NCBI GenBank assembly: GCA_028710985.1
Contig: JAQTTB010000002.1
Location: forward strand, 6,888 to 70,887
Reading direction: 5' to 3'
Length of the DNA: 64,000 bases
Origin: Patescibacteria group bacterium
GTDB lineage: Bacteria > Patescibacteriota > Patescibacteriia > JAHJFT01
Part shown: positions 1 through 64,000 of the stretch, one piece after another
Numbering within the stretch: the stretch's first letter is position 1
Layout: every line of letters starts with the position of its first letter
Notes under the pieces: generated by a model
What the model saw: the letters and a program-made list of their open reading frames with translations, nothing else
What the model was told of the DNA's origin: nothing
Database searches by the model: none
Translations under genes and position numbers: made by a program

Positions 1-435
1 ATCGGCCACAACCCCGGGATTGATGCCGCGAAAATTAAACCAAAATTATTTACTGATAAATATTCCGCCTCCGGCGGAACCGAATATTTTTTAAGTTTTG
101 AAGACGCCCGGCGCCGCGTTGTCTTGGGATTTCTGCGCCTGCGCCTGCCTTCAAGCTCGAATCAGGCGGTTCTCTCGACCCTGCCCGAACTCGAGGGTGC
201 GGCCCTGATCCGCGAGCTTCATGTCTACGGCCAGCAGATTGAACTGGGCAAATCAGCCAAAACCGCGTCCCAGCACAAAGGTCTCGGCCGGATTCTCATG
301 AATCAGGCTGAATCAATCGCCAAAAAGAACGGTTTTTCCAAAATCGCGGTTATTGCCGGCATCGGCGTGCGTGAGTATTACAAATGCCTCGGATACGCGC
401 AAACCGGCTCATTTATGATTAAAAAACCGCGTTAA
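1..435 (+). CDS. C-terminal GNAT domain of an Elp3-like radical-SAM/acetyltransferase (5' partial; start lies upstream of the window)
   Basis: Frame 1 is open from nt 1 to the TAA at 433-435. The C-terminal pattern 'IRELHVYG...KIAVIAGIGVREYYKCLGY' resembles the Elp3 C-terminal acetyltransferase domain. Confidence 0.5.
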   Translation: MGHNPGIDAAKIKPKLFTDKYSASGGTEYFLSFEDARRRVVLGFLRLRLPSSSNQAVLSTLPELEGAALIRELHVYGQQIELGKSAKTASQHKGLGRILMNQAESIAKKNGFSKIAVIAGIGVREYYKCLGYAQTGSFMIKKPR

Positions 436-627
436 TCAACATCTTTTCCACAGTCAATCAACATCTTTACGCACTTTTAGGGGTTGACGCGATGTTTTAG
501 CCACTGTACACTGGCTAAGCTGGCTTCATTGCCAACAAATTGAAGAACCGACTAGTTAATAATTGGTAAACCCCCTCGGGTCACTGATTTTGACCAGCCG
601 GTTTTTTCTATATATAATAGTAGGACT

Positions 628-1857
628 ATGAAACACGACATTGATGACAATCAGGTGGATACAATAATTGAACACGAACTCCGGCGCCAGCAGGATGTTC
701 TGGAAATGATTCCGTCGGAAAACTATGTTTCTCCGGCCGTGCTCAATGCCCTTGGATCCGTCCTGACCAACAAGTACGCCGAAGGCTATCCCGGCAGACG
801 CTACTACGGCGGCTGCGAAAATATTGATGAGATTGAAACACTGGCAATTGAACGCGCAAAAAAATTGTTCAGCGCCAACTTTGTTAATGTTCAGCCCCAC
901 TCCGGCGCGCCGGCCAACATGGCGGTTTATTTCGGCCTGCTTGAACCCGGGGACATCATTCTGGGCATGGACTTATCGCACGGCGGCCACCTGACCCACG
1001 GCCATCCGGTGACATACACGTCAAAAATTTTCAACTTCATCAGATACAAGACCGCGAGCGACGGCCTGCTTGATTATGAAAACATTCATGAACTTGCCGT
1101 CAAACATCATCCAAAAATGATTCTTGTGGGCTACAGCGCGTATTCGCGGGACATTAATTTCCAAAAAATCCACGAGATCGCCGAGGAGATTGAAGCCTAC
1201 ACCATGGCCGACATTGCCCACATCGCCGGCATCATCGCGGCCGGAGAAATGGCCAATCCGGTTCCCCTCTTCGATGTTGTCACCACCACGACGCACAAGA
1301 CTCTCCGCGGTCCGCGCGGCGGCATGATTATGTCCAAGGACGCTGACGTGGCCAAACGCATTGATAAAGCCGTGTTCCCGGGCCTGCAGGGCGGTCCGCA
1401 CGAAAACAATATCGCCGCCAAAGCCGTGGCTTTTCACGAAGCCCTTCAGCCGGAATTTAAAACCTATATCAAGCAAGTGCTTGCCAATGCCAAAGTTCTT
1501 GAACAGGAATTCAAAAAAAGCGGCATCAAAATCTGCTTTGGCCAGACCGACAATCATCTGCTCCTCCTGGATGTCACACCGCTCGGCCTCACCGGCAAGC
1601 AGGCTGAAACCGCTTTGGACGCCGCCGGCATTACGGTCAACAAAAACATGATTCCCGATGATCCCCGCTCGCCCATGGATCCCTCTGGCATCCGGCTCGG
1701 AACGCCGGCCATCACCACCCGCGGCATGAAAGAGCCGGAAATGAAACAAATCGCCGAGTGGATTATCCAAGCTCTGAAAAACCATACAAACGAATCGGAG
1801 CTTGCCAAGATTAAATCTCAAGTCAAAAAATTAACTTCAAAATTCCCCATATATTAA
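628..1857 (+). CDS. glyA: serine hydroxymethyltransferase
   Basis: 409 aa with strong SHMT motifs (PSENYVSPAVLNALGSVLTNKYAEGYPGRRYYGGCE; TTHKTLRGPRGG). Confidence 0.95.
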   Translation: MKHDIDDNQVDTIIEHELRRQQDVLEMIPSENYVSPAVLNALGSVLTNKYAEGYPGRRYYGGCENIDEIETLAIERAKKLFSANFVNVQPHSGAPANMAVYFGLLEPGDIILGMDLSHGGHLTHGHPVTYTSKIFNFIRYKTASDGLLDYENIHELAVKHHPKMILVGYSAYSRDINFQKIHEIAEEIEAYTMADIAHIAGIIAAGEMANPVPLFDVVTTTTHKTLRGPRGGMIMSKDADVAKRIDKAVFPGLQGGPHENNIAAKAVAFHEALQPEFKTYIKQVLANAKVLEQEFKKSGIKICFGQTDNHLLLLDVTPLGLTGKQAETALDAAGITVNKNMIPDDPRSPMDPSGIRLGTPAITTRGMKEPEMKQIAEWIIQALKNHTNESELAKIKSQVKKLTSKFPIY

Positions 1858-1871
1858 AAAAATATCAATAA

Positions 1872-1908
1872 CAAAAACCGTCCCTACTTTATCCAGGGGC
1901 GGTTTTAT
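1872..1908. terminator. bidirectional rho-independent terminator between glyA and the convergent gene
   Basis: Hairpin AAAACCGTCCCT...AGGGGCGGTTTT flanked by A/T runs. Confidence 0.5.
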
Positions 1909-1915
1909 GATTATA

Positions 1916-2299
1916 TTAATTTAGCCGCGGAAAGGCGCTCATATCCAATATCTCCTTCTCTTCGTCACGCGAAATCACATCTTTATCTGCCAGATTAACA
2001 ACCAGGGCGGAATCCTTTGTATCCACTTTTTTAATAATCGGAATCCATTCAGCCCTAAAGTCAGCCAGCTTATCGTCAAGATAATCCTTGGTTACCATTA
2101 ATGCCTCTATTCGATTAAAGCGTTTATCAACTTGCTCAAACCTCTCGTCAATCTTATTAAATCGCTGTTCAATGCTCATGAATCGCTGGTCAACGCCATT
2201 GAATCTTTGATCAACTTTATTAAAGCGATCGTCAACACTATCGGCAAAAATATGCAGGGCATCCAATATTTCGTCAATTTTTGTCTCTAATTTATTCAT
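1916..2299 (-). CDS. hypothetical protein with tandem heptad repeats (DQRFNKV-like x6)
   Basis: 127-aa ORF with internal repeats DQRFNKV / DQRFNGV / DQRFMSI / EQRFNKI / DERFEQV / DKRFNRI. Confidence 0.45.
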   Translation of the reverse strand: MNKLETKIDEILDALHIFADSVDDRFNKVDQRFNGVDQRFMSIEQRFNKIDERFEQVDKRFNRIEALMVTKDYLDDKLADFRAEWIPIIKKVDTKDSALVVNLADKDVISRDEEKEILDMSAFPRLN

Positions 2300-2367
2300 A
2301 TATATCGTTTATTAATTATAACAACTACAGTGCGCTCAATCAACGATCTGTCAAGCCCGGACAAACG

Positions 2368-3180
2368 TTAAAGCGGGCTTCGGATATTTTTAAGCCCGGG
2401 ATTGGTCACGTGCGTGTATAATTGCGTAGTCCGGATATTCTGATGGCCAAGCAGGGCTTGCACATAGCGCACGTCAGTGCCATTTTCCAGCAAATGCGTG
2501 GCAAAACTGTGCCGAAGCGCGTGGAATCCGGCGGGCTTGTTAATCCCAGCGCGCTTCACGCAGTCAGAAAATACTCTTTGCGCCGTCCGGGTCGTAAGCC
2601 GGCCGCCGCGTTCGCTCAAAAACAGGTATTCATCCCCTGTTTTTCCGGCCGCTAAATTCAGCAGTTCGGCCTTAATTCGCTCCGGTATAACCGAAACCCG
2701 ATCCTTACCGCCTTTTGCCTCGCGAATATTCAGCATAAGCTCATCAAAATCCACATCGCGTACGCGCAGTCCGACAACCTCACTCACCCTCAACCCCGCG
2801 CCATACGCCAGGGCAATGAGAAGCCGGTGCTTAGCATTACGGCAGACATTCAGAATCCGCCCAATCTCATCGCGCGTCAGAACCACCGGCAATTTTTGCG
2901 ACCTCTTCACCGCCCTCACTTCAAGCAACCCGTGGCTTTTTACCACTTGCCGGTAAAAAAATTTAATCGCATTCAGCCATAAATTAATGGTTTGCGGCGA
3001 TAATCCCCTATCCCGCGCGTACAATATAAAATCCCGCACATTTTCCGAATCGGCAACCGCAAAATTATGCTTTTTGAATAAAAAATACTCCTTAATCGCC
3101 CGCCGATAACTATCAATTGTCTTGGGACTATAATTACGCACTTTAAGCTCTTTTTCCGTCTGTTCTAAATATTCTTGCAT
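2368..3180 (-). CDS. tyrosine recombinase, integron-integrase-like but with Xer-like architecture (no IntI-specific extra domain)
   Basis: 270 aa. Box I region (AYGAGLRVSEVVGLRVRDVDFD), KGGKDR, box II (HALRHSFATHLLENGTDVRYVQALLGH...LYTHV) and a C-terminal 'IRSPL' tail. The motif LPVVLTRDEIGRIL is reminiscent of IntI1. The gene is divergent from the adjacent attC-separated cassette array. Confidence 0.8.
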   Translation of the reverse strand: MQEYLEQTEKELKVRNYSPKTIDSYRRAIKEYFLFKKHNFAVADSENVRDFILYARDRGLSPQTINLWLNAIKFFYRQVVKSHGLLEVRAVKRSQKLPVVLTRDEIGRILNVCRNAKHRLLIALAYGAGLRVSEVVGLRVRDVDFDELMLNIREAKGGKDRVSVIPERIKAELLNLAAGKTGDEYLFLSERGGRLTTRTAQRVFSDCVKRAGINKPAGFHALRHSFATHLLENGTDVRYVQALLGHQNIRTTQLYTHVTNPGLKNIRSPL

Positions 3181-3301
3181 ATATCAATGAATTATTGCTA
3201 AAATACCCTTATGCCCTTATATTCATTATCCCCCAACCACCACCCAACACACAACTTTTGGGTGTTGTCATCTTTTTTCAACATATAAGAACGAGTTAGC
3301 T
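3181..3301. promoter_or_regulatory. attI-like region with first cassette junction (GTTAGCT at 3295-3301) and likely cassette promoter
   Basis: GTTAGCT is the reverse complement of the R'' (AGCTAAC) of the first attC. Small inverted repeat CAACAC..GTGTTG at 3244-3270. A TATAAAT -10-like box precedes 3474. Confidence 0.4.
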
Positions 3302-3473
3302 GAAATATTCCTTTTCTTTTTTGGGCTATCGCCCAATTGTTTTAAGAAATTTTCAAATTTCTTTTTCATTAATTATAGAGGGGAATATGGAGTTTTCTTC
3401 GCTCCGCTACGAAAACGATTTATTTATAAGGGGAAAACTAGTACAATACATTTGCATTACTTGAATATAAATT

Positions 3474-4532
3474 ATGATGTCTCAAACAACGCTGTTCGGC
3501 GAAAAGTACAAAATACACCAATTTCCAAGAACTCAATATTTGGGAAGCAAGGAGAAGCTTATCAAGTGGATTCTTGAAATTGCCCCAAAAGATATTGGAA
3601 CTGTTTTTGATGCTTTTAGTGGCACATCTGTTGTTGGTTATTATTTTAAAGATGGAGGCTATAAGGTTTATAGTAATGACTTTTTAAAATGTAACTCTTT
3701 AATTTCTAAAGCTTTAATTGAAAATCAAAATATCACTCTTGATAAAAATGATATAGATATTTTGTTAGACGAAACTACAAAAGCTGATAATCTAATCGAA
3801 AAGATTTTTACTGGAGTTTTTTTTGAAAAAGACCAAGCAAAATTTTTAGATATATTTAGAGCCAATGTTGAAAAACTAGACAACGAGTATAAAAAAGCAT
3901 TGGCTTTAGCTTTAATGAATAGATCTCTGACAAGAAAAATTACATTAGGTCATTTTGCTCACTTAAAAGCAATTGAATACAGTAAAAATCCAGATAGAAT
4001 TAAAAGAAATGCAAGTTTAGCAAAACACCTAAAAGATATTTTTCAAAGTCTTGTTCATTCATATAATCATGCAATTTTTGATAATAAAAAAAGGAACAAA
4101 GTTTTTTGCGAAGATACAATTTCTTTGCTTCCAAAACTTCAAGATGTCGATTTGGCTTATTTTGATCCACCTTATGTTGGCTGTCACCCAGACTACCAAG
4201 CATTTTATCATTTTTTAGAAACTTTTGTTCAGTACTGGAAAAATAAAGAATTTGTAAATGGCACAAAGTCATATTTTCCCAAAAAAGAAAGTGGATTTGT
4301 TCAAAAAACGGATATTGAAAAATCTTTTGAAAAACTTTTTGAAAACAGCAAACATATTCCTTATTGGTTAGTTTCTTACAATAGCAAGAGTTATCCAGAG
4401 AAAGAAAGAATGATCGAACTTATCAAAAAGCACAAAAAGGTAAAAGTGTACGAAAACGAATACTCAAATCATTATGGCGGGAAAGGAAGCCGTAAAGGAA
4501 CAGTTGAATATTTATTTTATTGCTATAACTAA
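3474..4532 (+). CDS. N6-adenine DNA methyltransferase, D12 class (Dam-like)
   Basis: N-terminal 'QYLGSKEKLIKWI' and the 'FDPPYVG' DPPY motif. Confidence 0.8.
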   Translation: MMSQTTLFGEKYKIHQFPRTQYLGSKEKLIKWILEIAPKDIGTVFDAFSGTSVVGYYFKDGGYKVYSNDFLKCNSLISKALIENQNITLDKNDIDILLDETTKADNLIEKIFTGVFFEKDQAKFLDIFRANVEKLDNEYKKALALALMNRSLTRKITLGHFAHLKAIEYSKNPDRIKRNASLAKHLKDIFQSLVHSYNHAIFDNKKRNKVFCEDTISLLPKLQDVDLAYFDPPYVGCHPDYQAFYHFLETFVQYWKNKEFVNGTKSYFPKKESGFVQKTDIEKSFEKLFENSKHIPYWLVSYNSKSYPEKERMIELIKKHKKVKVYENEYSNHYGGKGSRKGTVEYLFYCYN

Positions 4533-4538
4533 AACATT

Positions 4539-5630
4539 ATGAATCATAAAATCTACCAACAACTCAAAAAACTATACGACGCAAACGACTTTGAAAAATT
4601 ACTCAAAGATTCAAATAGTTTGCTTTTTCTGAAAATTCGTTCAATCACAAGAAAAGCCTTGCTTGTTGAATTTGCAGAAAAAATTGACATCGATCCCAAT
4701 CAGGGTACCAACGATTTAATTGAACAAATCGTAAATAACCCAAAAACTGAAAAAGCTATTGATAAATTTATCAATGACAAATTCCAAAATGAAAGAAAGG
4801 AAAGAAAAATCTATGAAGATAAACTCATTTCGGAATTATATAAACTGAAAATTTTCGATTGGGGTGGTCTGTATCAAAACAATCTTGAACGAACGATAGT
4901 TGATAACTACATCAAAAAAATTAAAAACTTTGATGTTTTAATGGACAAAATTGATAACGAAATACACGAAAGTTTAAAGGGATATGTTTTGTGTTCTTGG
5001 TTTAATCACTGGACTTCAATTTTGATCGAAGATATTTTTAAGGAACACAAGAGAGTGTTACCAACGATTGGGTTAATCAAAAAAGTTGATTTTTTTGTCG
5101 ATCAAATACCTTTCGACCTTAAAGTAACTTATTTTCCGGACGGATTCATGGCTTTAAAACGAAAAGAAAAAGGACTAAAACCGGAACTTACTGAACTCAA
5201 ACAAATCGCCAAAGCAAATAAAATCAAATTTGACTCAACACAAAAAAATAAATCTCTCCTTTCTGAACTGTTAATCAGACTATCCGAGAGTCATCTTGAA
5301 CCAGCTAAAAAAGCGATAACAGAATTTCACAAAACGAGATGGAAAATAATTGAAGAAGCAATGGAAAATAAAAAAGGGCTCATTAAATGGCTTTATGAGG
5401 AACAAGGCGAAAGGCGTTTTGATTCTGCTAATCGTTTATTTTTAGTATTGATAGAAAAAAATAATCTTGAGGAAAGCTGGAAACTCAAACGCAATATTGA
5501 TTTTCTAAAAGAAAGTGTCGGGTCTTATCTTGATAAGTTTAAAATCAACGATAATTTAGAGATCAATTTTGACTGGAAAGATGAAAAATACACATCTGTT
5601 TCAGATGCCTTGTTTATAGTGAAAGAATAA
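4539..5630 (+). CDS. hypothetical protein; candidate cognate restriction endonuclease of the adjacent Dam-like MTase
   Basis: 363-aa ORF lying 6 bp downstream of the MTase in the same cassette. Possible PD-(D/E)xK-like 'VDQIPFDLKV'. No firm motif recognised. Confidence 0.35.
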   Translation: MNHKIYQQLKKLYDANDFEKLLKDSNSLLFLKIRSITRKALLVEFAEKIDIDPNQGTNDLIEQIVNNPKTEKAIDKFINDKFQNERKERKIYEDKLISELYKLKIFDWGGLYQNNLERTIVDNYIKKIKNFDVLMDKIDNEIHESLKGYVLCSWFNHWTSILIEDIFKEHKRVLPTIGLIKKVDFFVDQIPFDLKVTYFPDGFMALKRKEKGLKPELTELKQIAKANKIKFDSTQKNKSLLSELLIRLSESHLEPAKKAITEFHKTRWKIIEEAMENKKGLIKWLYEEQGERRFDSANRLFLVLIEKNNLEESWKLKRNIDFLKESVGSYLDKFKINDNLEINFDWKDEKYTSVSDALFIVKE

Positions 5631-5635
5631 AGATT

Positions 5636-6451
5636 ATGGAAGAATTTATAACTAAATGGCAAACATTGATTGGCTCCGCACTTGGTCCTTTTCTTGCGGT
5701 TATTCTTTCAGCTATAGGTTTTTGGATAAAATCAATCATAGAAGGTAAGAAAGAGCGAAAAGAATTTTTGCGACGAATAGAAATTGGAATTACTCGAAGT
5801 CTTGATGATACATTCAAAACTCGAATAAAACTCCAATATTTTGTATCAAGATTGAGAACACTAATTACAGACATCAGAAAAATAACAGACATTAAACATT
5901 TTTCTCTTGAAACCATAAACTACCCAACCATACGCGATATTTATAAAGACGTCGATTTAGCAAATTTCAAGGTTAAAAGCTACTATCTACACAACATGCT
6001 TTTATGGGCTGACGCAGGAATCAAAGAAACAAATGAAACAGTAATCAGTCTAAAAAATGACTTTGCTGAATTGCAGAGAAAAAACGAACTACATATTATC
6101 TTAATGAGACAAAACCAAACACCAAATCCCGCCCAACAAAGAGCAGAATACGCCGACAATCTTGAATCATTTGCAAACGCCATAGATGAATTTATAACAA
6201 AATTCATGAAACAGGGCGTCGAGATATTGACTCAAATTAAAATTTATAACGAACATTTACGGAAAAAACATGGTTATTGGTTTTTATGGAAATGTGAAGG
6301 AACTAAATTTAAGTATTTTCGCAATAAAACCGAACAGAAAAATTTCTCAAGAAATCTTGACTCAATGGAAAGAATTGACAAAATTATCCAGAAAGAAGTT
6401 GGTGATGCTATCAAAGACGCAGAAGCCAGAGCCTCGAAACTACAACAATAA
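5636..6451 (+). CDS. hypothetical membrane-anchored coiled-coil protein
   Basis: 271-aa ORF with an N-terminal TM segment, in the same AT-rich cassette. Confidence 0.45.
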   Translation: MEEFITKWQTLIGSALGPFLAVILSAIGFWIKSIIEGKKERKEFLRRIEIGITRSLDDTFKTRIKLQYFVSRLRTLITDIRKITDIKHFSLETINYPTIRDIYKDVDLANFKVKSYYLHNMLLWADAGIKETNETVISLKNDFAELQRKNELHIILMRQNQTPNPAQQRAEYADNLESFANAIDEFITKFMKQGVEILTQIKIYNEHLRKKHGYWFLWKCEGTKFKYFRNKTEQKNFSRNLDSMERIDKIIQKEVGDAIKDAEARASKLQQ

Positions 6452-6524
6452 GATGTTTTCGGTCGGGGCAATTCACCCCTTTAATTCCCCTCTTGCCACT
6501 CCCTCAAACGAAAAAGAAATATTG

Positions 6525-6577
6525 TGTTTTGGATTTTGGGCATTCACCCCTAACCCCTCTGCCCAAAATCCAAAACG
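6525..6577 (+). other. 17-bp-stem hairpin in the cassette-1 3' region
   Basis: TGTTTTGGATTTTGGGCA / TGCCCAAAATCCAAAACG with a 17-nt loop. ATTCACCCCT is repeated at 6469 and 6542. Confidence 0.5.
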
Positions 6578-6645
6578 GAAAAAGAAATTTGAAAATTTTT
6601 TAAAACAAGTTTTCTTATCAGAAAACAAAAGAAAAGGAATACATC

Positions 6646-6743
6646 AGCTAACAGCGTATATCTGGTTCGCGCTTGCCTAACGGCAAATGCTCACCCATAT
6701 TGCTCCCTGCGGTCGCAACATCAGATATACGCGAACGTTGTGC
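6646..6743 (+). repeat. attC-like site 1 (R'' AGCTAAC, L'' GCGTATATCTG, L' CAGATATACGC, R' GTTGTGC)
   Basis: Perfect 11-bp L''/L' inverted repeat. R'' is complementary to the cassette start at 3295. Confidence 0.6.
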
Positions 6744-6796
6744 GGCATTGGCTTTCCATTTTTACTTCTTGAACATTCAATTATTTGGGCAGTTTT

Positions 6797-6838
6797 TTGA
6801 AAAATAAAATGACCCGTCAGCAGTTTGCCAAACGGGTC
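6797..6838 (-). terminator. rho-independent terminator of the reversed cassette gene
   Basis: Minus-strand hairpin GACCCGTTTGGCAAACTGCTGACGGGTC followed by ATTTTATTTTTC. Confidence 0.55.
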
Positions 6839-6882
6839 GTACAGATGAGGGGCGGCGGGGCGCGTTATTGCTCAGCAAGACT

Positions 6883-7164
6883 TCATCCTTCCAGTCTCGA
6901 AGTCACCTCCCTGAAGTGTTTACCGAGTTCCGGAAATGCAGAACCGCCGCGGATCTCATGAACTCGTCTGCAGATGGTCTTACGTTGCCGTTCTGGAAAA
7001 ACAGATTCCTTGAGAACTTCCAGCAACGTAATAGCCTTCTGTCTCCGCGCGTTGTCTTCTGCGTCCATGGTAGCGTCGCGATATCCGGAAGGATTGTACC
7101 TTGGCTTCACGGCTTCCTCAATCTTGTCGAGGAGTACTTGTGCCACTGATCTTTTTTCGCTCAT
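6883..7164 (-). CDS. hypothetical 93-aa protein (GC-rich gene in reverse orientation inside the cassette array)
   Basis: AAGGAGGTG Shine-Dalgarno 7 nt upstream of the ATG and its own terminator downstream. Chosen over the overlapping plus-strand ORF 6868..7149. Confidence 0.55.
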   Translation of the reverse strand: MSEKRSVAQVLLDKIEEAVKPRYNPSGYRDATMDAEDNARRQKAITLLEVLKESVFPERQRKTICRRVHEIRGGSAFPELGKHFREVTSRLEG

Positions 7165-7275
7165 GTCGCACCTCCTTTTATTACGCTAGCGACTCTTTCT
7201 TTTACCACAACCGCGCCCCGCCTGTCAAGAGATGGCAACTGCCCAAATAATTGAATAAAATGGAAAGTCAACATC

Positions 7276-7423
7276 GTATAACAAAGTATATTTGGCTCTG
7301 CTCCTCTCCCGCCGTTGGCGGGTTCGTCGCTCCGCCCAAATTGGCTTCCGTTCCGGCGGTGTGCTTTCGCACAATTAAACCGCCTCCACTCCAGCCAACT
7401 TCATATATACTTAAACGTTAAAT
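7276..7423 (+). repeat. attC-like site 2 (R'' GTATAAC, R' GTTAAAT)
   Basis: Imperfect palindrome TATAACAAAGTATAT...ATATATACTTAAACGTTAAAT. Centre contains TCGCTCCGCCCAAATTGG and a GTGTGCTTTCGCACA hairpin. Confidence 0.5.
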
Positions 7424-7506
7424 CCAATAGCGATTGTAATTGATAATCCCATCCCAAAGGCAGTGCTTAACGATAACTTAATAAATGTCTAAAATTTTAT
7501 AAAATT

Positions 7507-8343
7507 ATGAAGATAAAAATTTTAGGTTCGGGTGCATGGGAAGGAATTCCAGTTCCATTCTGTAAATGTAAAATTTGCGAATCAGCAAAGAAACCTAATT
7601 CAAAAGATAACAGAACAAGACCGCAAATTTCAATTGAATCGGATGAAGGGCAATTTTTGATAGAAATAAGTCCTGACATTCGCATTCAATCCACAAAATT
7701 TAATTTACCAAATATTAGCAATTTCCTAATAAGTCACTGGCATTTTGACCACATGTATGGCTTATTAGAACTTCATGCATGGATAGAATTTGTTTTAGGA
7801 CAAAAATCAAAATTATTTTGCTCTCAAAAGACAAAAGAATGGCTCGACCAGAGTTTTGGACATATACCAAAAGAAATAATTGTAGTCAAGCCATTTGAAA
7901 AATTTGATTTATTTGGCACAAAAATTACTCCGATACCTCTTTATCACATGAGTGGGCGAGATAATAATACAAAAGAAAACGAATTAGATAATGCGTATGG
8001 TTTTCTTTTAGAAAAAAATGGTAAAAAGGCAATTTATCTCGCCGATTACTATAAATTGCCAAATAAATCTTTAGAACTTGTAAAAGATTCCGATATTATT
8101 ATTGCTGATGGAACTTATCTTTTTGAAGAATCTTTTCCAGACAAACCAGAGCAAAATAATTTAAAAACTGACCCAGACCATTTGCATGGAAAACAAATTC
8201 TTGATTTTGTTAGCGGATTGAATGCTAAGAAAGTGATTTTTCATAGTATTTCACATTTAACAGAAAAATCACATGAGGAACTTCAAAAATTGCTCCCAAA
8301 AAATATGTTTATTTCTTATGATGGAATGGAACTGGAATTATAA
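7507..8343 (+). CDS. MBL-fold metallo-hydrolase
   Basis: HWHFDH motif; 278 aa; single-gene cassette. Confidence 0.7.
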   Translation: MKIKILGSGAWEGIPVPFCKCKICESAKKPNSKDNRTRPQISIESDEGQFLIEISPDIRIQSTKFNLPNISNFLISHWHFDHMYGLLELHAWIEFVLGQKSKLFCSQKTKEWLDQSFGHIPKEIIVVKPFEKFDLFGTKITPIPLYHMSGRDNNTKENELDNAYGFLLEKNGKKAIYLADYYKLPNKSLELVKDSDIIIADGTYLFEESFPDKPEQNNLKTDPDHLHGKQILDFVSGLNAKKVIFHSISHLTEKSHEELQKLLPKNMFISYDGMELEL

Positions 8344-8443
8344 ACGCACTGCCTTTTCCCACCCTTAAAATAGCAATCGCTACTCCTTCGCTCCATTTCA
8401 TTCCGCTCGGGCACGTTGCACTCTCCTCACTTCGTTCGTCGGC

Positions 8444-8538
8444 GGATTTAACAGGGCTTAAAGGGTTCGCTCGTTACACTTCGCTCTCCCAAATTTTTTG
8501 TGTGCGACAAAAAACTTCCCTTAAGCCCGATGTTATGT
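8444..8538 (+). repeat. attC-like site 3 (R'' GGATTTAAC, L'' AGGGCTTAAAGGG, L' CCCTTAAGCCC, R' GTTATGT)
   Basis: R'' is the exact reverse complement of the 9-mer GTTAAATCC that starts this cassette. L'' carries one extra A relative to L', as for an extrahelical base. Confidence 0.7.
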
Positions 8539-8564
8539 GAAATTTTTGTCCTATTTTTATCTAT

Positions 8565-8954
8565 ATGAACATAAAAAAAACTATTTTTAAAACCATTCTT
8601 ATAAATATTCTACTAGTTACAATTACAGCTATTATCTTAAGTTCGGTGTATTTACTTTCAGCACAAAAGACCGATCCAAAAAATTACTTACATATGGAAT
8701 ATTTAGATGACGAATTGCAGAATGGTCATTACATATGTCCGCATTTATGGGACAGATACTCCTATGCATGTGGCACAGGGGACTTAATTTATACTTTTGT
8801 TGTAGGTACTGTTGGTATAATTTTCCTTGCGTACATTCCACTTGGTCCAACTGCAGAATATGCGATTTTGAATTATGCAATTCTTTTGATAATTTTTATC
8901 ACTGTTTATATTGTGTCCAAAAATAGTACAAAAACATCACATAACAGCGTATAG
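8565..8954 (+). CDS. hypothetical small membrane protein (cassette-encoded)
   Basis: 129 aa with 2-3 predicted TM segments. The stop codon lies inside the attC R''/L'' region. Confidence 0.5.
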   Translation: MNIKKTIFKTILINILLVTITAIILSSVYLLSAQKTDPKNYLHMEYLDDELQNGHYICPHLWDRYSYACGTGDLIYTFVVGTVGIIFLAYIPLGPTAEYAILNYAILLIIFITVYIVSKNSTKTSHNSV

Positions 8955-9015
8955 CAGACTACGCTTCGCTCCGTCCAAATTGCTATGCAACTTCTGCTAT
9001 ACGTAAACGTTAGGC
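8938..9015 (+). repeat. attC-like site 4 (R'' CACATAAC, L'' AGCGTATAGCAG, L' CTGCTATACGT, R' GTTAGGC)
   Basis: R'' is the exact reverse complement of GTTATGTG at 8532. Centre contains TCGCTCCGTCCAAATTGC. Confidence 0.7.
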
Positions 9016-9036
9016 GAAATAACAAAAATTACCAAT

Positions 9037-9378
9037 ATGATATATATAATCTGGTTAGTCTTACTTAGCCTCTTTGTTTTTTCTTTCCTTGTTCCCAAAT
9101 TTCCTATCTGGATTCCTGTTTTAGCCTATTTATTGGTAGTTGGCGTGAGAGTTAAAGAAAAATATGGGAATTACTTAGATTGGATTGAAAAAAACCACCG
9201 CGATGAAGAGCGAGCGATTGATGCAAATTTGCATGATTTCGAAATTAAAGGGTTGGCCACAAGCGGAATGCGACTAAAGCAGGAAAATCATATTAAAAAA
9301 GACTTCGAGTATGAACGAAAAAAACAAAAAAGACAAAGAGACACAGAGCTAATCGATTGCTTATTCATAAAAAAGTAA
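9037..9378 (+). CDS. hypothetical small membrane protein (cassette-encoded)
   Basis: 113 aa with a hydrophobic N-terminus and a K/E-rich tail. Confidence 0.5.
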   Translation: MIYIIWLVLLSLFVFSFLVPKFPIWIPVLAYLLVVGVRVKEKYGNYLDWIEKNHRDEERAIDANLHDFEIKGLATSGMRLKQENHIKKDFEYERKKQKRQRDTELIDCLFIKK

Positions 9379-9390
9379 TTTTTGTTACAT

Positions 9391-9824
9391 CGCCTAACAC
9401 GGCATATCTGACTTCGCTTAAAAAACAGATAATTTTATTTACTAATATGCTACAATTATGTACGTACCCGCATGGATTTTCTTCGTCATTATGATAGCTA
9501 TGGCAGCTGCAACTATAGTAATTGATGATCACATAAAAAAGCAGAATAACAAACTAGAAGATCGAATTGATGATATCGAAAAAAGAATTAATGGTATTGA
9601 GGATTTTGTTGGTTTAGACGAAACGGCCCTAAAAGTACATAAGGAGTTGAAGATGGAGCAAGAGATGGATGAAATAACAAGGAATTCTTTTAATAAACAA
9701 GCTGGAAGGAATGTAAAATGAACATAGGATTATCTATTTTTTTAGCTCCGCCCATATTCCGCGCACACATTTTAATTAATAAATTGGGAGTGCGCGAAAC
9801 ATCGGATATGCCGAAACGTTATGT
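9391..9824 (+). repeat. attC-like site 5, enlarged to about 430 bp (R'' CGCCTAAC, L'' CGGCATATC at 9391-9411; L' GATATGCCG, R' GTTATGTG at 9804-9825)
   Basis: R'' is the exact reverse complement of GTTAGGCG at 9009. L''/L' match 9/9 although they lie 390 bp apart. The conserved centre (AGCTCCGCCCATATTCC plus a CGCGCAC..GTGCGCG hairpin) sits in the 3' half. Confidence 0.5.
9458..9721 (+). CDS. hypothetical 87-aa TM/coiled-coil protein carried on an insertion inside attC 5
   Basis: ORF lies between imperfect inverted repeats TAAAAAACAGATAAT (9419-9433) and ATTATCTATTTTTTTA (9729-9744). Confidence 0.4.
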   Translation: MYVPAWIFFVIMIAMAAATIVIDDHIKKQNNKLEDRIDDIEKRINGIEDFVGLDETALKVHKELKMEQEMDEITRNSFNKQAGRNVK

Positions 9825-9855
9825 GAAGTAATAATAATTCACTATTGCCCTTAAA

Positions 9856-10245
9856 ATGGAAAAAAAGATTAACAAATTCATCTATTGGACGCCGAGAATA
9901 TTATCAATAATGTTCATTTTATTCTTGATGCTGTTTTCTTTGGACATCTTTGACATGGATTTGAATTTTTGTGAAACTCTCGTTGGTCTGTTTATGCATA
10001 ATATCCCCGCATTATTCCTGTTGATCATTTTAATAATTTCCTGGAAATATGAAATTGTCGGAGGAATCGCCTTTATTCTCGCGGGGCTACTCTATATCCT
10101 GTTGCTGGCAATGAATCCCGTATTTGGATGGTATATGCTGTCATGGCCGGTAACAATTTCCGGTCCGGCATTTTTAATAGGAACATTATTTTTGGTTGGC
10201 TGGTTTTTAAAAAGAAAATCCAATAAAAATATTACTAAAATTTAA
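9856..10245 (+). CDS. hypothetical polytopic membrane protein (last cassette-like gene)
   Basis: 129 aa with 4 predicted TM helices; follows R' GTTATGTG at 9818. Confidence 0.5.
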   Translation: MEKKINKFIYWTPRILSIMFILFLMLFSLDIFDMDLNFCETLVGLFMHNIPALFLLIILIISWKYEIVGGIAFILAGLLYILLLAMNPVFGWYMLSWPVTISGPAFLIGTLFLVGWFLKRKSNKNITKI

Positions 10246-10256
10246 CTAAAAAAATT

Positions 10257-10736
10257 ATGAAAAAAACATTTTTTATGTTTGCCGCATGCCTGGGATTTAT
10301 CATAATTTTATCCGGCTGCCAAACTTATTCTCCGGATATATCAACCGAATCACCCGGCATAGAAGACGCCCTTCAGCCGGTCGGCCTGGCAAATCCGGCA
10401 TCGGAAAATTGCGTACAAAAAGGCGGCACCTTGGAAATGCGAACGAACAAAAACGGCGAATACGGAGTTTGCCTTTTTGAAGACAACCGCCAATGCGAAG
10501 AATGGGCGCTTTTCCGCGGCAATTGTCCGGTTGGCGGTTTAAAAATCACGGGCTATGACAACGACGCCGAGATATATTGCGCCATCACCGGCGGACAGGT
10601 TGAAGGCGTGGGAACCGAAACTCCGATGTGCAAAAGAATCGACGGTACATATTGCAACGCCCAATCCAACCTGGATGGCGAATGCCCGGACCCGAATGAT
10701 CCGAATCCCAACGCCGGAAATGTGGAAGCGCCGTAA
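10257..10736 (+). CDS. DUF333-type lipoprotein (two Cys-rich repeats)
   Basis: Lipobox ILSGC. Duplicated 'NC...GG...C' modules (ENCVQKGGTLE...; EIYCAITGGQVE...). Confidence 0.55.
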   Translation: MKKTFFMFAACLGFIIILSGCQTYSPDISTESPGIEDALQPVGLANPASENCVQKGGTLEMRTNKNGEYGVCLFEDNRQCEEWALFRGNCPVGGLKITGYDNDAEIYCAITGGQVEGVGTETPMCKRIDGTYCNAQSNLDGECPDPNDPNPNAGNVEAP

Positions 10737-10746
10737 AAAGATATAA

Positions 10747-11202
10747 ATGAAAAAACCAAAACTGATAAGAATTGATCTGGACAAGCCGATTACCCGGCTT
10801 GTGGGCAAGAGTGATCACAAAACACTGGGAATCTGGGCGGCTGACTGCGCCGAGCGGGTATTGCACTATTTTGAAGAAAAATATCCAAAAGATAATCGTC
10901 CCCAAAAAGCAATCAAGGCGCTCCGAACGTGGGTTAAGACCGGGGTGTTTAAAATGGCGGATATACGCGGATATTCGCTTGCGGCTCACGCGGCCGCCCG
11001 CGAAGTGAAGGAAGATGACGACGCGGCCCGGTCCGCCGCCCGCGCCGCCGGCCAGGCGGTGGCGACCGCGCATGTTCAGACTCACGCGATCGGCGCCGCA
11101 ATCTATGCCGCCACCGCGGTCCGCGACGCGACCGGCTCAATTGATGCCGCGGCCAAGGAACGCGACTGGCAATACCGCCGCCTGCTCAAAATGATAAAAT
11201 AA
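10747..11202 (+). CDS. hypothetical Ala-rich protein, possibly an immunity-protein-like family
   Basis: 'WAADCAERVL' motif and an Ala-rich helical C-terminal half. Confidence 0.45.
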   Translation: MKKPKLIRIDLDKPITRLVGKSDHKTLGIWAADCAERVLHYFEEKYPKDNRPQKAIKALRTWVKTGVFKMADIRGYSLAAHAAAREVKEDDDAARSAARAAGQAVATAHVQTHAIGAAIYAATAVRDATGSIDAAAKERDWQYRRLLKMIK

Positions 11203-11206
11203 ATTT

Positions 11207-11692
11207 ATGGAATTTCTTGACATCGTTGACCAAAACGACAATGTCATCGGCACGGCTTCCCGGAACGAAGTCTACGAAAAATCGCTGTGCCACCGCATCG
11301 CGCATGTTTTAATATTCAACGAAGAAGGAAAAATTGTTTTACAAAAAAGAAGCGATAAAGTATGCTTTTGCCCGGGCCACTGGTCAACCGCGGTCGGCGG
11401 TCATGTGCAAACCGGCGAAACCTATGAGCAAGCCGCTCTGCGCGAATATCAGGAAGAACTAGGGGCGAAAAGCATACTGGAGTTTGTCGGGAAAGACTTA
11501 TATAATGTTCCCCATACTCCCAATAAATTTCTAACCACCTTCAGAACACAGTTCAATGGTCCATTCGATCCGGACGCTGAAGAGGTTTCCGAAGTCGGAA
11601 TGTTCGATATCCAGGAAATACAAACAATGCTCGAGCGCGGAGAAAAATTTCACCCTGAATTAATATTTATTCTAAAAAAGTATTATCTATGA
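11207..11692 (+). CDS. NUDIX hydrolase
   Basis: Nudix box GGHVQTGETYEQAALREYQEELG. Confidence 0.8.
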   Translation: MEFLDIVDQNDNVIGTASRNEVYEKSLCHRIAHVLIFNEEGKIVLQKRSDKVCFCPGHWSTAVGGHVQTGETYEQAALREYQEELGAKSILEFVGKDLYNVPHTPNKFLTTFRTQFNGPFDPDAEEVSEVGMFDIQEIQTMLERGEKFHPELIFILKKYYL

Positions 11693-12357
11693 AAATACCA
11701 AAAAAGGCAGTAACTATTTCATTAATAATCATCGCGACTATTTTCGCGGTCTTCTTCGTGAGATTTTTCCTCGGCGGGCCGGAAGACAGCTGGATTTGCG
11801 TTAACGGCGAATGGGTTCAGCATGGAGCGCCGAGCATGCCCATGCCGGACGAACCGTGCACTCCTGTCAAAAATACCGCCACTGTAACAATCTCGGACGT
11901 CACGCTCTATCGCGGAACATGGTTTGATATTGAATATCCCAACGGCTTTACTCCAAGCCCGACAACTCCGACCGAAATCCGCGAAGGCGCAACGTACGTA
12001 CAGACCGACGAAGCGCGCTTTGTTTCTCCGGACGGAACGATTGAATTTTTTGTCTTTTCACCGCTGTGGGGCGGAGATCCGGCCGATTATCTGACCATCG
12101 GCCCGGCGGAAGAATTGGTTGATGAAGAAACCCAGGAAAGCGGAGCCGGCGTTGACAGTAAAATCACGCGATGGGTCACCGTAAGGGCAACCGACGGCTC
12201 ATACTACCGTTCATTCGTATCAATCAAAAGCCAGGTGGGAACCGGGAGCGATTTGCATCATGTATTCGGCATAAAATACCGCGACAATGAAACATACGAA
12301 TTGTACCGGGATGCTTATGTTGATTTCAAAAATTCTTTAAATCAGTACTCTGATTAA
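11689..12357 (+). CDS. hypothetical membrane-anchored/secreted protein
   Basis: N-terminal TM segment; 222 aa; start overlaps the upstream gene by 4 bp. Confidence 0.5.
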   Translation: MKIPKKAVTISLIIIATIFAVFFVRFFLGGPEDSWICVNGEWVQHGAPSMPMPDEPCTPVKNTATVTISDVTLYRGTWFDIEYPNGFTPSPTTPTEIREGATYVQTDEARFVSPDGTIEFFVFSPLWGGDPADYLTIGPAEELVDEETQESGAGVDSKITRWVTVRATDGSYYRSFVSIKSQVGTGSDLHHVFGIKYRDNETYELYRDAYVDFKNSLNQYSD

Positions 12358-12360
12358 AAT

Positions 12361-13296
12361 ATGAAAAATATTATTGTCACCGGCGCCACCGGACAAATCG
12401 GTTCCGAGCTGGTCATTGAATTAAGAAAAAAGTACGGCGAGCGGCAGGTCGTGGCCGTCGGCCATTCCAAGCCCATGTCCGGAGAATTAGCCAACGGTCC
12501 TTTTGAAACCGTTGATGTCACCGATAAAGCCGCGCTGGAAGAACTGGTGAACAAATACCAGCCGGACGCGATTTTCCACCTGGTCGGAATATTATCCGCC
12601 ACCGGCGAAAAAAATCCCGAACTGGCCTGGAATATCAACATGGGCGGCCTAAAAAATGTTCTGGACATCGCGCGCGACCGCCATATAGAAAAAGTTTTCT
12701 GGCCGAGCTCAATCGCGGCGTTCGGACCGACCACGCCCCGCGACAACACGCCGCAGCATACGGTTCTGGAACCCACTACCATGTACGGCGTGACCAAGGT
12801 CGCCGGAGAGCTTTTATGCCAGTATTATTGGAAAAAGTACGGACTGGACGTCCGGAGCTTGCGCTATCCGGGTTTAATCAGCTATAAAACACCCCCTGGG
12901 GGCGGCACGACCGATTACGCCGTGGCGATCTATTTTGAAGCCATAAAAAACAAGAAATATGAATGCTTTGTCGGGCCGGATACCGTTCTGCCCATGATGT
13001 ATATGCCCGACGCGGTCCGCGCCACTATTGAGCTCATGGAAGCGCCGGCCGAAAATATTAAAGTCCGAACCAGCTATAATTTGACGGCCATGAGTTTTTC
13101 CGCCGAAGAACTTGCCCGGTCGGTTAGCGATTCAATAAAAGACTTCACCTGCACTTATCATCCCGACGAGCGGCAGAAAATCGCGGATTCGTGGCCGCGG
13201 TCAATTGACGACCGCGCGGCCCGGGCGGACTGGGGCTGGAATCATATCTTTGATCTGAAAAAAATGAGCGAAGATATGTTAAAAAATATTCAATAA
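12361..13296 (+). CDS. NAD-dependent epimerase/dehydratase family protein (L-threonine 3-dehydrogenase-like)
   Basis: GATGQIGSEL Rossmann motif, YGVTKVAGE catalytic YxxxK, 311 aa. Confidence 0.7.
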   Translation: MKNIIVTGATGQIGSELVIELRKKYGERQVVAVGHSKPMSGELANGPFETVDVTDKAALEELVNKYQPDAIFHLVGILSATGEKNPELAWNINMGGLKNVLDIARDRHIEKVFWPSSIAAFGPTTPRDNTPQHTVLEPTTMYGVTKVAGELLCQYYWKKYGLDVRSLRYPGLISYKTPPGGGTTDYAVAIYFEAIKNKKYECFVGPDTVLPMMYMPDAVRATIELMEAPAENIKVRTSYNLTAMSFSAEELARSVSDSIKDFTCTYHPDERQKIADSWPRSIDDRAARADWGWNHIFDLKKMSEDMLKNIQ

Positions 13297-13298
13297 TC

Positions 13299-14123
13299 AT
13301 GCAGCTAATTGACGGCAAATCATTGGCCAAACAAATTCGCGGGCAGGTTCGCGCGCGGATTTCGGAAAGCGGTATTGCGCCCGGGCTCGCCATAATTCTG
13401 ATCGGCGATAATCCGGCCAGCGCGCTTTATGTTTCTCTCAAAGAAAAAGCCTGCCTTGAAGTCGGCGTCCGTTTCGAAAAATTTATTTACTCGGGGACTG
13501 AATCATCCGAAGAAATCATCGCCAAAATCCGTGAACTTAATGCCCGGCCCGATATCCACGGCATTCTTGTCCAGCTTCCCCTGCCCCCGGCCTACACGAG
13601 CGATGACATCGTGCAGTCCATCGATCCGGCAAAAGACATCGACGGCTTTCATACGGAAAATATTGACGCCCTGGTCCAGGGCAAGCCGCGCATTATTCCG
13701 CCCATTCACCAGGGCATCGTGCGCCTGATTGAATCGACCGGCATTGAGACAACCGGAAAAAAAGCCGCGATTTTTGCGAACAGCGCGGTCTTTGCCCTCC
13801 CGCTCCGCAAACTCCTGGAAGATAAAAAAATCAGCGTCACCGTCGCCCTTCCTCCACTTGAAAACACCGAAATAATTGCCAACGAATCGGATATAATTAT
13901 CGTCGCCGTCGGACGGCCGAAATTTATCAGCTGCGCCGATATCAAAGATAACGCCGTTATTATTGACTGCGGCACCAACAAAATTGACGAAAAATTGTTC
14001 GGCGACGTTGATTCCGAAACCTGCGCGCAAAAAAACGGGTTTATCACACCCGTTCCCGGCGGCGTCGGTCCCATGACCATCGCCATGCTCCTCAATAACC
14101 TTTACGAATTAGCGCGGAAGTAA
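13299..14123 (+). CDS. folD: bifunctional methylenetetrahydrofolate dehydrogenase/cyclohydrolase
   Basis: N-terminal MQLIDGKSLAKQIR; VQLPLP motif; 274 aa. Confidence 0.9.
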   Translation: MQLIDGKSLAKQIRGQVRARISESGIAPGLAIILIGDNPASALYVSLKEKACLEVGVRFEKFIYSGTESSEEIIAKIRELNARPDIHGILVQLPLPPAYTSDDIVQSIDPAKDIDGFHTENIDALVQGKPRIIPPIHQGIVRLIESTGIETTGKKAAIFANSAVFALPLRKLLEDKKISVTVALPPLENTEIIANESDIIIVAVGRPKFISCADIKDNAVIIDCGTNKIDEKLFGDVDSETCAQKNGFITPVPGGVGPMTIAMLLNNLYELARK

Positions 14124-15245
14124 TTCATACACAATACCAAGCGCGTACAATATTATAACCGCGACCGGAATCACCATCGGCCACTTCATCACCGCGTGAA
14201 GCGGCTTTTTGTTTTTTCTCAGCCTTAGATACATGAGCACAATTAGAATACCGTTGATACCGCCGAAAATCGCGCCCGTAAATCCGATGATGCTGATAAA
14301 ATTATTCGCGCCGGCTAAAAAAACTATCAGTGGCACGATACTGACCGTAAACCAAGCCAGATATTTATTCATCTTTAAATCAAATGTCAGTGATTCCTTG
14401 AAGTTAACCATCACCACCATCACGCTGGTCGCGATGGCTAAAAACCCGAATATAGCGCCCACGTATTTGATCCAATCGCCCCATTGTCCGGCCAATCCGA
14501 GTATGGCATCCGGCGAGGTTGCGTCGCCGGTAACGCCAACGACCACCATGGTAAACGCCATAACAAGAATCAACGGAATCAGAGTTGAGATAACAATAAC
14601 TAGTCTTAAATTCCCAACATGGCCCTTGAGCACGTCACGAATTTCTGGAATCGCGTCCAGCCCGCTCAGGGCAAAAAGAATCACACCATATGGCAGAAAA
14701 AAATAAATCGGATTAAACGTCGATAAATTAATTAGATCAATATGCGGCGCGCCGTATCCCAAAATAATGGCCATAACCGCGACGAGCAGGGCGGTCATAA
14801 AAATTTCAACCGCTGAAACCAGCCTTAGCCCGTAAAATGTCGCCAGAGCGATCAGCGCGAAAAAAACTATTTGATACTGAAAGACCGTTCCGCCGAATAA
14901 TCCGCCAAAAATCGCGTGCATAAACGAGCCGCCGATGATAATATAAGCAACCAACGAACCGACCATGCCGAGAATCACGGAAAAATATGCCGCCCGCTTG
15001 CCCCAACGGCCCAAATATACAGAAGCCGCACCAATAAGACGATGTTTCTCGCGTAAATTTACCACCACGTCCGCGTAGAACAGGTGCGTAGCCAAAAGAC
15101 CGGCGCCAATCACGGTAAGATAAGCAATTCCGATGCCAAACCCGACCCTTGACACCACATAGGGCACACCAAAAATACCGGCGCCGATAATCAGACCGAA
15201 CATGGTTGAAATCGCTTTGATAATTGATTTTTGCCCCTCTTTCAT
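14109..15245 (-). CDS. amino-acid permease (HAAAP/APC-type, 11-12 TM)
   Basis: Polytopic membrane protein. Start trimmed to the internal ATG (MKEGQKS...) so that it does not overlap dnaB. Confidence 0.65.
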   Translation of the reverse strand: MKEGQKSIIKAISTMFGLIIGAGIFGVPYVVSRVGFGIGIAYLTVIGAGLLATHLFYADVVVNLREKHRLIGAASVYLGRWGKRAAYFSVILGMVGSLVAYIIIGGSFMHAIFGGLFGGTVFQYQIVFFALIALATFYGLRLVSAVEIFMTALLVAVMAIILGYGAPHIDLINLSTFNPIYFFLPYGVILFALSGLDAIPEIRDVLKGHVGNLRLVIVISTLIPLILVMAFTMVVVGVTGDATSPDAILGLAGQWGDWIKYVGAIFGFLAIATSVMVVMVNFKESLTFDLKMNKYLAWFTVSIVPLIVFLAGANNFISIIGFTGAIFGGINGILIVLMYLRLRKNKKPLHAVMKWPMVIPVAVIILYALGIVYELLPR

Positions 15246-15351
15246 AGTCGTAATTATACCACTTGAACCTGTATATAAAAAGTTAATAATTAACATCAAA
15301 ATCCCCTTGCCAAATATGTCCGGCTTAAGGTAATATGAGTAGACAAAACAT

Positions 15352-16818
15352 ATGACAGAGAAAAATATTTTAGACAAGATTCCGCCTCAAAACCTCGAAG
15401 CTGAAATCTCGCTTCTCGGGGCACTTCTTTTGGATAAAGACGCCATGATCCGCATTGCCGATCTTATCCGATCCGATGATTTTTATAAAGACGCCCACGC
15501 GAAAATATTTGACGCAATGTTACATCTCTATTCCAAGCGCGATCCAATTGATATTTTGAGTCTGGTAAACCGGCTTTCCGAGACCAATTTGCTTGAATCT
15601 ATCGGCGGACGGACCTACCTCATGGAACTTGCCAACGCCGTCCCCAGCTCTTCCCATGTCCTGCATTACGCCCAAATAATTCAGAAAAAGGCCACCCTGC
15701 GGCGCCTGATTACTGCGGCCTCGGACATTGTTTCCCTTGGCTTTGAAGAAGCCGAGGATGTCGAGATGCTTCTCGACCGGGCCGAACAAAAGCTGTTCGG
15801 TGTTTCTCAAAAATATCTCCGACAGGCATTCGTTCCAATCAAGGATGTGCTCACCGAAGCGTTTGAACGCATTGACGAACTGCACCGGGAAAAAGGAAAA
15901 CTCCGCGGTATCCCTACCGGCTTTCATGAATTGGATGATTTGCTCGCCGGCCTGCAGAAATCTGACCTGGTTGTGCTGGCCGCCCGCCCGAGCGTTGGCA
16001 AAACCAGCTTGGCTCTTGATATCGCGCGCCATGTTGCCTGCAGATCAAAAATCCCGACCGGCATCTTCAGCCTTGAAATGTCAAAAGAACAATTAGTTGA
16101 TCGGCTCATCTGTGCCGAAGCCGGCGTGGACCTCTGGAAAATGCGCACCGGCCGCCTCTCCGACCGCGACGGCCAGGATGATTTTCCGCGCATCGGACAT
16201 GCCCTGGGCGTGCTCTCCGAAGCCCCGATCTTTATTGATGACACCGCCATGGCCAACATCATGGAAATCCGCACCAAGGCCCGCCGCCTGCAAATTGAAC
16301 ACAATCTCGGCCTGATCATCATTGATTATCTCCAGCTCATGGAATCAAGGCTGACCAACGAAAACCGCGTGCAGGAAGTCGCAGAAATCACCCGCGCGCT
16401 AAAAGGCATTGCACGCGAACTCAATGTTCCGGTCATCGCGATCTCCCAACTGTCTCGCGCCGTGGAAATGAGCAAACCCGCAATCCCCAAACTCTCTCAC
16501 TTGCGCGAATCCGGTTCAATTGAACAGGATGCTGACGTAGTCATGTTTATTTACCGCAAGGCCGCGGATAAAAACTACCGTCTTGAAGATATCGCCCCCG
16601 AAGAGCGCCATCTCGCCGAAATCCACATTGCCAAGCACCGCAACGGCCCGACTGGTCTGATTCGGCTTTTCTTTGACGAAACGCGCGCCAGCTTCCGCAC
16701 TCTTGAGCGCCGTCCGGCAATTGCCCAGCCGCCAGTTCAACCAGTAACCGCGCCGGCCGCACCGCTCCAACCGGCTCAAGCGGTTCAACCGCCTTCAGCT
16801 CCGGAAATTCCATTTTAA
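15352..16818 (+). CDS. dnaB: replicative DNA helicase
   Basis: DnaB N-terminal domain, Walker A ARPSVGKTS, 488 aa. Confidence 0.95.
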   Translation: MTEKNILDKIPPQNLEAEISLLGALLLDKDAMIRIADLIRSDDFYKDAHAKIFDAMLHLYSKRDPIDILSLVNRLSETNLLESIGGRTYLMELANAVPSSSHVLHYAQIIQKKATLRRLITAASDIVSLGFEEAEDVEMLLDRAEQKLFGVSQKYLRQAFVPIKDVLTEAFERIDELHREKGKLRGIPTGFHELDDLLAGLQKSDLVVLAARPSVGKTSLALDIARHVACRSKIPTGIFSLEMSKEQLVDRLICAEAGVDLWKMRTGRLSDRDGQDDFPRIGHALGVLSEAPIFIDDTAMANIMEIRTKARRLQIEHNLGLIIIDYLQLMESRLTNENRVQEVAEITRALKGIARELNVPVIAISQLSRAVEMSKPAIPKLSHLRESGSIEQDADVVMFIYRKAADKNYRLEDIAPEERHLAEIHIAKHRNGPTGLIRLFFDETRASFRTLERRPAIAQPPVQPVTAPAAPLQPAQAVQPPSAPEIPF

Positions 16819-16821
16819 AAT

Positions 16822-17424
16822 ATGAACAACCTACCCGATCCCATGCATAATCTGATTGCCTGGTTCAATCGTTTGCCCGGCGTGGGCCCAAAAACCTCTC
16901 TACGGTTTGTCTACTCCCTGCTCAAACGTCCAAAATCAGATCTGGAGCAGTTTGCCCGCGCACTGACCGACCTGCAGTCGCACATCAAGGTCTGTTCACG
17001 CTGCCAGACGTACACGCTCAAGGATCCGTGCGCTATCTGCGCCAATCCGAACCGCGACACCTCCCTGCTCTGCATTGTTTCCGAACCGCGCGACGTCCAG
17101 GCGATTGAAAATACCGGCGAATACCGCGGCCATTACTTTGTCCTTGGCGGATTGATTAATCCGATTGAGGGCATCACGCCACAGGAGCTGCGTTTTAACG
17201 AACTGGAGCAGCGTCTCGCTAATTCCCCGGCGGTCAAAGAAATTATCCTTGCCTTCAACCCCGACATCCAGGGCGAAACCACCACTCTCCATATTTCAAG
17301 AATACTAAAAAAATACCCTGCTCGGGTTACGCGTCTGGCGCGCGGATTACCGGTCGGCTCAGAGCTTGAATACGCCGACGAAATCACCTTGACTGACGCA
17401 ATCAAAGGCCGGCGAGAAATATAA
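16822..17424 (+). CDS. recR: recombination protein RecR
   Basis: HhH NRLPGVGPKT, C4 zinc finger, Toprim; 200 aa. Confidence 0.95.
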   Translation: MNNLPDPMHNLIAWFNRLPGVGPKTSLRFVYSLLKRPKSDLEQFARALTDLQSHIKVCSRCQTYTLKDPCAICANPNRDTSLLCIVSEPRDVQAIENTGEYRGHYFVLGGLINPIEGITPQELRFNELEQRLANSPAVKEIILAFNPDIQGETTTLHISRILKKYPARVTRLARGLPVGSELEYADEITLTDAIKGRREI

Positions 17425-17455
17425 AAACACCCCGGTACGATCGGGGTGTTTTTTA
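17424..17455. terminator. bidirectional terminator between recR and rplU
   Basis: ACACCCCGGTACGATCGGGGTGT followed by TTTTTT. Confidence 0.55.
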
Positions 17456-17457
17456 AT

Positions 17458-17772
17458 TTATTTGATTGACACGATTTCCAGCTTGGTGTACGGCTGGCGA
17501 TGACCGAATTCTTTTCGGTATCGTATTTTAGGCTTGTATTTGATAACCCGAATTTTGTCCGCCCTTCCCTGCTCCAGAACCTTGGCTTCAACCGACGCGC
17601 CCTTAACCAGCGGATCACCGATTTTTATATCCGCGCCGTTTTCATCGGCAATCAGCAAGACTTCCTTAATTTCAATTGTTTTTCCGGCCTCAACGTCCAA
17701 TTTTTCAACCTTGAGTACGCTTCCGGGCTTGATTTTATATTGTTTTCCACCGGTTTTAATAATCGCAATCAT
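17458..17772 (-). CDS. rplU: 50S ribosomal protein L21
   Basis: MIAIIKTGGKQYKI...; start trimmed to the internal ATG. Confidence 0.9.
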   Translation of the reverse strand: MIAIIKTGGKQYKIKPGSVLKVEKLDVEAGKTIEIKEVLLIADENGADIKIGDPLVKGASVEAKVLEQGRADKIRVIKYKPKIRYRKEFGHRQPYTKLEIVSIK

Positions 17773-17825
17773 ATTCTTGATAATAATTTTTAATGAAAAT
17801 ATTTTATCATAGTCGGCCCATCGCG

Positions 17826-18887
17826 TCAAGACGCCGTCCGGCCCTTATAATTTTTCACTAAAATTAAACCCATTATTACCATCACGCCTGCCAAAACAAC
17901 CAATGCCACCATTTTATATTTACTCTGTAAAAAAAGCGTGGTTAAGCCAAAAATCGTCGCCAAAAGATAGAGTATAAGCACCGCCTGCCGCTGATTCAGT
18001 CCGATATCCAGCAGCCTGAAATGCAAATGCTTACGGTCGCCGCGGAACGGCGATCTTTTTTCAATAAAAATACGTCGAATAACCACCCATATTACATCCA
18101 GCACCGGGATTCCCATCACGAGCAGGGCGGTCGCGATCTTGCCGCCGGAGATAATCGCCAGAGTGCCAAGCAGGAATCCGCAAAGCGTACTGCCGGATTC
18201 GCCCAGAAAAATTTTAGCCGGATAAAAATTAAAAATCAGGAAGCCCGCCAGCGCGCCGGCAACAATCATGGCGAGCAGGGCAACGTCCGGCTGATAATAA
18301 ACCGTAAACAATGCAAGAAATGCTATCATCAGCGCCCCAATTCCGGTGATACCGGCCGCGAGTCCGTCCAGGCCGTCCAAAACCTTTGTCGTGTATATCA
18401 TAAGAAGTATCCAGACGAATGTCAGCAAATCCGACGGCAGCGTCAAGAACCACCATTCCCACTGATTGAGCTTTATTACTCCGCCGAACGGGTTAGTTAT
18501 CTGATCGATGCCCACGCCGGCCGCCACCAGGCTCCCTGCCGCAAGAATCGGCCAGACGAGCTGATATTTTGGACGAAGATTAAATTTATCGTCAAGAATT
18601 CCGCCGATCATCAGAAATATCGCGCCCGCAAGAACCCCGGCCAAATGCTTTGCCTTGATTGGACTATCAAAAACCACATCAAACCCAAACCAGCACACCG
18701 CAACTACTGCGACAACCGCCGCTAATATCGCCAAGCCGCCCATAAGTGGAGTCGGATTCTTGTGTATCTTTCTCTCCTCCGTGCCCGGGCGATCAATAAT
18801 ATTTAATTTTAAAGCAAGCCACTTTACAAGTGGCGTTAATATCAGTGTCAACGCGAACGCTGACAAAAAAACTATAAAATAGCTCAT
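17826..18887 (-). CDS. MraY/WecA-family phospho-sugar transferase (polyprenyl-phosphate, GT4)
   Basis: Motifs ILDDKFNL, VLDGLDGLAAG, FNFYPAKIFLGESGS and a His-rich segment; about 10 TM helices. Confidence 0.75.
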   Translation of the reverse strand: MSYFIVFLSAFALTLILTPLVKWLALKLNIIDRPGTEERKIHKNPTPLMGGLAILAAVVAVVAVCWFGFDVVFDSPIKAKHLAGVLAGAIFLMIGGILDDKFNLRPKYQLVWPILAAGSLVAAGVGIDQITNPFGGVIKLNQWEWWFLTLPSDLLTFVWILLMIYTTKVLDGLDGLAAGITGIGALMIAFLALFTVYYQPDVALLAMIVAGALAGFLIFNFYPAKIFLGESGSTLCGFLLGTLAIISGGKIATALLVMGIPVLDVIWVVIRRIFIEKRSPFRGDRKHLHFRLLDIGLNQRQAVLILYLLATIFGLTTLFLQSKYKMVALVVLAGVMVIMGLILVKNYKGRTAS

Positions 18888-21625
18888 AGTTCCGCGGCCT
18901 TTTCAATGCGTAATTGACCTCCTTTTTCCAAATAAACAATATCGCGCCGTCCAATTTTTCCGGTCAATAAATAATTTGCCAGCGCGTCATTCACCCTCTC
19001 GTGAATCACTCTTTTTAATGGACGTGCGCCAAACAGCGGATCGAAACCCGCAGTGGCCAATTCCTCAGCCGCCTCTTCAGTGACCCGAAGATGAATTCCC
19101 TTCTCTTCCATTACGCCCTGAAGCTTTGAAAGCTGCAGCCAGGCAATCTGCAGAACCTCTTCGCGCGTGAGCGGCGCGAAAACAATAACTCCGTCAAAAC
19201 GGTTCAAAAACTCAGGACGGAAATATTGCTTCAGCTTCTCCTGGACCAGCGTGGTCTGGATCTGCGCAACCGGCGTATTTTTTTTAATCTCTTCCTGAAT
19301 AAAATCCGTACCCGCATTAGATGTCATGATGATAATCGCATTTGTAAAATCGACGGTCCGGCCGAGATTATCAGTTAACCGGCCGTCATCCATGACTTGT
19401 AAAAACGCGTTTAGTATATCAGGATGGGCTTTTTCGATTTCGTCCAGGAGTATCAGGGCAAAAGGCTTTTTGCGCACCATCTCGGTCAAAATTCCGCCTT
19501 CCTTATCGCCCGGCGCGCCAATCAGGCGGTAGATGCTGGTTTTTTCCTGATATTCGGACATGTCCAGACGAATCATATTATTCTCGTCGCCGAAATACAC
19601 TTCGGCTACGGTTTTTGAAAGTTCGGTCTTGCCCACACCGGTCGGTCCGAGAAACAAGAAATTGGCAATCGGGCGCTTCTTTTCCCGAAGTTCGGCGCGA
19701 GCGCGGCGCAGAGCCGCGGAAACCGCTTTCACGGCCTCATGCTGACCAATCACGCGCTTATGAATCTCATCTTCGAGTTTCAATAGTTTCTCGCTCTCTT
19801 CTCCGGTTATCGCGGTAACCGGCACTTTTGTTTTTTCAGTAATAATTTTCGCCGCGTCTTCGCCCGTGACTAAGGCTTTTTCTCCCCTGGTCTTCCTGAC
19901 CTCCAACGCCGCTTCTTTAATTATTTCAATTGCTTTATCCGGCAGATATCTTTCATGCATCAGCTTGGCGGTCAGCCGCACCGCTTTATCAATTGCATCG
20001 TAAGTGAAAAATACCTTGTTTTCATATTCAATGGAGCCGGCCTTGGCTTCAAGCACGCGAATTGCCGTATCCTCGTCCAGCTCACCGACGTCAATCTTTT
20101 GCATGCGATTGCCGAGCGTACGGCTTTCAATCGCGCGGGTATAATCACCGGGCCTTGAAGTCGCAATGGAAATAAAATATCCGCGGCCGAGTTCATTGGC
20201 AAAAACCTCAGCCAGGTCGATGCTCTGTTCACTGCCCGAAGTAATACCCACCATTTTATCAATATGCGGAACGACGAGAATTATATTGCCCGAAACACCG
20301 ACCTCATTCAGAACCTTCAAGAGCCTCTCTTCGGCCTCCGAGGCCGTGGCGCCGGAAACAAGCTGCGCCGTGCTTAAACTCACCAGTCTTTTATCCTGCA
20401 AAATCTTGGGCACGTCTTCCTGCGCCATGCGCTGGGCCAGGCCTTCGATGATTGCCTGCTTACCCACGCCGGACTCGCCGATAAGAATCGCACTCTGGCG
20501 GCCGCCCTCAATAATGCGCATCAGCTGATTGATTTCCGACGAACGGTTGACGCACGGACTCAAATATCCGTAAGTCGCCATCATAGTTAAGTCCGTGCTG
20601 AACCGGTCAAGCATTGGCGTGGCGATTGCCGTCATGGCACGGTTCATTGCGCCGCGCGGCTTAAGTCGCGCTGCGGCGCGAAATTCACGCCACTGCTCGG
20701 ACAATATCTCCTGGATCCTGATCCAGGAAACCACATTGTTAAGTTTTACGGTATCCACATCCAGGCCAAAGAGCAGTTCCTGCAGGTTTTGGTTTGCCGC
20801 AACAGCCTGCACGAACAATTCAATCGGTCCGATCAAGCGGTGCCGATGGTTATAGGCGTCAACATATGCCCCGAGCACCGCGGCCCTGAGCGCGTCTGAC
20901 CAGACCAGTCGGCCGCCGGCCGCCGGCGGTAGTTTGATGAGCATACCACCCAGGCTTTCCTGCAATTTCTTCATATCCACGCCAAGCCGTCCAAAAACCA
21001 ATCCAATTTGCGGAGTAGAAAGCAGACTGGCAAACAAATGCGCTGGTTCAACCACGCCGTGCTTGAAATTTTGGGCCAACTCATAAGCCCGCTCCAGGCT
21101 GCGCCAAGCCGAAATATTAATTGAACGCGTCACGTCAACACGCTGTTTGGCTACGGCCGCCTGTTCCCAGGGCGCGGCGGCCAAGGCATCTAGGTTGATT
21201 TCTTCTTCTTCGTAGCCGCGGCGCGGAATTTTAATTAAAGCTTCTCCCTCAAGAGCAAGCCGGTAAAAAACAAACGTTAATATCGCCAAACCGATCCAAA
21301 AAATCAAGATTCTGACGTTAGGATTCAGCCAGGTCGCGACTTCGGCCATGGGCAGCCAGCCAAAATTATAAAAATAAATTCCCGTTTGCACGATCGCCAA
21401 TACAGCCAGAATCAATATTGCAAAATTCACAAAATTATTTGCCGCACGGCGCCAGCGATTGAATATAATCTCAAACGGATCAATGTTCTTCCCCCAATAT
21501 AGAAATATAAGTGGCAGGCTTAACCCAAATCCGATGCCACGGCAGACCGAACACACGATATTGCCGTCGATTCCCGAACCAGCGCATTTTGGGCATTTAC
21601 TAATTTTTTGCTCAAGATTTTCCAT
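18884..21625 (-). CDS. ClpB/ClpC-family AAA+ ATPase with N-terminal zinc ribbon and two TM helices
   Basis: CPKC..CSVC zinc ribbon, two hydrophobic helices, two Clp_N repeats, two Walker A motifs (GESGVGKQA, GPTGVGKTE); 913 aa. Confidence 0.8.
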   Translation of the reverse strand: MENLEQKISKCPKCAGSGIDGNIVCSVCRGIGFGLSLPLIFLYWGKNIDPFEIIFNRWRRAANNFVNFAILILAVLAIVQTGIYFYNFGWLPMAEVATWLNPNVRILIFWIGLAILTFVFYRLALEGEALIKIPRRGYEEEEINLDALAAAPWEQAAVAKQRVDVTRSINISAWRSLERAYELAQNFKHGVVEPAHLFASLLSTPQIGLVFGRLGVDMKKLQESLGGMLIKLPPAAGGRLVWSDALRAAVLGAYVDAYNHRHRLIGPIELFVQAVAANQNLQELLFGLDVDTVKLNNVVSWIRIQEILSEQWREFRAAARLKPRGAMNRAMTAIATPMLDRFSTDLTMMATYGYLSPCVNRSSEINQLMRIIEGGRQSAILIGESGVGKQAIIEGLAQRMAQEDVPKILQDKRLVSLSTAQLVSGATASEAEERLLKVLNEVGVSGNIILVVPHIDKMVGITSGSEQSIDLAEVFANELGRGYFISIATSRPGDYTRAIESRTLGNRMQKIDVGELDEDTAIRVLEAKAGSIEYENKVFFTYDAIDKAVRLTAKLMHERYLPDKAIEIIKEAALEVRKTRGEKALVTGEDAAKIITEKTKVPVTAITGEESEKLLKLEDEIHKRVIGQHEAVKAVSAALRRARAELREKKRPIANFLFLGPTGVGKTELSKTVAEVYFGDENNMIRLDMSEYQEKTSIYRLIGAPGDKEGGILTEMVRKKPFALILLDEIEKAHPDILNAFLQVMDDGRLTDNLGRTVDFTNAIIIMTSNAGTDFIQEEIKKNTPVAQIQTTLVQEKLKQYFRPEFLNRFDGVIVFAPLTREEVLQIAWLQLSKLQGVMEEKGIHLRVTEEAAEELATAGFDPLFGARPLKRVIHERVNDALANYLLTGKIGRRDIVYLEKGGQLRIEKAAEL

Positions 21626-21626
21626 T

Positions 21627-22052
21627 TTATGTAAATTCGATAAATTGCAAAACGATCATAATCGCTAAAAATACCGGCCAGGCAATATAAACGGCAAAAA
21701 CAATCAGTGCAGCTATCGCGCAACCGATCAAGCCGATTGAGCGAATAATAATCATAAAAATTCTCATCAAAAAACTGATGATGCGTCCGGGGATATCCGA
21801 CACGGCGTACATTGGCCGGAAAATATTGACAATCCAGACGCGCACGGCAAGCCGCATCTCCATACCGCCCACGAACTTAAATAAAAAAACGGCCACGCGT
21901 ATCAATCCGCGCGTGTACCACCAAACCGGAAAATAAATCACATTGCCGGCAATATCCCACACAAGGGATTTTATCAAAATAAGTGTATTTGATTGAATCA
22001 TGGCGCCATTATACCAAAATTTTGGTTCAAAATAAACATCCCCATCCACCAT
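21627..22052 (-). CDS. hypothetical polytopic membrane protein upstream of the Clp ATPase (start uncertain)
   Basis: Hydrophobic ORF ending 1 bp before the Clp start; the longest ORF extends to 22160. Confidence 0.4.
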   Translation of the reverse strand: MVDGDVYFEPKFWYNGAMIQSNTLILIKSLVWDIAGNVIYFPVWWYTRGLIRVAVFLFKFVGGMEMRLAVRVWIVNIFRPMYAVSDIPGRIISFLMRIFMIIIRSIGLIGCAIAALIVFAVYIAWPVFLAIMIVLQFIEFT

Positions 22053-22113
22053 GGACATTATTTTAACGATATGCTTAAATGATCTGAAGGGCTCTTTCAA
22101 AAGGGAGGTTATC

Positions 22114-22941
22114 ATGGCCAATACTACCCCTGAACCCATTCTCTTGGTACTAAATCCCATTGCTCCATTTGAACTGATATTTTTCGGCTTACTGAGGCAG
22201 CTCCTGAGGAATCTGGGCTACAATGCGCACATCCTCAAGGTCGGGATCCCGCGCGATATCACGGGCCACAATTTGTTCACCTATTACACGACCAGGTGCA
22301 AATCCGAAACCCTCCGCATCGGCCGATACCTCGACCGGCCCATCACCCTAGTCGGATTATCAGCAGGCGGTGAAATTTGCCTCGAAACCGCGTCTTTCAA
22401 CCCCGAATTCGTGAACAAAATAATCCTGCTGGACTCCTACCTTTTTACCGAAGCTCAGAATCGCGTCGACATGATCTCGTACCGGCTCATCATCGCCTAT
22501 CTCAAAGCATTGGCCGGCCTAAAAAATAACCGGCTGGATAATCTGGGCATGCGCTTCCTTTTCTGGACGCAGGCCAAGGCCGGCGCGACCTTCCGGCAGA
22601 ATGTTGCGGCCATTGAGATGGCCAACGCGGGATTTGATTCCCTTGAGCCGTCCCGACACTTTGACGAGCTGCGCCAGGCGACCGTTGAGCTTGATCCCGC
22701 CTACCTTGCCAAGGCAATGGAAGACTGGCTTATCACCATCGCTAACTACGACTACGAGAGCCGGATCAACTACCTGCAGGATCGCATCTACTGTTTCCCG
22801 GCCACGGCTAACGCCAAACAGCTGAAAGGGAAAATCAAGCGCGTCAGCAAAATCCGGGACTGCCAACACATCGTTCCTTTGGACCGCCCGATCACCTGCC
22901 GCGACATCATCGCCGATGTCCTGAACGGCAAGTACGACTAA
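22114..22941 (+). CDS. alpha/beta-hydrolase fold protein
   Basis: GLSAGG nucleophile elbow. Start taken at MANTTPEP to avoid overlap with the upstream gene. Confidence 0.55.
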   Translation: MANTTPEPILLVLNPIAPFELIFFGLLRQLLRNLGYNAHILKVGIPRDITGHNLFTYYTTRCKSETLRIGRYLDRPITLVGLSAGGEICLETASFNPEFVNKIILLDSYLFTEAQNRVDMISYRLIIAYLKALAGLKNNRLDNLGMRFLFWTQAKAGATFRQNVAAIEMANAGFDSLEPSRHFDELRQATVELDPAYLAKAMEDWLITIANYDYESRINYLQDRIYCFPATANAKQLKGKIKRVSKIRDCQHIVPLDRPITCRDIIADVLNGKYD

Positions 22942-22946
22942 CGCAA

Positions 22947-22977
22947 AAATCGCCTCCCTTGGGGCGATTCTTTTTTA
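22947..22977 (+). terminator. rho-independent terminator
   Basis: AATCGCCTCCCTTGGGGCGATT followed by CTTTTTT. Confidence 0.55.
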
Positions 22978-23279
22978 TAAATTCTATTTATTCCTTACCC
23001 ATCCCCTGCCCCTTCCCGCCGCGAACCCGCGTGGCTATTGTTCGTTCATCGGGGCGGGAAGGGGTTGGATTAAGAAGGGGCTTCGCCCCTTCTCGTATCC
23101 CCTCTTTACGAACGTCTAAAACAGAACATGGGGTTCGGGGTGGCTGCTAAGCGTCGTATAGAAACACAAAGAGTTGCCTAATGAAATAGAGAGCGCATCA
23201 GCCACCCCGAAACTTTTTGGTTACTTTTTGGTTACAAAAAGTAACGCGCCGAAGGCAAGAGAAAAGAGGTAAAGAGGTG

Positions 23280-24392
<1,113 letters not shown>

Positions 24393-24444
24393 CTAAAACA
24401 AAAACGCGCGATTGTCGAGTCGCGCGCCATCTAAAATTATATAA

Positions 24445-24795
24445 TTAACGATTGACCGCAACGGCGCCCGGTTTTTTTACATAGCGGACATTTTCCACCG
24501 GCACCATGCCCAGAGTCTTCACCCGCTCTTCCACGCTGTCCAAAGACTGCAATTCCGCGATTTCCAGCTCCACCTTGCGGCTGCTGTCTTCAATGGCCTG
24601 GATCTTTTTTTCCAAATCCCGAATTTTATATCCCTTGGTCGTCACCTTATTAACTTGCACAAGATAAAATCCTCCCATAATCATAACCAATATCATGGCC
24701 ACGATATTGAGGTTTGTGATTTTAAAGAGCTTCAAGAATGTATCTTGGCGCTTAATTTCGTGCCGGATGTTTGTCAGCTTTTGGAAAGGTGACAT
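24445..24795 (-). CDS. FtsL-like cell-division protein (single TM, coiled coil)
   Basis: Positioned mraZ-rsmH-ftsL; TM segment plus coiled coil. Confidence 0.5.
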   Translation of the reverse strand: MSPFQKLTNIRHEIKRQDTFLKLFKITNLNIVAMILVMIMGGFYLVQVNKVTTKGYKIRDLEKKIQAIEDSSRKVELEIAELQSLDSVEERVKTLGMVPVENVRYVKKPGAVAVNR

Positions 24796-24798
24796 ATT

Positions 24799-25698
24799 TT
24801 ATTTTTGTTTTTTAATTTTTTCGCAGACGCGCAATTTCGCGCTGCGTGATCTGGGATTTATGTTAATCTCCCGCTCCGATGGTTTTATGGGTTTTTTTGT
24901 AATTAATTTTACCGTTGCCGCCCGGGCCTGACGCCGCATGAACTGTTTGACGATCCTGTCCTCCAGGGAATGAAATGTGATGACCGCCAGGCGTCCGTGA
25001 TTTCCAAGCGCTGATAAAGCGTCGGGCAATGCCTGTTCCAGCCCCTCAAGCTCGCCATTGGTTTCAATGCGCAGCGCCTGAAATGTCCGCGTGGCGAAAT
25101 GCAATTTTGAATGAAGATATTTCCACGGAACCGACTTTTCAATCACTCCGACCAGCTCCAGGGTTGTCTCAATCAGCTTTTTCTTTCTCTGCCGGATTAT
25201 CTGGCGCGCGATCGGCCGCGCGTAGCGCTCCTCGCCGTAGAGCAAAAATATTCTGGCCAAATCGGCCTCGGAATATGTATTCACGATTTCCGCGGCGGTT
25301 ATTCCCTGCTCCGTATCGAACCGCATGTCCAGCGGTCCCTGCTCGTGAAAGCTGAAGCCTCGCTCCGGAGATTTAATCTGAACAAGCGAGTAGCCAAGAT
25401 CTAATAAAATTCCGCGCGCATCAAAATCCGGGGCAGCATACTGACGTATGTTTTTATAATTATCGTTGACTAATTTGATTCTTTTACCAAACTTCGAAAG
25501 GTAATGTTGCGCGCGGCGCAATGCGCCTTCATCGCGGTCGAAACCAAGCAGCCGTCCGTCCGGCGCCGTAAGTTCCAAAATCGCCGAGGCGTGGCCTCCG
25601 TCTCCAACTGTCCCATCAACGAAGTTCTGGTTCGGCCGCGGATCCAGAAACTTAATTGTTTCTTCCAGCAAAACTGGTTCGTGTTTTAATTCATTCAT
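24799..25698 (-). CDS. rsmH: 16S rRNA (cytosine1402-N4)-methyltransferase
   Basis: MNELKHEPVLLEE start. ORF trimmed from the 395-aa read-through to 300 aa. Confidence 0.9.
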   Translation of the reverse strand: MNELKHEPVLLEETIKFLDPRPNQNFVDGTVGDGGHASAILELTAPDGRLLGFDRDEGALRRAQHYLSKFGKRIKLVNDNYKNIRQYAAPDFDARGILLDLGYSLVQIKSPERGFSFHEQGPLDMRFDTEQGITAAEIVNTYSEADLARIFLLYGEERYARPIARQIIRQRKKKLIETTLELVGVIEKSVPWKYLHSKLHFATRTFQALRIETNGELEGLEQALPDALSALGNHGRLAVITFHSLEDRIVKQFMRRQARAATVKLITKKPIKPSEREININPRSRSAKLRVCEKIKKQK

Positions 25699-25741
25699 GG
25701 GAGAGTGGGAGAGAGGAACCAAGGGGTTCCTCTCAGGAGAT

Positions 25742-26038
25742 TTAAGCTGCGGAGGATATGAAGCAGTACACGGTGGTCGATGCCGCGCGCGACCTTCTCT
25801 CGGCCGCATGATGCTGCTCGACAATCTCGCCGGCAAGCCGGAAGGCTTCCTCGTGGTCGTCGGAAAAGATGACCCTGTTGCGCGGAAACTCATCGCGCAC
25901 CTCATCAAGCTGCTCTGCACTGCAGAGCAAGAGGTATATATCTTTTCCCAACGAGTGAGACCGGAGTACCATCGGATCGTACACATTCGACACCCAGATG
26001 ATTACGAATGCCTGGGTCGAAATTCTGACTTGTGTCAA
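25742..26038 (-). CDS. hypothetical 99-aa protein (GC-rich, TTG start) inserted between mraZ and rsmH
   Basis: AAAGGGAGGTG Shine-Dalgarno 5 nt upstream of a TTG start codon. Composition differs from its neighbours. Confidence 0.4.
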   Translation of the reverse strand: MTQVRISTQAFVIIWVSNVYDPMVLRSHSLGKDIYLLLCSAEQLDEVRDEFPRNRVIFSDDHEEAFRLAGEIVEQHHAAERRSRAASTTVYCFISSAA

Positions 26039-26095
26039 GATGCACCTCCCTTTGCTTAGCCCCGGGTTTTGAATAGTAAAACTCAAGACCCGCGG

Positions 26096-26527
26096 TTAAA
26101 CACCGAGTTCAGCCAACTTCTCCGAAATATCGGATGAAGACTGCTCGGTGTTTTTTGAATACTGTTCCCACGAGGCAGAATCCCAGATCTCCAAACGATT
26201 GTATAACCCAGCAATTACCGCCTCTTTGGAGAGGCCGGCATACTGGCGGAGATATTCGGGTAAATTAATTCTGCCCTGCTTGTCTGGGATTACATCCATT
26301 GCTCCGGCCAGCATAAGCCGAGCAAACGCCCGCGCTTTGGCCTGGGAAATGGGTAAATTCGCTAATTTATTGGCCAAGATCCTCCATTCGTCCATGGTAT
26401 AAACAAAAAGACATTTATCAATGCCTCTTGTTATCACCGCTCCCTTGGCTAAATCGGACCGGAATTTTACCGGCACGGCCAGGCGGCCCTTTTCGTCTAA
26501 ATTGTGTTTAAACTCGCCGATGAACAT
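26096..26527 (-). CDS. mraZ: transcriptional regulator MraZ
   Basis: 143 aa with duplicated SpoVT/AbrB-like halves. Confidence 0.9.
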   Translation of the reverse strand: MFIGEFKHNLDEKGRLAVPVKFRSDLAKGAVITRGIDKCLFVYTMDEWRILANKLANLPISQAKARAFARLMLAGAMDVIPDKQGRINLPEYLRQYAGLSKEAVIAGLYNRLEIWDSASWEQYSKNTEQSSSDISEKLAELGV

Positions 26528-26551
26528 AAAATAGCTAAAAATCCCTTAGAG

Positions 26552-26665
26552 TTATCCACAACTAAACCAAGTTATCCCCACATCTCACCATCATTAACCC
26601 CTACATGCATATTATACCCCATTTTTCCCCACCCGTCCACCATTCAAATGCCGCACTTATCCACA
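26552..26665 (+). promoter_or_regulatory. cluster of DnaA-box 9-mers upstream of mraZ
   Basis: TTATCCACA (26552-26560), TTATCCCCA (26572-26580) and TTATCCACA (26657-26665), all in the same orientation within 115 bp. Confidence 0.4.
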
Positions 26666-26675
26666 ATCTTCCACA

Positions 26676-26711
26676 AATAAAAAAGACCGGCCATGCTGCC
26701 ATGGACCGGTC
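26676..26711 (-). terminator. rho-independent terminator of the 26775..27737 gene
   Basis: Imperfect hairpin GACCGG(C)CATGG...CCATGG(A)CCGGTC (1-nt bulge on each arm) followed by a T-run on the minus strand. Confidence 0.5.
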
Positions 26712-26774
26712 AGAACAAGAAACCATCCCCTAGCTGGGTACCGAAGCGTCCGGGCTCAACCGCTTGTCGACCCC

Positions 26775-27737
26775 CTACCCAAGATTCGCATCAATTTCTG
26801 CCGCTTCGAACACTGCCAGACGCATCGCCAGATCGTCACGAATCTTTTTCGCCTGCTTGGACCTGATGAATCGCTTGGTCGCGTCCAATTGGCCGATAGT
26901 CTCCTCCAGAAGTTCGCGTTCGTGCCGCTTGGCGGCCAACAGCGCCTCCATCACCTCTTCACGCTCGGCACGAATTTCGGCAATTTCTCGCCGACGTTCG
27001 CGCACTTCTCGGAGTAGGTTTGGCACTTCATGCCGCCACTCCTGAATACCGCCATGTATCTGATGCGCGAATCGGAGTGTCTCACCCACGGTAAGTGCGA
27101 TTGCGTCGCCTTTCCCGTCGATTAGCTCGACATACTGTCCGGCTATCGGATCAGTAATCGGTTTGGGCGCACGAACGCGCCAAGCCATTGTCAGCAGAAG
27201 ATAATCGCTGGAGTCGCAATAGAACAGCTGACCCTGCCTGCGTCTGAACCAGCCGCCAAGCGGTACACGGAGGAAGTTATTGTGTTTTCCCCTTGCAGCT
27301 AACGCGGAAGATGATTCAAGCGATCTATTTTTGAGCGACATATTTCCGCGCGAGACAATAATAACGCCGACGTCCGGGTCCACTCCCTGATTATCGAGAA
27401 TCCAGAACCACGCGTCGTAGCCCACGACGTTGCGGCGCCAGCAGGGAGTTATCTTTTCTATCTCTAAAAGTACCAACCCTACGCCGAAAAGTCCGCCCAG
27501 GACGAACCCTGCAGCCGTAACAAATAAAATAATAACGTCCATTCCCGATACTTGGTTTGGCATATGTGTGAGTATCCACAGATGCCAAACAAGGGACGGG
27601 ATGGCTAACGACAACAGGAGCATACCGATTAGTGCGATCTTCATCTTTCCCAGCTCCACCAGCCCCAATTCCATGGGAACCGCATCCTCGAGCCCCTCAG
27701 GCATCTTGTTCTCGTTCCTTTTCTCGTTCTCGCTCAT
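26775..27737 (-). CDS. hypothetical membrane protein (2 TM plus bPH-like and coiled-coil regions), GC-rich
   Basis: Start chosen at MSENEK, which has a GGAAAGGAAAC Shine-Dalgarno. The longest ORF extends to 27884. Confidence 0.45.
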   Translation of the reverse strand: MSENEKRNENKMPEGLEDAVPMELGLVELGKMKIALIGMLLLSLAIPSLVWHLWILTHMPNQVSGMDVIILFVTAAGFVLGGLFGVGLVLLEIEKITPCWRRNVVGYDAWFWILDNQGVDPDVGVIIVSRGNMSLKNRSLESSSALAARGKHNNFLRVPLGGWFRRRQGQLFYCDSSDYLLLTMAWRVRAPKPITDPIAGQYVELIDGKGDAIALTVGETLRFAHQIHGGIQEWRHEVPNLLREVRERRREIAEIRAEREEVMEALLAAKRHERELLEETIGQLDATKRFIRSKQAKKIRDDLAMRLAVFEAAEIDANLG

Positions 27738-27930
27738 CTTGGTTTCCTTTCCAACTTCCGCCTCGGGCGGAAAAGTGGGTGGCGCGGTGGAAGAGCCTTT
27801 CCTGATCCCGATAGCCCCAATGGCAATCAGGGGGGACAATCTCTTCAGCCCGCCGGGGAATTTTGTTTTTAAGGATCTCGACACTAAACATTAGCACTCT
27901 TTTTTCAAAATGTCAATACTGTCATGTTTT

Positions 27931-28330
27931 CGTCATTCCCGCGAAGGCGGGAATCCAAGCGCAATATACCGGGGGTATCTCAGTCAATATTATCGTACAA
28001 ATCACTCCAGAGAGGATTAAAATCCTCTATCAATCTAATCTTCCAACTGCGGTTCCATTTCTTTAATTGCTTTTCCCGCATAATTGCTTCTTCAATGCTC
28101 TCGTACATTTCGTAATATACTAACTTATTAATATAATGCTGCGCCGTGAAAGCGCTGTCTTCGCCTTGCTTATGCTCAAATACCCTGCGCTTTAAATTAT
28201 TCGTTACGCCAATATACAAAGTCCCGTTTCTATTGCTTGCGAGAATGTACGTATAAAATTGATAATAATCGAGCATCTGTACTATTTATTGTTTTCTGGT
28301 AGCTTATAGTATCTGGATTCCCGCCTTCGC
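27931..28330. mobile_element. 400-bp mini-element: 26-bp perfect hairpin-containing TIRs flanking a GIY-YIG nuclease gene
   Basis: CGTCATTCCCGCGAAGGCGGGAATCC at 27931-27956 and its exact reverse complement at 28305-28330. Each TIR folds as ATTCCCGC-GAAG-GCGGGAAT. Confidence 0.55.
27980..28276 (-). CDS. GIY-YIG nuclease family protein (COG2827-like, 98 aa)
   Basis: GTLYIGVTNNLKRRVFEH GIY-YIG motif. Confidence 0.8.
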   Translation of the reverse strand: MLDYYQFYTYILASNRNGTLYIGVTNNLKRRVFEHKQGEDSAFTAQHYINKLVYYEMYESIEEAIMREKQLKKWNRSWKIRLIEDFNPLWSDLYDNID

Positions 28331-28423
28331 GGGAATGACGGAAGAGTGATTTGCGTTAAAAAGCGATGCATGCCAGAATTTGACTTTATGCAAATGGAGT
28401 AGGAGATAAAAAACGCGATTTGT

Positions 28424-29671
28424 CTATAAAATCCGTCCTCTGATCTCGCGATGATACTTCACCGCAAACCGATGCGCCTCATCGCGGACACGGACTAAAA
28501 TTGCTTTGTATTGCTCGCTGACGCGTTTAAGCTCGGGATCGAGCCGGTCGTAAATCAATTCATCTTTTTTGCGCGTAATGCCCTTGGCAATGCCGACCGC
28601 CGGAATGCGCAGCCTAAACAGACTTAAAATTTCCAGAGCGGCATTCACCTGTCCCCTACCGCCGTCAATCAGAATCAAGTCCGGATGCGGCCAGCGGTTC
28701 CGGAAACGCCGCGCCAGAACTTCTTTAAGCATGCCGGTGTCATTGGTGCCGCGGATTGTTTTAATTTTAAATTTGCGGTACTCGCCTTTCGCCGGTTCGC
28801 CTTGATCAAAAACAACCATGCTTCCGACCGCGTGCTGTCCGCTGATCATTGATATATCGTAACCCTCGACCCTTCCAAAAATATTTATGAACTTCTCGCC
28901 GGCCAGGCCGATCTCCGGAGTCGGCTCATCACGCTTTAATAAAGCGATATCCTGAATATGCTCCAATGCGCGGATTTGATTACGGACCGTTGCTGCTTTC
29001 TCGAATTTTGAATTCTCCGACAATCGCTTCATTTCTTTTTTCAGATTCGCAAGAACCCGCGTCTTCCGGCCCTGAAAAAACAAAATCAGGTTGCGGATAA
29101 TTTTTGCGTAATCCGCGCGGCTGATCTTTCCCGCGCACACTCCCGGACATTTGCCAATCTGAAAATTAAAACACGCCCGCTTCTGATTCGGTTCACAGGT
29201 GGAATACGGGATCATCTTGCGGATAAGATCCAGAGCGGCGCGCAGAGAACGCGCCGAAAGATAGGGTCCGAACACGGCTTTGAATCTATTCCTATTCATG
29301 CGCCTGAGCTCAAGTCCACGAATCAGCATGGGCCGCGGAAAATCATCTTTGGTAATCGCGAGATATAAAAAACTTTTATCATCCTTTTCGCGGATATTGT
29401 ATTTGGGCAAATACTTTTTAATCAGATTGGCCTCAAGGATAAGGGCTTCGAGCACCGACAGCGTGATCTGATAATCAATGCGCCGGATGTCCCGGACAAG
29501 GCGCGCGGTCTTGTCGTCATGGGATTTTAGAAAATACGAAGAAACCCGGCTCTTGAGCGAAGCCGCTTTGCCCACATAAATAATCTCGCCGCCCGCGTCG
29601 CGCATCAGATAAACGCCCGGTTCGGCCGGCAATAGATTATTTTTAATTTTTACGTTTTTCGGAATTGCCAT
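28424..29671 (-). CDS. uvrC: excinuclease ABC subunit C, short form (lacks C-terminal HhH)
   Basis: N-terminal GIY-YIG (GVYLMRDAGGEIIYVGKA), Cys-rich region and UvrC RNaseH-like domain; 415 aa. Confidence 0.8.
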   Translation of the reverse strand: MAIPKNVKIKNNLLPAEPGVYLMRDAGGEIIYVGKAASLKSRVSSYFLKSHDDKTARLVRDIRRIDYQITLSVLEALILEANLIKKYLPKYNIREKDDKSFLYLAITKDDFPRPMLIRGLELRRMNRNRFKAVFGPYLSARSLRAALDLIRKMIPYSTCEPNQKRACFNFQIGKCPGVCAGKISRADYAKIIRNLILFFQGRKTRVLANLKKEMKRLSENSKFEKAATVRNQIRALEHIQDIALLKRDEPTPEIGLAGEKFINIFGRVEGYDISMISGQHAVGSMVVFDQGEPAKGEYRKFKIKTIRGTNDTGMLKEVLARRFRNRWPHPDLILIDGGRGQVNAALEILSLFRLRIPAVGIAKGITRKKDELIYDRLDPELKRVSEQYKAILVRVRDEAHRFAVKYHREIRGRIL

Positions 29672-29723
29672 GACTTGACATTTTTAAGTTTATATTGTAA
29701 GTTTCGCGTATAAGGAGGCTCCC

Positions 29724-30152
29724 ATGGACCAGCACCAAGCCAATAAACTGGAAGCTCTGGGCGGTGCGGTGGTGGAGATGGTTCTTTCCAATAACAGATA
29801 CGCGATCGGCGTTATGGACAATATCGGCAGCGGCACTCTGGCAATCTACTATAAGCGTAGTGTCACTCCCGCGACATTCCAACTCGGACAAATCCAGCAC
29901 CTGTTCAAACTCGGACCGGACAAAAGATTCAATCCCGACAAGCCAGATTATCACCCCAGAGACCGCTTGATGATTGAAGCAACCGACGGATCGACCGTCT
30001 ACGGCTACTTGATACGAGAGCATGAAAATCTCTTGGCCGTGGCCGGGGTAGTCATCATGCCGAACAAGTATCACCGACCCACCTTCTTCAAGCCACACGC
30101 CGAAATCGAACGCATCACCCGCCTCATCGTCATAGAAGAAATCACCCTATAG
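29724..30152 (+). CDS. hypothetical 142-aa protein (GC-rich, opposite strand between uvrC and uvrA)
   Basis: AAGGAGG Shine-Dalgarno 6 nt upstream and a terminator immediately downstream. Preferred over the antisense ORF 29643..30098. Confidence 0.5.
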   Translation: MDQHQANKLEALGGAVVEMVLSNNRYAIGVMDNIGSGTLAIYYKRSVTPATFQLGQIQHLFKLGPDKRFNPDKPDYHPRDRLMIEATDGSTVYGYLIREHENLLAVAGVVIMPNKYHRPTFFKPHAEIERITRLIVIEEITL

Positions 30153-30157
30153 CCCCT

Positions 30158-30189
30158 TAGTCTCTGCGCCTCGCAGAGCTATTTTTTTT
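30158..30189. terminator. rho-independent terminator
   Basis: CTCTGCGCCTCGCAGAG followed by CTATTTTTTTT. Confidence 0.55.
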
Positions 30190-32749
30190 ATCTCAAAACT
30201 TTTTTTAAATATTGTCCGGTGTAGGATTTCGGATTCGCGGCAATATCTTCGGGCGTTCCCTGCGCCACCAAGCTGCCGCCGCGGTCCCCTCCCTCGGGTC
30301 CCAGATCAATCACCCAGTCCGCGGTTTTTATGACATCCAGATTATGTTCAATCACCACCACCGAATTGCCGCGGTCAACCAAGCGATGCAGAACTTCAAG
30401 CAGTTTTTTTATATCTTCAAAATGCAAACCCGTGGTCGGTTCGTCCAAAAGATAAAAAGTCCGGCCGGTCGGCCGCTTGGCCAGTTCGTTCGCCAGTTTG
30501 ACGCGCTGGGCTTCGCCGCCGGAAAGCGTGGTCGCCGGCTGGCCGAGTTCCATATATCCGAGACCGACCTCGTTCATCACCTTGAGCCGGTCGGCAATCA
30601 GCGGAATGTCTTTGAAAAATTCGTAAGCATCCCCGGCCTCCATATCCAAAACCTGTGAAATGTTTTTTTCTTTCCATTTCACTTCCAGTGTCTCGCGGTC
30701 AAAACGCTTTCCCTTGCACACTTCGCAGGTCACGTAAACCGTGGGCAGAAAATGCATTTCAATCGCGATGTATCCGTGGCCTTCGCAATGTTCGCAGCGG
30801 CCCCCGCCTGCCATCCGGCTTGAGCCGTCAGGCGATTGGCGGGCAGGGCCCGGCACGTTGAAACTGAACCGGCCCGGACGGTATCCGCGGAACTTTGCCT
30901 CCGGCGTCTGCGTGAACAGATCCCGGATGTGCGAGAACGTGCCGGTGTAGGTCGCCGGATTTGAACGCGGCGTCCGGCCGATTGCCGACTGGTCAATCAG
31001 AATCGCCTTGTCCAGATATTCAAGCCCGAGGATCTGTTTTGCCGCGCCGAGCCGGTATCCGGTGCCGTTCAGCCGGTTGGCCAGATACTTGTAGACCACG
31101 TCATACATCAGCGAACTCTTGCCCGAACCGGAAACGCCGGTAACGCAGATGAAACGCCGGAGCGGAATCTCCAGATTCAGGCCCTTGAGATTGTGCTCCT
31201 TGGCGCCGATAATCTTAATCGCGTCGCGGCCGACCGCGCGCCGTTTCGCGGGCAGAGGAATTTCTTTGTCCCGGCGCAGATAAGCGCAGGTTGACGATTC
31301 CGTGTTTTTAAAAATCTCCGGAATTTCACCGCAACACACGACCTCGCCGCCGCGCTTTCCCGCGCCCGGCCCGAAATCAACCAGATAATCCGCCGCGCGG
31401 ATTGTTTCCTCGTCGTGTTCAACCACGATAATCGTGTTGCCGATGTCGCGGAGGTTGGCCAGAGTCTCAATTAATTTCGTATTGTCTTTTTGATGAAGGC
31501 CGATGGTCGGTTCGTCCAGCACGTACAGCGCGCCGACCAGGCGCGATCCGACCTGCGAAGCGAGGCGGATCCGCTGGGCTTCTCCGCCCGAAAGAGTGCC
31601 GGCCGTGCGGTCAAGCGTCAGATATTCCACGCCAACGTCAATCATAAACTGCAGGCGGTCAAGGATTTCTTTCATGGCCGCACCGGCGATTTCTTTTTCG
31701 CGCGCGGTCAGATTCAAGCTAAGAATGAATCTGGTCGCCAAATCTATATCCATGGAAACCAGCTCGTTGATATTTTTGCCGTTTATCAGCACATTCAGCG
31801 CCTCGCGCCGCAGGCGCTTGCCATTGCAGTCCGGGCATATTTCATCCGAATAAATAAATTCCGTGCCAATGCCGTGGCAGGTCGGACAGGCGCCGTAGGG
31901 GCTATTGAAAGAAAAAAGGCGCGGCTCGATTTCCGGAAAACTGAAACCGTCGTCCGGACAGCTGAATTTGGCGGAAAGCGAACGCTCTTCCCTGCCCCCG
32001 AAAATTACGGTAACCAGATTGTTACCGTATTCAAGCGCCACTTCAAGCGATTCCGCCAGGCGCTGGCGGTTCTCTTTGCCCAGCGCGAGCACATCGCTCG
32101 CCGGAATAATATCCGTGACCAGTTCAATGGTGTGCTTCTTGTTTTTGTCTAGTAAAATCCGTCCGCTTAATTTTCTCATCTTACCGTCGACGCGCACGAA
32201 CAAAAATCCGCTGTTATACCAGTCGTACAGCATCTGATAATATTCGCCCTTGCGCCCGCGCACCGCCGGCGCCAAAATATGAATCTCCTCCGCCTTGCCC
32301 GTACCGAGCAGCTTTTTCGCGGCCTTGCCGACCGAATCCACCATCTCCTCAACCGTCATTTTTCTGATTATCTTTCCGCAGACCGGGCAATACGGCACGC
32401 CGATGCGCGCGTAAAGCACGCGCAGATAATCATAGACTTCGGTGATTGTCGCGACCGTGCTGCGCGGATTGGCGCTGTGCGCTTTCTGGTCAATGGAAAT
32501 CGCCGGCGACAATCCCTCAATCTCATCAACGTCCGGCTTCTGCATCTGCCCGAGAAACTGCCGGGCGTAAGCCGAAAGCGATTCAACATAGCGCCTTTGC
32601 CCTTCGGCGAAAATCGTATCAAAAGCCAGGCTCGATTTGCCCGAACCCGAAACGCCGGTGAAGACAACCATTTTATTGCGCGGGATCTCAAGAGAGATAT
32701 TTTTTAAGTTATGTTCCCTAGCTCCCTTGATAATAATCTTATCTTGCAT
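30188..32749 (-). CDS. uvrA: excinuclease ABC subunit A
   Basis: Two ABC ATPase modules and Zn fingers; 853 aa. Confidence 0.95.
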
Positions 32750-32756
32750 GATTAAG

Positions 32757-32866
32757 TCTAAAATTAAAAGTTAAAAGTCTAAAGTCAAGTTAAAAGTCTA
32801 AAAGTTTATAATTCAATGACTTTTAACTCAACTTTTAACTTTAGACTTTTGACTAAACTTTTTCAG
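32757..32866. repeat. AT-rich long imperfect palindrome (AAAAGTCTAAAG repeats)
   Basis: AAAGTTAAAAGTCTAAAGTCAAGTTAAAAGTCTAAAAG ... CTTTTAACTCAACTTTTAACTTTAGACTTTTGAC. Confidence 0.45.
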
Positions 32867-32877
32867 AGAATATTATT

Positions 32878-33489
32878 CTATTGTAAATATGTCGGTGCTT
32901 TTCTCATATAAATATCCCAAAATGCGAGAAGACTCGCCATCCAGTCCCTCATGGTGAACCAGGCGATTTTTTGATAAGACCGGATGTCGACGCTGATTCC
33001 CCACGCATCCAATCCGATTTTATTGCACAAATAAAGGGCGCGCGGCAGATGGAAATTCTGCGTTACCAGAACAACCTTATTCTGGCCCAGTTCGTTCTTC
33101 AGGCGGTAGCAGCTGTCAAACGTCCGCGCGTTATTGCCGTCAACCAGCAGCATTTCATCCGGCACGCCGTTATCATACATATAAAGGACCATGGCCTGGA
33201 TCTCGGGCTGCGCCCAACGGCCGTCATCGCCGCTCAAAATGATTTTTTCGGTCTTTTGCGCCCGCCACGCCCGCACCGCGGTCTCAAGCCTGTCTTCCAG
33301 CGCATCGCTCGGCGTTTTGTCGCGTTTTACACTCGCACCAAGGACCACCATTACCGAATTCTCGGGCAGTGATTCAATGCTGTCGTAAATCTTATACGAA
33401 TATTCAGTCCGCACGCTGTAGGCCAGACCTCCGGCCGCGAGCATCGCCACCACGGTCAGTAAAATTACGATTTTAAGAAATGTTTTCAT
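32878..33489 (-). CDS. DUF218 (SanA/YdcF/ElyC-like) membrane-anchored protein
   Basis: N-terminal TM; DUF218-like core (VLGASV..., ILSGDDG...). Confidence 0.65.
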   Translation of the reverse strand: MKTFLKIVILLTVVAMLAAGGLAYSVRTEYSYKIYDSIESLPENSVMVVLGASVKRDKTPSDALEDRLETAVRAWRAQKTEKIILSGDDGRWAQPEIQAMVLYMYDNGVPDEMLLVDGNNARTFDSCYRLKNELGQNKVVLVTQNFHLPRALYLCNKIGLDAWGISVDIRSYQKIAWFTMRDWMASLLAFWDIYMRKAPTYLQ

Positions 33490-35486
33490 TGCTTCTTTTT
33501 GAGCACTTTAATTTCATCGCGTAAAACCGCCGCGAGTTCAAACTGCAGCTCAGCCGCCGCTTCTTTCATCTGCCGCTCCTTGTCAGCGATAATTTCCGAA
33601 ATACTGCGGATCTCGGCCGCGATTTCCATACCTAAAATATCCTTCACGTCCCTTTCTTCAAGGCCCAGTATCTTTGTGATATCTTTGATTTTCTTCTTAA
33701 TAGTACGCGGCGTGATGCCGTATTTTTTATTGTAGGCGGCCTGTTTTTTGCGGCGCCGGTTGGTTTCCCCCAGCGCCTGGCGCATGGAACCGGTTATCTC
33801 ATCGGCGTATAGAATGACCTCTCCGCGCACATTGCGGGCCGCTCGGCCGATTGTCTGGACAAGTGAAGTCGCGGAGCGCAGAAATCCTTCCTTATCCGCG
33901 TCCATAATTGCGACCAAGGTCACCTCGGGCAAATCCAATCCTTCACGCAGAAGATTAACGCCAACCAGACAGTCAAACTGGCCCTTGCGGAAACTCGTCA
34001 AAATACGGATGCGCTCCAGGGTGTCAATGCCGCTGTGCAGATACTTTGCTTTAATTCCCTGCTCGAGCAGGTAGTCGGATAAATCCTCGGCCATTTTTTT
34101 AGTGAGAGTTGTCACCAATGAACGCTCCTTGAGACGCGTTCTCTCTTTTACCTCATTGATCAGATCTTCAACCTGGCTTTTGTTCTTACCCTTGGCGGTC
34201 ACCGGCCGCACCGTCACCTCGGGATCAACGAGCCCAGTCGGACGGATAATTTGTTCAACAATCTTGCCGCTCACCTTCATCTCGTACGGACCGGGAGTTG
34301 CGGAGGTAAAAATACAATTCAGAATTTTTTTCTCAAATTCAGAGAATGTCAGCGGCCGATTGTCGTACGCGCTCGGCAGGCGGAATCCGTGATCAATCAA
34401 AGCTTTTTTGCGCGAACGGTCGCCGTTATACATGCCGCCGACCTGCGGCACCGTGACGTGCGATTCGTCGATTACCATCAGGAAATCTTCGGGAAAATAG
34501 GAAATCAAAGTATCCGGCGGTTCTCCGGCCTTGCGTCCGGCGAGATGCCGAGAATAATTTTCAATGCCCGAGCAGTAACCGATCTCGTTCATCATCTCCA
34601 GATCGTATCTGGTACGGCGCTCCAGCCGCTCGGCCTCGAGCAACAAACCGTTTTTATTAAAATATTTCAGACGCTCTTCCATTTCGGCGCGAATCTCCTT
34701 CAGTGCCCGCGCTTTATCCGGCCCCAGGGTAATAAAATGCTTGGCCGGAAAAATCCACGCCTCTTTGAGCGATTCGCGCCTTTTGCGCGACACCGGATCA
34801 ATAGCCTGGATATCCGCAACCTCGTCCGTCCCCAGTTCAACGCGGAAGATTATCTCCTGATTGACCGGCATTATTTCAAAAATATTGCCGCGCGCCCGGA
34901 ACTGTCCGCGCTTTACGTCAGCGTTGGTCCGATTAAATTGCAATTTGATTAACTCACGCATCAATTTAGTCCGTTCCATGGCCCGGCCGGTTTCAATTTT
35001 CAAAACAACCTTTTCGTAAGTTTCCGGCGCGCCCAGGCCGTAAATGCATGATACCGAAGCCACGATAATCACATCCCTGCGCGTCAGCAGGGCCTGGGTG
35101 GCCGCGTGGCGCAGGCGATCGATCTCATCGTTAATATCCGCTTCCTTCTCAATATATGTATCGGTATGAGGCAGATATGCTTCCGGCTGGTAATAATCAT
35201 AATAGGAAACAAAATACTCCACCGCGTTTTCCGGAAAAAATTCGCGGTATTCGTTGCAGAGCTGGGCGGCCAGGGTCTTATTGTGCGCGATCACGAGCGT
35301 CGGCTTCTTGACGCGCGCGATCACGTTCGCCACGGTAAAAGTCTTGCCCGAGCCGGTCACTCCGAGCAGGGTTTGATAGCGCATTCCCCGCGCCACGCCG
35401 GCGGCCAATTTTTCAATGGCCTGAGGCTGGTCGCCCGAAGGCTTGTATTTTGATTTCAGCTTAAAATTCATAAAAAGCTGGGCCAT
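33486..35486 (-). CDS. uvrB: excinuclease ABC subunit B
   Basis: 666 aa with helicase motifs and the C-terminal UvrB/UvrC interaction helix. Confidence 0.95.
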   Translation of the reverse strand: MAQLFMNFKLKSKYKPSGDQPQAIEKLAAGVARGMRYQTLLGVTGSGKTFTVANVIARVKKPTLVIAHNKTLAAQLCNEYREFFPENAVEYFVSYYDYYQPEAYLPHTDTYIEKEADINDEIDRLRHAATQALLTRRDVIIVASVSCIYGLGAPETYEKVVLKIETGRAMERTKLMRELIKLQFNRTNADVKRGQFRARGNIFEIMPVNQEIIFRVELGTDEVADIQAIDPVSRKRRESLKEAWIFPAKHFITLGPDKARALKEIRAEMEERLKYFNKNGLLLEAERLERRTRYDLEMMNEIGYCSGIENYSRHLAGRKAGEPPDTLISYFPEDFLMVIDESHVTVPQVGGMYNGDRSRKKALIDHGFRLPSAYDNRPLTFSEFEKKILNCIFTSATPGPYEMKVSGKIVEQIIRPTGLVDPEVTVRPVTAKGKNKSQVEDLINEVKERTRLKERSLVTTLTKKMAEDLSDYLLEQGIKAKYLHSGIDTLERIRILTSFRKGQFDCLVGVNLLREGLDLPEVTLVAIMDADKEGFLRSATSLVQTIGRAARNVRGEVILYADEITGSMRQALGETNRRRKKQAAYNKKYGITPRTIKKKIKDITKILGLEERDVKDILGMEIAAEIRSISEIIADKERQMKEAAAELQFELAAVLRDEIKVLKKKQ

Positions 35487-35612
35487 TAATACAAATCACC
35501 CCCCTCCTCGGCCCATGCAGGGGGGTATGAAAGATCCTTCACTTCGTTTCCGCCTTAGGCGGATTGAATAAATCAACGGTCTCAATTTAATCCGATTTTA
35601 GCACCTTATCGT

Positions 35613-36962
35613 CTAAAATTCAATTGTCTGCCCAAATGCCGGCACCGCGGCATCGAGCCCGAGCTCGTCGCGCAGTCTGGCCGCCAAGGCCCGGCTCGCC
35701 GCTTCATCTCCATGTACGCAAAAAATCTGCTTTGGCATTGTATCCGCGTTTTTTACCCAATTTATCAGCTTGTTCTGATCGCCATGCGCGGAATAGGAAT
35801 CCAGGGCCACGACCTCGGCCTTCACGCTGATTGCCCGACCGTGAATCTCCACGTGCCGGGCACCCTCGCTGATTCTCCGGCCGAGCGTGCCGCTCGCCTG
35901 ATATGACACAATGAGCAGGGTGCTATTCGGATCCTGGAGATGGCGCTCCAGATGGAACTGGATGCGGCCACCGGTCATCATGCCGCTACCCGCAATGATC
36001 ACCATCGGCGGCTTAATGTCATTAATTTTTTTGGATTCATCCACGCTCAGCGTTTCGTGCAAATTCTTAAAATCAAAGATATCATCTCCGGTTTTTTGCA
36101 GTCCAAGCGCGTCATTGTCATAATATCTGATGTAGTCGCGATAAACCTCGAGCGAACGAATCGCGAGCGGACTGTCCACAAAAATCGGCACGCTTGGAAT
36201 TTTATTATTTTCCACCATGCCATTGAGCTCATATAAAATCTCCTGCGTGCGCTCAATGGAAAAGGCCGGTATCAAAAGCGCGCCTCCGCGCTTCACAGTT
36301 CGGAGTATCACCTCTTGCAATTTCTCTTCACGTCCCGGCGCCGGCTCATGCAAACGGTCGCCGTAGGTTGATTCCAAAAGCAAAAAATCGCAGCCCGGCC
36401 GCGGCATGGTATCTTTAATAATCGGCACCCCGTCGTTTCCGATGTCCCCGGAAAAAATCACGGTTTTCCCTTCGGTCTTGACCAAAACAAACGCCGAACC
36501 AAAAATGTGTCCGGCGTCATAAAACTCAAAAAATATTCCCGGTTCGGGCTCAATGATCCGCCGGTAATCCGCACAATCAAAAAGATTAACCGCACGCTTT
36601 ACATCCGCTTCATGATACAGCGGCTCCTGGCCGTAATACTTCCTACCCATTTCCATGACATTGACGCTATCCATCCACATCAGTTCATTGAGCCGACAGG
36701 TCGGCGCGGTTGAAAAAATCGGCCCGCGAAATCCCTCGCGAACCAACCGGGGAATACGCCCGGTATGATCGATGTGCGAATGAGTGATAATTACCCAATC
36801 AATTTTCGTGGGATCAAACGGAAACGGTTCGTGATTACGCAAATCCGAATACCGCTCGCCCTGAAACATGCCGCACTCGACCAAAAACTTTTTACCGGCC
36901 GCCTCCACGAGATAACACGAGCCCGTCACCTCGCCGGCCGCGCCCAAGAAAGTGAGTTTCAT
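35613..36962 (-). CDS. MBL-fold beta-CASP ribonuclease (RNase J/CPSF-like)
   Basis: HSHIDHTG motif and beta-CASP region; 449 aa. Confidence 0.8.
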   Translation of the reverse strand: MKLTFLGAAGEVTGSCYLVEAAGKKFLVECGMFQGERYSDLRNHEPFPFDPTKIDWVIITHSHIDHTGRIPRLVREGFRGPIFSTAPTCRLNELMWMDSVNVMEMGRKYYGQEPLYHEADVKRAVNLFDCADYRRIIEPEPGIFFEFYDAGHIFGSAFVLVKTEGKTVIFSGDIGNDGVPIIKDTMPRPGCDFLLLESTYGDRLHEPAPGREEKLQEVILRTVKRGGALLIPAFSIERTQEILYELNGMVENNKIPSVPIFVDSPLAIRSLEVYRDYIRYYDNDALGLQKTGDDIFDFKNLHETLSVDESKKINDIKPPMVIIAGSGMMTGGRIQFHLERHLQDPNSTLLIVSYQASGTLGRRISEGARHVEIHGRAISVKAEVVALDSYSAHGDQNKLINWVKNADTMPKQIFCVHGDEAASRALAARLRDELGLDAAVPAFGQTIEF

Positions 36963-36968
36963 TAAATG

Positions 36969-37694
36969 TTATTGAATACTGGCAGTTGAAATCTTGCCGA
37001 GATTTTCAGACGTGATGCCCAACCCAAGCGTTCTCATGATATTATATGCATCTTCCGGCCGTCCGAGATAATATTTTTTCTTATCCTTAGGATAAATATA
37101 ATAAGCTTCGCCGTGGGATTGCACATCCAATAAGATTCGACCGACTACGTAATCAGGAAAATAAGTGGTGTTCGAGATAAAACTGTGCGTGGCGCCGAGT
37201 CCGAGCTTGCGCATGATATCAAAAGCATCCGCCGCCCGTCCGAGATAATACCGCCTCAGATTAACCGGATAGTAATAATATGCCTCGCCATGGCTCTGCA
37301 CATCAAGAAAAATATAACCCTTATACCGCGCCAGACTCGCGGCGGTTTCTGTCGATGCCCCGGACGAACCGGTTGAACCGGTCGTGGTAAGCGCCTTTGA
37401 GGTTGACTGCATCAGCGCCGCGCCGACCCAGCCCTCGGTTCCGTTTGACAATCGGACATTATTCCAACCGTCGGTATAACCAATGACACTAATCACGCTG
37501 CCCTTTACCACCGTGGTAAGTATCTTTGAATCGGTAGTGCATGGAAAATCGCGCACATACGCAGAGATAATCACTTCTCCGTTTTCATTTCTGTCGTAAA
37601 TCGGATCGCATCCGCAACACTCGCCTGCCCGGACCGGATTGGCCACAACCGCCATAGCGGCGAATAAAATCGCACAAATCACAAATATTCTCAT
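36969..37694 (-). CDS. secreted hypothetical protein with SH3-like region and duplicated 'LDVQSHGEAYYxYP...YYLGR' modules
   Basis: Signal peptide and two internal repeats of about 55 aa. Confidence 0.45.
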   Translation of the reverse strand: MRIFVICAILFAAMAVVANPVRAGECCGCDPIYDRNENGEVIISAYVRDFPCTTDSKILTTVVKGSVISVIGYTDGWNNVRLSNGTEGWVGAALMQSTSKALTTTGSTGSSGASTETAASLARYKGYIFLDVQSHGEAYYYYPVNLRRYYLGRAADAFDIMRKLGLGATHSFISNTTYFPDYVVGRILLDVQSHGEAYYIYPKDKKKYYLGRPEDAYNIMRTLGLGITSENLGKISTASIQ

Positions 37695-37762
37695 ATTATT
37701 AATTTAATCATTATCCATGTTTCATTATAACAAAATAGCTTCATCTTTGACAGATGAAGCTA

Positions 37763-39565
37763 TCATCGCGATCCTCCTGCCCTCCGCCGCGACGCCCGGA
37801 TCCTGTCCGTGTCCGTCAGCAGCTGCTTGCGCAAACGAACGCTCTGCGGCGTTATCTCCATATACTCGTCTTCGGCCATGATTTCCAGGCCGCGTTCCAG
37901 GGTCAATTCCACCGGCGGATCGAGCTGAATCGCGATATCCGAACTCGATGAACGCATATTGGTCAGATGCTTGCCCTTGATTGGATTAACCGTCATATCA
38001 TCGCCCTTGGCCGTATTGCCGATAACCTGGCCCTCGTACACCTCCACGTTCGGCTTTACGAACAGGGCCCCGCGGTTTTCCAGATTGGCGAGCGAATAGG
38101 CCAGTACCTTACCGGTTTCTCCAGAGATCATTGAACCCACATCGCGCTTCTCGATTTCTCCGACATGCGGTTTAAAGCCGATAAATTCACTGCACAGAAT
38201 CCCCTCGCCGCGCGTATCCACGATGAATTCACTGCGGTAGCCCAGCATGCCCCGCGTCGGTATTTCAAAAATCAAACGTGTATGATTTTGCTCGGGCCGC
38301 ATTTCCAGCATCTTGCCTTTCCGCTTTGACATTTTTTCAATCACCGTACCGACCGCATCTGAATTAATATCAATTGTCACCTCCTCGAACGGTTCTAGGC
38401 GGACGTCATTTTCTTCTTTAACAATAACCTGCGGCTGTGAAACCTGAAGTTCAAAACCCTCGCGGCGCATATTTTCCAAAAGTATGGCGATGTGCAATTC
38501 GCCCCGTCCGTAAACCTTGTACGACTCAACCGGCGAAAAATCGATTTTCAAACCCACGTTCACTTCAAGTTCTTTTTCCAGACGCTCCTTGATTTGCCGG
38601 CTGGTAACGAATCGACCCTCGCGTCCGGCAAACGGCGAATTATTAACCAAAAAATTCAAAGAAATTGTCGGGTCATCGATTTTTATGGCGGCGAGCAATT
38701 TCTGGTCCGGATCACGGCAGACCGTGTCGCCAATATATATCTGCGGCAATCCGGCGATCATAACGATGTCTCCGGCCGTAACCTCGGATACCTCTTTTCT
38801 GACCACGCCCTCAAAAGTAAAAAGCTTGGTGATCTCTCCAGGTACTATTTCGCCGGTGTGCTTTTTGACAAAAACATTGTCACCGACATGCGCCGCGCCC
38901 TGATATACCCTGCCGATACCCATGCGGCCGAGATAATTATCGTACGCCAAATTAAACGGCTGAAAAGCAAGAGGCAGATCAACCTCCGCCTCGGCCGGCA
39001 TCACCTTTTCCAAAATCGTATCCAGAAGCGGAGTCAAATCGCTTGACTCATCCGCGAGATTCATCTTAGCGATCCCCTGCTTAGCGATGGCATAGACCGT
39101 GGTGAAATCAAGCTGCTCATCGGTCGCACCCAAATCCATAAATAATTCCAGAATTTTTTCATGCGTCCAGTCAGGCCGCGCCGCCAGTTTGTCAATTTTG
39201 TTAATTACCACAATCGGCTTCAGGCCAAGGGCCAAAGATTTTTTTAAAACAAACTTTGTCTGGGGCATCGGACCCTCCTGCGCGTCCACGAGTAAAAGCA
39301 CGGAATCAATGGAGCGCAGAACGCGCTCCACCTCGGAACCGAAATCCGCATGTCCCGGAGTATCCACGATATTAATTTTTGTACCCCTGTAAAAAACCGA
39401 CGTATTTTTTGAATAGATAGTAATACCGCGCTCTTTCTCAAGAGCGTTTGAATCCATGCTGGTTTCATCATCGCTCACCATGCCGGTCTGACGCATCAGC
39501 GCGTCGGTCAGGCGCGTCTTGCCATGGTCAACATGGGCGATGATCGCGATATTGCGTATTTCCAT
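37763..39565 (-). CDS. typA: translational GTPase TypA/BipA
   Basis: AHVDHGKT G1 motif and EF-G-like domains; 600 aa. Confidence 0.95.
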   Translation of the reverse strand: MEIRNIAIIAHVDHGKTRLTDALMRQTGMVSDDETSMDSNALEKERGITIYSKNTSVFYRGTKINIVDTPGHADFGSEVERVLRSIDSVLLLVDAQEGPMPQTKFVLKKSLALGLKPIVVINKIDKLAARPDWTHEKILELFMDLGATDEQLDFTTVYAIAKQGIAKMNLADESSDLTPLLDTILEKVMPAEAEVDLPLAFQPFNLAYDNYLGRMGIGRVYQGAAHVGDNVFVKKHTGEIVPGEITKLFTFEGVVRKEVSEVTAGDIVMIAGLPQIYIGDTVCRDPDQKLLAAIKIDDPTISLNFLVNNSPFAGREGRFVTSRQIKERLEKELEVNVGLKIDFSPVESYKVYGRGELHIAILLENMRREGFELQVSQPQVIVKEENDVRLEPFEEVTIDINSDAVGTVIEKMSKRKGKMLEMRPEQNHTRLIFEIPTRGMLGYRSEFIVDTRGEGILCSEFIGFKPHVGEIEKRDVGSMISGETGKVLAYSLANLENRGALFVKPNVEVYEGQVIGNTAKGDDMTVNPIKGKHLTNMRSSSSDIAIQLDPPVELTLERGLEIMAEDEYMEITPQSVRLRKQLLTDTDRIRASRRRAGGSR

Positions 39566-39740
39566 ATTGATTAATCATATGAGTATAGTCCAAAATTATT
39601 AGTCTGTCAAACGTCTAGCCGAATGTAATCGATATTCAAGCATTGGGAATCAGGAATCAAGAATCATGAATCAGGAATAAAGCCCATCGCAACGCCCCTA
39701 ATTCCTGATTCCTAATTCTTGATTCTCTCCGTAGCAATTA

Positions 39741-39773
39741 CTCCTCTTGATAAATAAAACCGCTCGACTAAAA
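39741..39773 (-). terminator. terminator downstream of csp
   Basis: Hairpin CCGCTC...GAGCGG followed by a T-run on the minus strand. Confidence 0.5.
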
Positions 39774-39798
39774 GCCAGAGCGGATTTATTAAACGTGA

Positions 39799-39996
39799 TT
39801 AGGCGCGCGATACCTTGGTCGCGGCCGGGCCTTTTTCGGTGTCAATGAGTTCAAAGGTGACGACATCGCCGACCTTCAATTCATCAAACGTAACACCGAT
39901 TAATTCCTTTGAGTGGAAAAACAGATCCTTTTCCTCGCCTTCGCGGGCGATGAATCCGAATCCCTTGCCTGTAAGAGTCTTAATCGTGCCTTGCAT
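39799..39996 (-). CDS. cold-shock protein (CspA family)
   Basis: MQGTIKTLTGKGFGFI... RNP motifs; trimmed to the internal ATG (65 aa). Confidence 0.85.
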   Translation of the reverse strand: MQGTIKTLTGKGFGFIAREGEEKDLFFHSKELIGVTFDELKVGDVVTFELIDTEKGPAATKVSRA

Positions 39997-40260
39997 AGTT
40001 TTTATTGAATTTTGGTTTATTATATAGAAACTCGATGAGAAACTCGACGACTTTTCATATCTTATTTCACCCACACAGTATAGCACATATAGGATAATTA
40101 ATCAAGAGCCAACTAAAAAGCGCCATTTCACAATGGTGCCTCTTAGTTGGCTCCGAGCGGCGCGTGAACTTAGAACCGTTATTCTGAACGGCTGGCACTC
40201 CTACGAAATGGACGCGGCCGTCAAAATGCTCCGCCATGAATCACCGTTCGATATGATAGA

Positions 40261-43200
40261 TTAAGTATTTGTAGGTTCTTTCTCGGCCGTTAAAGATTCT
40301 ACTTCCTTCCAAAAATCCTTTTCTTCTTTTTTTGGATTAGACACTTTAAGTCCTTTAATTCGCTCTACAACAAAAGCTTTATTCTCACCCTCAGGCCAGT
40401 CCTTAAGGCGGGCTAACAAATCTTTAAAATCTTTTTCATAAGCTGGATAGGTTGGTTTCACTTCATCTAAAATTCCAAGAGAAGTCTGCAAGGAGTTCTT
40501 ATCACGATCCGGTCTCAACATATCAAACAAAACATAAACGAAATCTTTAACGGGAGTCTCCTGCATAATTCCTGTTAGGCTAGATACAGTTTTTAAGGCA
40601 AAATGATGAGCTGAAGTTAATATTTTTCCTGGTTGTCTGAGCCAATCCAGAATTTCTTTACCAATCTCTCGTTTTTTCTCTTCTCCCAAAAAGTCAGACT
40701 TGATTAAAAAGTTGAAGCCGGCTTCTTGAGACGCAAGTGCATCAGATTTTATAAGATTTTTAATTTGAGTTACTGCCTGATCTTTCAAATCTACTGGATC
40801 ATTTTTGCTTAATTGAATCGGCAGATAATCATAAACTGCAATTTGTTCTCCAAAAGGGATAGACGTTACTTTAGCCAATAAAGATTTTACAACCATTTGT
40901 CGATCCGGCAGATTATCGCCCAAACTCTTTATAAAATTCAAACTATTTGCACCCTTCTGGTTAATAATATTTTTAAGCAACTCAATCTTTTTATCCTTAT
41001 CTGCTTTTTTGTATACAATTTCTAATAACACATCATCACTCATACTACGAGATAGCAATGGTTTGAAGTAGGTAGATAGAAATTTTTCGGCAGTTTCTTT
41101 TTTCCAATAATCAAATACTAAACCAATCTTAGCGGCTCCAGCGTTTTGGAAGTAACCATTAATCTGAGCTACGAGTTCATTCTGTTGTGCTTCTGGCACA
41201 TAGAAGCTAATCCAACGTAAATTATTAACTAAGCCCGTGCGATTATCCCAAGCCCCAATACTATTAAACGCCTGGATAAAATTCTTTGTAAGCTGAATTT
41301 TAGTGCCGTCATCAACAATCTTAAACTGATCCTGAAATTCACTAAATATATCCCCGCAAGTAGCGAATAAAGTTTCTTTTTCTGCGCGGTAGTCTGGACT
41401 CTCGGTAGTCTCTTTATTTATTACTTCAGTAATTTTTTGCAGAATTATATTAAACTTGTTCTTCTCTGAAATGTATTCCTTAAACTGCTTAATTATTGTA
41501 ATCTGTCCCGATAGACTATCTCGGTTGAAATTAGCGATAAATTTGTCAAACGCCTGGGGAGAAATAAAGGTCGTCTGTTCTTCAAGTGTGCCAAATAGCG
41601 ATATAATATCGAAATTTGTTGAAAAATTCTCATCAATAAACTTAACGATCTGAATTTTATCTTCATCTGCTATTAATGAAGCGTTTTGTTTTAAGTTCGT
41701 AAGAATATCTTTTAATATTGACCCCATATTTGGCTTACGAACCTCTTCTGTTCCCACGGCCAAAACATAGCGCTTAATTAAGGGTGCGCGGAACTGGACA
41801 TCTAGTTCCTGCTTCGTAATAAGGTCAGAAAAAACTAAGTTAGTTTGGAGCTGAGTGAAAAATTGCCATAGATCAGCATCTAAAACACGAGCAAGGGATT
41901 CGTAATATACTTTAGTCGAAGACGAAATCCCCAATTCGTGGAAAGCCTCTAAGTGAGTAGTAAATATTTTAAGCAATATATCTCTCTGGCTCCTATACTC
42001 ACGCAAGAGATGACGGATAAAATCAACTAATGATCCTTTATTGGTTTCCGCCGAGGCAAGTTCCTTAAATTTATCTTTGTTGCCCTCGGCCAAACTCAGT
42101 ATCATTTCCTCTGAATTGTTGAGAGATTGATAAATGGTCGGTTCTTTGAAATAGATAAACGGGCGGGCGTTAGAAACGGTAATACGGCTCGTATTTAACA
42201 TGAAGTTACGTAAATCAGCAGAATCTTTATCTTTTAGAATGTTTTCTGGTTCAAACCATTTATCCTTTAATCGATGATAAGCGGGTGTAAATTTTTGTCT
42301 AAGCACCAATACTTTTGCTAAATAAGCGATATTGTCTTTAATCCTTTGCCATACCTCCGTTTTAGAAGCTAAGACTAATGCTGCTATTAAATTATTTATA
42401 AACTGTTTAATCTCACGAGGATTGTTAGAAAAAGCATTGCTAATCACATAAACAATATCCTCTGAATCTTGACCTTGGAGTAAACTTTTTATTTCGCCGG
42501 TATCATTAATCAGTTTTTTAATATATGCGTGAAGATCGGCTTCAATAAATTCGGGCGTCCAAATTACAACATTAAATAGCTTTCTAAGATATTCTGAAGG
42601 GTCAAAATCTTCATCATCCTGACCACCATAAAAACTTTTGATTTGGCTAATAATGGCTTCTGAATCGCAGGGAACTATAAAAACAAGTCCAGCAACACCG
42701 GCCGGATCAAGGAACGTTTTGATAGCAGAAAGAATTTTTATTGCCGCATCACCCTGAACACGATCAATGTTATCAAAAACTATTACAACTTTTTTATTAA
42801 CTTTTTGAAGTATCAGTCTAAACAGAGCTTCAAATTGCTCCGGGGAGTTTAACCGTTCCTCTTTTTCAACCCTTGTTTTAATAGAGGCAAGTGGATTTAA
42901 CGAAGATAAAAACTTTTCGACCGAGCGTTCCCAAACTTTCTCCAGTAAAGGCTTAAAAAAGAGAGCTAGAACAGAGAATGAAGCTACAACGGCCGCAAAA
43001 TCTTTAATTGTTTGAATAATCAGATTATTATTTTTGAAAATCAAATTTAAAATTACCCATCCGATTACTAAAATCAGAGATAAGACTAAAAGCCAGTTTG
43101 TTTTTAACAACAACCAAACTTTTTTAAGCCATCCGGCAGAGCTTACTTGCATTTCGGCCGTCGTTATTTCGCAACTTTCCTCTGTTGATTTATAAAGAGG

Positions 43201-43536
43201 GTCAAGTATTTTTTTATCCTCGGGCGAAAGTTGTTTTTGACTAATCAGAAAGTTTACTAATTCGATCAAAAAAATTCTGCGTAACGAATCTTCCTGATAT
43301 TTCCATGCATCAAAAACAAACATCGGGCTTTGTAGATCGTGACGTATCATTTCAATGATTGTACTTTTGCCCGTACCCCACCTACTAAAAAGTCCGATGG
43401 TATGAACACAAGAATCGTTTTCTAGTATCTCTTTCATAGCTGGAGCAACGTTCTCATGATAAAAGCCAAAAATACCATCTTGACCATTACCAAGCGGGAC
43501 ATCTTTCAAAAATTTAAATTTTAGTTCTTCGGGCAT
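40261..43536 (-). CDS. KAP-family P-loop NTPase (1091 aa, TM helices inserted into the P-loop domain)
   Basis: Walker A GLFSRWGTGKST; two hydrophobic helices after about residue 130; hhhhDNID Walker B-like (VIVFDNIDR). Confidence 0.7.
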   Translation of the reverse strand: MPEELKFKFLKDVPLGNGQDGIFGFYHENVAPAMKEILENDSCVHTIGLFSRWGTGKSTIIEMIRHDLQSPMFVFDAWKYQEDSLRRIFLIELVNFLISQKQLSPEDKKILDPLYKSTEESCEITTAEMQVSSAGWLKKVWLLLKTNWLLVLSLILVIGWVILNLIFKNNNLIIQTIKDFAAVVASFSVLALFFKPLLEKVWERSVEKFLSSLNPLASIKTRVEKEERLNSPEQFEALFRLILQKVNKKVVIVFDNIDRVQGDAAIKILSAIKTFLDPAGVAGLVFIVPCDSEAIISQIKSFYGGQDDEDFDPSEYLRKLFNVVIWTPEFIEADLHAYIKKLINDTGEIKSLLQGQDSEDIVYVISNAFSNNPREIKQFINNLIAALVLASKTEVWQRIKDNIAYLAKVLVLRQKFTPAYHRLKDKWFEPENILKDKDSADLRNFMLNTSRITVSNARPFIYFKEPTIYQSLNNSEEMILSLAEGNKDKFKELASAETNKGSLVDFIRHLLREYRSQRDILLKIFTTHLEAFHELGISSSTKVYYESLARVLDADLWQFFTQLQTNLVFSDLITKQELDVQFRAPLIKRYVLAVGTEEVRKPNMGSILKDILTNLKQNASLIADEDKIQIVKFIDENFSTNFDIISLFGTLEEQTTFISPQAFDKFIANFNRDSLSGQITIIKQFKEYISEKNKFNIILQKITEVINKETTESPDYRAEKETLFATCGDIFSEFQDQFKIVDDGTKIQLTKNFIQAFNSIGAWDNRTGLVNNLRWISFYVPEAQQNELVAQINGYFQNAGAAKIGLVFDYWKKETAEKFLSTYFKPLLSRSMSDDVLLEIVYKKADKDKKIELLKNIINQKGANSLNFIKSLGDNLPDRQMVVKSLLAKVTSIPFGEQIAVYDYLPIQLSKNDPVDLKDQAVTQIKNLIKSDALASQEAGFNFLIKSDFLGEEKKREIGKEILDWLRQPGKILTSAHHFALKTVSSLTGIMQETPVKDFVYVLFDMLRPDRDKNSLQTSLGILDEVKPTYPAYEKDFKDLLARLKDWPEGENKAFVVERIKGLKVSNPKKEEKDFWKEVESLTAEKEPTNT

Positions 43537-43603
43537 ATTTTTACTTTTTCACTACTTCTTCTACTAAAGATTTTATTTTCCAGATTTGGTCTAGTTACTT
43601 TGT

Positions 43604-44773
43604 TTACCGATTACCTTTTGCTCGATTGTGTGTCTTGCAAAGCATCTGGCAGTTTTTTGCTGAAGTTGCACCTCCCTTGCTCCAGGCTGCTACATGGTCT
43701 GCGTCCATTTCGCTAAAACTCCAAATCTTACTCTTGTTAGCATCATGCCCAATGGCACAATGCGGGCAGTTTGATTCGTCTTTTTTCTCTGCCTTGACGG
43801 TTTGTGTTGTATAAACCGTCTTTTTGGTTGCTTCATCAAAAACTCGGACTTCAAGTAATTTTGTGTCAATGGAACCACCAAGAATATACTCAAAAATACC
43901 TTTGCGATTTTTAACATACGGATCAGCATAGAGCTTCTGTACCTCGGCTGATACTTTGGCTGGATTGTACGATTTTTTATGGTGTTCCTCATAAAGTCGC
44001 CCCCACTCAAGACCGCGCATCTCGCTTTCAACATTAGTAAACACACTAGAAACCCAATCGATCACGCTGTTGAAATATTTTTTTAATTCATTAATATTTT
44101 TTTCAAAACGATGACGACTCATATAATCGCCGATATTACCTTTGCTTACCCAATCCAGCGCACATTCTAAAAATTCCTGCCGGTTAGCGCTACCGGATAC
44201 ATACGCGCTCCATTTTTGAATGTTGGCGTTTTGGCTATTACTAAATTCCTCCTTGCCGAGCGTTACAAACGGCCCGGAATACACCGCATTAAGTAATTCC
44301 TGACCATTAAGTGGAACACCGGCAATATTAATTGTTTTGAACCACTCTTTTATCTCGCTTTCTTTCCCTTCGCATTCGTAAATAAGTAAAGTAGTTTTTA
44401 AAATTTTACCCTGTTTGTCTTTTGCCATACCGCTAAAATATTGCTCCATGCCGTTTTCGTCTTTGATAGCAAATTTGTCAGTTATAAACCGCCCAAGACT
44501 AGTGATGCGTTGCTGGCCGTCTAAAACCTCTAAATTGTTGTCGCTTACTTTGTTAAAATAGATCAATCCTATCGGGTACTCTTTGAGGACTGATTCAATG
44601 ACGGCCATTTCTTTTTTACCACCATCAGAAGCATAAATATAATTGCGTTGATACTCCGGTTGAATGGTCAATTTACCAGACAAACCGAACAAACCCTTAC
44701 CTTCAAGTTCGTTATAGACAAACCCATCGCAAATATCTTTAACAGTAATATTAATTTTTAAAGTTGTTTTCAT
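43604..44773 (-). CDS. DUF262 (ParB-like) plus HNH nuclease; GmrSD/BrxU-like type IV restriction-type enzyme
   Basis: DUF262 motifs IQPEYQRNY and [11 protein letters not shown]-terminal HNH: CPHC...[12 protein letters not shown]...[15 protein letters not shown]. Confidence 0.7.
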
Positions 44774-45966
44774 ATTATTTTTTTCTTATGTTTAATAAGC
44801 ACTCTTTGATAAACTTTTTCCAATAAACCATCTCGAATAATTACTCCACTTGCGTTCAAGTCATAGGTTCCTGTTTTCCCGAATTTATCTAAATACGCCT
44901 GTTTACATTCTGCGGATGTATACACTTTTGTTTTTTGTTTATATAAATCTTCATTCTCACACATTCCAACAATCTTAAACTGCTCGGGGCTATATTTATC
45001 AAGAATACTGACCGGTACTCCCATTACGCCGCTGTAATCGCTCGGGATATTTTTTACTAACGACACTTCTATCGCGTTATAATTTTCATATTTCTCAAAC
45101 GGTTTTTTCATTACGAACTTTATCACCTCTGCCTTGGTCATGAGTGGGAGTGGCTGATGACGACGCCCATGGTCAAGATTGGTAAACCAGCGAACACCCT
45201 GCACTCTAGTGACATATACTTTTTTTCCGCTTTCATTTGTTTTTATTTCACGAACCTGCTCTAAATTGGCAATGTTTTCGGGTATCTCAAAAAACATTGC
45301 ACCGGCATTAACTTTGTAATTATTACCTAACCAAACTTTATTCTCTTTAAGTAATGGGAATATTTCTTTGTAGGTAATCGCGTTCAGGTTGCCGATGATC
45401 AAAAACTTTTTATCATACTTAACAAGTTGTTTTATGTACTCGCGAAATAGACTGAACGGCGGATTAGTTACCACAATGTCAGATTGTTTCAATAGATTAA
45501 TGGACTCATCGCTGCGAAAGTCGCCGTCGTCCTTTAGCGGCATCCATTCGTTATGTTTGTTTGCCTTTAACTGCTTAGCAATGTCTTTCAAGTTGAACTC
45601 GCCATCGCCGTCTATATCGCGCACTTCGTTAATAATGAACTTGTTGGCATTTATCTTTGGACGGCCTTTTGATTTAGTAAGAGTTTTGTCATCGCCAAAT
45701 AATTCCAGTTGCGTATTGGCAACGGGCGAGGGTTTGTAACTAGTGGTGATAAGCTGCTTCAATCCAAGCTTGTTGAAATTAAGCACGAAATAGCGGAAAA
45801 AATTGCTCTCAAACGGGTCGTCGCAGTTACAATACACCACCTTGCCTCGAAATACGTTAGGATCGTATTCCAAATACGCCTCAATCTCTTTCTGAATATC
45901 GCTGTACTGAGTATAAAACTCGTCATTCTTTACTTTTTTTGCGTTTGCAAGATTTTTGTTTGCCAT
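44770..45966 (-). CDS. N6-adenine DNA methyltransferase (NPPF motif; EcoRI-methylase-like family)
   Basis: N-terminal KNDEFYTQ and motif IV VVTNPPF. Overlaps the downstream DUF262-HNH gene by 4 bp. Confidence 0.65.
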
Positions 45967-45970
45967 AAAA

Positions 45971-46675
45971 TTATTTTTCGTTATCTAGGGCAAGCTTCAG
46001 TAAAAATATCGTCTCGGCTCTGAGTTTCGACTTCACCCAAGCTTTCTGCTTCTCGTCTAGAAGTTCGCCCATACCGGAAAGAATATTGCGGTCACTGACT
46101 TTCTCCAAAGAGTTAATGCATTTTTGTAAAAAATCTTTATAAGACGTTCCTGTTCGGCCCTCTATAATTTCTTTATTCACCGGCCAGTTATTATGCAAAA
46201 AATAATACACGTCAAAAATATCACGATTAGTCTTACCGATGCGTTCATACATCGCACAAAGTTTATGAGCCAACATATCTTCCTTCACCATGACTTTCAT
46301 AGAGATGCCAAGGTATGCCTTTACTTCATACCTCGATCCAAAATTCCGGCGATTTATTTCCACCTTAATATTTTGAGCACCGATTTCCTTATCATCGTAA
46401 GAAAGTAAAAATAAAAGATTGAACCTTTTCGTTTGAGCTTCTTTAATGGTGCCGTAGGCACTTAAAATCTTTTGAATTTGTTCAAAGACATAATCTTCCT
46501 TACTCTCTTCCAACAGATCAAAATCCAAGTCTACTGAAAAACGATTGAGATCATAAAAAAGAAAGGCGGCTGTACCTCCTTTGAATCCCAAAAGCGGTCC
46601 AATAGTTGAATCAGTGTAAATGTCTTTTAAAATTCTGACGAGAATATTTTTGTGTTTTACTGTATCAAGTGACAT
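45971..46675 (-). CDS. AbiEii/DUF1814 nucleotidyltransferase toxin
   Basis: GFKGGTAAFLFYDLNRFSVDLDFD motif. Confidence 0.75.
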   Translation of the reverse strand: MSLDTVKHKNILVRILKDIYTDSTIGPLLGFKGGTAAFLFYDLNRFSVDLDFDLLEESKEDYVFEQIQKILSAYGTIKEAQTKRFNLLFLLSYDDKEIGAQNIKVEINRRNFGSRYEVKAYLGISMKVMVKEDMLAHKLCAMYERIGKTNRDIFDVYYFLHNNWPVNKEIIEGRTGTSYKDFLQKCINSLEKVSDRNILSGMGELLDEKQKAWVKSKLRAETIFLLKLALDNEK

Positions 46676-46680
46676 AGAAT

Positions 46681-47313
46681 TTATTTGGGATTATTTATTA
46701 AAGACTCGTGATATTTTTTGACCATTCTCTCCATTCGTTTATTACCTCCGTAGATAGGCAAGATTAAGTTAACTTTGTCCCAATCCAAAACTGACAAATT
46801 ATCAAAATGATAATCCGTGTTTAAATAAACAACATCTAAAAATGCTCTTTCAGTCGAAGCAATACTGTAATTATCTTTTATTTCGATGCCGGCATTGTTA
46901 GTGAGAATTTCGTCTTTAATCCTTTTGAAAGCAACTACTTGCCCATCGCATTCAATTTCTTTATTTTGGTACGAAGCAACAAAAATTTTAGAGTAGTGTT
47001 GAAAGGTTACACCGGCCGATCCGAGGACGGTTTCAAAACTGACGTAAGAAGGCGTAAATATTTTGGTAGCTAACTCATATTTGTCGTAATTTTTGTCCTT
47101 GGCATAAAGACCGCGACGTATATGGTAAAGATTATTGTGTTTAGTATAGTAATTAACCCTTGAACCAGCGGTAAGCTTGTCAATTCCTCCCCAAAGCAAA
47201 ATAAGGTCTTTGAAAGAAAAAACCGTTTTGCTTGATCTCAATATTTCGTTTAAAAAGCCTTTTTCCATATGTTTGAAGTTAAATATAAGACCCTGCCTTA
47301 TGTTCAACTCCAA
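46681..47313 (-). CDS. AbiEi-like antitoxin / transcriptional regulator
   Basis: Directly upstream of AbiEii; N-terminal wHTH-like region with IRRGLYA; 210 aa. Confidence 0.65.
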   Translation of the reverse strand: MELNIRQGLIFNFKHMEKGFLNEILRSSKTVFSFKDLILLWGGIDKLTAGSRVNYYTKHNNLYHIRRGLYAKDKNYDKYELATKIFTPSYVSFETVLGSAGVTFQHYSKIFVASYQNKEIECDGQVVAFKRIKDEILTNNAGIEIKDNYSIASTERAFLDVVYLNTDYHFDNLSVLDWDKVNLILPIYGGNKRMERMVKKYHESLINNPK

Positions 47314-47367
47314 TTATATGATATAATCAATAAGAGTGCAAGAGCTAAGGGGATAAACAAAACAACT

Positions 47368-47445
47368 GATTAATCACTGTCTTATAATATAATAAGACAT
47401 GTAATTTTTTAGAAATAAAGAAGCCTTATTATATTATAAGGCTTG
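47368..47445. promoter_or_regulatory. two related palindromes in the divergent promoter region (candidate AbiEi operators)
   Basis: GTCTTATAATATAATAAGAC and AAGCCTTATTATATTATAAGGCTT sharing the core CTTATwATATwATAAG. Confidence 0.4.
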
Positions 47446-47453
47446 AATAACTT

Positions 47454-48398
47454 ATGAGAAAACAGCTTAAAGCAATAATTAATAAGCTAAACAAACGGCC
47501 AATATCTTCTTTGACCGGCGATGAATTTGATGTGTATTTTGAACACCGAATGGATAACTTGATATGTGATAAAAAGGTCCTCACTAAAAATGAGCTTGTC
47601 TATCTCCTTTCCGAAACCGGTCCCGGTAATCGACGCATTGATCCGCGATTAGTATTAAAGCTTGTCGATCAAAACATTCTAGTTTCTTCCATACTTGGGG
47701 CTTTACCTGAAATGACAAAATTAAAAGGCCAAAAAGAAAAAGTGGATAAATATATACTCGACCATAAAAGCTCTAAGGAAACTAAACAATCAATTATTAA
47801 ATTGATTGGGAGTTATCTAAAAAATGTAAAAATGATTTCAGATGATCCCTTTATAATCGAAGCCACATTTAAGAATATGCCAATCTCCTGCCTGATAAAA
47901 AACGGTGGCTGGATATTTCCGGATTCAGAATTATTTTCTTTTCTAAGCGCAGTTCAAAAACAAAAAAGGTTTCCAATAGTAATTGCTAAAAAGATATCGG
48001 GTATTCTTTTTCCGGTATTTAAGGGATTGTCGATTTTAGGTTTAAATCTATACAAAACCCTTTTGCCAGAGGAGGGAGAAAAGTTAATAACTAGCTCTAT
48101 TTATAAACCAAAAGAGAGTTTTCTATCAGAGCTGAAGTATAACGGTCAGTTTCAATTTTTAACAAGAGAATACGTTGAAAATATCCAAGACGAATATTGG
48201 AATGGCGATCCGCTAAAAAACTTCTTTGAGAATGTCTTGCTCGGAAATATATCTACTTATTACGAGAATTTCTCAAATTTGAAAATAAATATTACCGATA
48301 ATTTTGCCGATACTGTATCTCAGTTCAGAAAAAACAAAACGACAAAAAATTTACTTGAAATGTATAAAACGCAAGAAAAGATTATTAGCGCTAAATAA
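47454..48398 (+). CDS. hypothetical protein (314 aa, AT-rich, defence-island context)
   Basis: ORF only; no recognised motif. Confidence 0.45.
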   Translation: MRKQLKAIINKLNKRPISSLTGDEFDVYFEHRMDNLICDKKVLTKNELVYLLSETGPGNRRIDPRLVLKLVDQNILVSSILGALPEMTKLKGQKEKVDKYILDHKSSKETKQSIIKLIGSYLKNVKMISDDPFIIEATFKNMPISCLIKNGGWIFPDSELFSFLSAVQKQKRFPIVIAKKISGILFPVFKGLSILGLNLYKTLLPEEGEKLITSSIYKPKESFLSELKYNGQFQFLTREYVENIQDEYWNGDPLKNFFENVLLGNISTYYENFSNLKINITDNFADTVSQFRKNKTTKNLLEMYKTQEKIISAK

Positions 48399-48721
48399 TT
48401 TCCGTCAACTTCTTGTCAGCTTTTGTCAGAATAATTTATCCACAGATGGACCTATTGACCGCGGCCTTTCCGGTCCGCTATTATAAAAGCATAAGAGATA
48501 GGAGTTTGCCTGACGGCGTTCCGATTTATCGGAACTAAGTGTGACGGGGCTACGACTTCTGTCATCAAGCACTACGTGTTTTTTTGCTTGATGATGTGAA
48601 GTGGTAGCCCTTTTTTGTTTTTCAATTAAAAGTTAATTCCCTCTGAGGTTAAGTGCCTCGATAAGAAAGCTTAGTATTTGAATAGAAAGATAAAGGCTAG
48701 TCCCAGCGGGGCCAGCCTTTT

Positions 48722-48922
48722 ATGTTGCCCCAAGAAGCTATACAAGAATTTAAAGAATTATACGAGAAACGCTACGGCGTAAAACTCTCCGATGAGGAGG
48801 CTTCTTTGCGCGCCAACAATCTTTTTAAACTCTACAAAATAACTTATATGGGTGAGCCATCTATTGATGACTTCCAAGAAAAAGTAGTGAAAAGCCATGA
48901 CTTACAACCAAACCACAATTAG
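48722..48922 (+). CDS. small hypothetical protein (66 aa)
   Basis: ORF only. Confidence 0.25.
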   Translation: MLPQEAIQEFKELYEKRYGVKLSDEEASLRANNLFKLYKITYMGEPSIDDFQEKVVKSHDLQPNHN

Positions 48923-49208
48923 CGAAATCCAATTCTATCCGGTTAAACCCAAGGACGGTCTCCTCGGGTTTGTTTCGTTTGTCCTGGACGGCAAATTCTG
49001 GATGGGATCGGTGGCCGTGTTCAGCCGGCCGGCCGGCCGATACCGGCTGGTTTATCCCACACGCAAAGTGGGAGGCCAGAACATAAACATTTTTCATCCG
49101 ATTACCCATGAAGCCGGCCAGGAGGTCGAAATGGCCATTAATGAAAAAGTAGCTGAATTACTTAGTGAAAATTATGAATCAGACGAACCAACCCAAAACA
49201 CGTGGTAA
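48897..49208 (+). CDS. SpoVG-family protein
   Basis: IQFYPVKPKDGLLGFVSFVLDGKFWMGSVAVF...INIFHPITHEAGQEV resembles SpoVG. Confidence 0.55.
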   Translation: MTYNQTTISEIQFYPVKPKDGLLGFVSFVLDGKFWMGSVAVFSRPAGRYRLVYPTRKVGGQNINIFHPITHEAGQEVEMAINEKVAELLSENYESDEPTQNTW

Positions 49209-49608
49209 AAGCTTTAATTTCTTTCCGGCTCCTCACGCTCTCTTTGACGATGAAAAACTGCGTCGTACTTTGACTCACGCCGAACGCGACTTTTTAATGG
49301 CTTTATGCCATCTCACCAACCGCCACGGCAATAAGGACGGCTGGTTTTGGCACATCGACGAAACATTTATAACGCGAGAGAACAAAGAACACGGTTTCGC
49401 TTCATTGGGTTTTAGCCGGTCCACTTGCCGGCGCGTCAGAAAAAAATTGATCAACATGGGACTCATAGAAATAAAACCGGGCACGATGGAACGTGGCCGC
49501 TGGGTCGGAACGATGTACCGTCTCAACCCGCGATTGCTGAAAACGACGGGGGTTCAAAATGAAGCACGGTCAGGCACCATAGAGAACCCCGGCCCGGGAC
49601 CACCATGA
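49165..49608 (+). CDS. putative replication-initiator-like wHTH protein
   Basis: FFPAPHALFDD...ERDFLMALCHL...GFSRSTCRRVRKKLINMGLIEI wHTH pattern. Located directly upstream of an iteron-like repeat field. Confidence 0.35.
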   Translation: MKIMNQTNQPKTRGKSFNFFPAPHALFDDEKLRRTLTHAERDFLMALCHLTNRHGNKDGWFWHIDETFITRENKEHGFASLGFSRSTCRRVRKKLINMGLIEIKPGTMERGRWVGTMYRLNPRLLKTTGVQNEARSGTIENPGPGPP

Positions 49609-49689
49609 AGCACTAAGTAATAAAGATTGAGTAAGAAAAAATAATTAATAAAAAGCTTAAATAAAGCAAGCAAGCTTGCTGAAAAATTA

Positions 49690-50010
49690 AAAAATAGGGG
49701 TTGGGCAAAGCTTGGGTGAAACTTGGGTAGATTTCGATCCATTGAATGGCGACCAAAGGCGACTAAAAGGCGACCAGAAAATGAGGGTAAGGTGTGGGTG
49801 AAATGAGGGTGGAATTTGGGAATTATGGTTGCACTAAAATGCACTAAACCTGCACCAAAATTGGAGAAATCAGACTGGGGCAAAACTGGGGTGAAATTGG
49901 GGCAGCTTTTGGGAGAATCGTCTGCGACAAGGCATCGGGGAAACATCGGGTATTTTGGCGGACACGGCCGGATGAAATCGGTACAAAATCGGTATAAGAT
50001 TTGACCCTCC
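49690..50010. repeat. field of phased short direct repeats / A-tracts (iteron-like, predicted curved DNA)
   Basis: GGCGACCAAA / GGCGACTAAAA / GGCGACCAGAAA; TGCACTAAAA / TGCACTAAACC / TGCACCAAAA; CTGGGGCAAAA / CTGGGGTGAAA / TTGGGGCAG; AATGAGGGT x2; CTTGGGT x2; CATCGGG x2; AATCGGTA x2. Each unit recurs with a 10-11-bp period. Confidence 0.6.
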
Positions 50011-50119
50011 TCTTATTAAAAAATCAATAAAACGGTAAAATAGAAATATACGTTTGACTTACTTCGACCTTAGGCCCATGTTGTGTGTAGAAAGGTCGAA
50101 ACAAACAATTAAATAATTA

Positions 50120-50995
50120 ATGAACAAAACTATGACTAAAAACGCCAAAATTTACGCCGTAATCGCCATTGTAGCGGTTCTTGGGGCAGGTTACGGAGTT
50201 TATCACCTCTTAGGCAACAATGCACCGCGTGGGGCCGAAACAACAGACATGGCCTCCATTACGAACTTTGACCAGTGCGTCGAAGCGGGATTCGCCATAA
50301 TGAAGTCCTATCCCGAGCAATGTATGACTTCCGACGGACGGATTTTCGTAAACCAAAATCCGCCGGCAGAAAGCGAACTCAATAAAGCCGAAGAAGCGAT
50401 CCGCACTTTTATGGGAGAGCCGAATCTGGAGTTGCAATACACCGGCCAGAATAATCATCTCTCCAACTTCGCAGTCTTGAGCAACGTCAAACAAAACGAC
50501 GGCGGGTTCACGGCCGACAATCCAGAAGAATGGGATCGCCCGATTTACATTTTTCAACAAAAAGATTTTATCAACGACCGCTGTGAAATTTACGAATACG
50601 AAGTGAGCACGAAAACCTACCAGGTCATCCAGGTCGGCATCAGATATCCACAGGAGCGTAGCGCAGTCATGCCAGGCAACTGCCCTGGCAACGGATCGCT
50701 GGACTGGCCGCTTATGAGCAAAGACGAAATCGAACAGGCCGCGTTCTCATACCTCGGCCATGATCCGGAACACACTAAGTTTTTAATAAGGTCTGACATC
50801 CAGCCGCAATACATATCCAGCAAACCGGACGCGAAAAATCCGGCGGCCAATGAATGGCGCTGGGAGGATAAAAGCTACAAATTGCCGGACGGACTTATGG
50901 GCGACCCATGGCCTTATCCGACTATGAGAATAATAATGTCGGCCGGCGGTAAGTTGGTTTATTACCTGAACACCACCGACCTATTTAAAAACTAA
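50120..50995 (+). CDS. hypothetical membrane-anchored protein (291 aa)
   Basis: N-terminal TM. The stop overlaps the recombinase start (ATGA). Confidence 0.5.
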   Translation: MNKTMTKNAKIYAVIAIVAVLGAGYGVYHLLGNNAPRGAETTDMASITNFDQCVEAGFAIMKSYPEQCMTSDGRIFVNQNPPAESELNKAEEAIRTFMGEPNLELQYTGQNNHLSNFAVLSNVKQNDGGFTADNPEEWDRPIYIFQQKDFINDRCEIYEYEVSTKTYQVIQVGIRYPQERSAVMPGNCPGNGSLDWPLMSKDEIEQAAFSYLGHDPEHTKFLIRSDIQPQYISSKPDAKNPAANEWRWEDKSYKLPDGLMGDPWPYPTMRIIMSAGGKLVYYLNTTDLFKN

Positions 50996-50996
50996 T

Positions 50997-52607
50997 ATGA
51001 ACCAGGAAGTACAACCAAAATTCAAGTACTTCCTCTACGCTCGAAAATCTTCAGAACAAGAAGATAGACAGGTCCTTTCGATTGACTCGCAAAAGAGCGA
51101 ACTGGAAGCGCTTGCAAAAAGAGAAAAGCTCCAAATTGTGGAGCGTCTGGAAGAATCATACTCGGCCAAAGCACCGGGCCGTGAGATTTTCAATCAGATG
51201 ATAAAACGGATAGAGAAAGGCGAAGCTGAGGGCATAATCGCCTGGCATCCGAACCGGCTCTCGCGTAATTCCGTGGACACCGGATACCTGGTCTATCTCA
51301 TGGATCAGAACAGGCTTCAGGACATACGTACACCCGGTCAGGCCTATCGAAACACACCGAATGATAAATTTCTTCTTAACCTCCTGTGTAGTCAGGCTAA
51401 ACTTGAAAATGATAATAAGGGTATTGATGTAAAACGCGGACTAAGGCGCAAGGTAGAAATGGGTTGGCACCCTGGGCCAGCACCGGTTGGCTATATGAAC
51501 ACGCCAGATAAGCTGAAAGGTTTTAAAACGATCCGCAAAGACCCGAAGATGTTTCCGATTGTTCGGAAAATGTTTGATATGCTTTTAAGCGGAGATTTTA
51601 CCGCTCCCCGTGTTCATGAGATTGCTATTAGCAATTGGGGCGTAAAGAAATTAGCGCGAAGCGGATTCTACCGCGTGCTTTATAATCCTTTCTATTATGG
51701 CTGGTTTGAATGGCCACAAGGCTCAGGTAACTGGCACAAAGGCAAGCACGAGCCGATGATCACACGCGACGAATACGACCGAGTCCAAAAACTACTCGGC
51801 CATGGGAGCAAACCAAAACCGGAAACCCACACTTTCGCTTACACCGGCATGATTCGTTGCGGCGAGTGCGGCTGTATGGTTACGGCCGAGAATAAAATAA
51901 AGAAAAACAAAAACGGCAACGTCCATCACTACACCTATTATCACTGCACTAAAAGAAAAGGTCCGTGCAGTCAGAAATGCATTGAGGTGGATGAACTGGA
52001 AAAACAGATCAAAAAAACGTTGGCCAAAGTTCAGCCACCGGAAGAATTCCACGGCTGGGCAATGAAGTGGCTTCAGAACGAAAACGGACGCGAGGCGGCC
52101 GATCGAAACGCAATACTTTCCAACCAACAAAAGAATTACGAAGTCTGCGTGAAAAAACTAGACGCTTTAATTGATATGCGCGCCGCCGGCGAGATCAGCG
52201 AAGAAGAATTCACACGCAAGAAATCGGAAGTCAACCAGGAAAAAGCCAAGTTGCACGAACTTCTAAATGACACTGACAGCCGCATAGACAGCTGGCTTCA
52301 GACGGCCGATAACATTTTAACCTTCGCCGGCGACGCCAACGAAGCGTTCACAGAACGAGGCCAGCATGCGAGAAAAGTAATTTTGTCTGCCCTCGGTTCG
52401 AACCTCCTCTTAAAAGACAAAAACATAAGAATTGACACGGATTCCGCGCTTCTGCCGTTAATTCTTGTCTCATCCGGGTCAAATCAAAAAATTGGACGGT
52501 TAGAACCTGCCCAAATAGGCTCTAATAAAGAGAAAAGCGGAGCTTTTGGCTCCGCAAATCCCACATGGCTCTGGGGGTGGGATTCGAACCCACGACCAAT
52601 TGGTTAA
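50997..52607 (+). CDS. large serine recombinase (integrase)
   Basis: N-terminal resolvase domain (YARKSSEQEDRQVLSIDSQ), recombinase domain and zinc ribbon (CGECGC...YYHC). The ORF 3' end runs into the tRNA-Asn 3' end, so the true stop may be earlier. Confidence 0.85.
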   Translation: MNQEVQPKFKYFLYARKSSEQEDRQVLSIDSQKSELEALAKREKLQIVERLEESYSAKAPGREIFNQMIKRIEKGEAEGIIAWHPNRLSRNSVDTGYLVYLMDQNRLQDIRTPGQAYRNTPNDKFLLNLLCSQAKLENDNKGIDVKRGLRRKVEMGWHPGPAPVGYMNTPDKLKGFKTIRKDPKMFPIVRKMFDMLLSGDFTAPRVHEIAISNWGVKKLARSGFYRVLYNPFYYGWFEWPQGSGNWHKGKHEPMITRDEYDRVQKLLGHGSKPKPETHTFAYTGMIRCGECGCMVTAENKIKKNKNGNVHHYTYYHCTKRKGPCSQKCIEVDELEKQIKKTLAKVQPPEEFHGWAMKWLQNENGREAADRNAILSNQQKNYEVCVKKLDALIDMRAAGEISEEEFTRKKSEVNQEKAKLHELLNDTDSRIDSWLQTADNILTFAGDANEAFTERGQHARKVILSALGSNLLLKDKNIRIDTDSALLPLILVSSGSNQKIGRLEPAQIGSNKEKSGAFGSANPTWLWGWDSNPRPIG

Positions 52608-52640
52608 CAGCCAACTGCTCTGCCACTGAGCTACCCCAGA
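52566..52640 (-). tRNA. tRNA-Asn (GTT), CCA encoded
   Basis: Cloverleaf folded by hand: acceptor TCTGGGG/CCCCAGA, D arm GCTC-AGTGGCA-GAGC, anticodon loop CTGTTAA, T arm GTGGG-TTCGAAT-CCCAC. Confidence 0.85.
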
Positions 52641-52677
52641 AAACATTTGGCCATCTTAATACGTATGGCCAAAAAAA

Positions 52678-53988
<1,311 letters not shown>

Positions 53989-54013
53989 TGTTTGAAAAAA
54001 ATTTTACGATTTT

Positions 54014-55804
54014 CTAATCTGAGCTTTCCAATCCTTGGTATTTTTTCATAATTTTCTCAACCAGTTCCTTATCCCCTTTTTCTTCGGCTTCCCTCATCTG
54101 TTTGACAAGTTTTTGTTTTTCGTTCGTGTGATAAAGAGCTTCAGCGTAAGCGCATATTTTCAAAAGCTCTTTTTGCAAATCCGCGCTCTCAAAGTCTGGC
54201 CAGTCACGCTCGCCGGCCAGCGCCAGCTTCCGAAAAAAATCCACTCCCCCCTTATCCGGTGAACTCTTTTCAATAAATTTCTCTAATTCTTGATAAATAT
54301 TGCCTTCACCCGAACGCGCATCATTATAAAACAAAATCAGATTCTTGTACAGCTGTTGATAACTTTCCGACCAGATATACTCGGGATGGAAGTCGGCCTG
54401 GACCGCGGTAATGAGTTCGGGCCGGTTAATGAGTATGGAAATCAGTTTCGCCCAGACACGCTCTTCTTTGGTTTCTTCGGCCAGGACCGGCTTTGGCGGT
54501 TCCGGGGCGGCCTGCTCCTTAATGCGCGCCGGAGCGGGCAGGGATTCGCGCAAAATTTGTTCGCCCACGTCAATCATTTTTGAAAGCTGCTGCAGCCAAT
54601 GCGACTGCTCCACTCTATTTTTAATCCTGGCGATTTCCGAAAGCAGAAAAACTGACGCCTGCTTTTTTCCGGACGCGGAATTCAGATCAAAATTTTTCTT
54701 TGCGACTGAAAAATAATATTCCATGGCGCCGACTTTTTCTTTGATTGCTTTTTTCCAGAGTTCGGGGTCGCGGTTCGCGAGTTCATCCGGATCCTTTGCG
54801 CCGGAAATAAGAATCACGCTCACATTCATATCGCTCGCAAGCGCCATGTCAATGCCGCGCTTGACCGCCGTCTGTCCGGCCGCGTCCGCGTCAAACGCGA
54901 ACGCGATATTCTGGGTATAGCGTTTGATGATGCCGACCTGCTCGGCCGTGAGCGCCGTGCCGGATGAAGCGATGGCGTTCTTTACGCCGACGCGGTGCGA
55001 GGTTATCGCATCCATATTGCCCTCAACCATTACCGCGAGATCCTCCTGCTGGATGGCGCGCTTTGCTCGGTCCAGGCCGTAAATTACTTCGCTCTTATTA
55101 TAAATCTTTGTCTGCGGCGTATTGATATATTTTGCCTCCTTGGCTTCGGGGTCCAGAAGCCGCGCCGTGAATCCCACGGTATTGCCGTGGATGTTGCGGA
55201 TCGGAAACACCACCCGGCCGCGGAACCGATCGTAATACCCGCTGCCGCGCTCTTTGCGCGACACGAGCCCGGCCTCGTTGATATCCGACTCGCTGTATTC
55301 TTTCTTTTTTAAAAAATTCAATAATATCTCCCATTTATCCGGCGCGTAGCCGAGCATAAACTCCTCCACGACATCGGCCGGCAGATTTCTTTTTTCAATA
55401 TACTTTCTTGCCGCCTCGGCCGACTGTGATTCAAGCAGCACGCGGTGGTAAAACTTGGCCGCGAGATCATTGAGCGCGATAAGCTTCTGCCGCAAGCCGG
55501 TCTGCTCGCGGTTATACTCCGGCAAAGTAACGCCCGCCTTAGCCGCGAGTAACCGCAATGCCTCGGGAAAATCCACGCCGTCCATTTTCATGACAAACGC
55601 GAACTGATCCCCGCCCTCGCCGCAGCCGAAGCAGTGCCAAATCTGTTTTGACTTTGATACAAAAAAAGACGGCGTCTTTTCATGATGAAACGGGCAGCAT
55701 GCCTTAAAACTGCCGGACCCAGCCGGCCGGAGCTGCAGATACTCGCCGATCAAATCAACGATATCCAGTTTAGATTTTATTTGTTCAATCTCGCTCATAT
55801 CCAA
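54014..55804 (-). CDS. dnaG: DNA primase
   Basis: Zn ribbon CCPFHHEKTPSF...CFGCG and a Toprim domain; 596 aa. Confidence 0.95.
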   Translation of the reverse strand: MDMSEIEQIKSKLDIVDLIGEYLQLRPAGSGSFKACCPFHHEKTPSFFVSKSKQIWHCFGCGEGGDQFAFVMKMDGVDFPEALRLLAAKAGVTLPEYNREQTGLRQKLIALNDLAAKFYHRVLLESQSAEAARKYIEKRNLPADVVEEFMLGYAPDKWEILLNFLKKKEYSESDINEAGLVSRKERGSGYYDRFRGRVVFPIRNIHGNTVGFTARLLDPEAKEAKYINTPQTKIYNKSEVIYGLDRAKRAIQQEDLAVMVEGNMDAITSHRVGVKNAIASSGTALTAEQVGIIKRYTQNIAFAFDADAAGQTAVKRGIDMALASDMNVSVILISGAKDPDELANRDPELWKKAIKEKVGAMEYYFSVAKKNFDLNSASGKKQASVFLLSEIARIKNRVEQSHWLQQLSKMIDVGEQILRESLPAPARIKEQAAPEPPKPVLAEETKEERVWAKLISILINRPELITAVQADFHPEYIWSESYQQLYKNLILFYNDARSGEGNIYQELEKFIEKSSPDKGGVDFFRKLALAGERDWPDFESADLQKELLKICAYAEALYHTNEKQKLVKQMREAEEKGDKELVEKIMKKYQGLESSD

Positions 55805-55813
55805 TATCGAAAT

Positions 55814-56713
55814 TTAAATCGAAACCACAATCAATGACCGTTCATGCCCATATTTTTCCGGAGCATCCACCGTTGCTTTTCGGGCAGTGAATTTCTTAAA
55901 ACACTCTTCCATGTCGTGGGGCCATTGGCTAAGAATTGAAAGAAATTCTGGCAATTCCATATACTCCTCAAAACCATCGGTGATAACCGCGACCAAGTCG
56001 CCCGGCTCCACTTCGAAACTTCCGAAATTAAGATAACGATTGGCCGCTTCTTCGCCGGTCACCACGCCGTAACCGATCAGCTTGCCCTCGTCGTTTACTC
56101 CATTCCGTTTCTGACTCCATACATACTGCGCCTTGGCTTTCACGTCGTTTGCATCTCCCACATATGGCGGCGCTTCGGCCTCGACCTTTGCATTTATATC
56201 CGGTGATTTAAAAAACAGCGAACCGTCATTTTTAAAATGCATAATATATGAATCGCCAATCGAACCCCAGTACACTTTTTTGTCTATTATTACCGCAAAC
56301 GCGGCTGTGGCGGCGTAAAAATCATTATTCCAATAATCAACCGTTTCTTTTGTGCGTCCGTGCTCTTGATTATACTTCCCCGCCGCCTGGTTGGCTATTT
56401 GAAAAATTTCCCTAATGTCAGATTCATGAAATAACTCATATTTGTCTTCCGCGGCTTTTAAAAATTCTTCGCAAAACACGCGCGCAATCTCCCCGGCCGG
56501 CGACAGATTGGGATATTCTTTCCTCTCGACCAGATACTGGATCAGCGTAACTCCATCGGCCACCACAAAAATCGGATACTTCTCGGAAACAAGCAAAAAA
56601 TCTTCTTTTGGATGAAGACCATTCTTAATGTCTTCGAGCTTTAACCCAAATTCTCGAAGAGCGATTTTAATAAACTCTTTTGACGGTGGTTCAATGATAC
56701 TGAATTTTTTCAT
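55814..56713 (-). CDS. PP2C-family Ser/Thr phosphatase (SpoIIE/RsbU-like)
   Basis: VVADGVT...GSIGDS...VITDG metal-binding Asp motifs. Trimmed to the internal ATG, because the longer ORF overlaps tRNA-Ser. Confidence 0.65.
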   Translation of the reverse strand: MKKFSIIEPPSKEFIKIALREFGLKLEDIKNGLHPKEDFLLVSEKYPIFVVADGVTLIQYLVERKEYPNLSPAGEIARVFCEEFLKAAEDKYELFHESDIREIFQIANQAAGKYNQEHGRTKETVDYWNNDFYAATAAFAVIIDKKVYWGSIGDSYIMHFKNDGSLFFKSPDINAKVEAEAPPYVGDANDVKAKAQYVWSQKRNGVNDEGKLIGYGVVTGEEAANRYLNFGSFEVEPGDLVAVITDGFEEYMELPEFLSILSQWPHDMEECFKKFTARKATVDAPEKYGHERSLIVVSI

Positions 56714-56736
56714 GTTTAGGGTAAAGTTTTGAAATC

Positions 56737-56824
56737 TGGCGGTGGGAGTGGGATTCGAACCCACGATACCTTGCGGTATACACGCTTTCCAAGCGTGCGC
56801 CATCGGCCACTCGGCCATCCCACC
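56737..56824 (-). tRNA. tRNA-Ser (GGA), type II with long variable arm, CCA encoded
   Basis: Acceptor GGTGGGA/TCCCACC, anticodon stem CACGC/GCGTG with loop TTGGAAA, variable arm TATACC-GCAA-GGTATC, T arm GTGGG-TTCGAAT-CCCAC. Confidence 0.85.
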
Positions 56825-56943
56825 ATTGAGGAATTTTAAACGTTTTTAAATAATATCCATCCTTTCCTTATCTAGCTCTTTCGGCCACCCCCGCAAAACG
56901 GGGCCCCGCTGCGCGGGGTCGGCCATCCCACCATTAAGGAATT
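56811..56943. repeat. about 30-bp direct repeat duplicating the tRNA-Ser 5' end plus upstream flank
   Basis: TCGGCCATCCCACCATTGAGGAATTTTAAA (56811-56840) and TCGGCCATCCCACCATTAAGGAATTTTAAA (56914-56943). Confidence 0.55.
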
Positions 56944-57164
56944 TTAAATTTTAAGTTTTAAATTTTAATTCAATTTTAAATTACCAATCTCAAATGACTC
57001 AATGTAGGCATATTGTACCATTTTAGCCTTATTTTTTCAACCCCGCCCGGCTGCTAGATTCTAGATTCTAGCTACTAGATTCTGGTAATAAAAAAAAGAG
57101 CCGCTTGCGCGGACTCTTAGGGGAAGAAAAAAGAACTAACACAGACCATGGGCCTGCAGAATTG

Positions 57165-57281
57165 AAGGGACGGCGGGAATCGAACCCGCAACCTTTCCGG
57201 TTCCGGAATCGTGCTCAAGATAGGAGGTCAGTCCTTAGTCGACTCCGGTCGTTAACGCTCTGCCAGTTGAGCTACGTCCCT
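57165..57281 (-). tRNA. tRNA-like gene (117 nt) with canonical acceptor, D and T arms but a roughly 40-45-nt insertion in the anticodon/variable region; possible intron-containing tRNA or tRNA-derived pseudogene
   Basis: 5' AGGGACG-T-A-GCTC-AACTGGCA-GAGC-G ... 65-nt region with a 9-bp internal stem (CCGGAGTCG/CGATTCCGG) ... GCGGG-TTCGATT-CCCGC-CGTCCCT-T. A terminator hairpin lies downstream at about 57096-57125. Confidence 0.4.
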
Positions 57282-57778
57282 GTTGGGCACCGCGCTACCG
57301 CTGGCGCAAAGGCCGATGCGGTTTTTGCGGCGGTACCCTGCCCGGTTTCCCCCCTGCTCTGAACGGGCATATGCCTGATGCGGCGATCGGACTTTTTTGT
57401 CGGCCGGCTGATTTGTCGCCGGCTTGAGCGGGTCCGCACGCTCTTCCCGTCGTGCGCGGTTTTTGTTTCTCGGAGGAAACCGCGTTTATCCCCCATCGAG
57501 AGTGTTATCTGGTGCGCACCTCCGCTCGGCCGGAACGGATAACGGGGTTATCTCTTGCCCGCTATCCTCTCGCCGCTCTGATGGTCTTCTTCGGATCGTA
57601 CCACTTCTCGGTCTTCCTTCGCCTGGTTGGGCGCGCGCTCCGGATCTGCGACGGCGATGCCCTGGAGTAGCTCATCCTCGAGCTCCTTTCTCCCATGAAT
57701 GGTTGATGGGACCTCTCCACGAAAATATATTAATACATCAACCGCTGCCCGTCAACCAACTTATTCAAAATATGAATA

Positions 57779-57812
57779 TAAAAAAATGCCAGGTTCCTTG
57801 CGGAAACCTGGC
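57779..57812 (-). terminator. rho-independent terminator of the 57828..59390 gene
   Basis: CCAGGTTCCTTGCGGAAACCTGG followed by a T-run on the minus strand. Confidence 0.55.
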
Positions 57813-57827
57813 TTGAGAACGAAGGTG

Positions 57828-59390
57828 CTACTTCTTGGGAATGACCGGCTCGCAGTCGTGGATAACTATCCATCCGTCTTCGAGCGTGTAGTCCTCGCCC
57901 AGGCACTTGATGCGCCTGGGGATGACGAATTTCTCCTCGCTGACCTGGCTCTTGACCTGGCTCTGGAGTAACGAGATTTGACCCTCGAGTGACGAGATCT
58001 GGCCTTCGAGACCGGAGACTTGTCCTTCGAGTTCGCCTTTCTCGTTCTGGAGCTCCTGCACTCGTTTGGCATCCTCCCTGCCCTGCTGCAGGTCTTTGTC
58101 CAACGGGGGGCTGAAGACCTTCATCACGCCGTCGGTTGAGTACCAGGTGTAAATCTCCGGCTCCTCGCTCGCGGCGGAAGATTCGGCCGTCTCGGTCTCA
58201 TCCTCGGCTGAAGCGACAATGACCATGTCGGTCTGCTCCACCGGGACCGCGGTTTCCTCCAAGGCGTCGCCTGCTTCGGCATCGCTCGGCGCGATGACCA
58301 CGGGCTCGATGTCCGCCGGAGCGGGCACGGGCTCCACCTTGGTCAGGGCGGCCATGGAGTCATCCGTCTCGTGCTGCATGTCCTTGCCGCCGAACAGCCT
58401 ATTCCACCCCTGCCATTCATCCCGGCTGGTGACAACCAGGACGGTGACCAGGAACGCGGCCACGACTACGAAGCCGCCGACCGGCCACCATCTCTTGAAT
58501 TTGGACTTGGACTTCTCGACTTCCGCCATCGGCGCCTTGTCCGGAGAATCCTTGCCCTTTCCATTGTCCATTGCCTTATCCTCCTTTTTCTGCGCGAACT
58601 CGATCAATCGCTCGATCTTGTTCACTGTGCCGTTGTTGTCCCACTCGATGGCATACGCCACGGTTTCCGGCCGCACCGCGATCTGGACAATCTTGAACTT
58701 CACTAATCCGTTGCTGTCGGTCATGCCACTGTCGCTTTCCGCGGTTGGGCAGTCATCATCACTGAGACCGTCTCCCATGAGCATGATCTTGACATTCTTC
58801 GTATCCGGGACAAGGGTAATCATGATGCCGGTTGCCGCCTTATCGTGTTCGCGCACACGCGCGCGCACGGCGGCCGGCGAACCGACGTGCACCGAGTCCG
58901 GCGCTTCCACATCGCAGTGAAGCTCGCGCTGCGCCATTCTTTCCCCAATGCTGATGAACTCGGGTTCGGTAAGCAGCGCCTGTTCATCGCCGAAAACCGC
59001 CACCAGGCGCTCGATCGAATCCTCGACCCTGGTGTCCGGATTCAGCCACGAAATGTTAATCTTGGCGTCGCCCGGCCGGTCAAGACAGACCGTGAAATCG
59101 GCACGGCCGTCCGCGCTTGTCCCCTTCCCCACGTTCAGGCTGGGCGTTGATTCGAGCATTTCTCTCAGCTCGTTCTCCTTGCCCATCATGTCGTCCGGTA
59201 TGCACATACGCGTAATATCCGGATCGTCCAAGATATGCGCCGAACCTTCGGCCGTCACGAAAACCGTGACATTCTGAACCGGGCACGTGCCGCGCAGGGC
59301 AACGACCCTTATGATGACGATATCGCCGACCGACGCCATGTCGGTCGTATCGTCAACGATGACTTTAAAACCGTTTGGCTGGTCTTCCAT
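57828..59390 (-). CDS. hypothetical GC-rich protein (520 aa) with central TM helix, acidic tracts and C-terminal GQxSxLE coiled-coil repeats
   Basis: ORF with a GAGAGGGA Shine-Dalgarno. Repeats GELEGQVSGLEGQISSLEGQISLLQSQV. Composition differs from neighbouring genes. Confidence 0.5.
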   Translation of the reverse strand: MEDQPNGFKVIVDDTTDMASVGDIVIIRVVALRGTCPVQNVTVFVTAEGSAHILDDPDITRMCIPDDMMGKENELREMLESTPSLNVGKGTSADGRADFTVCLDRPGDAKINISWLNPDTRVEDSIERLVAVFGDEQALLTEPEFISIGERMAQRELHCDVEAPDSVHVGSPAAVRARVREHDKAATGIMITLVPDTKNVKIMLMGDGLSDDDCPTAESDSGMTDSNGLVKFKIVQIAVRPETVAYAIEWDNNGTVNKIERLIEFAQKKEDKAMDNGKGKDSPDKAPMAEVEKSKSKFKRWWPVGGFVVVAAFLVTVLVVTSRDEWQGWNRLFGGKDMQHETDDSMAALTKVEPVPAPADIEPVVIAPSDAEAGDALEETAVPVEQTDMVIVASAEDETETAESSAASEEPEIYTWYSTDGVMKVFSPPLDKDLQQGREDAKRVQELQNEKGELEGQVSGLEGQISSLEGQISLLQSQVKSQVSEEKFVIPRRIKCLGEDYTLEDGWIVIHDCEPVIPKK

Positions 59391-59512
59391 TGTTCCCTCT
59401 CTTTTTTTGGTTAAAGAGCTGATTTCACAACTTAACAGAAAAGTCTAAGATTGTCAATATCCTGACCAAGATTTGAAAAATTAGCCTATTTTTGCTATAA
59501 TTTGAGTAATTT

Positions 59513-60064
59513 ATGATAATAATTCTGCTTCAGGCTTTTTATCTTGCCCTGCCGGCCTATCTTGCCAATATGGCGCCGGTTATTATTGATAAACTCCGCC
59601 TTTTTCAGTTCCTAAACAAGCCCATTGATGCCAACCGCCTCTGGCGCGACGAACCGATTTTAGGCCGAGGCAAAACCTGGCGCGGCCTGATCTGCGGCGC
59701 TCTAACTGCCGTGGCGGTTGCCGGAATCCAGGCTCTTTTATATAACGAAAATCTGTTCCGGGAAATTACTATTGTTGATTTTTCCGGATATAATTTTCTG
59801 CTTTTTGGATTCCTAGCAGGCAGCGGCGCGCTTCTCGGCGACCTGATAAAAAGTTTTTTCAAGCGCCGCCTCGGCATCTTGTCCGGCGCTTCCTGGCCGA
59901 TTGCCGACCAGCTTGATTTTATCGCCGGGTTCCTGCTCTTCACCGGGTGGCTCGTCCGTCCCGAATGGCCAGTGGTCGTTGCCCTGATTATTCTGACCCT
60001 GATTCTCCATCCTCTGACCAATCTTATCGGCTATCTGATCCGATTTAAAAAAGTCTGGTGGTAA
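59513..60064 (+). CDS. DUF46/CarS-like CDP-alcohol (CDP-archaeol/CDP-diglyceride) synthase homologue
   Basis: LPAYLANMAPV and GRGKTWRG motifs; 5 TM helices; 183 aa. Confidence 0.55.
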   Translation: MIIILLQAFYLALPAYLANMAPVIIDKLRLFQFLNKPIDANRLWRDEPILGRGKTWRGLICGALTAVAVAGIQALLYNENLFREITIVDFSGYNFLLFGFLAGSGALLGDLIKSFFKRRLGILSGASWPIADQLDFIAGFLLFTGWLVRPEWPVVVALIILTLILHPLTNLIGYLIRFKKVWW

Positions 60065-60065
60065 T

Positions 60066-60935
60066 ATGAAAAAAGCGCTCGTATTCTACAATCCCAAGGC
60101 CGGCATTGTTTCCAAAAATAAAAAACGGCAGAAGCTCGTTGACGCGCTGGACCAGGCCGGCATCCAATCCCAGACTGTTCTGGTGCAGGATTATTGTAAA
60201 AAAAATTACCCGTCCAATGCACAATGTGATGTCGTGATTGCCGCCGGCGGCGACGGCACCATTTGCTTAGCCGCAAACTACATCATGAAACATTGTCCCG
60301 GAACGCCGCTCGGCATCATTCCCATGGGCTCGGGAAATCTTTTCGCCGAAACCATGTCCATTCCGGTAAATTTCGAACGCGCGATCAAAACCATCGCCGC
60401 CGCCAAAACAAAAAAAATTGATCTTGGCCTGGTGGACGGCCGTGAATATTTTGTATTATCATTTTCAATTGGCCACATGGCCGAAGTCATCTGCCGCACC
60501 CCGCAGTGTGATAAACAGCGCTACGGATTTTTTGCCTACCTCAAGGCCTTCATCATCCGCCGTATCAAAATTCGCCAGTTTGAATTTGAGGTTGACGGCA
60601 AGCCGTTCAAAATATTTGGCAATAATCTTTTTATATTCAACGGCATCCGCTTTTTTGGCTTCACCCCGGCAAAAAAATCCGATTGCCAGGACGGCGAGTT
60701 GGATCTTTTCATCACCTCCAACCGCTCGTTCATCGGCTGGTGGCAGGCCTTTTTATACATGGTACTTTTTAAAAAACCGCCGCACCTTGTCTCTACCACT
60801 TCAGGAAAAGAGTTTATCATTCACTCCACCGAAACTGGCGATCTTCGCGCCCAGATTGACGGCGACCGGCTGGAGCTCGGCCGAAGCGCCAAGATTACCA
60901 TCGTGCCATCTGTTCTTGATGTCATAACTCCCTAA
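60066..60935 (+). CDS. diacylglycerol-kinase-family lipid kinase (YegS/BmrU-like)
   Basis: DAGK_cat motifs VVIAAGGDGT and GIIPMGSGNLFA. Confidence 0.8.
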   Translation: MKKALVFYNPKAGIVSKNKKRQKLVDALDQAGIQSQTVLVQDYCKKNYPSNAQCDVVIAAGGDGTICLAANYIMKHCPGTPLGIIPMGSGNLFAETMSIPVNFERAIKTIAAAKTKKIDLGLVDGREYFVLSFSIGHMAEVICRTPQCDKQRYGFFAYLKAFIIRRIKIRQFEFEVDGKPFKIFGNNLFIFNGIRFFGFTPAKKSDCQDGELDLFITSNRSFIGWWQAFLYMVLFKKPPHLVSTTSGKEFIIHSTETGDLRAQIDGDRLELGRSAKITIVPSVLDVITP

Positions 60936-60939
60936 ATTT

Positions 60940-61530
60940 ATGTCAAACCGTTTTTTTGAAATAAAAGAAAAACTCCTCTCTTCCACTGTCCGGCATTTTC
61001 CGCGTTTTATAACGCCCAACCTGATCACCATAATGCGGATATTTTTTTTGCCGGTAATTATTTATTACATCCTCCATGGCAGGTTATTCGTAGCCATGAT
61101 TTTTTTCATTATAGTTTTTCTCCTTGACGTACTCGACGGTCCGCTCGCGCGAAGTCGAGGCCTGGTCACCAATTTCGGCGCGCTCGCCGATCCGTTTATT
61201 GATAAAATAATCTTCATCACCGTCCTGCTGCTTGTCACCTGGAACTCCCTGCCGCATTCGGTTATCTATACAATACTCGCCCTGGAAATTATGATGATGC
61301 TGGTCGCCGCCGTGCTCGCGCCTGTTGCTAAAAAACTTAACTTTAAATTCAAGGTCGGCGCCAACAAGTGGGGAAAATACAAAATGGTACTACAATTCGC
61401 CGGCATTGTCCTGATCATGGCCGCGCCGGAAAATCGAATTGTCATTGAAATCGCCACCGTATTTTTCTGCCTGGCGATAATCTATTCCGCCCGCAGCCTG
61501 GTCACCCACTGCAAGTCAATACAGCAATAA
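60940..61530 (+). CDS. CDP-alcohol phosphatidyltransferase (PgsA-like)
   Basis: D-G-x2-A-R...G-x3-D-x3-D motif LDVLDGPLARSRGLVTNFGALADPFIDK. Confidence 0.8.
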   Translation: MSNRFFEIKEKLLSSTVRHFPRFITPNLITIMRIFFLPVIIYYILHGRLFVAMIFFIIVFLLDVLDGPLARSRGLVTNFGALADPFIDKIIFITVLLLVTWNSLPHSVIYTILALEIMMMLVAAVLAPVAKKLNFKFKVGANKWGKYKMVLQFAGIVLIMAAPENRIVIEIATVFFCLAIIYSARSLVTHCKSIQQ

Positions 61531-61548
61531 AAAACTTTCAAACAATAA

Positions 61549-61572
61549 AACACGCTCCCGCGTGTTTTTTTT
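61549..61572 (+). terminator. rho-independent terminator of the lipid operon
   Basis: ACACGCTCCCGCGTGT followed by TTTTTTTT. Confidence 0.6.
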
Positions 61573-61575
61573 ATT

Positions 61576-61712
61576 TGTCATCCTGAGCCCCCCGCATAGC
61601 GGGGCGGGCGAAGGATCTCACATTTCTCGCAAACCGCTGTGGCGCCATGAATAGTCATCACGAGACCGTGAGATCCTTCGCCCCGCCTTCGGCGGGACTC
61701 AGGATGACGACA
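61576..61712. repeat. MITE-like palindromic element: two inverted copies of an approx. 45-bp hairpin-containing repeat (GTCATCCTGAG-CCCGC-NNNN-GCGGGG-CGAAGGATCTCAC)
   Basis: Left copy 61577-61620 and right copy (reverse complement) 61668-61708. Each carries a CCCGC-tetraloop-GCGGG hairpin, as in the GIY-YIG element TIRs. Confidence 0.5.
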
Positions 61713-61771
61713 ACGTCTTGCGCGTAAAAAAAGGCCCATGGCTATACGCAAGGCCTGTTTTATAAAAATTA

Positions 61772-62239
61772 TTAATTCAACCGCCAAACGTTTATCGCGA
61801 GAAACGTGGCGAACGCCACCCAGCCGGCGTACGGCAGCATGAGCCATGCCGCAGCGCGCGAGCGCGGCCATTCCATAATCATTATCGCGATGACCGTGGC
61901 CTCGAGAAATATCATCTCCAAAATCGCAAGCCCCATCAAATGCCACGCAAACCACAGCACGCACCAAAACGCGTTCAAGAAACCGTTGATAATAAAAAGT
62001 ACGGCTATCATCCTGAATCCCGCGTCATGTGGAAACTTATTCCACGCGATCAAAAGCGAAATGGTGGAAAGAATGTAAATCACGGTCCACGCCGCGCCAA
62101 TGACCCAGCCCGGCGGAGCGAACGCCGGAAGTTTTAACGTATCGTACCAGTCCATTCCCATCCCGGTAAAATATGATCCCAGCCAGCCGATGGCGAACGT
62201 GACAAGCGGTATAATTATGTAATTTGGTTTAATTTTCAT
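61772..62239 (-). CDS. tspO: TspO/MBR family tryptophan-rich sensory protein
   Basis: 5 TM helices and Trp-rich motifs; trimmed to MKIKPNY (155 aa). Confidence 0.8.
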   Translation of the reverse strand: MKIKPNYIIIPLVTFAIGWLGSYFTGMGMDWYDTLKLPAFAPPGWVIGAAWTVIYILSTISLLIAWNKFPHDAGFRMIAVLFIINGFLNAFWCVLWFAWHLMGLAILEMIFLEATVIAIMIMEWPRSRAAAWLMLPYAGWVAFATFLAINVWRLN

Positions 62240-62244
62240 ATTTT

Positions 62245-62946
62245 TTATTCCTTGCCCGCGCCGGCATTCGCAAAACACTGCAATAATTCTTCGGTCATCT
62301 TCCACCCGCATTTTCCGTCCACCCCGCGCTCGCAAATCGCGTTGCGGTAGCAGAGATATTCGGTCTTGAATTCGCAAGTCGTAATCGTATCCTCGTCGGC
62401 GCAAACCTGGCCACTGCATCCGGTCACCACGCAGCCACCTCTCGCCCGCCAGCCTTCGGTGGCTGAAAGGTTAAAACGCACCGGTATACTGATCTCCTTG
62501 TCATTCTCCGGCAAACCGGACGCATTATCATTCATAAGTATGATTGTCCCGGTCTCGGTCTCTGGCTTGTCATAAACAATGGATGCCGTGAACGGCACAA
62601 AATCCTCGGTCATCCAGTCGCTTTGCGCCGCGGCCGCCACTTGTCCGAGCAGGTTACCGTTTCCGTCAACAAGCCGCACCGGAAACGATGCCTCAAAATA
62701 CCAGCCACCGCGCGCCTGTCCGGTCACAACGAGCGGGCTCCCAACCAGCGCGTCTTCAAGCGGCGACGTAACGCGAATCATGTCCGATAAATCAGCCACC
62801 ACCGGTGTTTCGTTAATCTCTTCGCCGGTTGGCAGCTGTGGCTCGGGCGCGGTTACCCGGGGCACCAAAGTCCAGTAATAATACGCCATGGCTCCGATAA
62901 AAACCAAAATAAACAATGCGATTACGATTTTCCATGTTTTGTTCAT
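62245..62946 (-). CDS. secreted hypothetical protein with Ig-like (Gmad2-type) domain and C-terminal 8-Cys module
   Basis: Signal/TM anchor and a Cys-rich C-terminus (CVVTGCSGQVCADED...CEF...CYRNAICERGVDGKCGW). Confidence 0.45.
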   Translation of the reverse strand: MNKTWKIVIALFILVFIGAMAYYYWTLVPRVTAPEPQLPTGEEINETPVVADLSDMIRVTSPLEDALVGSPLVVTGQARGGWYFEASFPVRLVDGNGNLLGQVAAAAQSDWMTEDFVPFTASIVYDKPETETGTIILMNDNASGLPENDKEISIPVRFNLSATEGWRARGGCVVTGCSGQVCADEDTITTCEFKTEYLCYRNAICERGVDGKCGWKMTEELLQCFANAGAGKE

Positions 62947-62964
62947 ACAAAAAATTAATAATTA

Positions 62965-63648
62965 TTATAATTCATAAATCACATCCTTGCGTTCCACCAC
63001 GATCTTCCAACCGCGCCGCTTTGCTTCGTCATAAAGCTTGCGGTTTGGATTGAAACAAACCGGATTTTCAACGGCTCCAAGCAGACTGATATCCCCCTCG
63101 CTGTCGCCCACACCGTACGAACCCTCGAGCGTGAGATCTTCTTTCTCGCGCGCCCTCTCCAAAATCTTGGCCTTGTCGGCAATCAAATCCGCATATTCCA
63201 TCACGCCGGTGAACTTTCCGTCATCGCCCACCACGTAAATCCGGCCGTAGACTTTATCAAAGCCCATGCCGTTCCCAAAATCCTGCACAATCTCCATGGG
63301 CGAATGAGAAATCGCGAGTAAAAAATAATCCTTGGATTTTAATTCGCGAACAAGATCGCGCGTGTACCGATAGACGCGATTCTTCATTTGCCCGATCACT
63401 CGGCCAACCACATTTTTAAACCGCGCGTAATCCACGCCGGCAATGTTATTATTATAAGCCGAAACCACGGCATTGATATAATCGTCGTAAGAGCCCCGCC
63501 GGTCCAGCCAGGCGGCATATTGGTTTTCAAACGCCCGGCGGAAATCTTTTGGAAAAAGGCCCTCGTCAACCATCTCGTTTACGAGCTCAATTAAAAGGCT
63601 GGACCGAAAAATCGTGCCGTCGATATCAAATATTGCAACTTTTTTCAT
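62965..63648 (-). CDS. HAD-superfamily hydrolase (subfamily IB-like)
   Basis: MKKVAIFDIDGTIF DxDGT motif; trimmed to the internal ATG. Confidence 0.7.
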   Translation of the reverse strand: MKKVAIFDIDGTIFRSSLLIELVNEMVDEGLFPKDFRRAFENQYAAWLDRRGSYDDYINAVVSAYNNNIAGVDYARFKNVVGRVIGQMKNRVYRYTRDLVRELKSKDYFLLAISHSPMEIVQDFGNGMGFDKVYGRIYVVGDDGKFTGVMEYADLIADKAKILERAREKEDLTLEGSYGVGDSEGDISLLGAVENPVCFNPNRKLYDEAKRRGWKIVVERKDVIYEL

Positions 63649-63652
63649 AAGA

Positions 63653-64000
63653 TTAACATTTCCCCGCGAGCTGACCGCAGGCGGCTTCAATATCCTGACC
63701 AAAACTCCAGCGCTGGGTCACATTCACCCCGGCCTGTGCCAAAATTTCTTTAAAGGCTTTTATGCGTTCGGCTTTTGACGCTAAGAAATTGCCGGTCGGA
63801 TTAAAGCGGATTAAATTGACAAAATATAATGGATTATTCATGAGCCGCGCCAGAGCGCGCGCGTCTTCGTCTGTGTCATTTACCCCGTCAATCATCAGAT
63901 ATTCAAACATCACCTTACGCCGCGTCTTCCCGGCGTACTGTGCCACCTCGGCCATGAGCTCGTCAAGCGGATATTTTTTGGCAATCGGCATGAGCCGGAC
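63653..64000 (-). CDS. rlmN: 23S rRNA/tRNA m2A methyltransferase RlmN (radical SAM), C-terminal part; gene continues beyond the window
   Basis: C-terminal motifs EYLMIDGVNDTDEDARALARLM, NLIRFNP, DIEAACGQL. The ORF stays open to the window edge. Confidence 0.8.
   Translation of the reverse strand, partial: VRLMPIAKKYPLDELMAEVAQYAGKTRRKVMFEYLMIDGVNDTDEDARALARLMNNPLYFVNLIRFNPTGNFLASKAERIKAFKEILAQAGVNVTQRWSFGQDIEAACGQLAGKC

Follow-up and report, generated by a model that had tools for sequence, protein, structure and literature searches.

A probable 12.4-kb integrative island at tRNA-Asn in a Patescibacteria genome, with the attachment site placed inside its own serine recombinase gene

Gene content of the locus

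The window, that is, the whole stretch of 64,000 nucleotides from a Patescibacteria group bacterium that was analysed, carries the following features between csp and a tRNA-Asn gene (coordinates, strand, description).

40106..40153, no strand: native tRNA-Asn trailer (B arm), an inverted repeat forming a hairpin with 22-nt arms
40150-40153, plus: attL core GCTC, adjoining csp, within the hexamer TGGCTC
40154..40264, plus: P' arm and detached recombinase tail exon, 36 codons, RAARELRTVILNGWHSYEMDAAVKMLRHESPFDMID then stop
40261..43536, minus: KAP-family P-loop NTPase, 1091 aa (Pfam KAP_NTPase 2e-24; PADLOC PDC-S20/QatA-like 1e-19)
43604..44773, minus: DUF262 (GmrSD_N) + HNH restriction endonuclease (Pfam; PADLOC REase_II 2.4e-78, full length)
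44770..45966, minus: EcoRI-like N6-adenine DNA methyltransferase (Pfam EcoRI_methylase 1e-123; PADLOC MTase_II 2e-102)
45971..46675, minus: AbiEii nucleotidyltransferase toxin (Pfam AbiEii 7e-18; PADLOC 3.7e-80)
46681..47313, minus: AbiEi antitoxin/regulator (PADLOC AbiEi 2.8e-56)
47454..48398, plus: 314-aa ORF, last gene before the conserved core, not conserved in relatives
48396..48721, plus: left edge of the core and leader, with TTGTCAG twice, a promoter-like sequence and large hairpins
48722..48922, plus: conserved 66-aa protein, first gene of the module
48897..49208, plus: SpoVG-like protein, 103 aa (Pfam SpoVG 1.2e-6), conserved in relatives
49165..49608, plus: winged-helix DNA-binding protein, 144-147 aa (PHROG, AF2, Foldseek)
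49690..50000, no strand: iteron field, arrays of three 10-11-bp units
50120..50995, plus: 291-aa protein with an N-terminal transmembrane anchor (hydrophobic N-terminus read from the translation)
50997-52607, plus: large serine recombinase (LSR), integrated form, 536 aa (Pfam Resolvase, Recombinase, Zn_ribbon_recom)
52537..52555, minus: replacement terminator hairpin for tRNA-Asn, antisense in the recombinase coding sequence (P arm; terminator scan)
52566-52640, minus: tRNA-Asn(GTT), the integration target, intact (ARAGORN; Rfam 73.8 bits)
52568-52571, plus: attR core GCTC, inside the tRNA-Asn 3' end (tRNA-strand positions 71-74)

The composition of this segment changes in steps, with a GC content of 0.36 in the cargo (40-49 kb), 0.47 in the core (49-52.6 kb) and about 0.50 in the flanks. 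Directly past the tail exon comes a slot filled by a variable low-GC cargo block (40261-48395). The defence island that the preliminary description had noted was recovered here as the KAP NTPase, a restriction-modification pair and AbiEi/AbiEii; the EcoRI-like methyltransferase and the DUF262/HNH endonuclease are partners in a type II pair, while the 314-aa ORF had no match in Pfam, PADLOC or PHROG. The cargo differs in the relatives L004, L098, L099, L103, L107, L109 and L120, although their core module is alike.

The conserved core spans 4.2 kb (48396-52571), and similarity sets in sharply at 48396 in six relatives. Its leader contains a promoter-like TTGACC-18-TATTAT at 48455-48484 (promoter scan) and gave no family in an Rfam search. 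The 66-aa protein that follows shows 68-98% identity in over 25 relatives and has no family or PDB match; it is put forward here, very tentatively, as a candidate directionality factor. The SpoVG-like gene lies where it had been described, and its family match is borderline, falling just below the Pfam cut-off (29.0 bits against 29.6; PDB SpoVG E 0.016).

The next gene had been described as a winged-helix, Rep-like gene. The winged helix was upheld, with an AF2 core pLDDT of about 90, while the Rep-like part is only weakly favoured: PHROG gave replication-initiator and DnaD-like N-terminal matches (7e-8 to 1e-5), Pfam gave no family, and Foldseek returned generic wHTH hits with nothing at E<=1e-3, ranking regulators such as CodY and MarR above a plasmid Rep (5kbj at rank 17). 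The protein is possibly an iteron-binding initiator. The iteron field that had been noted beside it does exist and is highly non-random, if unusual in form: it is the top-scoring repeat region of the window and holds four arrays of 3 × 11-bp units against 0.05 expected (0/2000 shuffles). Each array has its own 5-6-nt word (TTGGG, GGCGAC, TGCAC, TGGGG and degenerate others) within a common yrAAAn frame, and the modules are shuffled among relatives while the position of the field, beside the winged-helix gene, is conserved. The membrane protein reported upstream of the recombinase corresponds to the 291-aa anchored protein, which is variable in relatives (30-87% identity or absent) and has no family match in Pfam, PADLOC or PHROG.

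The recombinase

The 536-aa large serine recombinase that had been reported to run into tRNA-Asn was confirmed, with LSR domains and an ORF overlapping the tRNA 3' end over 42 nt. Its catalytic domain (PF00239, 2.6e-20) covers residues 12-156, and is followed by PF07508 (28.6 bits, cut-off 21.1) and PF13408 (34.4 bits, cut-off 25.3); a SHOCT/helical match at residues 387-411 may mark the coiled-coil motif that serine integrases have inserted in the zinc ribbon and that controls their directionality. The best PDB sequence matches were SPbeta SprA (2e-8), whose alignment reaches residue 433, and A118 Int, and the PHROG match was to integrase at 3e-65. Y14-x-R16-x-S18 and R87/R90 (RxxR) are conserved across 36 relatives, the zinc-ribbon residues C288, C291, C317 and C324 are invariant, and the DRLxR pocket has N86 in place of the usual D throughout the subfamily.

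Attachment junctions and the tRNA-Asn end

Both ends of the element have defined att junctions, and the LSR gene abuts attR at one of them. The hexamer TGGCTC is common to both (40148-40153 and 52566-52571), and in five attL junctions of relatives GCTC is the sole common stretch before the P' arm; attL core to attR core, the element measures 12,418 bp. Serine integrases had been expected to leave no long direct repeats. That expectation held for length, as a repeat search of the window found no direct repeat longer than the short core at the element ends, but a shared core of 4-6 bp is there. The distal end had been placed by composition either at 40.1-40.3 kb or near 48.4 kb. It is now fixed by homology to the distal ends of relatives, the DNA right of attL being 86-91% identical to those of L004, L092 and L128, so that the first placement stands (attL core at 40150-40153) and the second falls, 48.4 kb being an internal cargo/core junction.

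At the tRNA side, the hairpin in the P arm reads GCGGAGC-CAAAA-GCTCCGC, then TTTTCTCTTT. It covaries across 34 loci, with 99.6% of cells paired against 22-52% in slid controls and compensatory changes in three of its seven pairs. At the opposite end, the B-arm hairpin begins with the tRNA's own GAGCCA, i.e. it is the original tRNA-Asn terminator, now apart from its tRNA. A hairpin and T-run directly past the tRNA end are also found in the empty site of L147 and in attL of L128, and just past this trailer hairpin L147 and the window have TTGATTAATT in common. The B arm has no symmetry to the tRNA half-site, which is unusual among LSR attB sites.

A recombinase tail 12 kb away

The tail exon at attL reads in frame with the recombinase, continuing its ...ANPTWL, and is 78-94% identical in amino acids to its counterparts in L128, L092, L004 and L001. 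It is under purifying selection (pN/pS 0.08-0.43 in 10 pairwise comparisons), and LSR-like C-termini fused in frame to this tail occur in a library of 1.8 billion proteins. L004 and L092 too have the tail exon on the far side of the cargo, which is a different one there. Because this exon is conserved and in frame with the recombinase, attP is placed inside the 3' end of the recombinase gene. Across the wider clade, C-terminal peptides are of two types, either encoded by the complement of the tRNA (L-xxx-DSN) or of the attP kind (L-xxxxx-[VIF]RT), and the latter motif corresponds to GTTCGAAC shifted by 5 nt. In the P' arm of the window, TTAGAAC sits 16 nt past the attL core.

Relatives and the empty site

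Dozens of relatives share the design of a recombination site inside the recombinase 3' end. Among 34 distinct right junctions, the same tRNA-Asn position is used in 24, of which 17 lie in intact and 7 in intron-containing tRNA-Asn genes, always at TGGCTC, and the junction recurs in many hosts with differing tRNA sequences. For recombinases further removed in sequence (26-41% identity), the gene terminates in tRNA-Gly, -Ala, -His, -Trp or -Gln. Distant LSR relatives of about 50% identity were seen to accompany TrwB/FtsK-like and Replic_Relax genes, and decayed derivatives were seen in L146, L128 and L097.

Comparison with relatives also yielded an empty site. In L147, the closest relative found (TypA 86% identical), the order is dnaG-rpoD ... 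tRNA-Asn-terminator-typA, the tRNA being followed directly by its terminator with no element. The L147 neighbourhood is somewhat rearranged and lacks csp. With an empty site, variable cargo and a recurrent junction, the earlier proposal of an integrative element at tRNA-Asn was borne out; relatives holding the same genes at the same place with no variability, together with a conserved chromosomal resolvase, were not what was found. About one quarter of the family members are attP-like in configuration inside chromosomal contigs, which a simple integration model does not predict.

Proposed integration

The integrative-element reading is thus supported, and I regard it as highly probable that positions 40150-52571 of the window are a 12.4-kb genomic island of this Patescibacteria genome, inserted at the 3' extremity of tRNA-Asn(GTT) by its own LSR. 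In the proposed scheme, attP would lie within the last recombinase codons, the P arm encoding ...ANPTW-L and the P' arm being the 36-codon tail exon; the junction, with 52571 joined to 40154, would read ...CACATGGCTCCGAGCGGCG.... The P-arm codons TGG CTC correspond, on the opposite strand, to GAGCCA of the tRNA, and strand exchange would take place inside the 4-bp core GCTC, equivalent to G71-A72-G73-C74 of the tRNA strand, with TC or CT probably as the central dinucleotide of the crossover. The zinc-ribbon domain may recognise the tRNA T-loop (TTCGAA), with a mimic 5 bp further out in P'.

With the recombination site in the 3' end of the recombinase gene, insertion would consequently swap the tail of the enzyme and rebuild the end of the tRNA. 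The element would supply the last tRNA-Asn bases (about AGCCA) and, carried antisense in the P arm, a new terminator. The tail exon would be carried 12.4 kb off to attL, and the integrated recombinase would therefore end in 11 residues of tRNA complement, in line with its composition of 525 element-encoded aa plus 11 aa, in place of the 36-aa tail. The excised-form enzyme would be 561 aa long and end in RAARELRTV...MID. Serine integrases recombine attP with attB in one direction, and excision would probably need a directionality factor; replication as an episome from the iterons could follow it, and the element may be active at present. Annotation of the element genes brought out no directionality factor, no transfer function and no replication enzyme.

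Alternative readings

The mobile unit could be the 4.2-kb core alone, with the defence block at 40.2-48.4 kb being either host DNA or an older island in its own right. The sharp similarity edge at 48396, the rise in GC near 49 kb (0.36 to 0.47), and the core of L096, which abuts RsgA, SOR and GNAT genes instead of defence genes, would fit. Yet the missing end of the recombinase ORF, the tail exon, starts at 40154, past the cargo, with the tRNA-type core GCTC and the tRNA-trailer hairpin next to it, whereas neither a core nor a TTCGAAC motif is found at 48396, and the tail exons of L004 and L092 also lie beyond their cargo; a core-only unit is accordingly very unlikely. Also very unlikely is a fixed, immobile island whose recombinase is a domesticated chromosomal resolvase/invertase and whose tRNA overlap is a relic. 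Excision was not observed directly, the DRLxR pocket has its D-to-N change, and decayed derivatives exist, but the 536-aa ORF is intact with R16/S18, RxxR and the four zinc-ribbon Cys, the att junctions at either end and the tail exon are likewise unbroken and show purifying selection, and N86 is subfamily-wide in members that are inserted in many host tRNA-Asn genes with differing cargo.

Two further readings concern the lifestyle of the island. A prophage remnant or PICI-like phage satellite, which would be packaged and spread by a helper phage, is unlikely: a size of 12 kb, a tRNA integrase, a Rep-like protein beside an iteron origin, and cargo genes for defence are typical of such satellites, and no relaxase, coupling protein, type IV secretion genes or oriT, as expected of an ICE or IME, were found in the element (Pfam, PADLOC, PHROG), but neither did any element ORF match virion (capsid, terminase, portal), packaging or packaging-redirection, or helper-exploitation genes in Pfam or PHROGs, and IMG/VR held no close relatives, a profile search giving only three distant hits. 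An integrated plasmid or replicative episome that lives mainly in the plasmid state, its winged-helix protein acting as Rep on the iterons after excision, is possible though doubtful. In its favour are the PHROG replication-initiator and DnaD-like matches, the iteron field directly downstream, as in SaPI/PICI and lambdoid origins, and the many family members seen in the attP state. Against it, the structural hits are generic, the winged-helix protein is a single small domain, genes for a helicase, a primase or partition are missing from the element, several copies in the attP state are located on chromosomal contigs, and no circular contig was found. Of the earlier suggestion of a possibly plasmid-derived integrative element, integration was retained, while plasmid origin is doubtful, going back to a weak PHROG match and a generic winged-helix fold.

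Comparison with known systems

The integrative island resembles Prochlorococcus tycheposons, small modular tRNA elements that combine an integrase and replication-associated genes with cargo that can be exchanged, 27 of 937 of them carrying a large serine recombinase (bioRxiv 10.1101/2020.12.28.424599). Modularity, location at a tRNA gene, integrase and exchangeable cargo are shared, but the host phylum and core genes are other ones, and primase, helicase and polymerase are absent here. Tyrosine-integrase tRNA islands of the Islander/TIGER type (Williams 2002, cited in PMC12884075) have identity blocks of tens of bp and a duplicated tRNA 3' fragment. They likewise have the integrase by the tRNA, a restored 3' end, variable accessory or defence cargo and atypical composition, whereas the element described here has 4-6 bp in common between its ends and a serine recombinase.

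SaPI/PICI and lambdoid origins have iterons beside the initiator gene. As in those, the short direct repeats seen here are about one helical turn apart and downstream of an initiator-like gene; they differ in forming several arrays of three 11-bp units each, with differing words shuffled between relatives, next to the gene for a small one-domain winged-helix protein that has neither helicase nor primase. With the phage LSRs (A118/LI Int, SPbeta SprA, Bxb1, phiC31) the recombinase shares the order of resolvase, recombinase and zinc-ribbon domains, the last possibly with an inserted coiled coil, and a very short attL/attR core without long direct repeats, although it has very little identity with the enzymes that have been characterised (E about 1e-8). 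Phage LSRs target a protein-coding gene or an intergenic site. The recombinase described here uses the 3' extremity of a tRNA gene, its attP would fall within the codons that close its own gene, and its host belongs to the Patescibacteria.

For a recombination site within a gene of the element there are precedents. Streptococcal ICEs with single serine integrases that target rumA have one end of a short direct repeat inside the integrase gene, so that integration exchanges the 3' parts of integrase and target and alters the integrase C-terminus (Ambroset et al. 2016, PMC4701971). The integrase C-terminus would be changed in the same way here, but the rumA ICEs are conjugative, the island has no conjugation genes, and the ICEs insert into a protein gene and change its product too, whereas here the tRNA would be rebuilt unchanged with a replacement terminator and the tail that is split off is a conserved exon of 36 codons. 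An attP inside a gene is also known from the repressor of mycobacteriophage BPs, which loses a degradation tag (PMC3694055, PMC4557955), and from SSV-type archaeal integrases (PMC8371274). Those systems use tyrosine integrases and this island a serine recombinase, but in all of them integration alters the C-terminus of an element-encoded protein, and therefore the integrated and free forms would make different products.

A serine recombinase that ends in tRNA-Asn

The window carries an integrative element at tRNA-Asn(GTT), as the preliminary description had proposed. Every feature listed there was found in the window (ARAGORN, Rfam, domain and defence searches, GC), and the ends of the element could now be set exactly at 40150 and 52571. 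Its main parts are as follows:

52566-52640, minus strand: tRNA-Asn(GTT) (ARAGORN, Rfam)
50997-52607, plus strand: large serine recombinase (LSR), 536 aa, with Resolvase, Recombinase and Zn_ribbon_recom domains
52537-52555, minus strand: predicted terminator hairpin, then TTTTCTCTTT; it lies within the LSR coding sequence, 10 nt past the tRNA CCA
40154-40264, in the LSR frame: tail exon, reading RAARELRTVILNGWHSYEMDAAVKMLRHESPFDMID-stop
Upstream of the LSR, in order: 291-aa protein with an N-terminal hydrophobic anchor; repeat field; 147-aa protein; SpoVG-like protein; 66-aa protein
Minus strand, defence block: AbiEi/AbiEii; EcoRI-like methylase and DUF262+HNH endonuclease; 1091-aa KAP NTPase

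The LSR does end within the 3' end of the tRNA: the final 42 nt of its ORF overlap the gene, so that its last 11 residues, WGWDSNPRPIG, come from the tRNA complement. It matched a PHROG integrase family at 3e-65, and its distant matches were the solved SPbeta SprA and A118 integrases. The restriction-modification pair was called by PADLOC as MTase_II (2e-102) and REase_II (2e-78), while the SpoVG-like match was borderline and the conserved 66-aa protein matched nothing among the PDB structures and families searched. GC content was 0.36 at 40-49 kb, 0.47 at 49-52.6 kb and ~0.50 outside.

In an alignment of recombinase relatives (A2), the usual D of the DRLxR active-site pocket was replaced by N throughout the tRNA-Asn subfamily and by S in some relatives. 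The N/D change lies at residues 85-86 (window 51250-51255), and the catalytic R16/S18 and R87/R90 are kept.

The distal end and the att core

A repeat search did not turn up any long direct repeat of the tRNA, in keeping with what had been expected of a serine integrase, and the distal boundary was set by homology of the distal end, not by repeats. Close LSR homologues were collinear as far as ...ANPxWL and diverged beyond; read on the opposite strand, the codons TGG CTC give GAGCCA, the end of the tRNA. The contig of a related locus, L004, contained a stretch ~9 kb upstream of its recombinase that was 91% identical to window 40150-40228. The hexamer TGGCTC at 40148-40153, directly after which this stretch begins, is the same as that at 52566-52571. 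The proposed search for a shared att core thus gave GCTC at both attL and attR, within a hexamer shared in the window.

The same tail followed the GCTC core in L128, L092, L004 and L001, with unrelated DNA to the left of each core. Substitutions in the tail were mainly synonymous (pN/pS 0.08-0.43 in ten comparisons), which argues that it is translated. When 1.8 billion representative proteins were searched with the 36-aa tail, matches occurred only in small called ORFs. In several of these the tail continued, in frame, a C-terminus of recombinase type (...NPNWL\RAVRELRTV, ...YSQNPILL\RAVRELRTV and ...RPDWL\RAARELRTV, the backslash marking the junction); this representative library returned no full-length LSR with the RAARE tail, just such short ORFs, including LSR C-terminal fragments joined to the tail.

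I read these sequences as placing attP within the end of the recombinase gene, with the element spanning 40150-52571 (12,418 bp). Once excised, it would code for an enzyme of 561 aa, and LSR homologues followed by non-tRNA sequence had lengths of 539-565 aa, near this prediction. The predicted attP junction is ...GCAAATCCCACATGGCTCCGAGCGGCGCGTGAACTTAGAACC... and the predicted attB junction, in tRNA-Asn, is ...CCCCCAGAGCCAACTAAGAGGCACCATTG.... Since all attL cores have only GCTC in common, and the tRNA of the window departs from the element-side P' arm right after GCTC, the crossover should fall within these four bases, where CT or TC would be the non-palindromic candidates for the dinucleotide. 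The inverted P arm matched GTGGGATT of this tRNA in register, without covariation with host tRNAs; dyad symmetry was sought for two pairs, the B arm with the tRNA half-site and the P arm with the P' arm, and none was convincing. At 40261-40264 the stop codons of the tail exon (plus) and the KAP NTPase gene (minus) overlap in TTAA, so the cargo starts exactly at the tail's end.

Terminators and the empty site

To the left of attL lies a hairpin with 22-nt arms that starts with a tRNA-type GAGCCA, and which I read as the probable original tRNA terminator. The hairpin at 52537-52555, in the P arm, was paired in 99.6% of cells across 34 loci, with compensatory changes in 3 of 7 pairs, against 22-52% in slid controls. 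The element thus rebuilds the last bases of the tRNA and in addition supplies a new, predicted terminator.

The preliminary description had called for an empty tRNA-Asn site in a related genome, and one was seen in L147, the closest relative obtained (TypA 86% identical), which has no element at tRNA-Asn. Its order is dnaG, rpoD, two genes, tRNA-Asn, a hairpin with a T-run, TTGATTAATT and typA; TTGATTAATT is also present in the window, just past its hairpin. Judged by this gene order, L147 is an empty site, albeit in another species whose neighbourhood is partly rearranged. This site was obtained through TypA homologues instead of a scan of species-representative genomes with RpoD, which was too conserved for use: its nearest relatives were just 64-74% identical, and the contigs found often stopped at tRNA-Asn. 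Exact-sequence look-up of RpoD and the LSR gave no identical sequence in the contig collection. Named TypA relatives at 79-86% identity were annotated as Magasanikbacteria or Falkowbacteria, and the few named among 7,850 scored relatives of the recombinase were Patescibacteria.

In L147 (9478-9790) and L116 (12250-12620), a tRNA-Asn fragment and a small GIY-YIG-like ORF adjoin the intact tRNA-Asn, which suggests homing-endonuclease activity at the same tRNA locus.

A conserved core and an exchangeable cargo

A metagenome scan yielded 60 loci, including 34 distinct right junctions. Seventeen of these 34 lay in an intact tRNA-Asn(GTT) and seven in an intron-bearing tRNA-Asn, and all 24 were at the same TGGCTC, across hosts with differing tRNA-Asn sequences. 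The intron is of group I and sits in the anticodon loop, separating T35 from T36 (Rfam RF00028; 87 bits for L117 11065-11412, and also seen at the LSR junction of L091, L092, L099, L102, L107/L108 and L111), and it explains why ARAGORN missed these genes. Reading the seven truncated copies as 3' halves displaced by another integrase was ruled out by the same Rfam match.

The 66-aa, SpoVG-like and winged-helix (147-aa) proteins, the repeat field and the recombinase formed a module kept in more than 25 loci, while the membrane protein between repeat field and recombinase was variable and missing in some. Similarity among relatives starts sharply at window 48396, at a promoter-like leader. What lies between this edge and the tail exon varies from relative to relative: the cargo was AbiE in L098, L107 and L120, other restriction-modification systems in L099, L103 and L109, and OLD/AAA, DpnI and DUF4365 in L004. 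Of the two distal boundaries considered in the preliminary description, that at 40.1-40.3 kb therefore stands, with attL at 40150 by homology, while that at 48.4-48.7 kb is the junction of cargo and core.

Decayed derivatives were also seen. In L146 (6632-7464) the defence cargo abuts just the last 26 recombinase codons and tRNA-Asn, L128 (1-1660) holds a mini-element of 1.27 kb that has attL and a shortened recombinase, and L097 (121-1840) has a 38-bp P' remnant directly upstream of a recombinase gene.

The winged-helix protein and the iteron field

The gene described as Rep-like with a winged helix was upheld in its fold, and Rep is a possibility. The 147-aa protein had no Pfam family; in PHROG it matched N-terminal parts of replication-initiator and DnaD-like families (7e-8 to 1e-5). 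Its AlphaFold model (22 homologues) had a confident core (pLDDT ~90), and Foldseek returned generic winged-helix proteins only, none at E<=1e-3, with CodY, MarR and ScpB ranked above a staphylococcal Rep-DNA complex. The predicted model thus supports a winged helix, and the fold search could not separate Rep from regulator.

The iteron field (49690-50000) proved real, with four arrays against 0.05 expected, a number reached in 0 of 2000 shuffles. Each array consists of three 10-11-bp units with their own 5-6-nt word (TTGGG, GGCGAC, TGCAC or TGGGG) in a common yrAAAn frame. Modular fields were also present at the equivalent region of L087, L090, L096, L115, L116, L117 and L121, and the arrays of relatives used the same or other words (TTGGAT, CTTCAT, GGCGGA, CATCGG, TGTCGG), differently combined. 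This multi-word design is not known from any origin or centromere type.

Proposed recognition of tRNA ends in the wider clade

The C-termini of the 120 best homologues (~50% identity and up) fell into three classes: a tRNA-complement peptide L-xxx-[DE]SN, in which D-S-N is GAT TCG AAC of the T-loop; early stops within the tRNA; and an attP-type tail L-xxxxx-[VIF]-R-T (GTT CGA AC) in ~19 of 120. Recombinases just 26-41% identical also ended in tRNA-Gly(TCC), -Ala(GGC), -His, -Trp and -Gln. In tRNA arms the motif TTCGAA begins 11 nt past the core, and in P' arms TT(C/A)GAA begins 16 nt past it, which makes the P' arm a T-arm mimic displaced by 5 bp. In the A118 integrase-DNA structure of Rutherford and colleagues from 2013, the zinc-ribbon motif is reportedly shifted by 5 bp between attP and attB half-sites. 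By this analogy, the zinc-ribbon domain of the LSR would read the T-loop.

In about a quarter of the family recombinases a P'-type arm follows instead of a tRNA, several of them within chromosomal contigs (L001 10311, L004 11575, L093, L096 11575 and L116 11572; further family members P0004, P0007, P0011, P0017 and P0020). Beyond this arm L116 has tRNA-Asn and rpoD at 1 kb; the recombinase is followed by fmt, def and priA in L001 and by cargo-like genes in L096, and the left junction of L004 resembles a decayed recombinase end fused to the RAARE tail. The simplest account is possibly a tandem accretion of elements at one tRNA, in which a newcomer would insert at the P-tRNA junction and the older recombinase would inherit the newcomer's tail. 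Such accretion would, however, need an attR-like site to recombine, something that canonical serine integrases avoid.

Taken jointly, these observations tentatively suggest a large and as yet undescribed clade of serine integrases, mostly of Patescibacteria, with the universal acceptor end and T-arm of tRNA genes as attB and four linked properties, although I consider this joint reading rather unlikely to hold in full. The zinc ribbon would read TTCGAA, with P' a T-arm mimic displaced by exactly 5 bp; this displacement would be the rule by which LSRs discriminate attP from attB and would ease retargeting between tRNA species. The attP site would lie in the enzyme's last codons, so that integration trades the 36-aa tail for tRNA-encoded residues, which would let the enzyme sense its own integration state and bias directionality. 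A replacement terminator would lie antisense within the same codons, and newcomers inserting at the P-tRNA junction would build up defence islands in tandem.

Other features of the window

A second low-GC island lies at 2368-9800 (GC 0.29-0.40 over ~3.2-9.8 kb), with the following genes:

2368-3180, minus strand: 270-aa tyrosine recombinase, adjoining the island
3474-4532: D12-class adenine methyltransferase
7507-8343: metallo-beta-lactamase-fold protein

Nested palindromes of GAATCAGGAAT / ATTCCTGATTC, with arms of 25-27 nt, occur at 39631-39727 between typA and csp, outside the element.

Nature of the element and relation to known systems

Pfam, PADLOC and PHROG searches of the element gave no gene for virion, packaging, relaxase, coupling protein or secretion, and an IMG/VR search gave no close relative; readings as an inovirus, prophage, satellite or ICE were rejected because these searches showed no hallmark genes. 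In L154, L156 and L157, ~50%-identical recombinases in the attP state have genes for a TrwB/FtsK-like ATPase, Replic_Relax, PDDEXK and HTH_17 as neighbours. By gene content these look like AICE-type transferable islands served by the same recombinase clade, a recombinase type that is thus common to different kinds of element.

Mobile elements of Patescibacteria/CPR, and the ways in which such tiny genomes gain and exchange anti-phage systems, are little described. The locus is an exactly delimited, recurrent vehicle with a conserved 4.2-kb core and an exchangeable defence slot, and its family is unusual on four counts: the tRNA-end target, attP inside the integrase ORF, the detached coding tail, and the antisense terminator that repairs the target. 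If T-loop recognition with a 5-bp offset is true, the clade would lend itself naturally to testing the model in which half-site spacing discriminates attP from attB, and could supply integrases for highly conserved tRNA sequences.

Full-text searching of incomplete coverage, where a missing report counts as weak evidence, gave no account of Patescibacteria serine integrases aimed at tRNA 3' ends. Durrant et al., in their large survey of LSRs, make no mention of tRNA, and a single Paracoccus phage is reported whose serine recombinase is at tRNA-Met. The att architecture and host clade appear undescribed in the searchable literature, and the element itself belongs to a general kind already known, the integrative defence island. 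Tycheposons are modular elements at tRNA sites, 27 of 937 of which use an LSR (bioRxiv 10.1101/2020.12.28.424599), and gene-internal attP sites are known in tyrosine systems (PMC3694055, PMC4557955, PMC8371274). Exchange of the integrase 3' end on integration is already known for the serine integrases of streptococcal ICEs at rumA (PMC4701971).

Follow-up and report, generated by a model that had tools for sequence, protein, structure and literature searches.

Described relatives and the defence arm of the window

Type I and Type III restriction-modification (R-M) systems pair a conserved restriction subunit with a variable, recombining modification or specificity part, and the restriction subunit is harmless alone; Type I loci carry passenger genes too. 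M.EcoRI (Pfam PF13651) adjoins R.EcoRI on E. coli plasmids. GmrSD and BrxU begin with a ParB/Srx-like DUF262 domain, bearing the nucleotide-binding motif DGQQR, and end in a His-Me-finger nuclease of the DUF1524 type, with a helical region in between (PMC12707154). In SspABCD-SspE, a self/non-self system built on phosphorothioate modification, restriction falls to the DUF262-family nuclease SspE, which partners the modification module and itself lacks any module for reading sequence (PMC12707154). AbiE is a Type IV toxin-antitoxin and abortive-infection system in which AbiEi autoregulates at inverted repeats in the promoter region (PMC7319586; PMC3985639), and Tmn has a KAP NTPase domain with two inserted transmembrane helices (bioRxiv 10.1101/2022.08.21.504612). 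QatA and PifA are, like Tmn, KAP-family NTPases of phage defence.

Parts resembling these systems lie side by side in the stretch of DNA analysed here (the window), 64,000 nucleotides from a Patescibacteria group bacterium of the candidate-phyla-radiation (CPR) lineage. An earlier note, made from the letters alone, had described a defence island of six open reading frames. All six are present where it placed them, and every domain call that it made held under Pfam and PADLOC profile searches.

40261..43536, minus strand: KAP-family P-loop NTPase, 1091 aa (Pfam KAP_NTPase 2e-24)
43604..44773, minus strand: DUF262-HNH nuclease, 389 aa, putative restriction subunit (Pfam GmrSD_N 1e-20, HNH 3e-6)
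44770..45966, minus strand: EcoRI-family N6-adenine DNA methyltransferase (MTase), 398 aa (Pfam EcoRI_methylase 1e-123)
45971..46675, minus strand: AbiEii, DUF1814 nucleotidyltransferase toxin, 234 aa (Pfam AbiEii 7e-18)
46681..47313, minus strand: AbiEi antitoxin/regulator (PADLOC AbiEi PDLC02255 2.8e-56, aa 19-200)
47381-47396: palindromic box 1, 16 bp, CTTATAATATAATAAG
47425-47440: palindromic box 2, 16 bp, CTTATTATATTATAAG
47454..48398, plus strand: 314-aa protein, family unassigned, element backbone

Over its full length the MTase belongs to the M.EcoRI family (PADLOC MTase_II 2e-102), about 45% identical to M.EcoRI, with NPPF at aa 168-171; its reading frame overlaps that of the nuclease by 4 bp, as had been noted. 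Unlike in EcoRI, the nuclease partner is unrelated to R.EcoRI. Two segments of the MTase are hypervariable. Segment 1 (aa 215-262) is of type 9 in the window and of type 5 in M.EcoRI, a type that some MTases of this cassette have in common with it, and segment 2 (aa 338-382) lies in a C-terminal extension of about 60 aa, where M.EcoRI has a short stretch only.

The nuclease has the GmrSD/BrxU layout, with a ParB/Srx-like DUF262 domain (IQPEYQR, LDGQQR), a helical middle and a C-terminal nuclease domain, but that domain matches PF01844 HNH and not DUF1524. Residues D84, G85, Q86, Q87 and R88 are invariant, as are C335, C338, D358, H359, N373, C378, H381 and N382. By sequence, BrxU (7p9k) is its nearest solved relative, at an insignificant E of 0.15; BrxU is a Type IV enzyme. 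PADLOC matched the nuclease over its full length (REase_II PDLC03418, 2.4e-78) and called the pair a Type II R-M system. If that label comes from a characterised enzyme, it would imply autonomous recognition.

The AbiE pair is complete, as had been proposed (AbiEii, PADLOC PDLC02324 3.7e-80). The listed AbiEi start is TTG, with an ATG at codon 16 (47268) as an alternative; the NCBIfam model TAA_AbiEi scored far under its cut-off, and Pfam gave no match for this protein. The order AbiEi then AbiEii is that of described AbiE systems, here 5 nt apart, and inverted repeats are likewise found in the promoter region (PMC7319586; PMC3985639). In contrast to those systems, the operon runs on into the R-M and KAP genes, and the boxes track the 314-aa gene and not the AbiE subfamily.

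The KAP NTPase carries Walker A (GTGKS) at residue 54, hydrophobic helices at about 139-199, Walker B at residue 250 and, after these, about 700 aa of conserved C-terminal sequence. The two transmembrane helices between the Walker motifs are the intramembrane insert of the earlier note and correspond to the helix pair of Tmn. PADLOC matches to PDC-S20, QatA and PifA were partial; the QatA equivalog model gave 81 bits where its cut-off is 600, and QatBCD genes are absent. The protein belongs to a family separate from Tmn, QatA and PifA, whose members are about 1090 aa long, match it over the full length at 24-84% identity and often lie beside DNA MTase genes.

An integrated element and its backbone

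The flagged genes very probably belong, as cargo, to a serine-recombinase element of 12.4 kb that has inserted at the tRNA-Asn 3' end; the features around them are as follows.

40106..40153, minus strand: left junction, GAGCCA followed by a hairpin and T-run on the minus strand
40148-40153 and 52566-52571: TGGCTC copies at the element ends
40154..52565: integrated mobile element, about 12.4 kb, flanked by the two TGGCTC copies
48722-48922, plus strand: 66-aa ORF
48897-49208, plus strand: 103-aa SpoVG-like ORF (homologue in L095/L101 with a weak PF04026 SpoVG match)
49165..49608, plus strand: 147-aa protein resembling replication initiators and DnaD-like loaders (PHROGs)
49703..49909: 32-nt repeat, three copies, spacing 82-93 nt, 72-81% identity (family D1)
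50120..50995, plus strand: 291-aa protein with an N-terminal hydrophobic helix (hydropathy peak aa 13-31)
50997..52607, plus strand: large serine recombinase (integrase), 536 aa (Pfam Resolvase 3e-20)
52566..52640, minus strand: tRNA-Asn(GTT), integration target (ARAGORN; Rfam tRNA 73.8 bits)

The earlier note was right about the defence genes and about their foreign composition (GC 0.34-0.39 across 40-49 kb, where the flanks have about 0.50). Its right-hand limit did not stand, as the element reaches to about 52565; the serine-recombinase element itself had been missed. A cargo arm (40.2-47.3 kb, GC about 0.36) is followed by the backbone (47.4-52.6 kb). By blastn, a second CPR genome (locus L101) has 72-80% homology to 40150-52597 with different flanks and an identical gene order. 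There the element borders the 3' end of a tRNA with a group I intron; in the window, it directly borders the 3' end of the tRNA-Asn. The left junction holds an inverted repeat (I7) and a terminator-like match at 40120-40139, and is probably the displaced original tRNA 3' terminus with its terminator.

The recombinase also matches Recombinase and Zn_ribbon_recom (Pfam) and the integrase phrog_95 (3e-65). Its L101 copy is 89% identical, and the last 42 nt of its listed reading frame run into the tRNA-Asn. For the 147-aa protein, matches were found to phrog_270 ('replication initiation protein', 7e-8), phrog_428 (6e-7) and phrog_186 (1.4e-5); the 32-nt repeats may be iterons beside this Rep-like gene. 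The window copy of the SpoVG-like ORF had no match in Pfam and PHROG searches. The 291-aa protein had none in Pfam, PHROG and PADLOC searches; homologues of 287-291 aa occur in L095-L104, and it is kept in the sister element.

The divergent 314-aa frame, which had been listed as an unknown, is a real gene with about 130 homologues (42-77% identity), no profile match in Pfam, PADLOC or NCBIfam searches, and an AlphaFold (AF2) model of pLDDT 92.4. The model places an alpha/beta domain resembling that of restriction endonucleases between an N-terminal helical domain and C-terminal helices. Fold matches to PD-(D/E)xK nucleases were weak but recurrent; a search for a catalytic triad found none conserved. 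We regard the protein as a putative DNA-binding regulator. Both boxes sit in the divergent promoter region (47381..47440), where promoter-like hexamers overlap them on both strands, and they form a putative operator. Each of the 33 loci had one or two boxes in the 120 nt ahead of its 314-aa homologue, against one match elsewhere in about 340 kb, and box variants keep the palindromic symmetry. The boxes stay with the divergent gene even where the AbiE subfamily differs or HipA substitutes, and a toxin-antitoxin arm always stands opposite. The 314-aa gene is conserved element backbone, facing variable toxin-antitoxin and defence cargo.

Distribution and evolution of the R-M cassette

The pairing of MTase and DUF262-HNH nuclease, which the earlier note had thought unusual, proved to be among the commonest arrangements of this nuclease. 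In a collection with one genome per species, 563 matches to the cassette were confirmed, and so at least that many species genomes, from more than 10 phyla and one archaeon. It also occurs on plasmids from many phyla and in one Flavobacterium phage. Of 80 reference-genome loci, 74 have the MTase upstream of the nuclease, and in most of the remaining six the upstream DNA is too short for a verdict. Among the 25 best plasmid matches, at least 24 have the two genes adjacent. Across these loci and plasmids the two genes are often translationally coupled. In some loci, genes including RhuM, Bro-N, OLD, PIN_8 and Schlafen lie between them. Mycobacteriophage records match the MTase and are absent from the nuclease matches that were listed or counted, a pattern that fits protective methylation.

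The full-length PADLOC matches to both proteins, the MTase adjacency, the unrelated genomic contexts of the cassette and the mycobacteriophage pattern all support the R-M-like operon that the note had suggested. Methylation-protected restriction is the probable role of the cassette, judged from these sequences. The consistent m6A MTase pairing implies a polarity opposite to that of GmrSD/BrxU: in this cassette, methylation would protect.

The two proteins evolve differently. The nuclease is 79-94% identical across phyla with synonymous sites saturated (pS 0.725, saturating; pN 0.091, against 0.20 for the MTase), and its identity is uniform along its length (0.62-0.96). In the MTase, core blocks have identities of 0.65-0.79, against 0.23 in segment 1 and 0.05 in segment 2. 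The segments fall into discrete, internally conserved types, 12 for segment 1 and 33-35 for segment 2, which reassort independently (51 combinations among 66 cassettes). These segments probably set MTase recognition, because they are modular and one type is held in common with M.EcoRI; alternatively, they could be surface modules unconnected with specificity. We looked for co-variation of the nuclease with the MTase segments and found none: nuclease identity was 0.815 within and 0.807 between segment-1 types, and the maximum AMI was 0.17, against 0.50 for MTase core columns.

Proposed direction of the nuclease by the MTase and rival readings

Overall, we somewhat favour the reading of the locus as a defence-cargo arm with an R-M cassette whose nuclease is directed by its MTase. 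The cargo would provide three defence layers: the AbiE pair, the m6A R-M pair and the Tmn-like membrane KAP NTPase. The MTase would methylate adenine within a target set by its two swappable recognition-like segments, and the DUF262-HNH protein would cut DNA that lacks this mark, with the ParB-like nucleotide-binding domain as switch and the HNH domain as blade. Methylation-sensitive cleavage, MTase dependence and nucleotide use are thereby predicted.

That the MTase directs or licenses the nuclease, as in Type I or Type III systems, is put forward tentatively on sequence comparisons. Intact nucleases occur beside broken or absent MTases (L029, L062, L093, L101-104), mostly in MAGs, where another protecting MTase, unseen nuclease inactivation or assembly error could also account for them. 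This survival, the lack of a variable region and the lack of co-variation suggest that the nuclease most likely has no specificity of its own. A constant restriction protein, a variable recombining MTase, embedded passenger defence genes and a nuclease apparently harmless alone are all Type I/III traits. In contrast to those types, the cassette has no helicase-like ATPase, PD-(D/E)xK nuclease, HsdS or Mod homologue; it consists instead of an EcoRI-family MTase and a protein with ParB-like and HNH nuclease domains, and a complex between the two is putative, a search for M-R fusions or other direct signs of one having found none. To SspABCD-SspE the likeness is one of logic and not membership, as the mark here would be N6-methyladenine from a single MTase and the nuclease domain is HNH. 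A constant nuclease with a module-swapping MTase suggests an undescribed way of restricting DNA; if true, it would be Type I/III logic built from new parts.

An unlikely alternative is a classical Type IIP system, in which the nuclease reads a fixed sequence shared by all linked MTases and the variable segments are irrelevant. The PADLOC Type II matches, the M-then-R order with a 4-bp overlap (a typical layout), an HTH_3 C-protein-like gene upstream in one locus and the very strong nuclease conservation, which would suit a single fixed specificity, are consistent with it. However, reassorting segments, one type being that of the GAATTC-specific M.EcoRI, are hard to explain without specificity differences, and on this reading a cell should not survive an intact nuclease whose MTase is disrupted or missing. 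Motif-avoidance tests found no target motif, which weighs against this reading and against the favoured one. To our knowledge, a nucleotide-binding DUF262 domain is no feature of classical Type IIP enzymes.

Still less probable is a chance accumulation of mobile genes, with no functional tie among KAP, AbiE, the 314-aa gene and the R-M pair. KAP, AbiE or the 314-aa gene is indeed missing from most R-M cassettes, the R-M pair is missing from most loci with the 314-aa gene and AbiE, and SIR2-HerA stands in place of KAP in L099. Against this, the five minus-strand genes are tightly packed (one pair overlaps by 4 bp, two gaps measure 4 and 5 nt, and KAP follows after 67 nt), four of the five independent contexts of KAP have it directly after MTase genes, the 314-aa gene and its boxes keep their position opposite the toxin-antitoxin arm, and the second genome retains the entire array.

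Very unlikely is a Type IV, modification-dependent nuclease with the MTase as a separate companion that, for example, marks self DNA otherwise: the DUF262 (DGQQR) and His-Me-type architecture (PMC12707154) and the tolerance of MTase loss agree with it, but a DUF1524 match is absent and the BrxU similarity insignificant, the MTase adjoins too regularly, its module diversity is sensible only for a self/non-self mark read by a linked effector, and the mycobacteriophage pattern fits protection.

Genes of the AT-rich island and the element that carries them

The six open reading frames claimed in the earlier note were all recovered with the boundaries listed here, and every one of its domain calls was upheld by profile searches against Pfam and PADLOC; the PADLOC check that it had proposed returned the REase_II, MTase_II, AbiEi and AbiEii models. 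GC content was 0.34-0.39 across 40-49 kb as against ~0.50 on either side, which bears out the foreign composition attributed to the island within this Patescibacteria (CPR) MAG. Megablast of the island against E. coli gave no match, and the sole Rfam match in the island was a tRNA.

Features of the integrated element, in window positions; those without coordinates lie to the right of the stretch covered by the earlier note

40261-43536, minus strand: KAP NTPase (Pfam KAP_NTPase PF07693, 2e-24)
43604-44773, minus strand: DUF262-HNH nuclease (Pfam GmrSD_N, 1e-20; HNH PF01844, 3e-6)
44770-45966, minus strand: methyltransferase (MTase; Pfam EcoRI_methylase, 1e-123), overlapping the nuclease gene by 4 bp
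45971-46675, minus strand: AbiEii (Pfam, 7e-18; PADLOC, 3.7e-80)
46681-47313, minus strand: AbiEi (PADLOC, 2.8e-56)
47454-48398, plus strand: divergent 314-aa ORF (ORF call)
66-aa ORF
SpoVG-like ORF
Replication-initiator/DnaD-like ORF (PHROG, 7e-8)
Three 32-nt repeats
291-aa protein with an N-terminal hydrophobic helix
Large serine recombinase of 536 aa, abutting tRNA-Asn (Pfam Resolvase, Recombinase and Zn ribbon; PHROG integrase, 3e-65)

The array from the KAP gene to the recombinase recurs between different flanks in a second CPR genome (assemblies L101-L104), where it is homologous to window positions 40150-52597 at 72-80% nucleotide identity. The element in the window is bounded by two copies of TGGCTC, one at the 3' end of tRNA-Asn and the other at the left junction. 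The left copy, GAGCCA on the minus strand, is followed there by a hairpin and a T-run, which we interpret as the displaced tRNA terminus with its original terminator. The L101 element likewise abuts a tRNA 3' end. From these junctions in both copies and the homology that they share, the element therefore spans ~40154-52565 (12.4 kb), and the AT-rich genes seen in the earlier note are its cargo arm. No long direct repeats were found at the element ends, only the 6-bp TGGCTC core. With its terminal integrase, its insertion at a tRNA and its occurrence within other flanks, the array is a large-serine-recombinase integrative element. As a defence island of known families on a mobile element, the locus itself is ordinary. 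Little is known of the mobile elements and immunity of CPR bacteria, the genomes of which are tiny; small integrative elements moving defence cargo among these bacteria are now defined as a family.

Several further features were observed at the ends and in the backbone of the element. A group I intron (Rfam RF00028, 83.6 bits, E 1e-21) at L101 14978-15199 interrupts the tRNA adjoining the sister element, the halves of which lie around it at ~14930-15240; ARAGORN made no call for this interrupted tRNA. Just inside the right end of the element, downstream of the tRNA 3' end, compensatory changes preserve a hairpin in both copies (window 52537-52555, GCGGAGC...GCTCCGC; L101 ~14903-14921, GCCACG...CGTGGC); it may be an element-supplied tRNA terminator or belong to the attachment site. 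The ~320 nt of non-coding DNA that separate the 314-aa gene from the 66-aa ORF (window 48399-48721) contain GC-rich hairpins, are conserved in L101 inside a 77% identity block and had no Rfam match.

Distribution and evolution of the methyltransferase-nuclease cassette

The MTase (M) and the DUF262-HNH nuclease (R) form a cassette at 43604-45966 on the minus strand. Relatives of the nuclease number in the thousands, and at least 563 matches were confirmed in a collection with a single genome for each species. The best 80 of these were 79-90% identical, and their hosts included CPR lineages, Omnitrophota, Proteobacteria, Bacteroidota, Chloroflexota, Planctomycetota, Verrucomicrobiota, Bacillota and a DPANN archaeon. 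At 55-69% identity, the cassette was found on plasmids of Enterococcus, Moraxella, Arthrobacter, Rhodococcus, Pediococcus and others, and it was also present in Flavobacterium phage laban6-1. The pairing of the two genes, called unusual in the earlier note, proved to be common: an EcoRI-family MTase lay directly upstream of the nuclease in 74/80 genome loci, the remaining six mostly having too little upstream DNA to judge, and among the 25 best plasmid matches, at least 24 had the MTase next to the nuclease. The flanking genes differed everywhere (secA, an HTH_3 C-protein-like gene, T5orf172 or, in the window, AbiE); thus, the MTase and nuclease constitute a mobile and functional unit, which supports the R-M-like reading of the operon. 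The cassette, which databases label "Type II" or simply "DUF262 domain-containing protein", is found across most bacterial phyla, in hundreds of species, as well as on Enterococcus resistance plasmids and in phages. No description of a DUF262-HNH protein paired with an MTase was found in the literature that we could search.

In several CPR genomes (L001-L005, about 6100-6800), a T5orf172/MUG113 gene precedes the cassette, and in another locus (L011 8653-8862) it is preceded by a gene for a 69-aa HTH_3 protein resembling R-M controller (C) proteins. Mycobacterium phages Marchy, Norz and Hami1 (PQ362668.1, ON970624.1 and PQ362672.1) encode a full-length MTase of the subfamily (42% identity, 95% coverage), and none of the three was among the DUF262-HNH matches listed or counted. 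An MTase without a nuclease match in these phages would fit self-methylation as anti-restriction.

The two genes of the cassette have evolved in different ways. Between the window and the 80 loci, the nuclease gene had a median pS of 0.725 and a pN of 0.091; since pS is near saturation while pN is this low, conservation of the nuclease reflects strong purifying selection rather than recent spread. For the MTase, pN was 0.20; identities to the window copy ranged from 42 to 92% and were uncoupled from nuclease identity. MTase variation was concentrated in two segments, at aa 215-262 (mean pairwise identity 0.23) and aa 338-382 (0.05, where M.EcoRI has only a short stretch), as compared with 0.65-0.79 in the catalytic blocks. 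The nuclease had no variable stretch, with identities of 0.62-0.96 per 20-aa block.

Segment 1 fell into 12 types that are mutually unalignable and conserved internally, and segment 2 into 33-35 types. True M.EcoRI, encoded on an E. coli plasmid next to R.EcoRI, carries segment-1 type 5 together with many cassette MTases, while the window MTase carries type 9. The segments reassort freely, with 51 combinations in 66 cassettes and single segment-2 types paired with up to four segment-1 types. The nuclease did not follow this variation: its pairwise identity was 0.815 within the same segment-1 type and 0.807 between different types. No nuclease column was associated with MTase type (maximum AMI 0.17, median 0.01), as compared with values of up to 0.50 for MTase core columns.

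Intact nucleases with all catalytic motifs were found beside a disrupted or missing MTase in four independent cases. In the four assemblies with the sister element (L101-L104; L101 7895-8126), insertion of a single T directly before the NPPF codons leaves the MTase as two ORFs, one of 167 and one of 193 aa, and the nuclease downstream is intact; the near-identical locus L107 has a whole MTase. On a Microbacterium plasmid (L093), IS256 truncates the MTase, and in locus L062 the MTase is reduced to aa 202-385. At the fourth locus (L029), no MTase of the family was present within 4.4 kb upstream and 3.7 kb downstream of the nuclease.

The gap between M and R is an insertion hotspot that holds passenger genes in about 15 genomes (loci L016, L018, L025, L027, L032, L034, L041, L055, L061, L067, L070, L075, L079, L083, L085 and L086), a habit better known from Type I loci. 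When 10 of the inserted genes were profiled, two had no match and eight matched known families, namely RhuM, Bro-N, OLD-type AAA/TOPRIM, PIN_8, D12 MTase, MUG113/T5orf172, DUF2130 and Schlafen AlbA_2.

Restriction class of the cassette

Like classical Type II R-M systems, the cassette has R and M on separate neighbouring genes, and both fit catalogued models of that type. The nuclease matched PADLOC REase_II PDLC03418 at 2.4e-78 (aa 8-388 against model positions 7-371 of 372), a model to which ApoI-type enzymes from Arthrobacter might belong, and the MTase matched MTase_II PDLC03297 at 2e-102. A full-length match to PF13651 (E 1e-123; aa 5-394 against positions 1-345 of 345) and the NPPF motif at aa 168-171 place the MTase in the EcoRI methylase family. 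These matches would be explained if the nuclease were a classical autonomous Type IIP enzyme, as the PADLOC label implies. However, there is indirect evidence against independent reading of a defined sequence by the nuclease, namely its lack of a variable region, the absence of co-variation with MTase segment types and the survival of intact nucleases beside broken MTases. The cassette is not ordinary, and its evolutionary signature argues against the database label "Type II".

If the nuclease were instead a Type IV enzyme beside a functionally separate MTase, this would account for the N-terminal DUF262 and its invariant LDGQQR (aa 83-88), both shared with GmrSD and BrxU, but the HNH domain is of the PF01844 type (3e-6) without a DUF1524 match, and GmrSD and BrxU stand alone without a cognate MTase whereas 74 of the 80 cassette loci have an EcoRI-family MTase directly upstream. 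IQPEYQR is likewise invariant in the nuclease DUF262, and the two motifs hint that the protein binds a nucleotide, as GmrSD and BrxU do; classical Type II enzymes cleave with no such cofactor. Neither the nuclease nor the MTase had a match in PDB sequence searches, and a PDB profile search with the nuclease alignment returned noise only, with BrxU (7p9k) at E 0.15.

We tentatively propose, with confidence somewhat short of even, that the cassette represents a distinct and very widespread class of R-M system in which a highly conserved nuclease, combining a ParB-like nucleotide switch with an HNH domain and lacking sequence specificity of its own, is targeted by a module-shuffling MTase, a parallel to Type I and Type III systems built from unrelated parts, with the co-operonic KAP NTPase as a possible methylation-tied back-up. 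As in those systems, R is conserved, the putative specificity component is variable and recombining, and R is tolerated without M. Under this proposal, which is the simplest reading of the data, the MTase alone would read sequence, through two swappable modules, and the constant DUF262-HNH protein would be the cutting subunit, needing the MTase, or the methylation state that the MTase reads, in order to act. From the comparative data we infer a recognition role for the segments, an M-R complex, nucleotide use and methylation sensitivity. The same logic, with different parts, is found in Type I and Type III systems and in SspABCD-SspE (PMC12707154). No M-R fusion proteins were found among the 120 homologues listed.

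Motif avoidance in the host DNA of the window, in ~860 kb of pooled host loci and by MTase segment type yielded no target motif; nearly all palindromes were depleted in the genomes used. GAATTC, the target of M.EcoRI, which differs from the window MTase in segment-1 type, was not depleted in window host DNA (12 observed versus 13.7 expected).

If the nuclease is directed by a module-shuffling MTase, the cassette would be a new mechanistic class of R-M system. The role of ParB-like DUF262 domains, so far in modification-dependent (Type IV) enzymes and in those linked to phosphorothioate marks, would then extend to restriction from which methylation protects, and a single constant nuclease could have its target reprogrammed by exchange of MTase modules.

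Other genes of the element and of the window

The KAP NTPase belongs to a family of full-length ~1090-aa homologues. It has Walker A (GTGKS) at residue 54 and Walker B (VVIVFDN) at residue 250, with hydrophobic segments at 139-170 and 179-199 between them. This arrangement recalls Tmn, a KAP NTPase that acts in defence as a single gene and has two transmembrane helices within its P-loop domain (bioRxiv 10.1101/2022.08.21.504612). The protein is unlike QatA, scoring 81 bits on equivalog NF041923 against a cut-off of 600, and no QatBCD genes were found in the element. Among five independent contexts inspected, a small sample, the KAP gene was directly 3' of the MTase/DUF262-HNH pair in two, namely the window element with its sister L101 and a further locus, L157. 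In the other three, it followed a Type I/IIG-like M and S pair (L158), stood beside N4/N6 and Dam-like MTase genes (L159), or adjoined a transposase with no MTase (L160). A functional tie between KAP and DNA methylation systems is possible. A Deinococcus R-M paper that mentions a KAP NTPase proved irrelevant, the gene being merely a differentially expressed entry in a table.

AbiEi is followed by AbiEii, a DUF1814 nucleotidyltransferase, in the gene order of AbiE Type IV toxin-antitoxin systems; AbiEi scored under the NCBIfam cut-off and had no Pfam match. The promoter region common to the AbiE and 314-aa genes contains two copies (47381-47396 and 47425-47440) of a 16-bp palindrome with the consensus CTTATAATATTATAAG. 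This palindrome was found just upstream of the 314-aa gene in 33/33 loci, as compared with one match in ~340 kb elsewhere. Its variants keep the symmetry, and the boxes overlap promoter-like hexamers on both strands. AbiEi proteins bind promoter inverted repeats (PMC7319586). However, the boxes are kept with other AbiEi subfamilies and with HipA, and therefore may belong to the 314-aa gene.

The 314-aa gene, for which the earlier note could name no function, is real: ~130 homologues were found, mostly from CPR bacteria, and the protein had no Pfam, PHROG or PADLOC match. It faces an AbiEi-AbiEii pair ~180 nt away in ~29 of 32 metagenome loci with sufficient upstream DNA; in the exceptions, the position opposite the gene is taken by a different AbiE subfamily with an OLD ATPase after it (L136), by an AbiEi_2-type protein (L141) or by a HipA kinase (L139). 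In many loci, a serine recombinase lies ~3 kb downstream, and in only a few is the R-M pair attached. A confident structural model (pLDDT 92.4) comprises an N-terminal helical domain, a central beta-beta-beta-alpha-beta core and C-terminal helices. Foldseek gave nothing significant with this model; restriction-endonuclease-like folds (Mrr-type phage proteins, EndoMS, splicing endonuclease, MspJI and Cap4) recurred, but only as weak partial matches. An active PD-(D/E)xK nuclease was not supported, as the central domain lacks conserved acidic catalytic residues. Because the boxes persist when the AbiE subfamily changes, we favour the 314-aa protein as the putative box binder and backbone regulator of the element. 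The conserved putative operator and the linkage pattern provide a first handle on this orphan family.

The cargo slot downstream of the toxin-antitoxin and R-M genes is exchangeable across elements. SIR2_2 and a HerA-like ATPase (L099/L100 1-2198) occupy the slot held by the KAP NTPase in the window, and the OLD-family ATPase of L136 (1520-3406) follows AbiE.

Outside the element, the bipA-cspA gap (window 39631-39727) contains nested 25-27-nt inverted repeats that are 85-92% complementary, with GAATCAGGAAT-like units; Rfam gave only a sub-threshold, chance-like match of these repeats to a miRNA family. A second low-GC block (GC 0.29-0.40) lies at 2368-10245. Its genes include the following.

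2368-3180, minus strand: tyrosine integrase
3474-4532: D12-class N6A MTase (PADLOC Type II MTase, 2e-58)

The block also encodes an MBL-fold protein, a DUF7670 protein and two unassigned ORFs of 363 and 271 aa that could be the nuclease partner of the D12-class MTase; it probably represents a further integrated island with an R-M system. Of the 4-mer palindromes in window host DNA away from the two islands, GATC (O/E 0.70, z -6.4) and TCGA (O/E 0.72, z -4.5) showed the strongest depletion, while CATG was enriched (O/E 1.33); this bias may be related to the island with the D12-class MTase.

Follow-up and report, generated by a model that had tools for sequence, protein, structure and literature searches.

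The element under study is a 117-nt gene (positions 57165-57281, minus strand) in a Patescibacteria DNA stretch of 64 kb, the whole of which is called the window below. Downstream of it, on the same strand, lie a tRNA-Ser(GGA) gene, a PP2C-like gene, dnaG, rpoD and a tRNA-Asn gene. Upstream lies the gene of a 520-aa membrane and coiled-coil protein, which belongs to no Pfam family and for which a look-up returned only the protein itself; past this gene, on the opposite strand, comes a CarS-like/DAGK lipid operon. The 520-aa protein was also considered as a Ro60 relative, and this was rejected because it has no TROVE, DUF2828 or RtcB domain. The features of the locus are as follows:

57727..57755, minus strand: sigma-70-like promoter, TTGACG, 17 nt, TAATAT (9/12 matches)
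57282..57720, minus strand: predicted U-poor RNA of about 440 nt (12% U, GC- and purine-rich, no long reading frame)
57275..57281, minus strand: 5' strand of the acceptor stem, AGGGACG (sequence, Rfam tRNA model, MFE fold)
57257..57272, minus strand: D arm, GCUC-AACUGGCA-GAGC (sequence, Rfam tRNA model, MFE fold)
57249..57256, minus strand: unpaired linker GUUAACGA, that is, G26 and 7 nt (MFE fold)
57203..57248, minus strand: irregular 46-nt hairpin in place of the anticodon arm (MFE fold, pair probabilities)
57190..57202, minus strand: mini-hairpin AACC-GGAAA-GGUU, 13 nt, at the variable-arm position (MFE fold)
57173..57189, minus strand: T arm, GCGGG-UUCGAUU-CCCGC (sequence, Rfam tRNA model, MFE fold)
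57165..57172, minus strand: 3' strand of the acceptor stem, CGUCCCU, and discriminator U, then CAA (sequence)
57090..57158, minus strand: 3' trailer with two terminator-like hairpins
50997-52607: serine recombinase, beside tRNA-Asn and 4.6 kb from the element

All seven acceptor pairs of the element are Watson-Crick (AGGGACG with CGUCCCU, in minus-strand reading), and U8 and A9 stand between the acceptor and the D arm. The nucleotides that make tertiary contacts in tRNA are all there, namely U8, A14, A15 with U48, G18, G19 and A21, and further G53, U54, U55, C56, A58 and C61. The Rfam tRNA model (RF00005) matches at exactly 57165-57281 of the minus strand with 47.0 bits, where the gathering score is 29, and with an E value of 6.7e-07 over the whole window. 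The alignment spans model positions 1-71 and passes the threshold with the acceptor, D and T arms; 57 nt of the element occupy 13 model positions, those of the anticodon arm. The initial annotation, made from the sequence, had described a 7-bp acceptor, U8 and perfect D and T arms and had proposed a check against the Rfam covariance models, and both the sequence and the match to the tRNA family bear this description out. It had also thought of a normal intronless tRNA with another 5' end; none exists, and the feature stands. The covariance model does align the element without an anticodon loop, as had likewise been envisaged, but this does not remove the feature. When folded, the whole element reached a minimum free energy of -46.5 kcal/mol (z = -3.0), and 0 of 200 shuffled sequences were as stable. 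Default ARAGORN does not report the element. A tmRNA was considered and rejected: ARAGORN finds none, and all that the Rfam model tmRNA_permuted recognises is a fragment on the T arm, with 13 bits.

The unusual part of the molecule is the 65 nt between G26 and the T stem, which the MFE fold divides into an 8-nt linker (counted with G26), the long hairpin and the mini-hairpin. The base of the 46-nt hairpin is a 9-bp helix (CCGGAGUCG/CGAUUCCGG) with one G.U pair; above it, the irregular upper stem consists of CU/AG and then AGGA/UCUU, and the apical loop has 11 nt (CUGACCUCCUA, 57221-57231). That a 65-nt region holds a 9-bp helix had been noticed at the outset, and pair probabilities of at least 0.98 for this helix agree; the insertion seen at the time is real too, although its size is not about 40 nt but an excess of about 45 nt over a normal tRNA. 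In a reading of the sequence, the CCGGA motif occurs three times around the insert.

Homologues of the insert were sought in genome, metagenome and viral contigs with a pattern composed of a D arm, 50-80 nt and a T loop. These pattern scans found no second copy of the 46-nt-hairpin insert in any of the three kinds of contig, and an exact 16-mer of the apical loop gave only chance matches within coding DNA among the viral contigs. The hairpin itself is thus without comparative support, and the 45-nt hairpin is specific to this lineage. Among the scan hits, the body most similar to that of the element was found at the locus L127 (29 of 35 compared positions); the neighbour genes of L127 and of the L121-type family were uninformative.

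The element is not a decoding tRNA, since it has no 7-nt anticodon loop and no encoded CCA. Both in the MFE fold and in the Rfam alignment, a 5-bp anticodon stem with a 7-nt loop containing U33 and a purine at 37 is missing. The acceptor is followed by U-CAA, so that the 3' CCA is not encoded; the tRNA-Asn and tRNA-Ser genes of the window both encode CCA.

The body nevertheless resembles one particular tRNA. In a Blast search of phage genomes, the 3' 37 nt of the element showed 89% identity to seven tRNA-Trp genes of Caulobacter phages, and over the whole body 51 of 57 positions, A1-U72 included, are identical to the tRNA-Trp of phage RB23. The strands of the Trp anticodon stem, CCGG and ACCGG, flank the insert, and the apical loop holds CUCCUAU, where the anticodon loop of tRNA-Trp reads CUCCAAA. 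The element differs from bacterial tRNA-Trp(CCA) in its 46-nt arm and extra hairpin, in the absence of the CCA anticodon, in a discriminator that is U and not G, and in its 3' CCA, which is not encoded. The simplest history would be that of a tRNA-Trp copy whose anticodon stem was extended outward on both sides.

The element probably does not stand alone in its transcript. The promoter at 57727..57755 is the sole promoter-like site upstream of the element on the minus strand, and transcription would start near 57720. The U-poor RNA that would follow directly abuts the tRNA-like gene, and the terminator scan found no intervening terminator; from this arrangement, we infer that the long U-poor RNA and the tRNA-like gene are co-transcribed. 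Downstream, a terminator had been announced by the initial annotation, and a terminator-like hairpin is indeed present, but there are two of them and not one. The first (57158-57140) is weak according to the terminator scan; the second (57116-57098), read from the sequence, is stronger and carries a U8 tail (57097-57090), and the scan missed it because of one bulge. The upstream RNA of the window folds with a minimum free energy of -174.6 kcal/mol (z = -3.07). It matched neither RNase P RNA, tmRNA, 6S, ROOL, GOLLD nor any other Rfam family at E values up to 10, and these identities were rejected, as was that of a CsrB-like or Shine-Dalgarno sponge, GGA, GGAG and AGGA not being enriched beyond dinucleotide expectation. 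A Blast search of this RNA against phage genomes gave no match.

Contigs of related Patescibacteria were reached through their DnaG and DAGK homologues (45-66% identity). In these relatives, the CarS operon has a homologous large surface protein as its neighbour (24-27% identity, E = 1e-18 to 1e-27), which anchors the locus. In two relatives (L202 and L239), a tRNA-shaped gene of 72-74 nt lies downstream of the homologous surface protein, beside the CarS-DAGK operon:

L202, 8080-8153: tRNA-shaped gene, 47.2 bits; 5-bp stem with a 9-nt loop GCAGUUUGU; then G-CAA
L239, 4549-4620: tRNA-shaped gene, 54.2 bits; shortened arm with a 6-8-nt loop UGAAUGAG; then U-CUU

In both counterparts the arms are intact, the anticodon arm is aberrant, each in a different way, and CCA is absent; the long hairpin is absent as well. 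The two loops have nothing in common, so that the anticodon is not conserved among the counterparts. The layout, on the other hand, is common to the window, L202 and L239: terminator of the surface-protein gene, promoter, U-poor RNA, tRNA-like gene, terminator, and promoter of the next gene. Each of the three loci has one strong sigma-70-like promoter (9-11 of 12 matches) at the same relative place, and the U-poor RNAs measure 360-760 nt, contain 11-14% U and have neither a long reading frame nor an internal terminator. A fourth locus, L210, has kept the long RNA and lacks the tRNA-like end, whereas L211, L240 and L206 have neither, from which it follows that the module is accessory or dispensable. 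The fold z of the upstream RNA was -3.1 for the window and -2.2 and -4.3 for the other two tRNA-ended loci, compared to only -0.6 for L210. At the sequence level, no similarity was detected by blastn among the upstream RNAs of the window, L202, L210 and L239, and those of the window, L202 and L210 have no 9-mer in common. Nor do the upstream RNAs of the relatives belong to any Rfam family.

When the bodies of the window element, L202 and L239 were compared, 48 of 48 stem cells were found to pair, and 7 of the 16 pairs had changed on both sides (5 of 7 in the acceptor, 2 of 5 in the T stem). This level of covariation was reached in 1 of 500 shuffles, and slid controls paired at 44-53%. Part of it may reflect different tRNA ancestries and not selection at the locus. 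The body of the window element is 68-70% identical to those of L202 and L239, which are 79% identical to each other; strict orthology of the three genes is therefore uncertain. The window body is in fact nearer to genuine tRNA-Trp (89%) than to its two counterparts.

A fold like that of a Trp tRNA, with a long hairpin in the place of the anticodon arm, makes a tRNA-mimicking non-coding RNA the most likely identity of the element, and not a working or intron-bearing tRNA. More specifically, we favour a functional, non-decoding tRNA mimic derived from tRNA-Trp that serves as the 3' module of a lineage-specific non-coding transcript, and give this reading a probability of about 0.5. A tRNA-derived regulatory or non-coding RNA had been among the first candidates proposed for the element, and it is the one that the intact arms, the non-decoding anticodon domain and the lack of CCA favour; the counterparts in relatives and the promoter and terminator layout common to three loci lend it further support.

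As to mechanism, a tRNA-Trp gene would have become a mimic through growth of its anticodon arm into the 46-nt hairpin and the small hairpin, and through loss of the 3' CCA. The L-shaped body would then be recognised by tRNA-handling enzymes. Cleavage by RNase P at the 5' end of the body would fix the 3' end of the upstream RNA, and the same cut would free a stable RNA of about 117 nt; the body may also shield the transcript against 3' exonucleases. The long hairpin, directed away from the elbow, would offer a free platform for a protein or RNA partner, analogous to the Ro60-binding stem of bacterial Y RNAs. Taken singly, recognition, cleavage, shielding and partner binding each fall short of even odds and are less likely than the mimic reading as a whole.

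Two known systems are close to such a molecule. RNase P-processed tRNA-like structures, of the MALAT1-mascRNA type and others, are known from eukaryotic or viral examples. As in MALAT1-mascRNA, a tRNA-shaped structure stands at the 3' end of a long non-coding RNA, and an RNase P cut could define the upstream 3' end; the upstream RNAs, however, are unrelated, and processing of the element is here a conjecture. The second system is tRNA(Other) of Bacillus cereus (Ataide, Ibba and colleagues), a tRNA-Trp-like small RNA that reportedly plays a regulatory role. It too is a bacterial tRNA-Trp-related gene acting outside normal decoding, but it keeps an anticodon arm of normal size with a CCA anticodon, which the element does not.

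The nearness to tRNA-Trp also allows for another history, in which a palindromic insertion or slippage has recently wrecked the anticodon arm of a tRNA-Trp gene, and the dying pseudogene has not yet decayed elsewhere. In its favour, the body is still 89% identical to a real tRNA-Trp, and duplication or slippage could account for the three CCGGA motifs around the insert; there are mutations in the discriminator and CCA, several relatives lack the element, and no collection searched holds a homologue of the insert. Yet none of the 16 stem pairs is broken and no tertiary-contact nucleotide is lost; what has changed lies in the anticodon domain and the 3' tail alone. L202 and L239 show this pattern again, in the same place. 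In addition, the insert is a very stable and well-formed hairpin, and a dead segment of about 0.6 kb that has a promoter and a terminator of its own is something that small CPR genomes seldom retain. We consider a decaying pseudogene unlikely.

The architecture of the element also called for a comparison with bacterial Y RNAs. YrlA (RF02553) is, like the element, an L-shaped, non-decoding tRNA mimic with canonical D and T arms and the tertiary nucleotides, in which a long stem replaces the anticodon arm and a small 'V' hairpin may precede the T arm. The D stem (GCUC/GAGC) and T stem (GCGGG/CCCGC) of the element are identical to those of the Rfam YrlA consensus. YrlA is also a precedent for a mimic handled by tRNA enzymes: TruB and DusA modify it, and RNase P cleaves the form of M. 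smegmatis (PMC4201824). YrlA is circularly permuted, with its ends in the Ro-binding stem and an acceptor closed by a loop (PMC4201824; Wang et al. 2018, bioRxiv 10.1101/312249), whereas in the element the 5' and 3' ends pair with each other as an open acceptor of 7 bp, in the unpermuted order. YrlA carries the Ro60-binding motif GNCGAAN0-1G and a YUAY before the V arm (PMC4201824); the element has neither, the nearest strings being GCACGAUU and AACC. On the element, the Rfam YrlA model gave 19.3 bits, compared to a gathering score of 69, and covered only the T arm and 3' flank. Finally, YrlA genes lie within about 4 kb of Ro60 and on the same strand (PMC4201824; bioRxiv 10.1101/312249), while tblastn found no gene for Ro60 (TROVE), DUF2828 or RtcB in the 64-kb window.

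The pattern scans revealed a second group of comparable molecules: many bacterial 'tRNAs', 100-130 nt long, in which the parts follow one another as they do in the element (for example L035, L041, L064, L033, L044 and L013). Loci with such RNAs included 13 with Ro60 (TROVE+vWA), 20 with DUF2828+DUF7788 and 10 with RtcB. At the Ro60, DUF2828 and RtcB loci, 30 of 31 scorable long tRNA-like RNAs were on the strand of the gene. The RNAs lay directly upstream of the gene, on the same strand in 7/7 cases for Ro60 and 16/16 for DUF2828+DUF7788, and those beside Ro60 and DUF2828 genes were at most 1.5 kb from the gene. One of the RNAs was found on a Saccharibacteria contig, which indicates that CPR bacteria can carry such systems. 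The Ro60-linked set contains GNCGAAN0-1G and UUAUC, which Chen et al. 2014 (PMC4201824) described as hallmarks of YrlA; its members have the core CUUGC..GGNCGAAGG..GGUUAUC in common, and 16 covarying pairs out of 27 back their structure. Rfam reports the unpermuted YrlA-like RNAs of all these loci as 'tRNA' only, with 43-54 bits. They follow the plan of the element: an open acceptor of 7 bp, D arm, linker, long hairpin, small hairpin and T arm. The element differs from them in that it has neither the shared core nor a Ro-type or RtcB neighbour, and in its small hairpin, which in the other RNAs usually bears a 7-nt anticodon-like loop. The Y-RNA-like architecture, the tRNA-Trp ancestry and the long upstream non-coding RNA had all escaped the initial annotation.

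A family covariance model was built from 10 Ro60-linked members. The element scored 62.0 bits. Family members that had not been used for training reached 63-74 bits and ordinary tRNAs 51.7 and 55.4, so that the margin of the element over the latter is small. In this model the linker and outer stem of the element align in register with the unpermuted YrlA-like family. The element thus resembles a Y RNA in its build and fails family membership, because the Ro60-binding motif is missing and no Ro60 gene is present in the 64 kb.

The element might still be a true bacterial Y RNA, whose hairpin binds a Ro60-type protein (TROVE/DUF2828) encoded elsewhere and whose body recruits a second factor. The architecture common with RNAs that stand upstream of Ro60 and DUF2828+DUF7788 genes, the D and T stems equal to the YrlA consensus, and the 62.0 bits with the linker and outer stem aligned would all fit this proposal. 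Against it stand the absence of Ro60, DUF2828 and RtcB from the window, where the adjacent 520-aa protein is instead a membrane and coiled-coil protein, the missing family core, and the low YrlA score. The family model, for its part, separates the element from ordinary tRNAs by only about 7-10 bits, and the counterparts in L202 and L239 have no long hairpin at all. On balance, a Y RNA in the strict sense appears quite improbable.

Another proposal is a working tRNA with a small non-canonical intron, excision of which would yield tRNA-Arg(CCU) or tRNA-Trp. An exhaustive enumeration of single excisions produced no canonical anticodon arm with a short variable loop, and only two outcomes were obtained. 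One has the non-canonical loop CGGAACC; drawn in this way, the molecule is 20 kcal/mol worse than the MFE fold and has neither U33 nor R37. The other is the arm UUAAC-CUCCUAU-CUUGA, which contains a C.C mismatch and leaves a variable arm of 25 nt. The use of ARAGORN with intron search had been suggested at the start: the default mode is silent, but the intron mode (-i) gives a contrived tRNA-Arg(CCU) of 94 nt with a 24-nt intron at position 31/32, which is this second outcome, and to this extent the program and our own enumeration agree. The resemblance of CUCCUAU in the apical loop to the tRNA-Trp loop CUCCAAA also speaks for an intron, although a Trp-like arm would take two excisions. The tRNA-Arg(CCU) solution, for its part, needs the C31.C39 mismatch and the 25-nt variable arm, and we know of no bacterial tRNA-Arg with a long variable arm. 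It also breaks the 9-bp helix, the pairs of which have probabilities of at least 0.98, and of its two junctions, one lies in the unpaired linker and the other in the apical loop, neither being part of a bulge-helix-bulge. CCA is not encoded, unlike in the real tRNAs of this genome, and L202 and L239 have neither a CCU nor a CCA anticodon.

Group I introns measure about 200 nt or more. The 24-57 nt considered here are far below that size, and Rfam intron or ribozyme families gave no match to the element at E values up to 10; that the insert (45-57 nt) is too short for a group I intron, as first remarked, is therefore confirmed. The suggestion of a small BHB-like intron found no such support, as excision fails and there is no bulge-helix-bulge. 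Placing the insert between nt 28 and 29 of an interrupted anticodon stem was likewise rejected (-26.4 compared to -46.5 kcal/mol). Like the element, archaeal bulge-helix-bulge pre-tRNAs come from genes that are canonical except for additional sequence in the anticodon arm, but the element has no bulge-helix-bulge, its excision yields no canonical arm, its host is bacterial, and the anticodon is not conserved in the counterparts. Several archaeal intron-containing pre-tRNAs surfaced in the same pattern scan. A literature search on bacterial tRNAs with anticodon-stem insertions or on CPR tRNA introns found nothing relevant. We regard an intron-bearing tRNA as very improbable.

Finally, a mobile element might have left a scar in a tRNA gene on integrating or excising. 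This candidate, an integration-damaged tRNA in the initial annotation, found no support and is hardly credible. In its favour, tRNA genes are common integration sites, and the window has low-GC islands, the serine recombinase (50997-52607) and a 30-nt duplicate of the tRNA-Ser 5' end 230 nt downstream. Against it, the recombinase adjoins tRNA-Asn, 4.6 kb away, no integrase is adjacent to the element, and integration duplicates the 3' part of a tRNA and puts no 45-nt hairpin into the anticodon arm. Neither the 3' half nor the insert occurs a second time in the window when up to 3 mismatches are allowed, which argues against an integration scar as well as against a repeated mobile hairpin.

To return to the tRNA mimic, its meaning is first a matter of annotation. 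Default ARAGORN misses the gene, Rfam calls it a tRNA, and ARAGORN -i an intron-bearing tRNA-Arg; either outcome distorts the tRNA inventory of a reduced CPR genome and the inference of its genetic code. With this locus, the few bacterial tRNA mimics on record also gain one from Patescibacteria, and it suggests that a spare tRNA-Trp gene has come to serve a lineage-specific non-coding transcript as its 3' module. More tentatively, and at a level of confidence well below that of the mimic reading, the tRNA-like gene and the U-poor RNA of 0.4-0.8 kb could represent a new kind of Patescibacteria non-coding RNA, long, fast-evolving and structured, the 3' end of which would be made and protected by a tRNA mimic, as a bacterial counterpart of MALAT1-mascRNA. 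Its anticodon arm would be free to become a binding platform, here a hairpin with the loop ACCUCCU, which would copy the anti-Shine-Dalgarno end of 16S rRNA. Beyond this locus, many RNAs labelled 'tRNA' beside Ro60, DUF2828 and RtcB are Y-RNA-like and unpermuted and escape the Rfam YrlA model, and they provide a route to Y RNAs in phyla where none have been annotated.

Upstream of the tRNA-like gene, and presumably co-transcribed with it, lies a U-poor non-coding region, and regions of this kind were found in four related Patescibacteria (L202, L239 and L210 are loci from the searches; the first two carry tRNA-shaped counterparts, the third only the long upstream RNA).

U-poor non-coding regions
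Window 57282-57720, minus strand
L202 7322-8079, plus strand
L239 4621-4985, minus strand
L210 7270-7860, plus strand

These regions are 0.36 to 0.76 kb long, contain 11 to 15% U, are GC- and purine-rich and promoter-driven, and have fold z-scores down to -4.3. In all four genomes a homologous surface-protein gene is located upstream, and close to the 5' end of every region a GGAGG-like motif precedes AUG and a mini reading frame. None of the four had a match in Rfam, and their sequences could not be aligned between these genomes. Near rpoD, relatives of this lineage also carry a gene for a bacteriorhodopsin-family protein (L202 13759-14349; L205 6199-6828; L212 8598-9230).

In the tRNA-like gene of L239, the 11-mer GGUGAAUGAGC (L239 4582-4592) makes up the anticodon-like loop region; the same 11-mer is also present in a hairpin loop of the L202 upstream RNA. 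In L202, GUGAAUGA recurs, and GGUGAAUCGAGC is found at about 7383-7395 of L210. The L202 sites, placed by eye, are at approximately 7490-7500 and 7934-7941. These recurrences may reflect a common loop motif, or chance. The L202 upstream RNA also contains an internal duplication (7402-7429 and 7621-7648), whose 28-nt core is 82% identical between copies 219 nt apart; by eye, the duplication reaches about 65 nt and includes GGCCAGGAGGGGUGU.

A 30-nt direct repeat, 97% identical and 108 nt apart, was found at tRNA-Ser(GGA): it duplicates the gene's first 14 nt together with the preceding 16 nt. The repeat copies have a GC-rich palindrome between them, and this arrangement in front of tRNA-Ser resembles the scar of a rearrangement. 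In the stretch from the terminator of the tRNA-like gene to tRNA-Ser there are short, AT-rich tandem repeats, AATTTTAAATTTTAAG... and CTAGATTCTAGATT, which overlap several promoter-like sites.

Repeats and other features of the window
56811-56840 and 56919-56948, 30-nt direct repeat
56883-56924, GC-rich palindrome
56940-56995 and 57054-57081, short tandem repeats rich in AT
50997-52607, large serine recombinase gene, with its end within or beside tRNA-Asn
2001-10000, low-GC island (31-40% GC)
40001-48000, low-GC island (34-38% GC)

The GC content of the two islands, compared to about 49% elsewhere, suggests that they are acquired DNA.

Other long tRNA-like genes were encountered in the scans. 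Those of about 101 to 108 nt, from soil and metagenomes, have an anticodon arm that is tRNA-Ile(UAU)-like or CAGAUAA, and a variable region with one or two extra hairpins 3' of that arm (for instance GCC-GAAA-GGC or CCCC-GGAUAA-GGGG); their gene neighbours were uninformative. In a separate family, the 5-bp anticodon stem is intact and the loop, of about 45 to 50 nt, has ACUUUUCGC..GCAAAAAAAGUUCCUA as its conserved core; viral contigs carry some of the copies.

Loci of the other long tRNA-like genes
101-108 nt, one family: L121, L124, L130, L137, L154, L155, L161, L168, L185, L189, L081
101-108 nt, listed apart: L152/L160; L127
45-50-nt loop: L131, L173, L180, L188, L227, L077, L169/L223/L224

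Finally, many genes of 100 to 130 nt labelled 'tRNA' by Rfam correspond to Y-RNA-like molecules in normal tRNA order, with an open 7-bp acceptor and a loop-closed Ro-binding stem. They are positioned shortly upstream of genes for Ro60, the Ro-like DUF2828 or RtcB, frequently as 2 to 4 tandem copies.

Loci of the Y-RNA-like RNAs, by adjoining gene
Ro60: L028, L035, L041, L052, L064, L132, L162, L171
DUF2828+DUF7788: L006, L018, L022, L029, L033, L036, L037, L043, L044, L056, L065, L068, L126, L175, L178, L199, L218, L225
RtcB: L013, L024, L027, L053, L095, L099, L111, L113

No description of such tRNA-order RNAs was found in the literature searched. The bacterial Y RNA YrlA, as published and as modelled in Rfam (RF02553), has only the circularly permuted form, whereas the RNAs derived from our scans keep the order of a tRNA.

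Follow-up and report, generated by a model that had tools for sequence, protein, structure and literature searches.

A Patescibacteria operon of a CarS-family gene, a lipid kinase gene and a PgsA-like gene: a proposed route of phospholipid assembly from diacylglycerol

Three co-directional, nearly abutting genes lie on the forward strand of the window analysed here, a 64,000-nucleotide stretch of a Patescibacteria contig, at the positions given in a first-pass annotation. They encode a CarS-family integral membrane protein of 183 amino acids (59513..60064), a soluble DgkB/YegS/BmrU-type lipid kinase of 289 amino acids (60066..60935) and a PgsA-like CDP-alcohol phosphatidyltransferase (CAPT) of 196 amino acids, again an integral membrane protein (60940..61530). 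By ORF coordinates, the spacers measure 1 nucleotide between the CarS and kinase genes and 4 nucleotides between the kinase and CAPT genes, and a Shine-Dalgarno-like GGTGG precedes the kinase start. A sigma-70-type promoter-like site on the same strand (59473..59501; TTGAAA-17 nt-TATAAT with an extended -10 TG) is the best consensus match in the region, with 11 of 12 positions; it ends 12 nucleotides from the CarS ATG, so that the leader would be very short or absent. Past the CAPT stop, a hairpin resembling an intrinsic terminator begins after 17 nucleotides (61547..61568; 9-bp stem, 4-nucleotide loop). It has T-runs on both strands, and would close the operon and could be shared with the convergent TspO gene. 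From the spacing and from these two sites, we predict a single transcription unit. An Rfam search of a structured element at 61575-61712 matched no family.

Several lines of evidence argue that the three ORFs are real genes and not chance reading frames. The CarS-like gene has hundreds of homologues (915 cluster representatives at 50% identity, E<=1e-10), the gene order is kept in other species, the same three-gene arrangement is found, identical, in an independent assembly (L001), and the GC and GC3 of the genes agree with those of the window's housekeeping genes.

The first-pass annotation had assigned the products to the DUF46/CDP-archaeol-synthase, DAGK-catalytic-domain and CDP-alcohol phosphatidyltransferase families, and profile searches bear out each assignment (PF01864, 111 bits; PF00781, 88.2 bits; PF01066, 98.5 bits). 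The first protein, which contains both of the motifs picked out earlier (LPAYLANMAPV and GRGKTWRG), matches PF01864 over its full length (residues 1-183 against profile positions 1-175 of 175; cut-off 22) and exceeds the NCBIfam CarS equivalog cut-off (NF003114, 156.3 bits against 148). It aligns end to end with Aeropyrum pernix CarS (ApCarS, 5GUF). Its AF2 model (pLDDT 95.2, pTM 0.89) retrieves 5GUF as the sole PDB match at E<=0.001 with Foldseek (E 2.5e-6, TM 0.72/0.82, rmsd 2.6 Å), and predicts the compact ApCarS fold. Matches to the CdsA side are faint: 37.9 bits with PF01148, where residues 53-122 align to 62 positions of the profile (169-230 of 264), 25.9 bits with the CdsA model NF008635 (cut-off 385) and 19 bits with E. 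coli CdsA in phmmer. We compared 33 bacterial with 46 DPANN CarS sequences. Twenty-five positions, including GKT, GD, SFxKR and DQxD, are at least 90% conserved in both sets and identical in ApCarS. When we sought a substrate-switch signature between the two sets, only two positions discriminated them: a T/S site within the final helix, and a residue of the C-terminal KKVWW/EKW tail that is W in one set and K in the other. We propose that the protein is a CTP:lipid-phosphate cytidylyltransferase making a CDP-activated diradylglycerol.

The second gene product has S. aureus DgkB as its closest solved relative (2QV7, E 1.5e-18) and no transmembrane segment. Its motifs NPxxG, GGDGT, GSxN, D119, DG and QIDGD/E are kept across 15 CarS-linked orthologues. 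These kinases form a small and divergent subfamily, with 14 clusters at 45-57% identity and the next level at about 31%, and close orthologues show no YegS_C domain (PF19279) among their precomputed Pfam domains. Scores fall below the cut-offs of the subfamily model TIGR00147 (96.1 bits against 118.65) and of the DgkB equivalog PRK13337 (88.7 against 385). The reaction we propose for the kinase is the phosphorylation of diacylglycerol, or of a related diradylglycerol, to give phosphatidate.

The third protein is polytopic, with hydrophobic segments, and its alignment displays the complete CAPT motif D-x2-D-G-x2-A-R-x8-G-x3-D-x3-D. Its best PDB match is S. aureus PgsA (7DRJ), and the NCBIfam model that fits it best is bacterial pgsA (TIGR00560), with 83 bits against a cut-off of 109.1; all CarS-linked CAPTs tested likewise score highest against bacterial pgsA. 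Since both this protein and the kinase lie under the NCBIfam subfamily or equivalog cut-offs, the substrates assigned to them are family-level guesses. For the CAPT we propose phosphatidylglycerophosphate (PGP) as product, which is favoured because a PgpA gene adjoins the corresponding gene in two related loci (L016 and L019). No PGP phosphatase was found in the operon or the 64-kb window, including by tblastn with a PgpA query. A HAD hydrolase at 62965-63702 was considered for this role, which its matches, confined to the generic HAD-IB family, do not support.

Related loci were picked by peptide patterns, which preselect CPR/DPANN-like motifs, and examined with flanks of 6-8 kb on either side (about 0.9 Mb in total). 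The kinase gene lies immediately 3' of CarS in 15 of 33 species-level loci of Patescibacteria, against one of 46 DPANN loci. This pair is retained despite differing flanking genes and kinase identities down to 27-36%. A PgsA-like gene abuts CarS or lies near it in about 11 of the 33 loci, and overlaps its start by 4 nucleotides in six. L016 and L019 have the order GT4 glycosyltransferase, CarS, kinase, PgpA (PF04608, 110 bits), PgsA-like; with PgpA between kinase and PgsA, the series from diacylglycerol (DAG) through phosphatidate, CDP-DAG and PGP to phosphatidylglycerol would be complete in these two loci. The GT4 gene is also found 5' of CarS in L022, and a PlsC-type acyltransferase joins the clusters in L084, L086 and L047 (the L084 protein scores 123.8 with TIGR00530, cut-off 103). 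About a third of the loci (some 12 of 33) carry CarS with no adjacent lipid gene.

How close are the bacterial CarS proteins to those of Archaea? The window protein is 41-49% identical to DPANN and Bathyarchaeota CarS, and by sequence the bacterial proteins appear to fall within archaeal CarS diversity. Any special closeness to DPANN is weakened by a Bathyarchaeota cluster at 45% identity, and is also tempered by the motif preselection in our locus retrieval. With the one long ApCarS branch as root, neighbour-joining trees have basal Bathyarchaeota and Aenigmarchaeota, and the bacterial sequences are dispersed among those of DPANN. We would not read from these neighbour-joining trees, with their limited sampling, how many inter-domain transfers took place or in which direction.

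Neither Pfam scans nor tblastn with PgpA, PlsC and GT4 queries brought up a canonical cdsA, plsX/Y/C or fab gene within the 64-kb window, and cdsA was also absent from the flanks of 85 related loci (about 0.9 Mb). A phmmer search with E. coli CdsA through all six-frame ORFs from the window and from 86 loci matched the CarS-like ORFs only. Of the organism's own DNA, the search takes in 64 kb; the genome comprises at least one contig of 159.6 kb. Patescibacteria are described as lacking lipid biosynthesis, with lipid acquisition an open question (PMC11665869; PMC7242380), and the suggestion of the first-pass annotation that the operon would suit an organism without de novo lipid synthesis agrees with the host belonging to this group.

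We consider it rather probable that this single operon serves phospholipid assembly from DAG. It would carry out the late, membrane-proximal part of the process, starting from a neutral lipid. The soluble DgkB/YegS-type kinase would convert DAG, or a close diradylglycerol, to phosphatidate; the CarS-family membrane enzyme would use CTP to convert phosphatidate to a CDP-activated lipid, a reaction performed by CdsA elsewhere in Bacteria; the PgsA-like enzyme would then move the phosphatidyl group onto glycerol-3-phosphate, and a phosphatase, operon-encoded as PgpA in relatives, would yield phosphatidylglycerol. The chain from kinase to CDP-lipid synthase to head-group transferase, already put forward in the first-pass annotation, gains plausibility from the synteny in other Patescibacteria, where PgpA and PlsC-type genes take part. 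The substrates and the direction of flux are what we infer, and the CarS-type enzyme may act as the cell's sole CDP-lipid synthase. The DAG might be released from host lipid or necromass, by phospholipase C for instance, or arise as the cell turns over its own lipids.

Is a CarS-type enzyme compatible with such a route? In the work of Jain 2014, as a review relates it (PMC9385802), A. fulgidus CarS favours the unsaturated isoprenoid DGGGP over phosphatidate and fails to rescue an E. coli cdsA mutant. This substrate preference counts against the proposed pathway, as do the want of a substrate-switch signature in the CarS sequences, the sub-cut-off scores of kinase and CAPT, the lone CarS loci, the lack of a PGP phosphatase in the window and the restriction to 64 kb, in this genome, of the search for cdsA and acyl-lipid genes. 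The CarS-like protein could instead be a true CDP-archaeol synthase, the kinase turning archaeol or a diether glycerol, taken from an archaeal host or a neighbouring archaeon, into archaetidic acid, which would be CDP-activated and then receive its head group from the CAPT. The NF003114 score above cut-off, the modelled ApCarS fold, an identity to DPANN and Bathyarchaeota CarS within archaeal diversity, the preference of characterised CarS for DGGGP (PMC9385802) and the parasitism of some Patescibacteria on methanogenic archaea (PMC12281837) all speak for this reading, under which a bacterial membrane would hold archaeal or mixed lipids. We nevertheless find it improbable: the linked genes are all of bacterial acyl-lipid type (DgkB-like, PgsA, PgpA, PlsC-type), no GGGPS, DGGGPS or UbiA-type gene was found among the window ORFs scanned or those called in the flanks, the gene occurs widely among groundwater lineages without known hosts, and the in situ lipids attributed to CPR bacteria are fatty-acid-based lysolipids (PMC7242380). 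With low probability, the CarS subfamily found in both Patescibacteria and DPANN may act in salvage, as a substrate-tolerant CDP-lipid synthase that takes stolen diradylglycerol of either ester or ether type, on G3P or G1P.

The absence of cdsA from the window and from about 0.9 Mb of related flanks bears on a further reading, in which a CdsA encoded elsewhere provides the bulk of CDP-DAG and the CarS set is an accessory operon for a minor or different lipid, such as a polyprenyl-, lyso- or glycolipid-related phosphate. That search spans only part of the genome, and the loci with isolated CarS, the small and divergent kinase subfamily and the GT4 gene before CarS in L016, L019 and L022 would all fit an accessory role. 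We hold this role to be rather unlikely, however, as the PgpA and pgsA-like partners indicate a mainstream phosphatidylglycerol pathway, and a genome of about 1 Mb would probably not retain two CDP-lipid synthases. Mis-assignment of a gene is highly improbable. The match to PF01148, a superfamily that includes CTP-dependent kinases, could make the CarS-like protein a CTP-dependent lipid kinase (compare dolichol and phytol kinases), yet a CAPT, which needs a CDP-alcohol donor, overlaps CarS start to stop in six loci. Equally, the DAGK_cat protein might be the cell's NAD kinase, since one orthologue (P0122) is labelled NAD(+)/NADH kinase by NCBI and the protein has a weak PF01513 match of 18.7 bits; this is under the cut-off of 25.5, whereas PF00781 gives 88 bits, the PDB matches are all lipid kinases with no NAD kinase, and the linkage with CarS persists.

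Set beside archaeal CarS (A. pernix 5GUF and A. fulgidus; PF01864, EC 2.7.7.67), the window protein is alike in family, length, modelled fold (TM 0.82) and the motifs LPA..AN, GKT, GD..SF.KR and DQ.D. It has an additional segment of about 18 residues (around 77-95) relative to ApCarS, common to DPANN sequences. The differences are its bacterial host, its neighbours, which are bacterial acyl-lipid enzymes instead of GGGPS and DGGGPS, and its presumed substrate, diacyl phosphatidate, a poor substrate for characterised CarS (PMC9385802). With CdsA (PF01148; T. maritima 4Q2E, E. coli b0175) it shares the superfamily and, if our proposal holds, the reaction of phosphatidate with CTP to CDP-DAG feeding PgsA. 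Its weak local match falls in the catalytic C-terminal part of CdsA, which is about 285 amino acids long (profile type about 250-290) against 183 here, and Foldseek retrieves no CdsA structure.

Gram-positive bacteria such as S. aureus and B. subtilis recycle DAG through DgkB, CdsA and PgsA, in a cycle tied to lipoteichoic acid synthesis. The three reaction types and their order are alike in our proposal, and the nearest solved relatives of the kinase and CAPT are S. aureus DgkB and PgsA; by analogy with this cycle, turnover within the cell is an equally plausible source of the DAG. What differs here is the encoding in one operon, the CarS-type middle enzyme and an organism presumed incapable of acyl-chain synthesis, for which reason the DAG may be foreign. 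Archaea-associated enzyme types for universal steps have a precedent in CPR central metabolism (cupin PGI, TIM and PGM; Jaffe et al. 2020, PMC7304191). Those enzymes are soluble and glycolytic, whereas CarS is a membrane enzyme on the divide between archaeal and bacterial lipids. We found no discussion of CarS in CPR/Patescibacteria in the literature searched, which does not prove that none has been published.

A large part of bacterial diversity belongs to the Patescibacteria, and how these cells acquire membrane lipids and put them together is a standing problem, for which this operon offers a concrete, clonable and testable gene set. If the salvage reading were true, an enzyme at the core of the lipid divide would have passed between domains and would act on the 'wrong' lipid, ultra-small symbionts of both domains would re-activate stolen diradylglycerol and give it new head groups, and mixed membranes would be within reach of Patescibacteria that live on archaea. 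In the reading that we prefer, a CarS-type enzyme, until now taken as a marker of archaeal ether-lipid synthesis, sits inside a bacterial acyl-lipid pathway. Should it accept diacyl lipid, the name 'CDP-2,3-bis-(O-geranylgeranyl)-sn-glycerol synthase' now given in databases would mislabel bacterial genes in their hundreds, the use of CarS as a metagenomic indicator of archaeal lipids would have to end, and the split between CdsA and CarS would be less absolute than the lipid-divide literature assumes.

Three nearly abutting + strand genes, as proposed in the first-pass annotation, are indeed present, with gaps of 1 nt (genes 1 and 2) and 4 nt (genes 2 and 3) at their junctions, and profile searches bear out the family proposed for each. 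Gene 1 (59513-60064, 183 aa) encodes a CarS-like protein spanned by PF01864 over its full length (111 bits) and scoring above the cut-off of the NCBIfam CarS equivalog NF003114 (156.3 against 148 bits); the CdsA family PF01148 gives only a local match (37.9 bits, 62 of 264 profile positions). Gene 2 (60066-60935, 289 aa) encodes a DAGK_cat lipid kinase (PF00781, 88.2 bits) and gene 3 (60940-61530, 196 aa) a PgsA-like CDP-alcohol phosphatidyltransferase (CDP-OH_P_transf, PF01066, 98.5 bits), with bacterial pgsA as its top NCBIfam model. The nearest solved structures are A. pernix CarS (ApCarS, 5GUF), S. aureus DgkB (2QV7) and S. aureus PgsA (7DRJ), respectively, and the confident AlphaFold model of gene 1 (pLDDT 95.2) matches 5GUF alone in the PDB (TM 0.82). 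A near-consensus promoter (TTGAAA-17-TATAAT with TG, 59473-59501) ends 12 nt 5' of the first ATG and a terminator-like hairpin (9-bp stem, T-runs) lies 17 nt past the last stop; on these consensus matches and the spacing, we treat the three genes as a putative single operon.

The gene content of the window is bacterial (RpoD, DnaG, DnaB, UvrABC, MraZ/MraW, ribosomal protein L21), the gene 1 product shares 100% identity with a protein from an NCBI MAG labelled 'Patescibacteria group bacterium', and gene order is the same in an independent Logan assembly (L001). The three genes agree with the housekeeping genes in GC and GC3, and thus give no sign of recent acquisition or assembly chimerism. Divergent from the operon is a 520-aa ORF (57828-59390, - strand) with the highest GC of the region (0.59, GC3 0.77); it matches no Pfam family, has a single hydrophobic segment and carries the repeat LEGQ(V/I)SxLEGQIS at its C-terminus. 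L003 (JAABXR010000265.1), a 4.8-kb contig binned as 'Phycisphaerae' whose CarS is 58% identical to ours, has a homologue of this ORF in the same position. On the other side, a convergent TspO/MBR gene (61772-62239, - strand) adjoins the operon, as it does in the related locus L002; five Patescibacteria species (the window, L002, L018, L046 and L076) have such a gene no more than about 6 kb from CarS. Between the terminator and the end of this gene, a GC-rich imperfect palindrome (61575-61712) takes the fold of a three-way junction (-83.3 kcal/mol; z -7.25 relative to shuffled sequences), with no second copy in the window and no Rfam match.

Elsewhere in the window, a 117-nt tRNA-like gene (57165-57281, - strand; Rfam tRNA, 47 bits) has 57 nt in the anticodon/variable region against 13 in the model; ARAGORN missed it by default, and its intron mode offered a questionable tRNA-Arg(CCT) that has an intron of 24 nt and whose extra arm is long. 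Two islands of low GC (0.31-0.40 against about 0.50) are probably acquired defence islands: 2368-8343 holds a tyrosine integrase, a D12 adenine methylase and ORFs of no assigned family, and 40261-47313 a 1091-aa ORF, a GmrSD-N/HNH nuclease, an EcoRI-type methylase and an AbiEii toxin. The gene for a 536-aa large serine recombinase (50997-52640; Resolvase, Recombinase and Zn ribbon) overlaps at its 3' end an opposite-strand tRNA-Asn, which may mark the boundary of an integrated element.

Scanning species-representative genomes returned at least 550 relatives of CarS. The best 80 loci divide into about 33 from Patescibacteria, 46 from DPANN archaea and a few records that are ambiguous; ORFs were called and clustered in all loci. 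Taxon titles are unreliable, as with L003 and many TPA_asm records (among L004-L081) titled 'uncultured Gammaproteobacteria' or 'Methanosarcinales' with Patescibacteria-like or DPANN-like gene content. A DAGK_cat kinase lies directly 3' of CarS in 15 of the 33 Patescibacteria loci, against 1 of 46 archaeal loci, this one distant. The order CarS, kinase, PgsA-like recurs in L001, L002 and L022; L016 and L019 have a GT4 glycosyltransferase, CarS, kinase, PgpA (PF04608, 110 bits) and PgsA-like gene; about ten loci, including Falkowbacteria, show CarS and kinase, often followed by MnmA. In three loci of this last type (L047, L084, L086) a PlsC-type acyltransferase lies a few genes further downstream, that of L084 scoring 123.8 against the TIGR00530 cut-off of 103. 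Six loci have a PgsA-like gene in a 4-nt overlap with the start of CarS, L026 and L058 have a second CDP-alcohol phosphatidyltransferase downstream, nearer inositol-phosphate types, and about twelve (Buchananbacteria, Peregrinibacteria, one contig ending just past CarS) show no lipid neighbour.

Kinase-linked loci fall within one CarS clade in a neighbour-joining (NJ) tree, within which identity falls to about 48% for CarS and 27-36% for the kinase, and flanking genes vary. Persistence of the pair despite this divergence and changing flanks speaks for selection to keep the two genes together, and not for recent common descent alone. The linked kinases retain every canonical lipid-kinase motif. 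Two successive genes for proteins resembling type IV secretion coupling proteins (DUF8128; TrwB_AAD_bind with zinc finger) abut the pair upstream in about ten Patescibacteria species (L004, L005, L010, L012, L015, L047, L084, L086; with a UvrD-type gene intervening in L014 and L017), which could be synteny passed down by descent or a sign of some functional tie to host contact. In a Buchananbacteria genome (L082/L083, 9926-11302), genes for a bAvd accessory protein and a reverse transcriptase make up a diversity-generating-retroelement-like pair about 1.4 kb 3' of CarS.

With clustering at 50% identity, 915 representatives of the CarS family score E<=1e-10. Our protein is 41-49% identical to CarS of Woese-, Pace- and Nanoarchaeota, 45% to a Bathyarchaeota cluster, 41% to an Aenigmarchaeota cluster and 32% to ApCarS. 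Bacterial sequences fall at several points among archaeal ones in NJ trees, which, with their weak rooting, would fit one or more transfers from archaea to Patescibacteria. The DPANN loci are genuinely archaeal, with diphthamide synthase and RNase P Rpr2. There (for example L021 2066-6537, L023 4729-6522, L055 550-1696), CarS has as neighbours a CDP-alcohol phosphatidyltransferase (30 of 46 loci), phosphatidylserine decarboxylase (19 of 46) and, directly upstream in about 14 of 46, a PHP-domain phosphoesterase that is a candidate archaeal PGP/AGP phosphatase. Unexpectedly, PF01553 PlsC-like acyltransferases also occur in about 10 of 46, a hint of acyl-lipid remodelling in these archaea.

Is a bacterial CarS compatible with a phosphatidate substrate? 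The main objection is that characterised archaeal CarS is a poor phosphatidate enzyme: the A. fulgidus protein is highly selective for DGGGP and failed to rescue an E. coli cdsA mutant (reviewed in PMC9385802), and the lipid grooves of ApCarS are wider than those of T. maritima CdsA. We found essentially no specificity-change signature between bacterial and DPANN CarS sequences, and the substrate is therefore inferred from context. All recurrent neighbours of the bacterial gene belong to bacterial acyl-glycerophospholipid metabolism. Phosphatidate is the product of PlsC acting on lyso-PA and of DgkB-type kinases acting on diacylglycerol, and PgsA with PgpA converts CDP-diacylglycerol to PG. 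The CarS-like protein is the only enzyme in these clusters that could connect phosphatidate with the CDP-alcohol needed by the phosphatidyltransferase. An E. coli CdsA phmmer query against all six-frame ORFs of the window and 86 loci matched CarS-like ORFs only; this search and a Pfam scan of the window together revealed no canonical cdsA, and no plsX/Y/C or fab gene, in the vicinity. PgpA is absent from the window; an opposite-strand HAD-IB hydrolase was not put forward as PGP phosphatase, its family being too generic.

Our literature search found no paper discussing CarS in Patescibacteria, and the only two papers in it that name both 'archaeol synthase' and 'Patescibacteria' do so in unrelated places. 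Archaeal-type enzyme forms in these bacteria have a precedent in glycolysis (PMC7304191). Two papers describe Patescibacteria as devoid of lipid synthesis, with neighbours' lysolipids as a suggested source, with no mechanism of uptake or processing identified there (PMC7242380; PMC11665869). The logic of the route initially suggested, from kinase through CarS-like to PgsA-like enzyme, is substantially strengthened by synteny. As suggested, it would bypass CdsA and draw on scavenged diacylglycerol, and it would call for a CarS-type enzyme that accepts diacyl lipid. On balance we lean towards a mechanism in which a CarS-family enzyme would have been recruited into a bacterial operon for phospholipid salvage or recycling.
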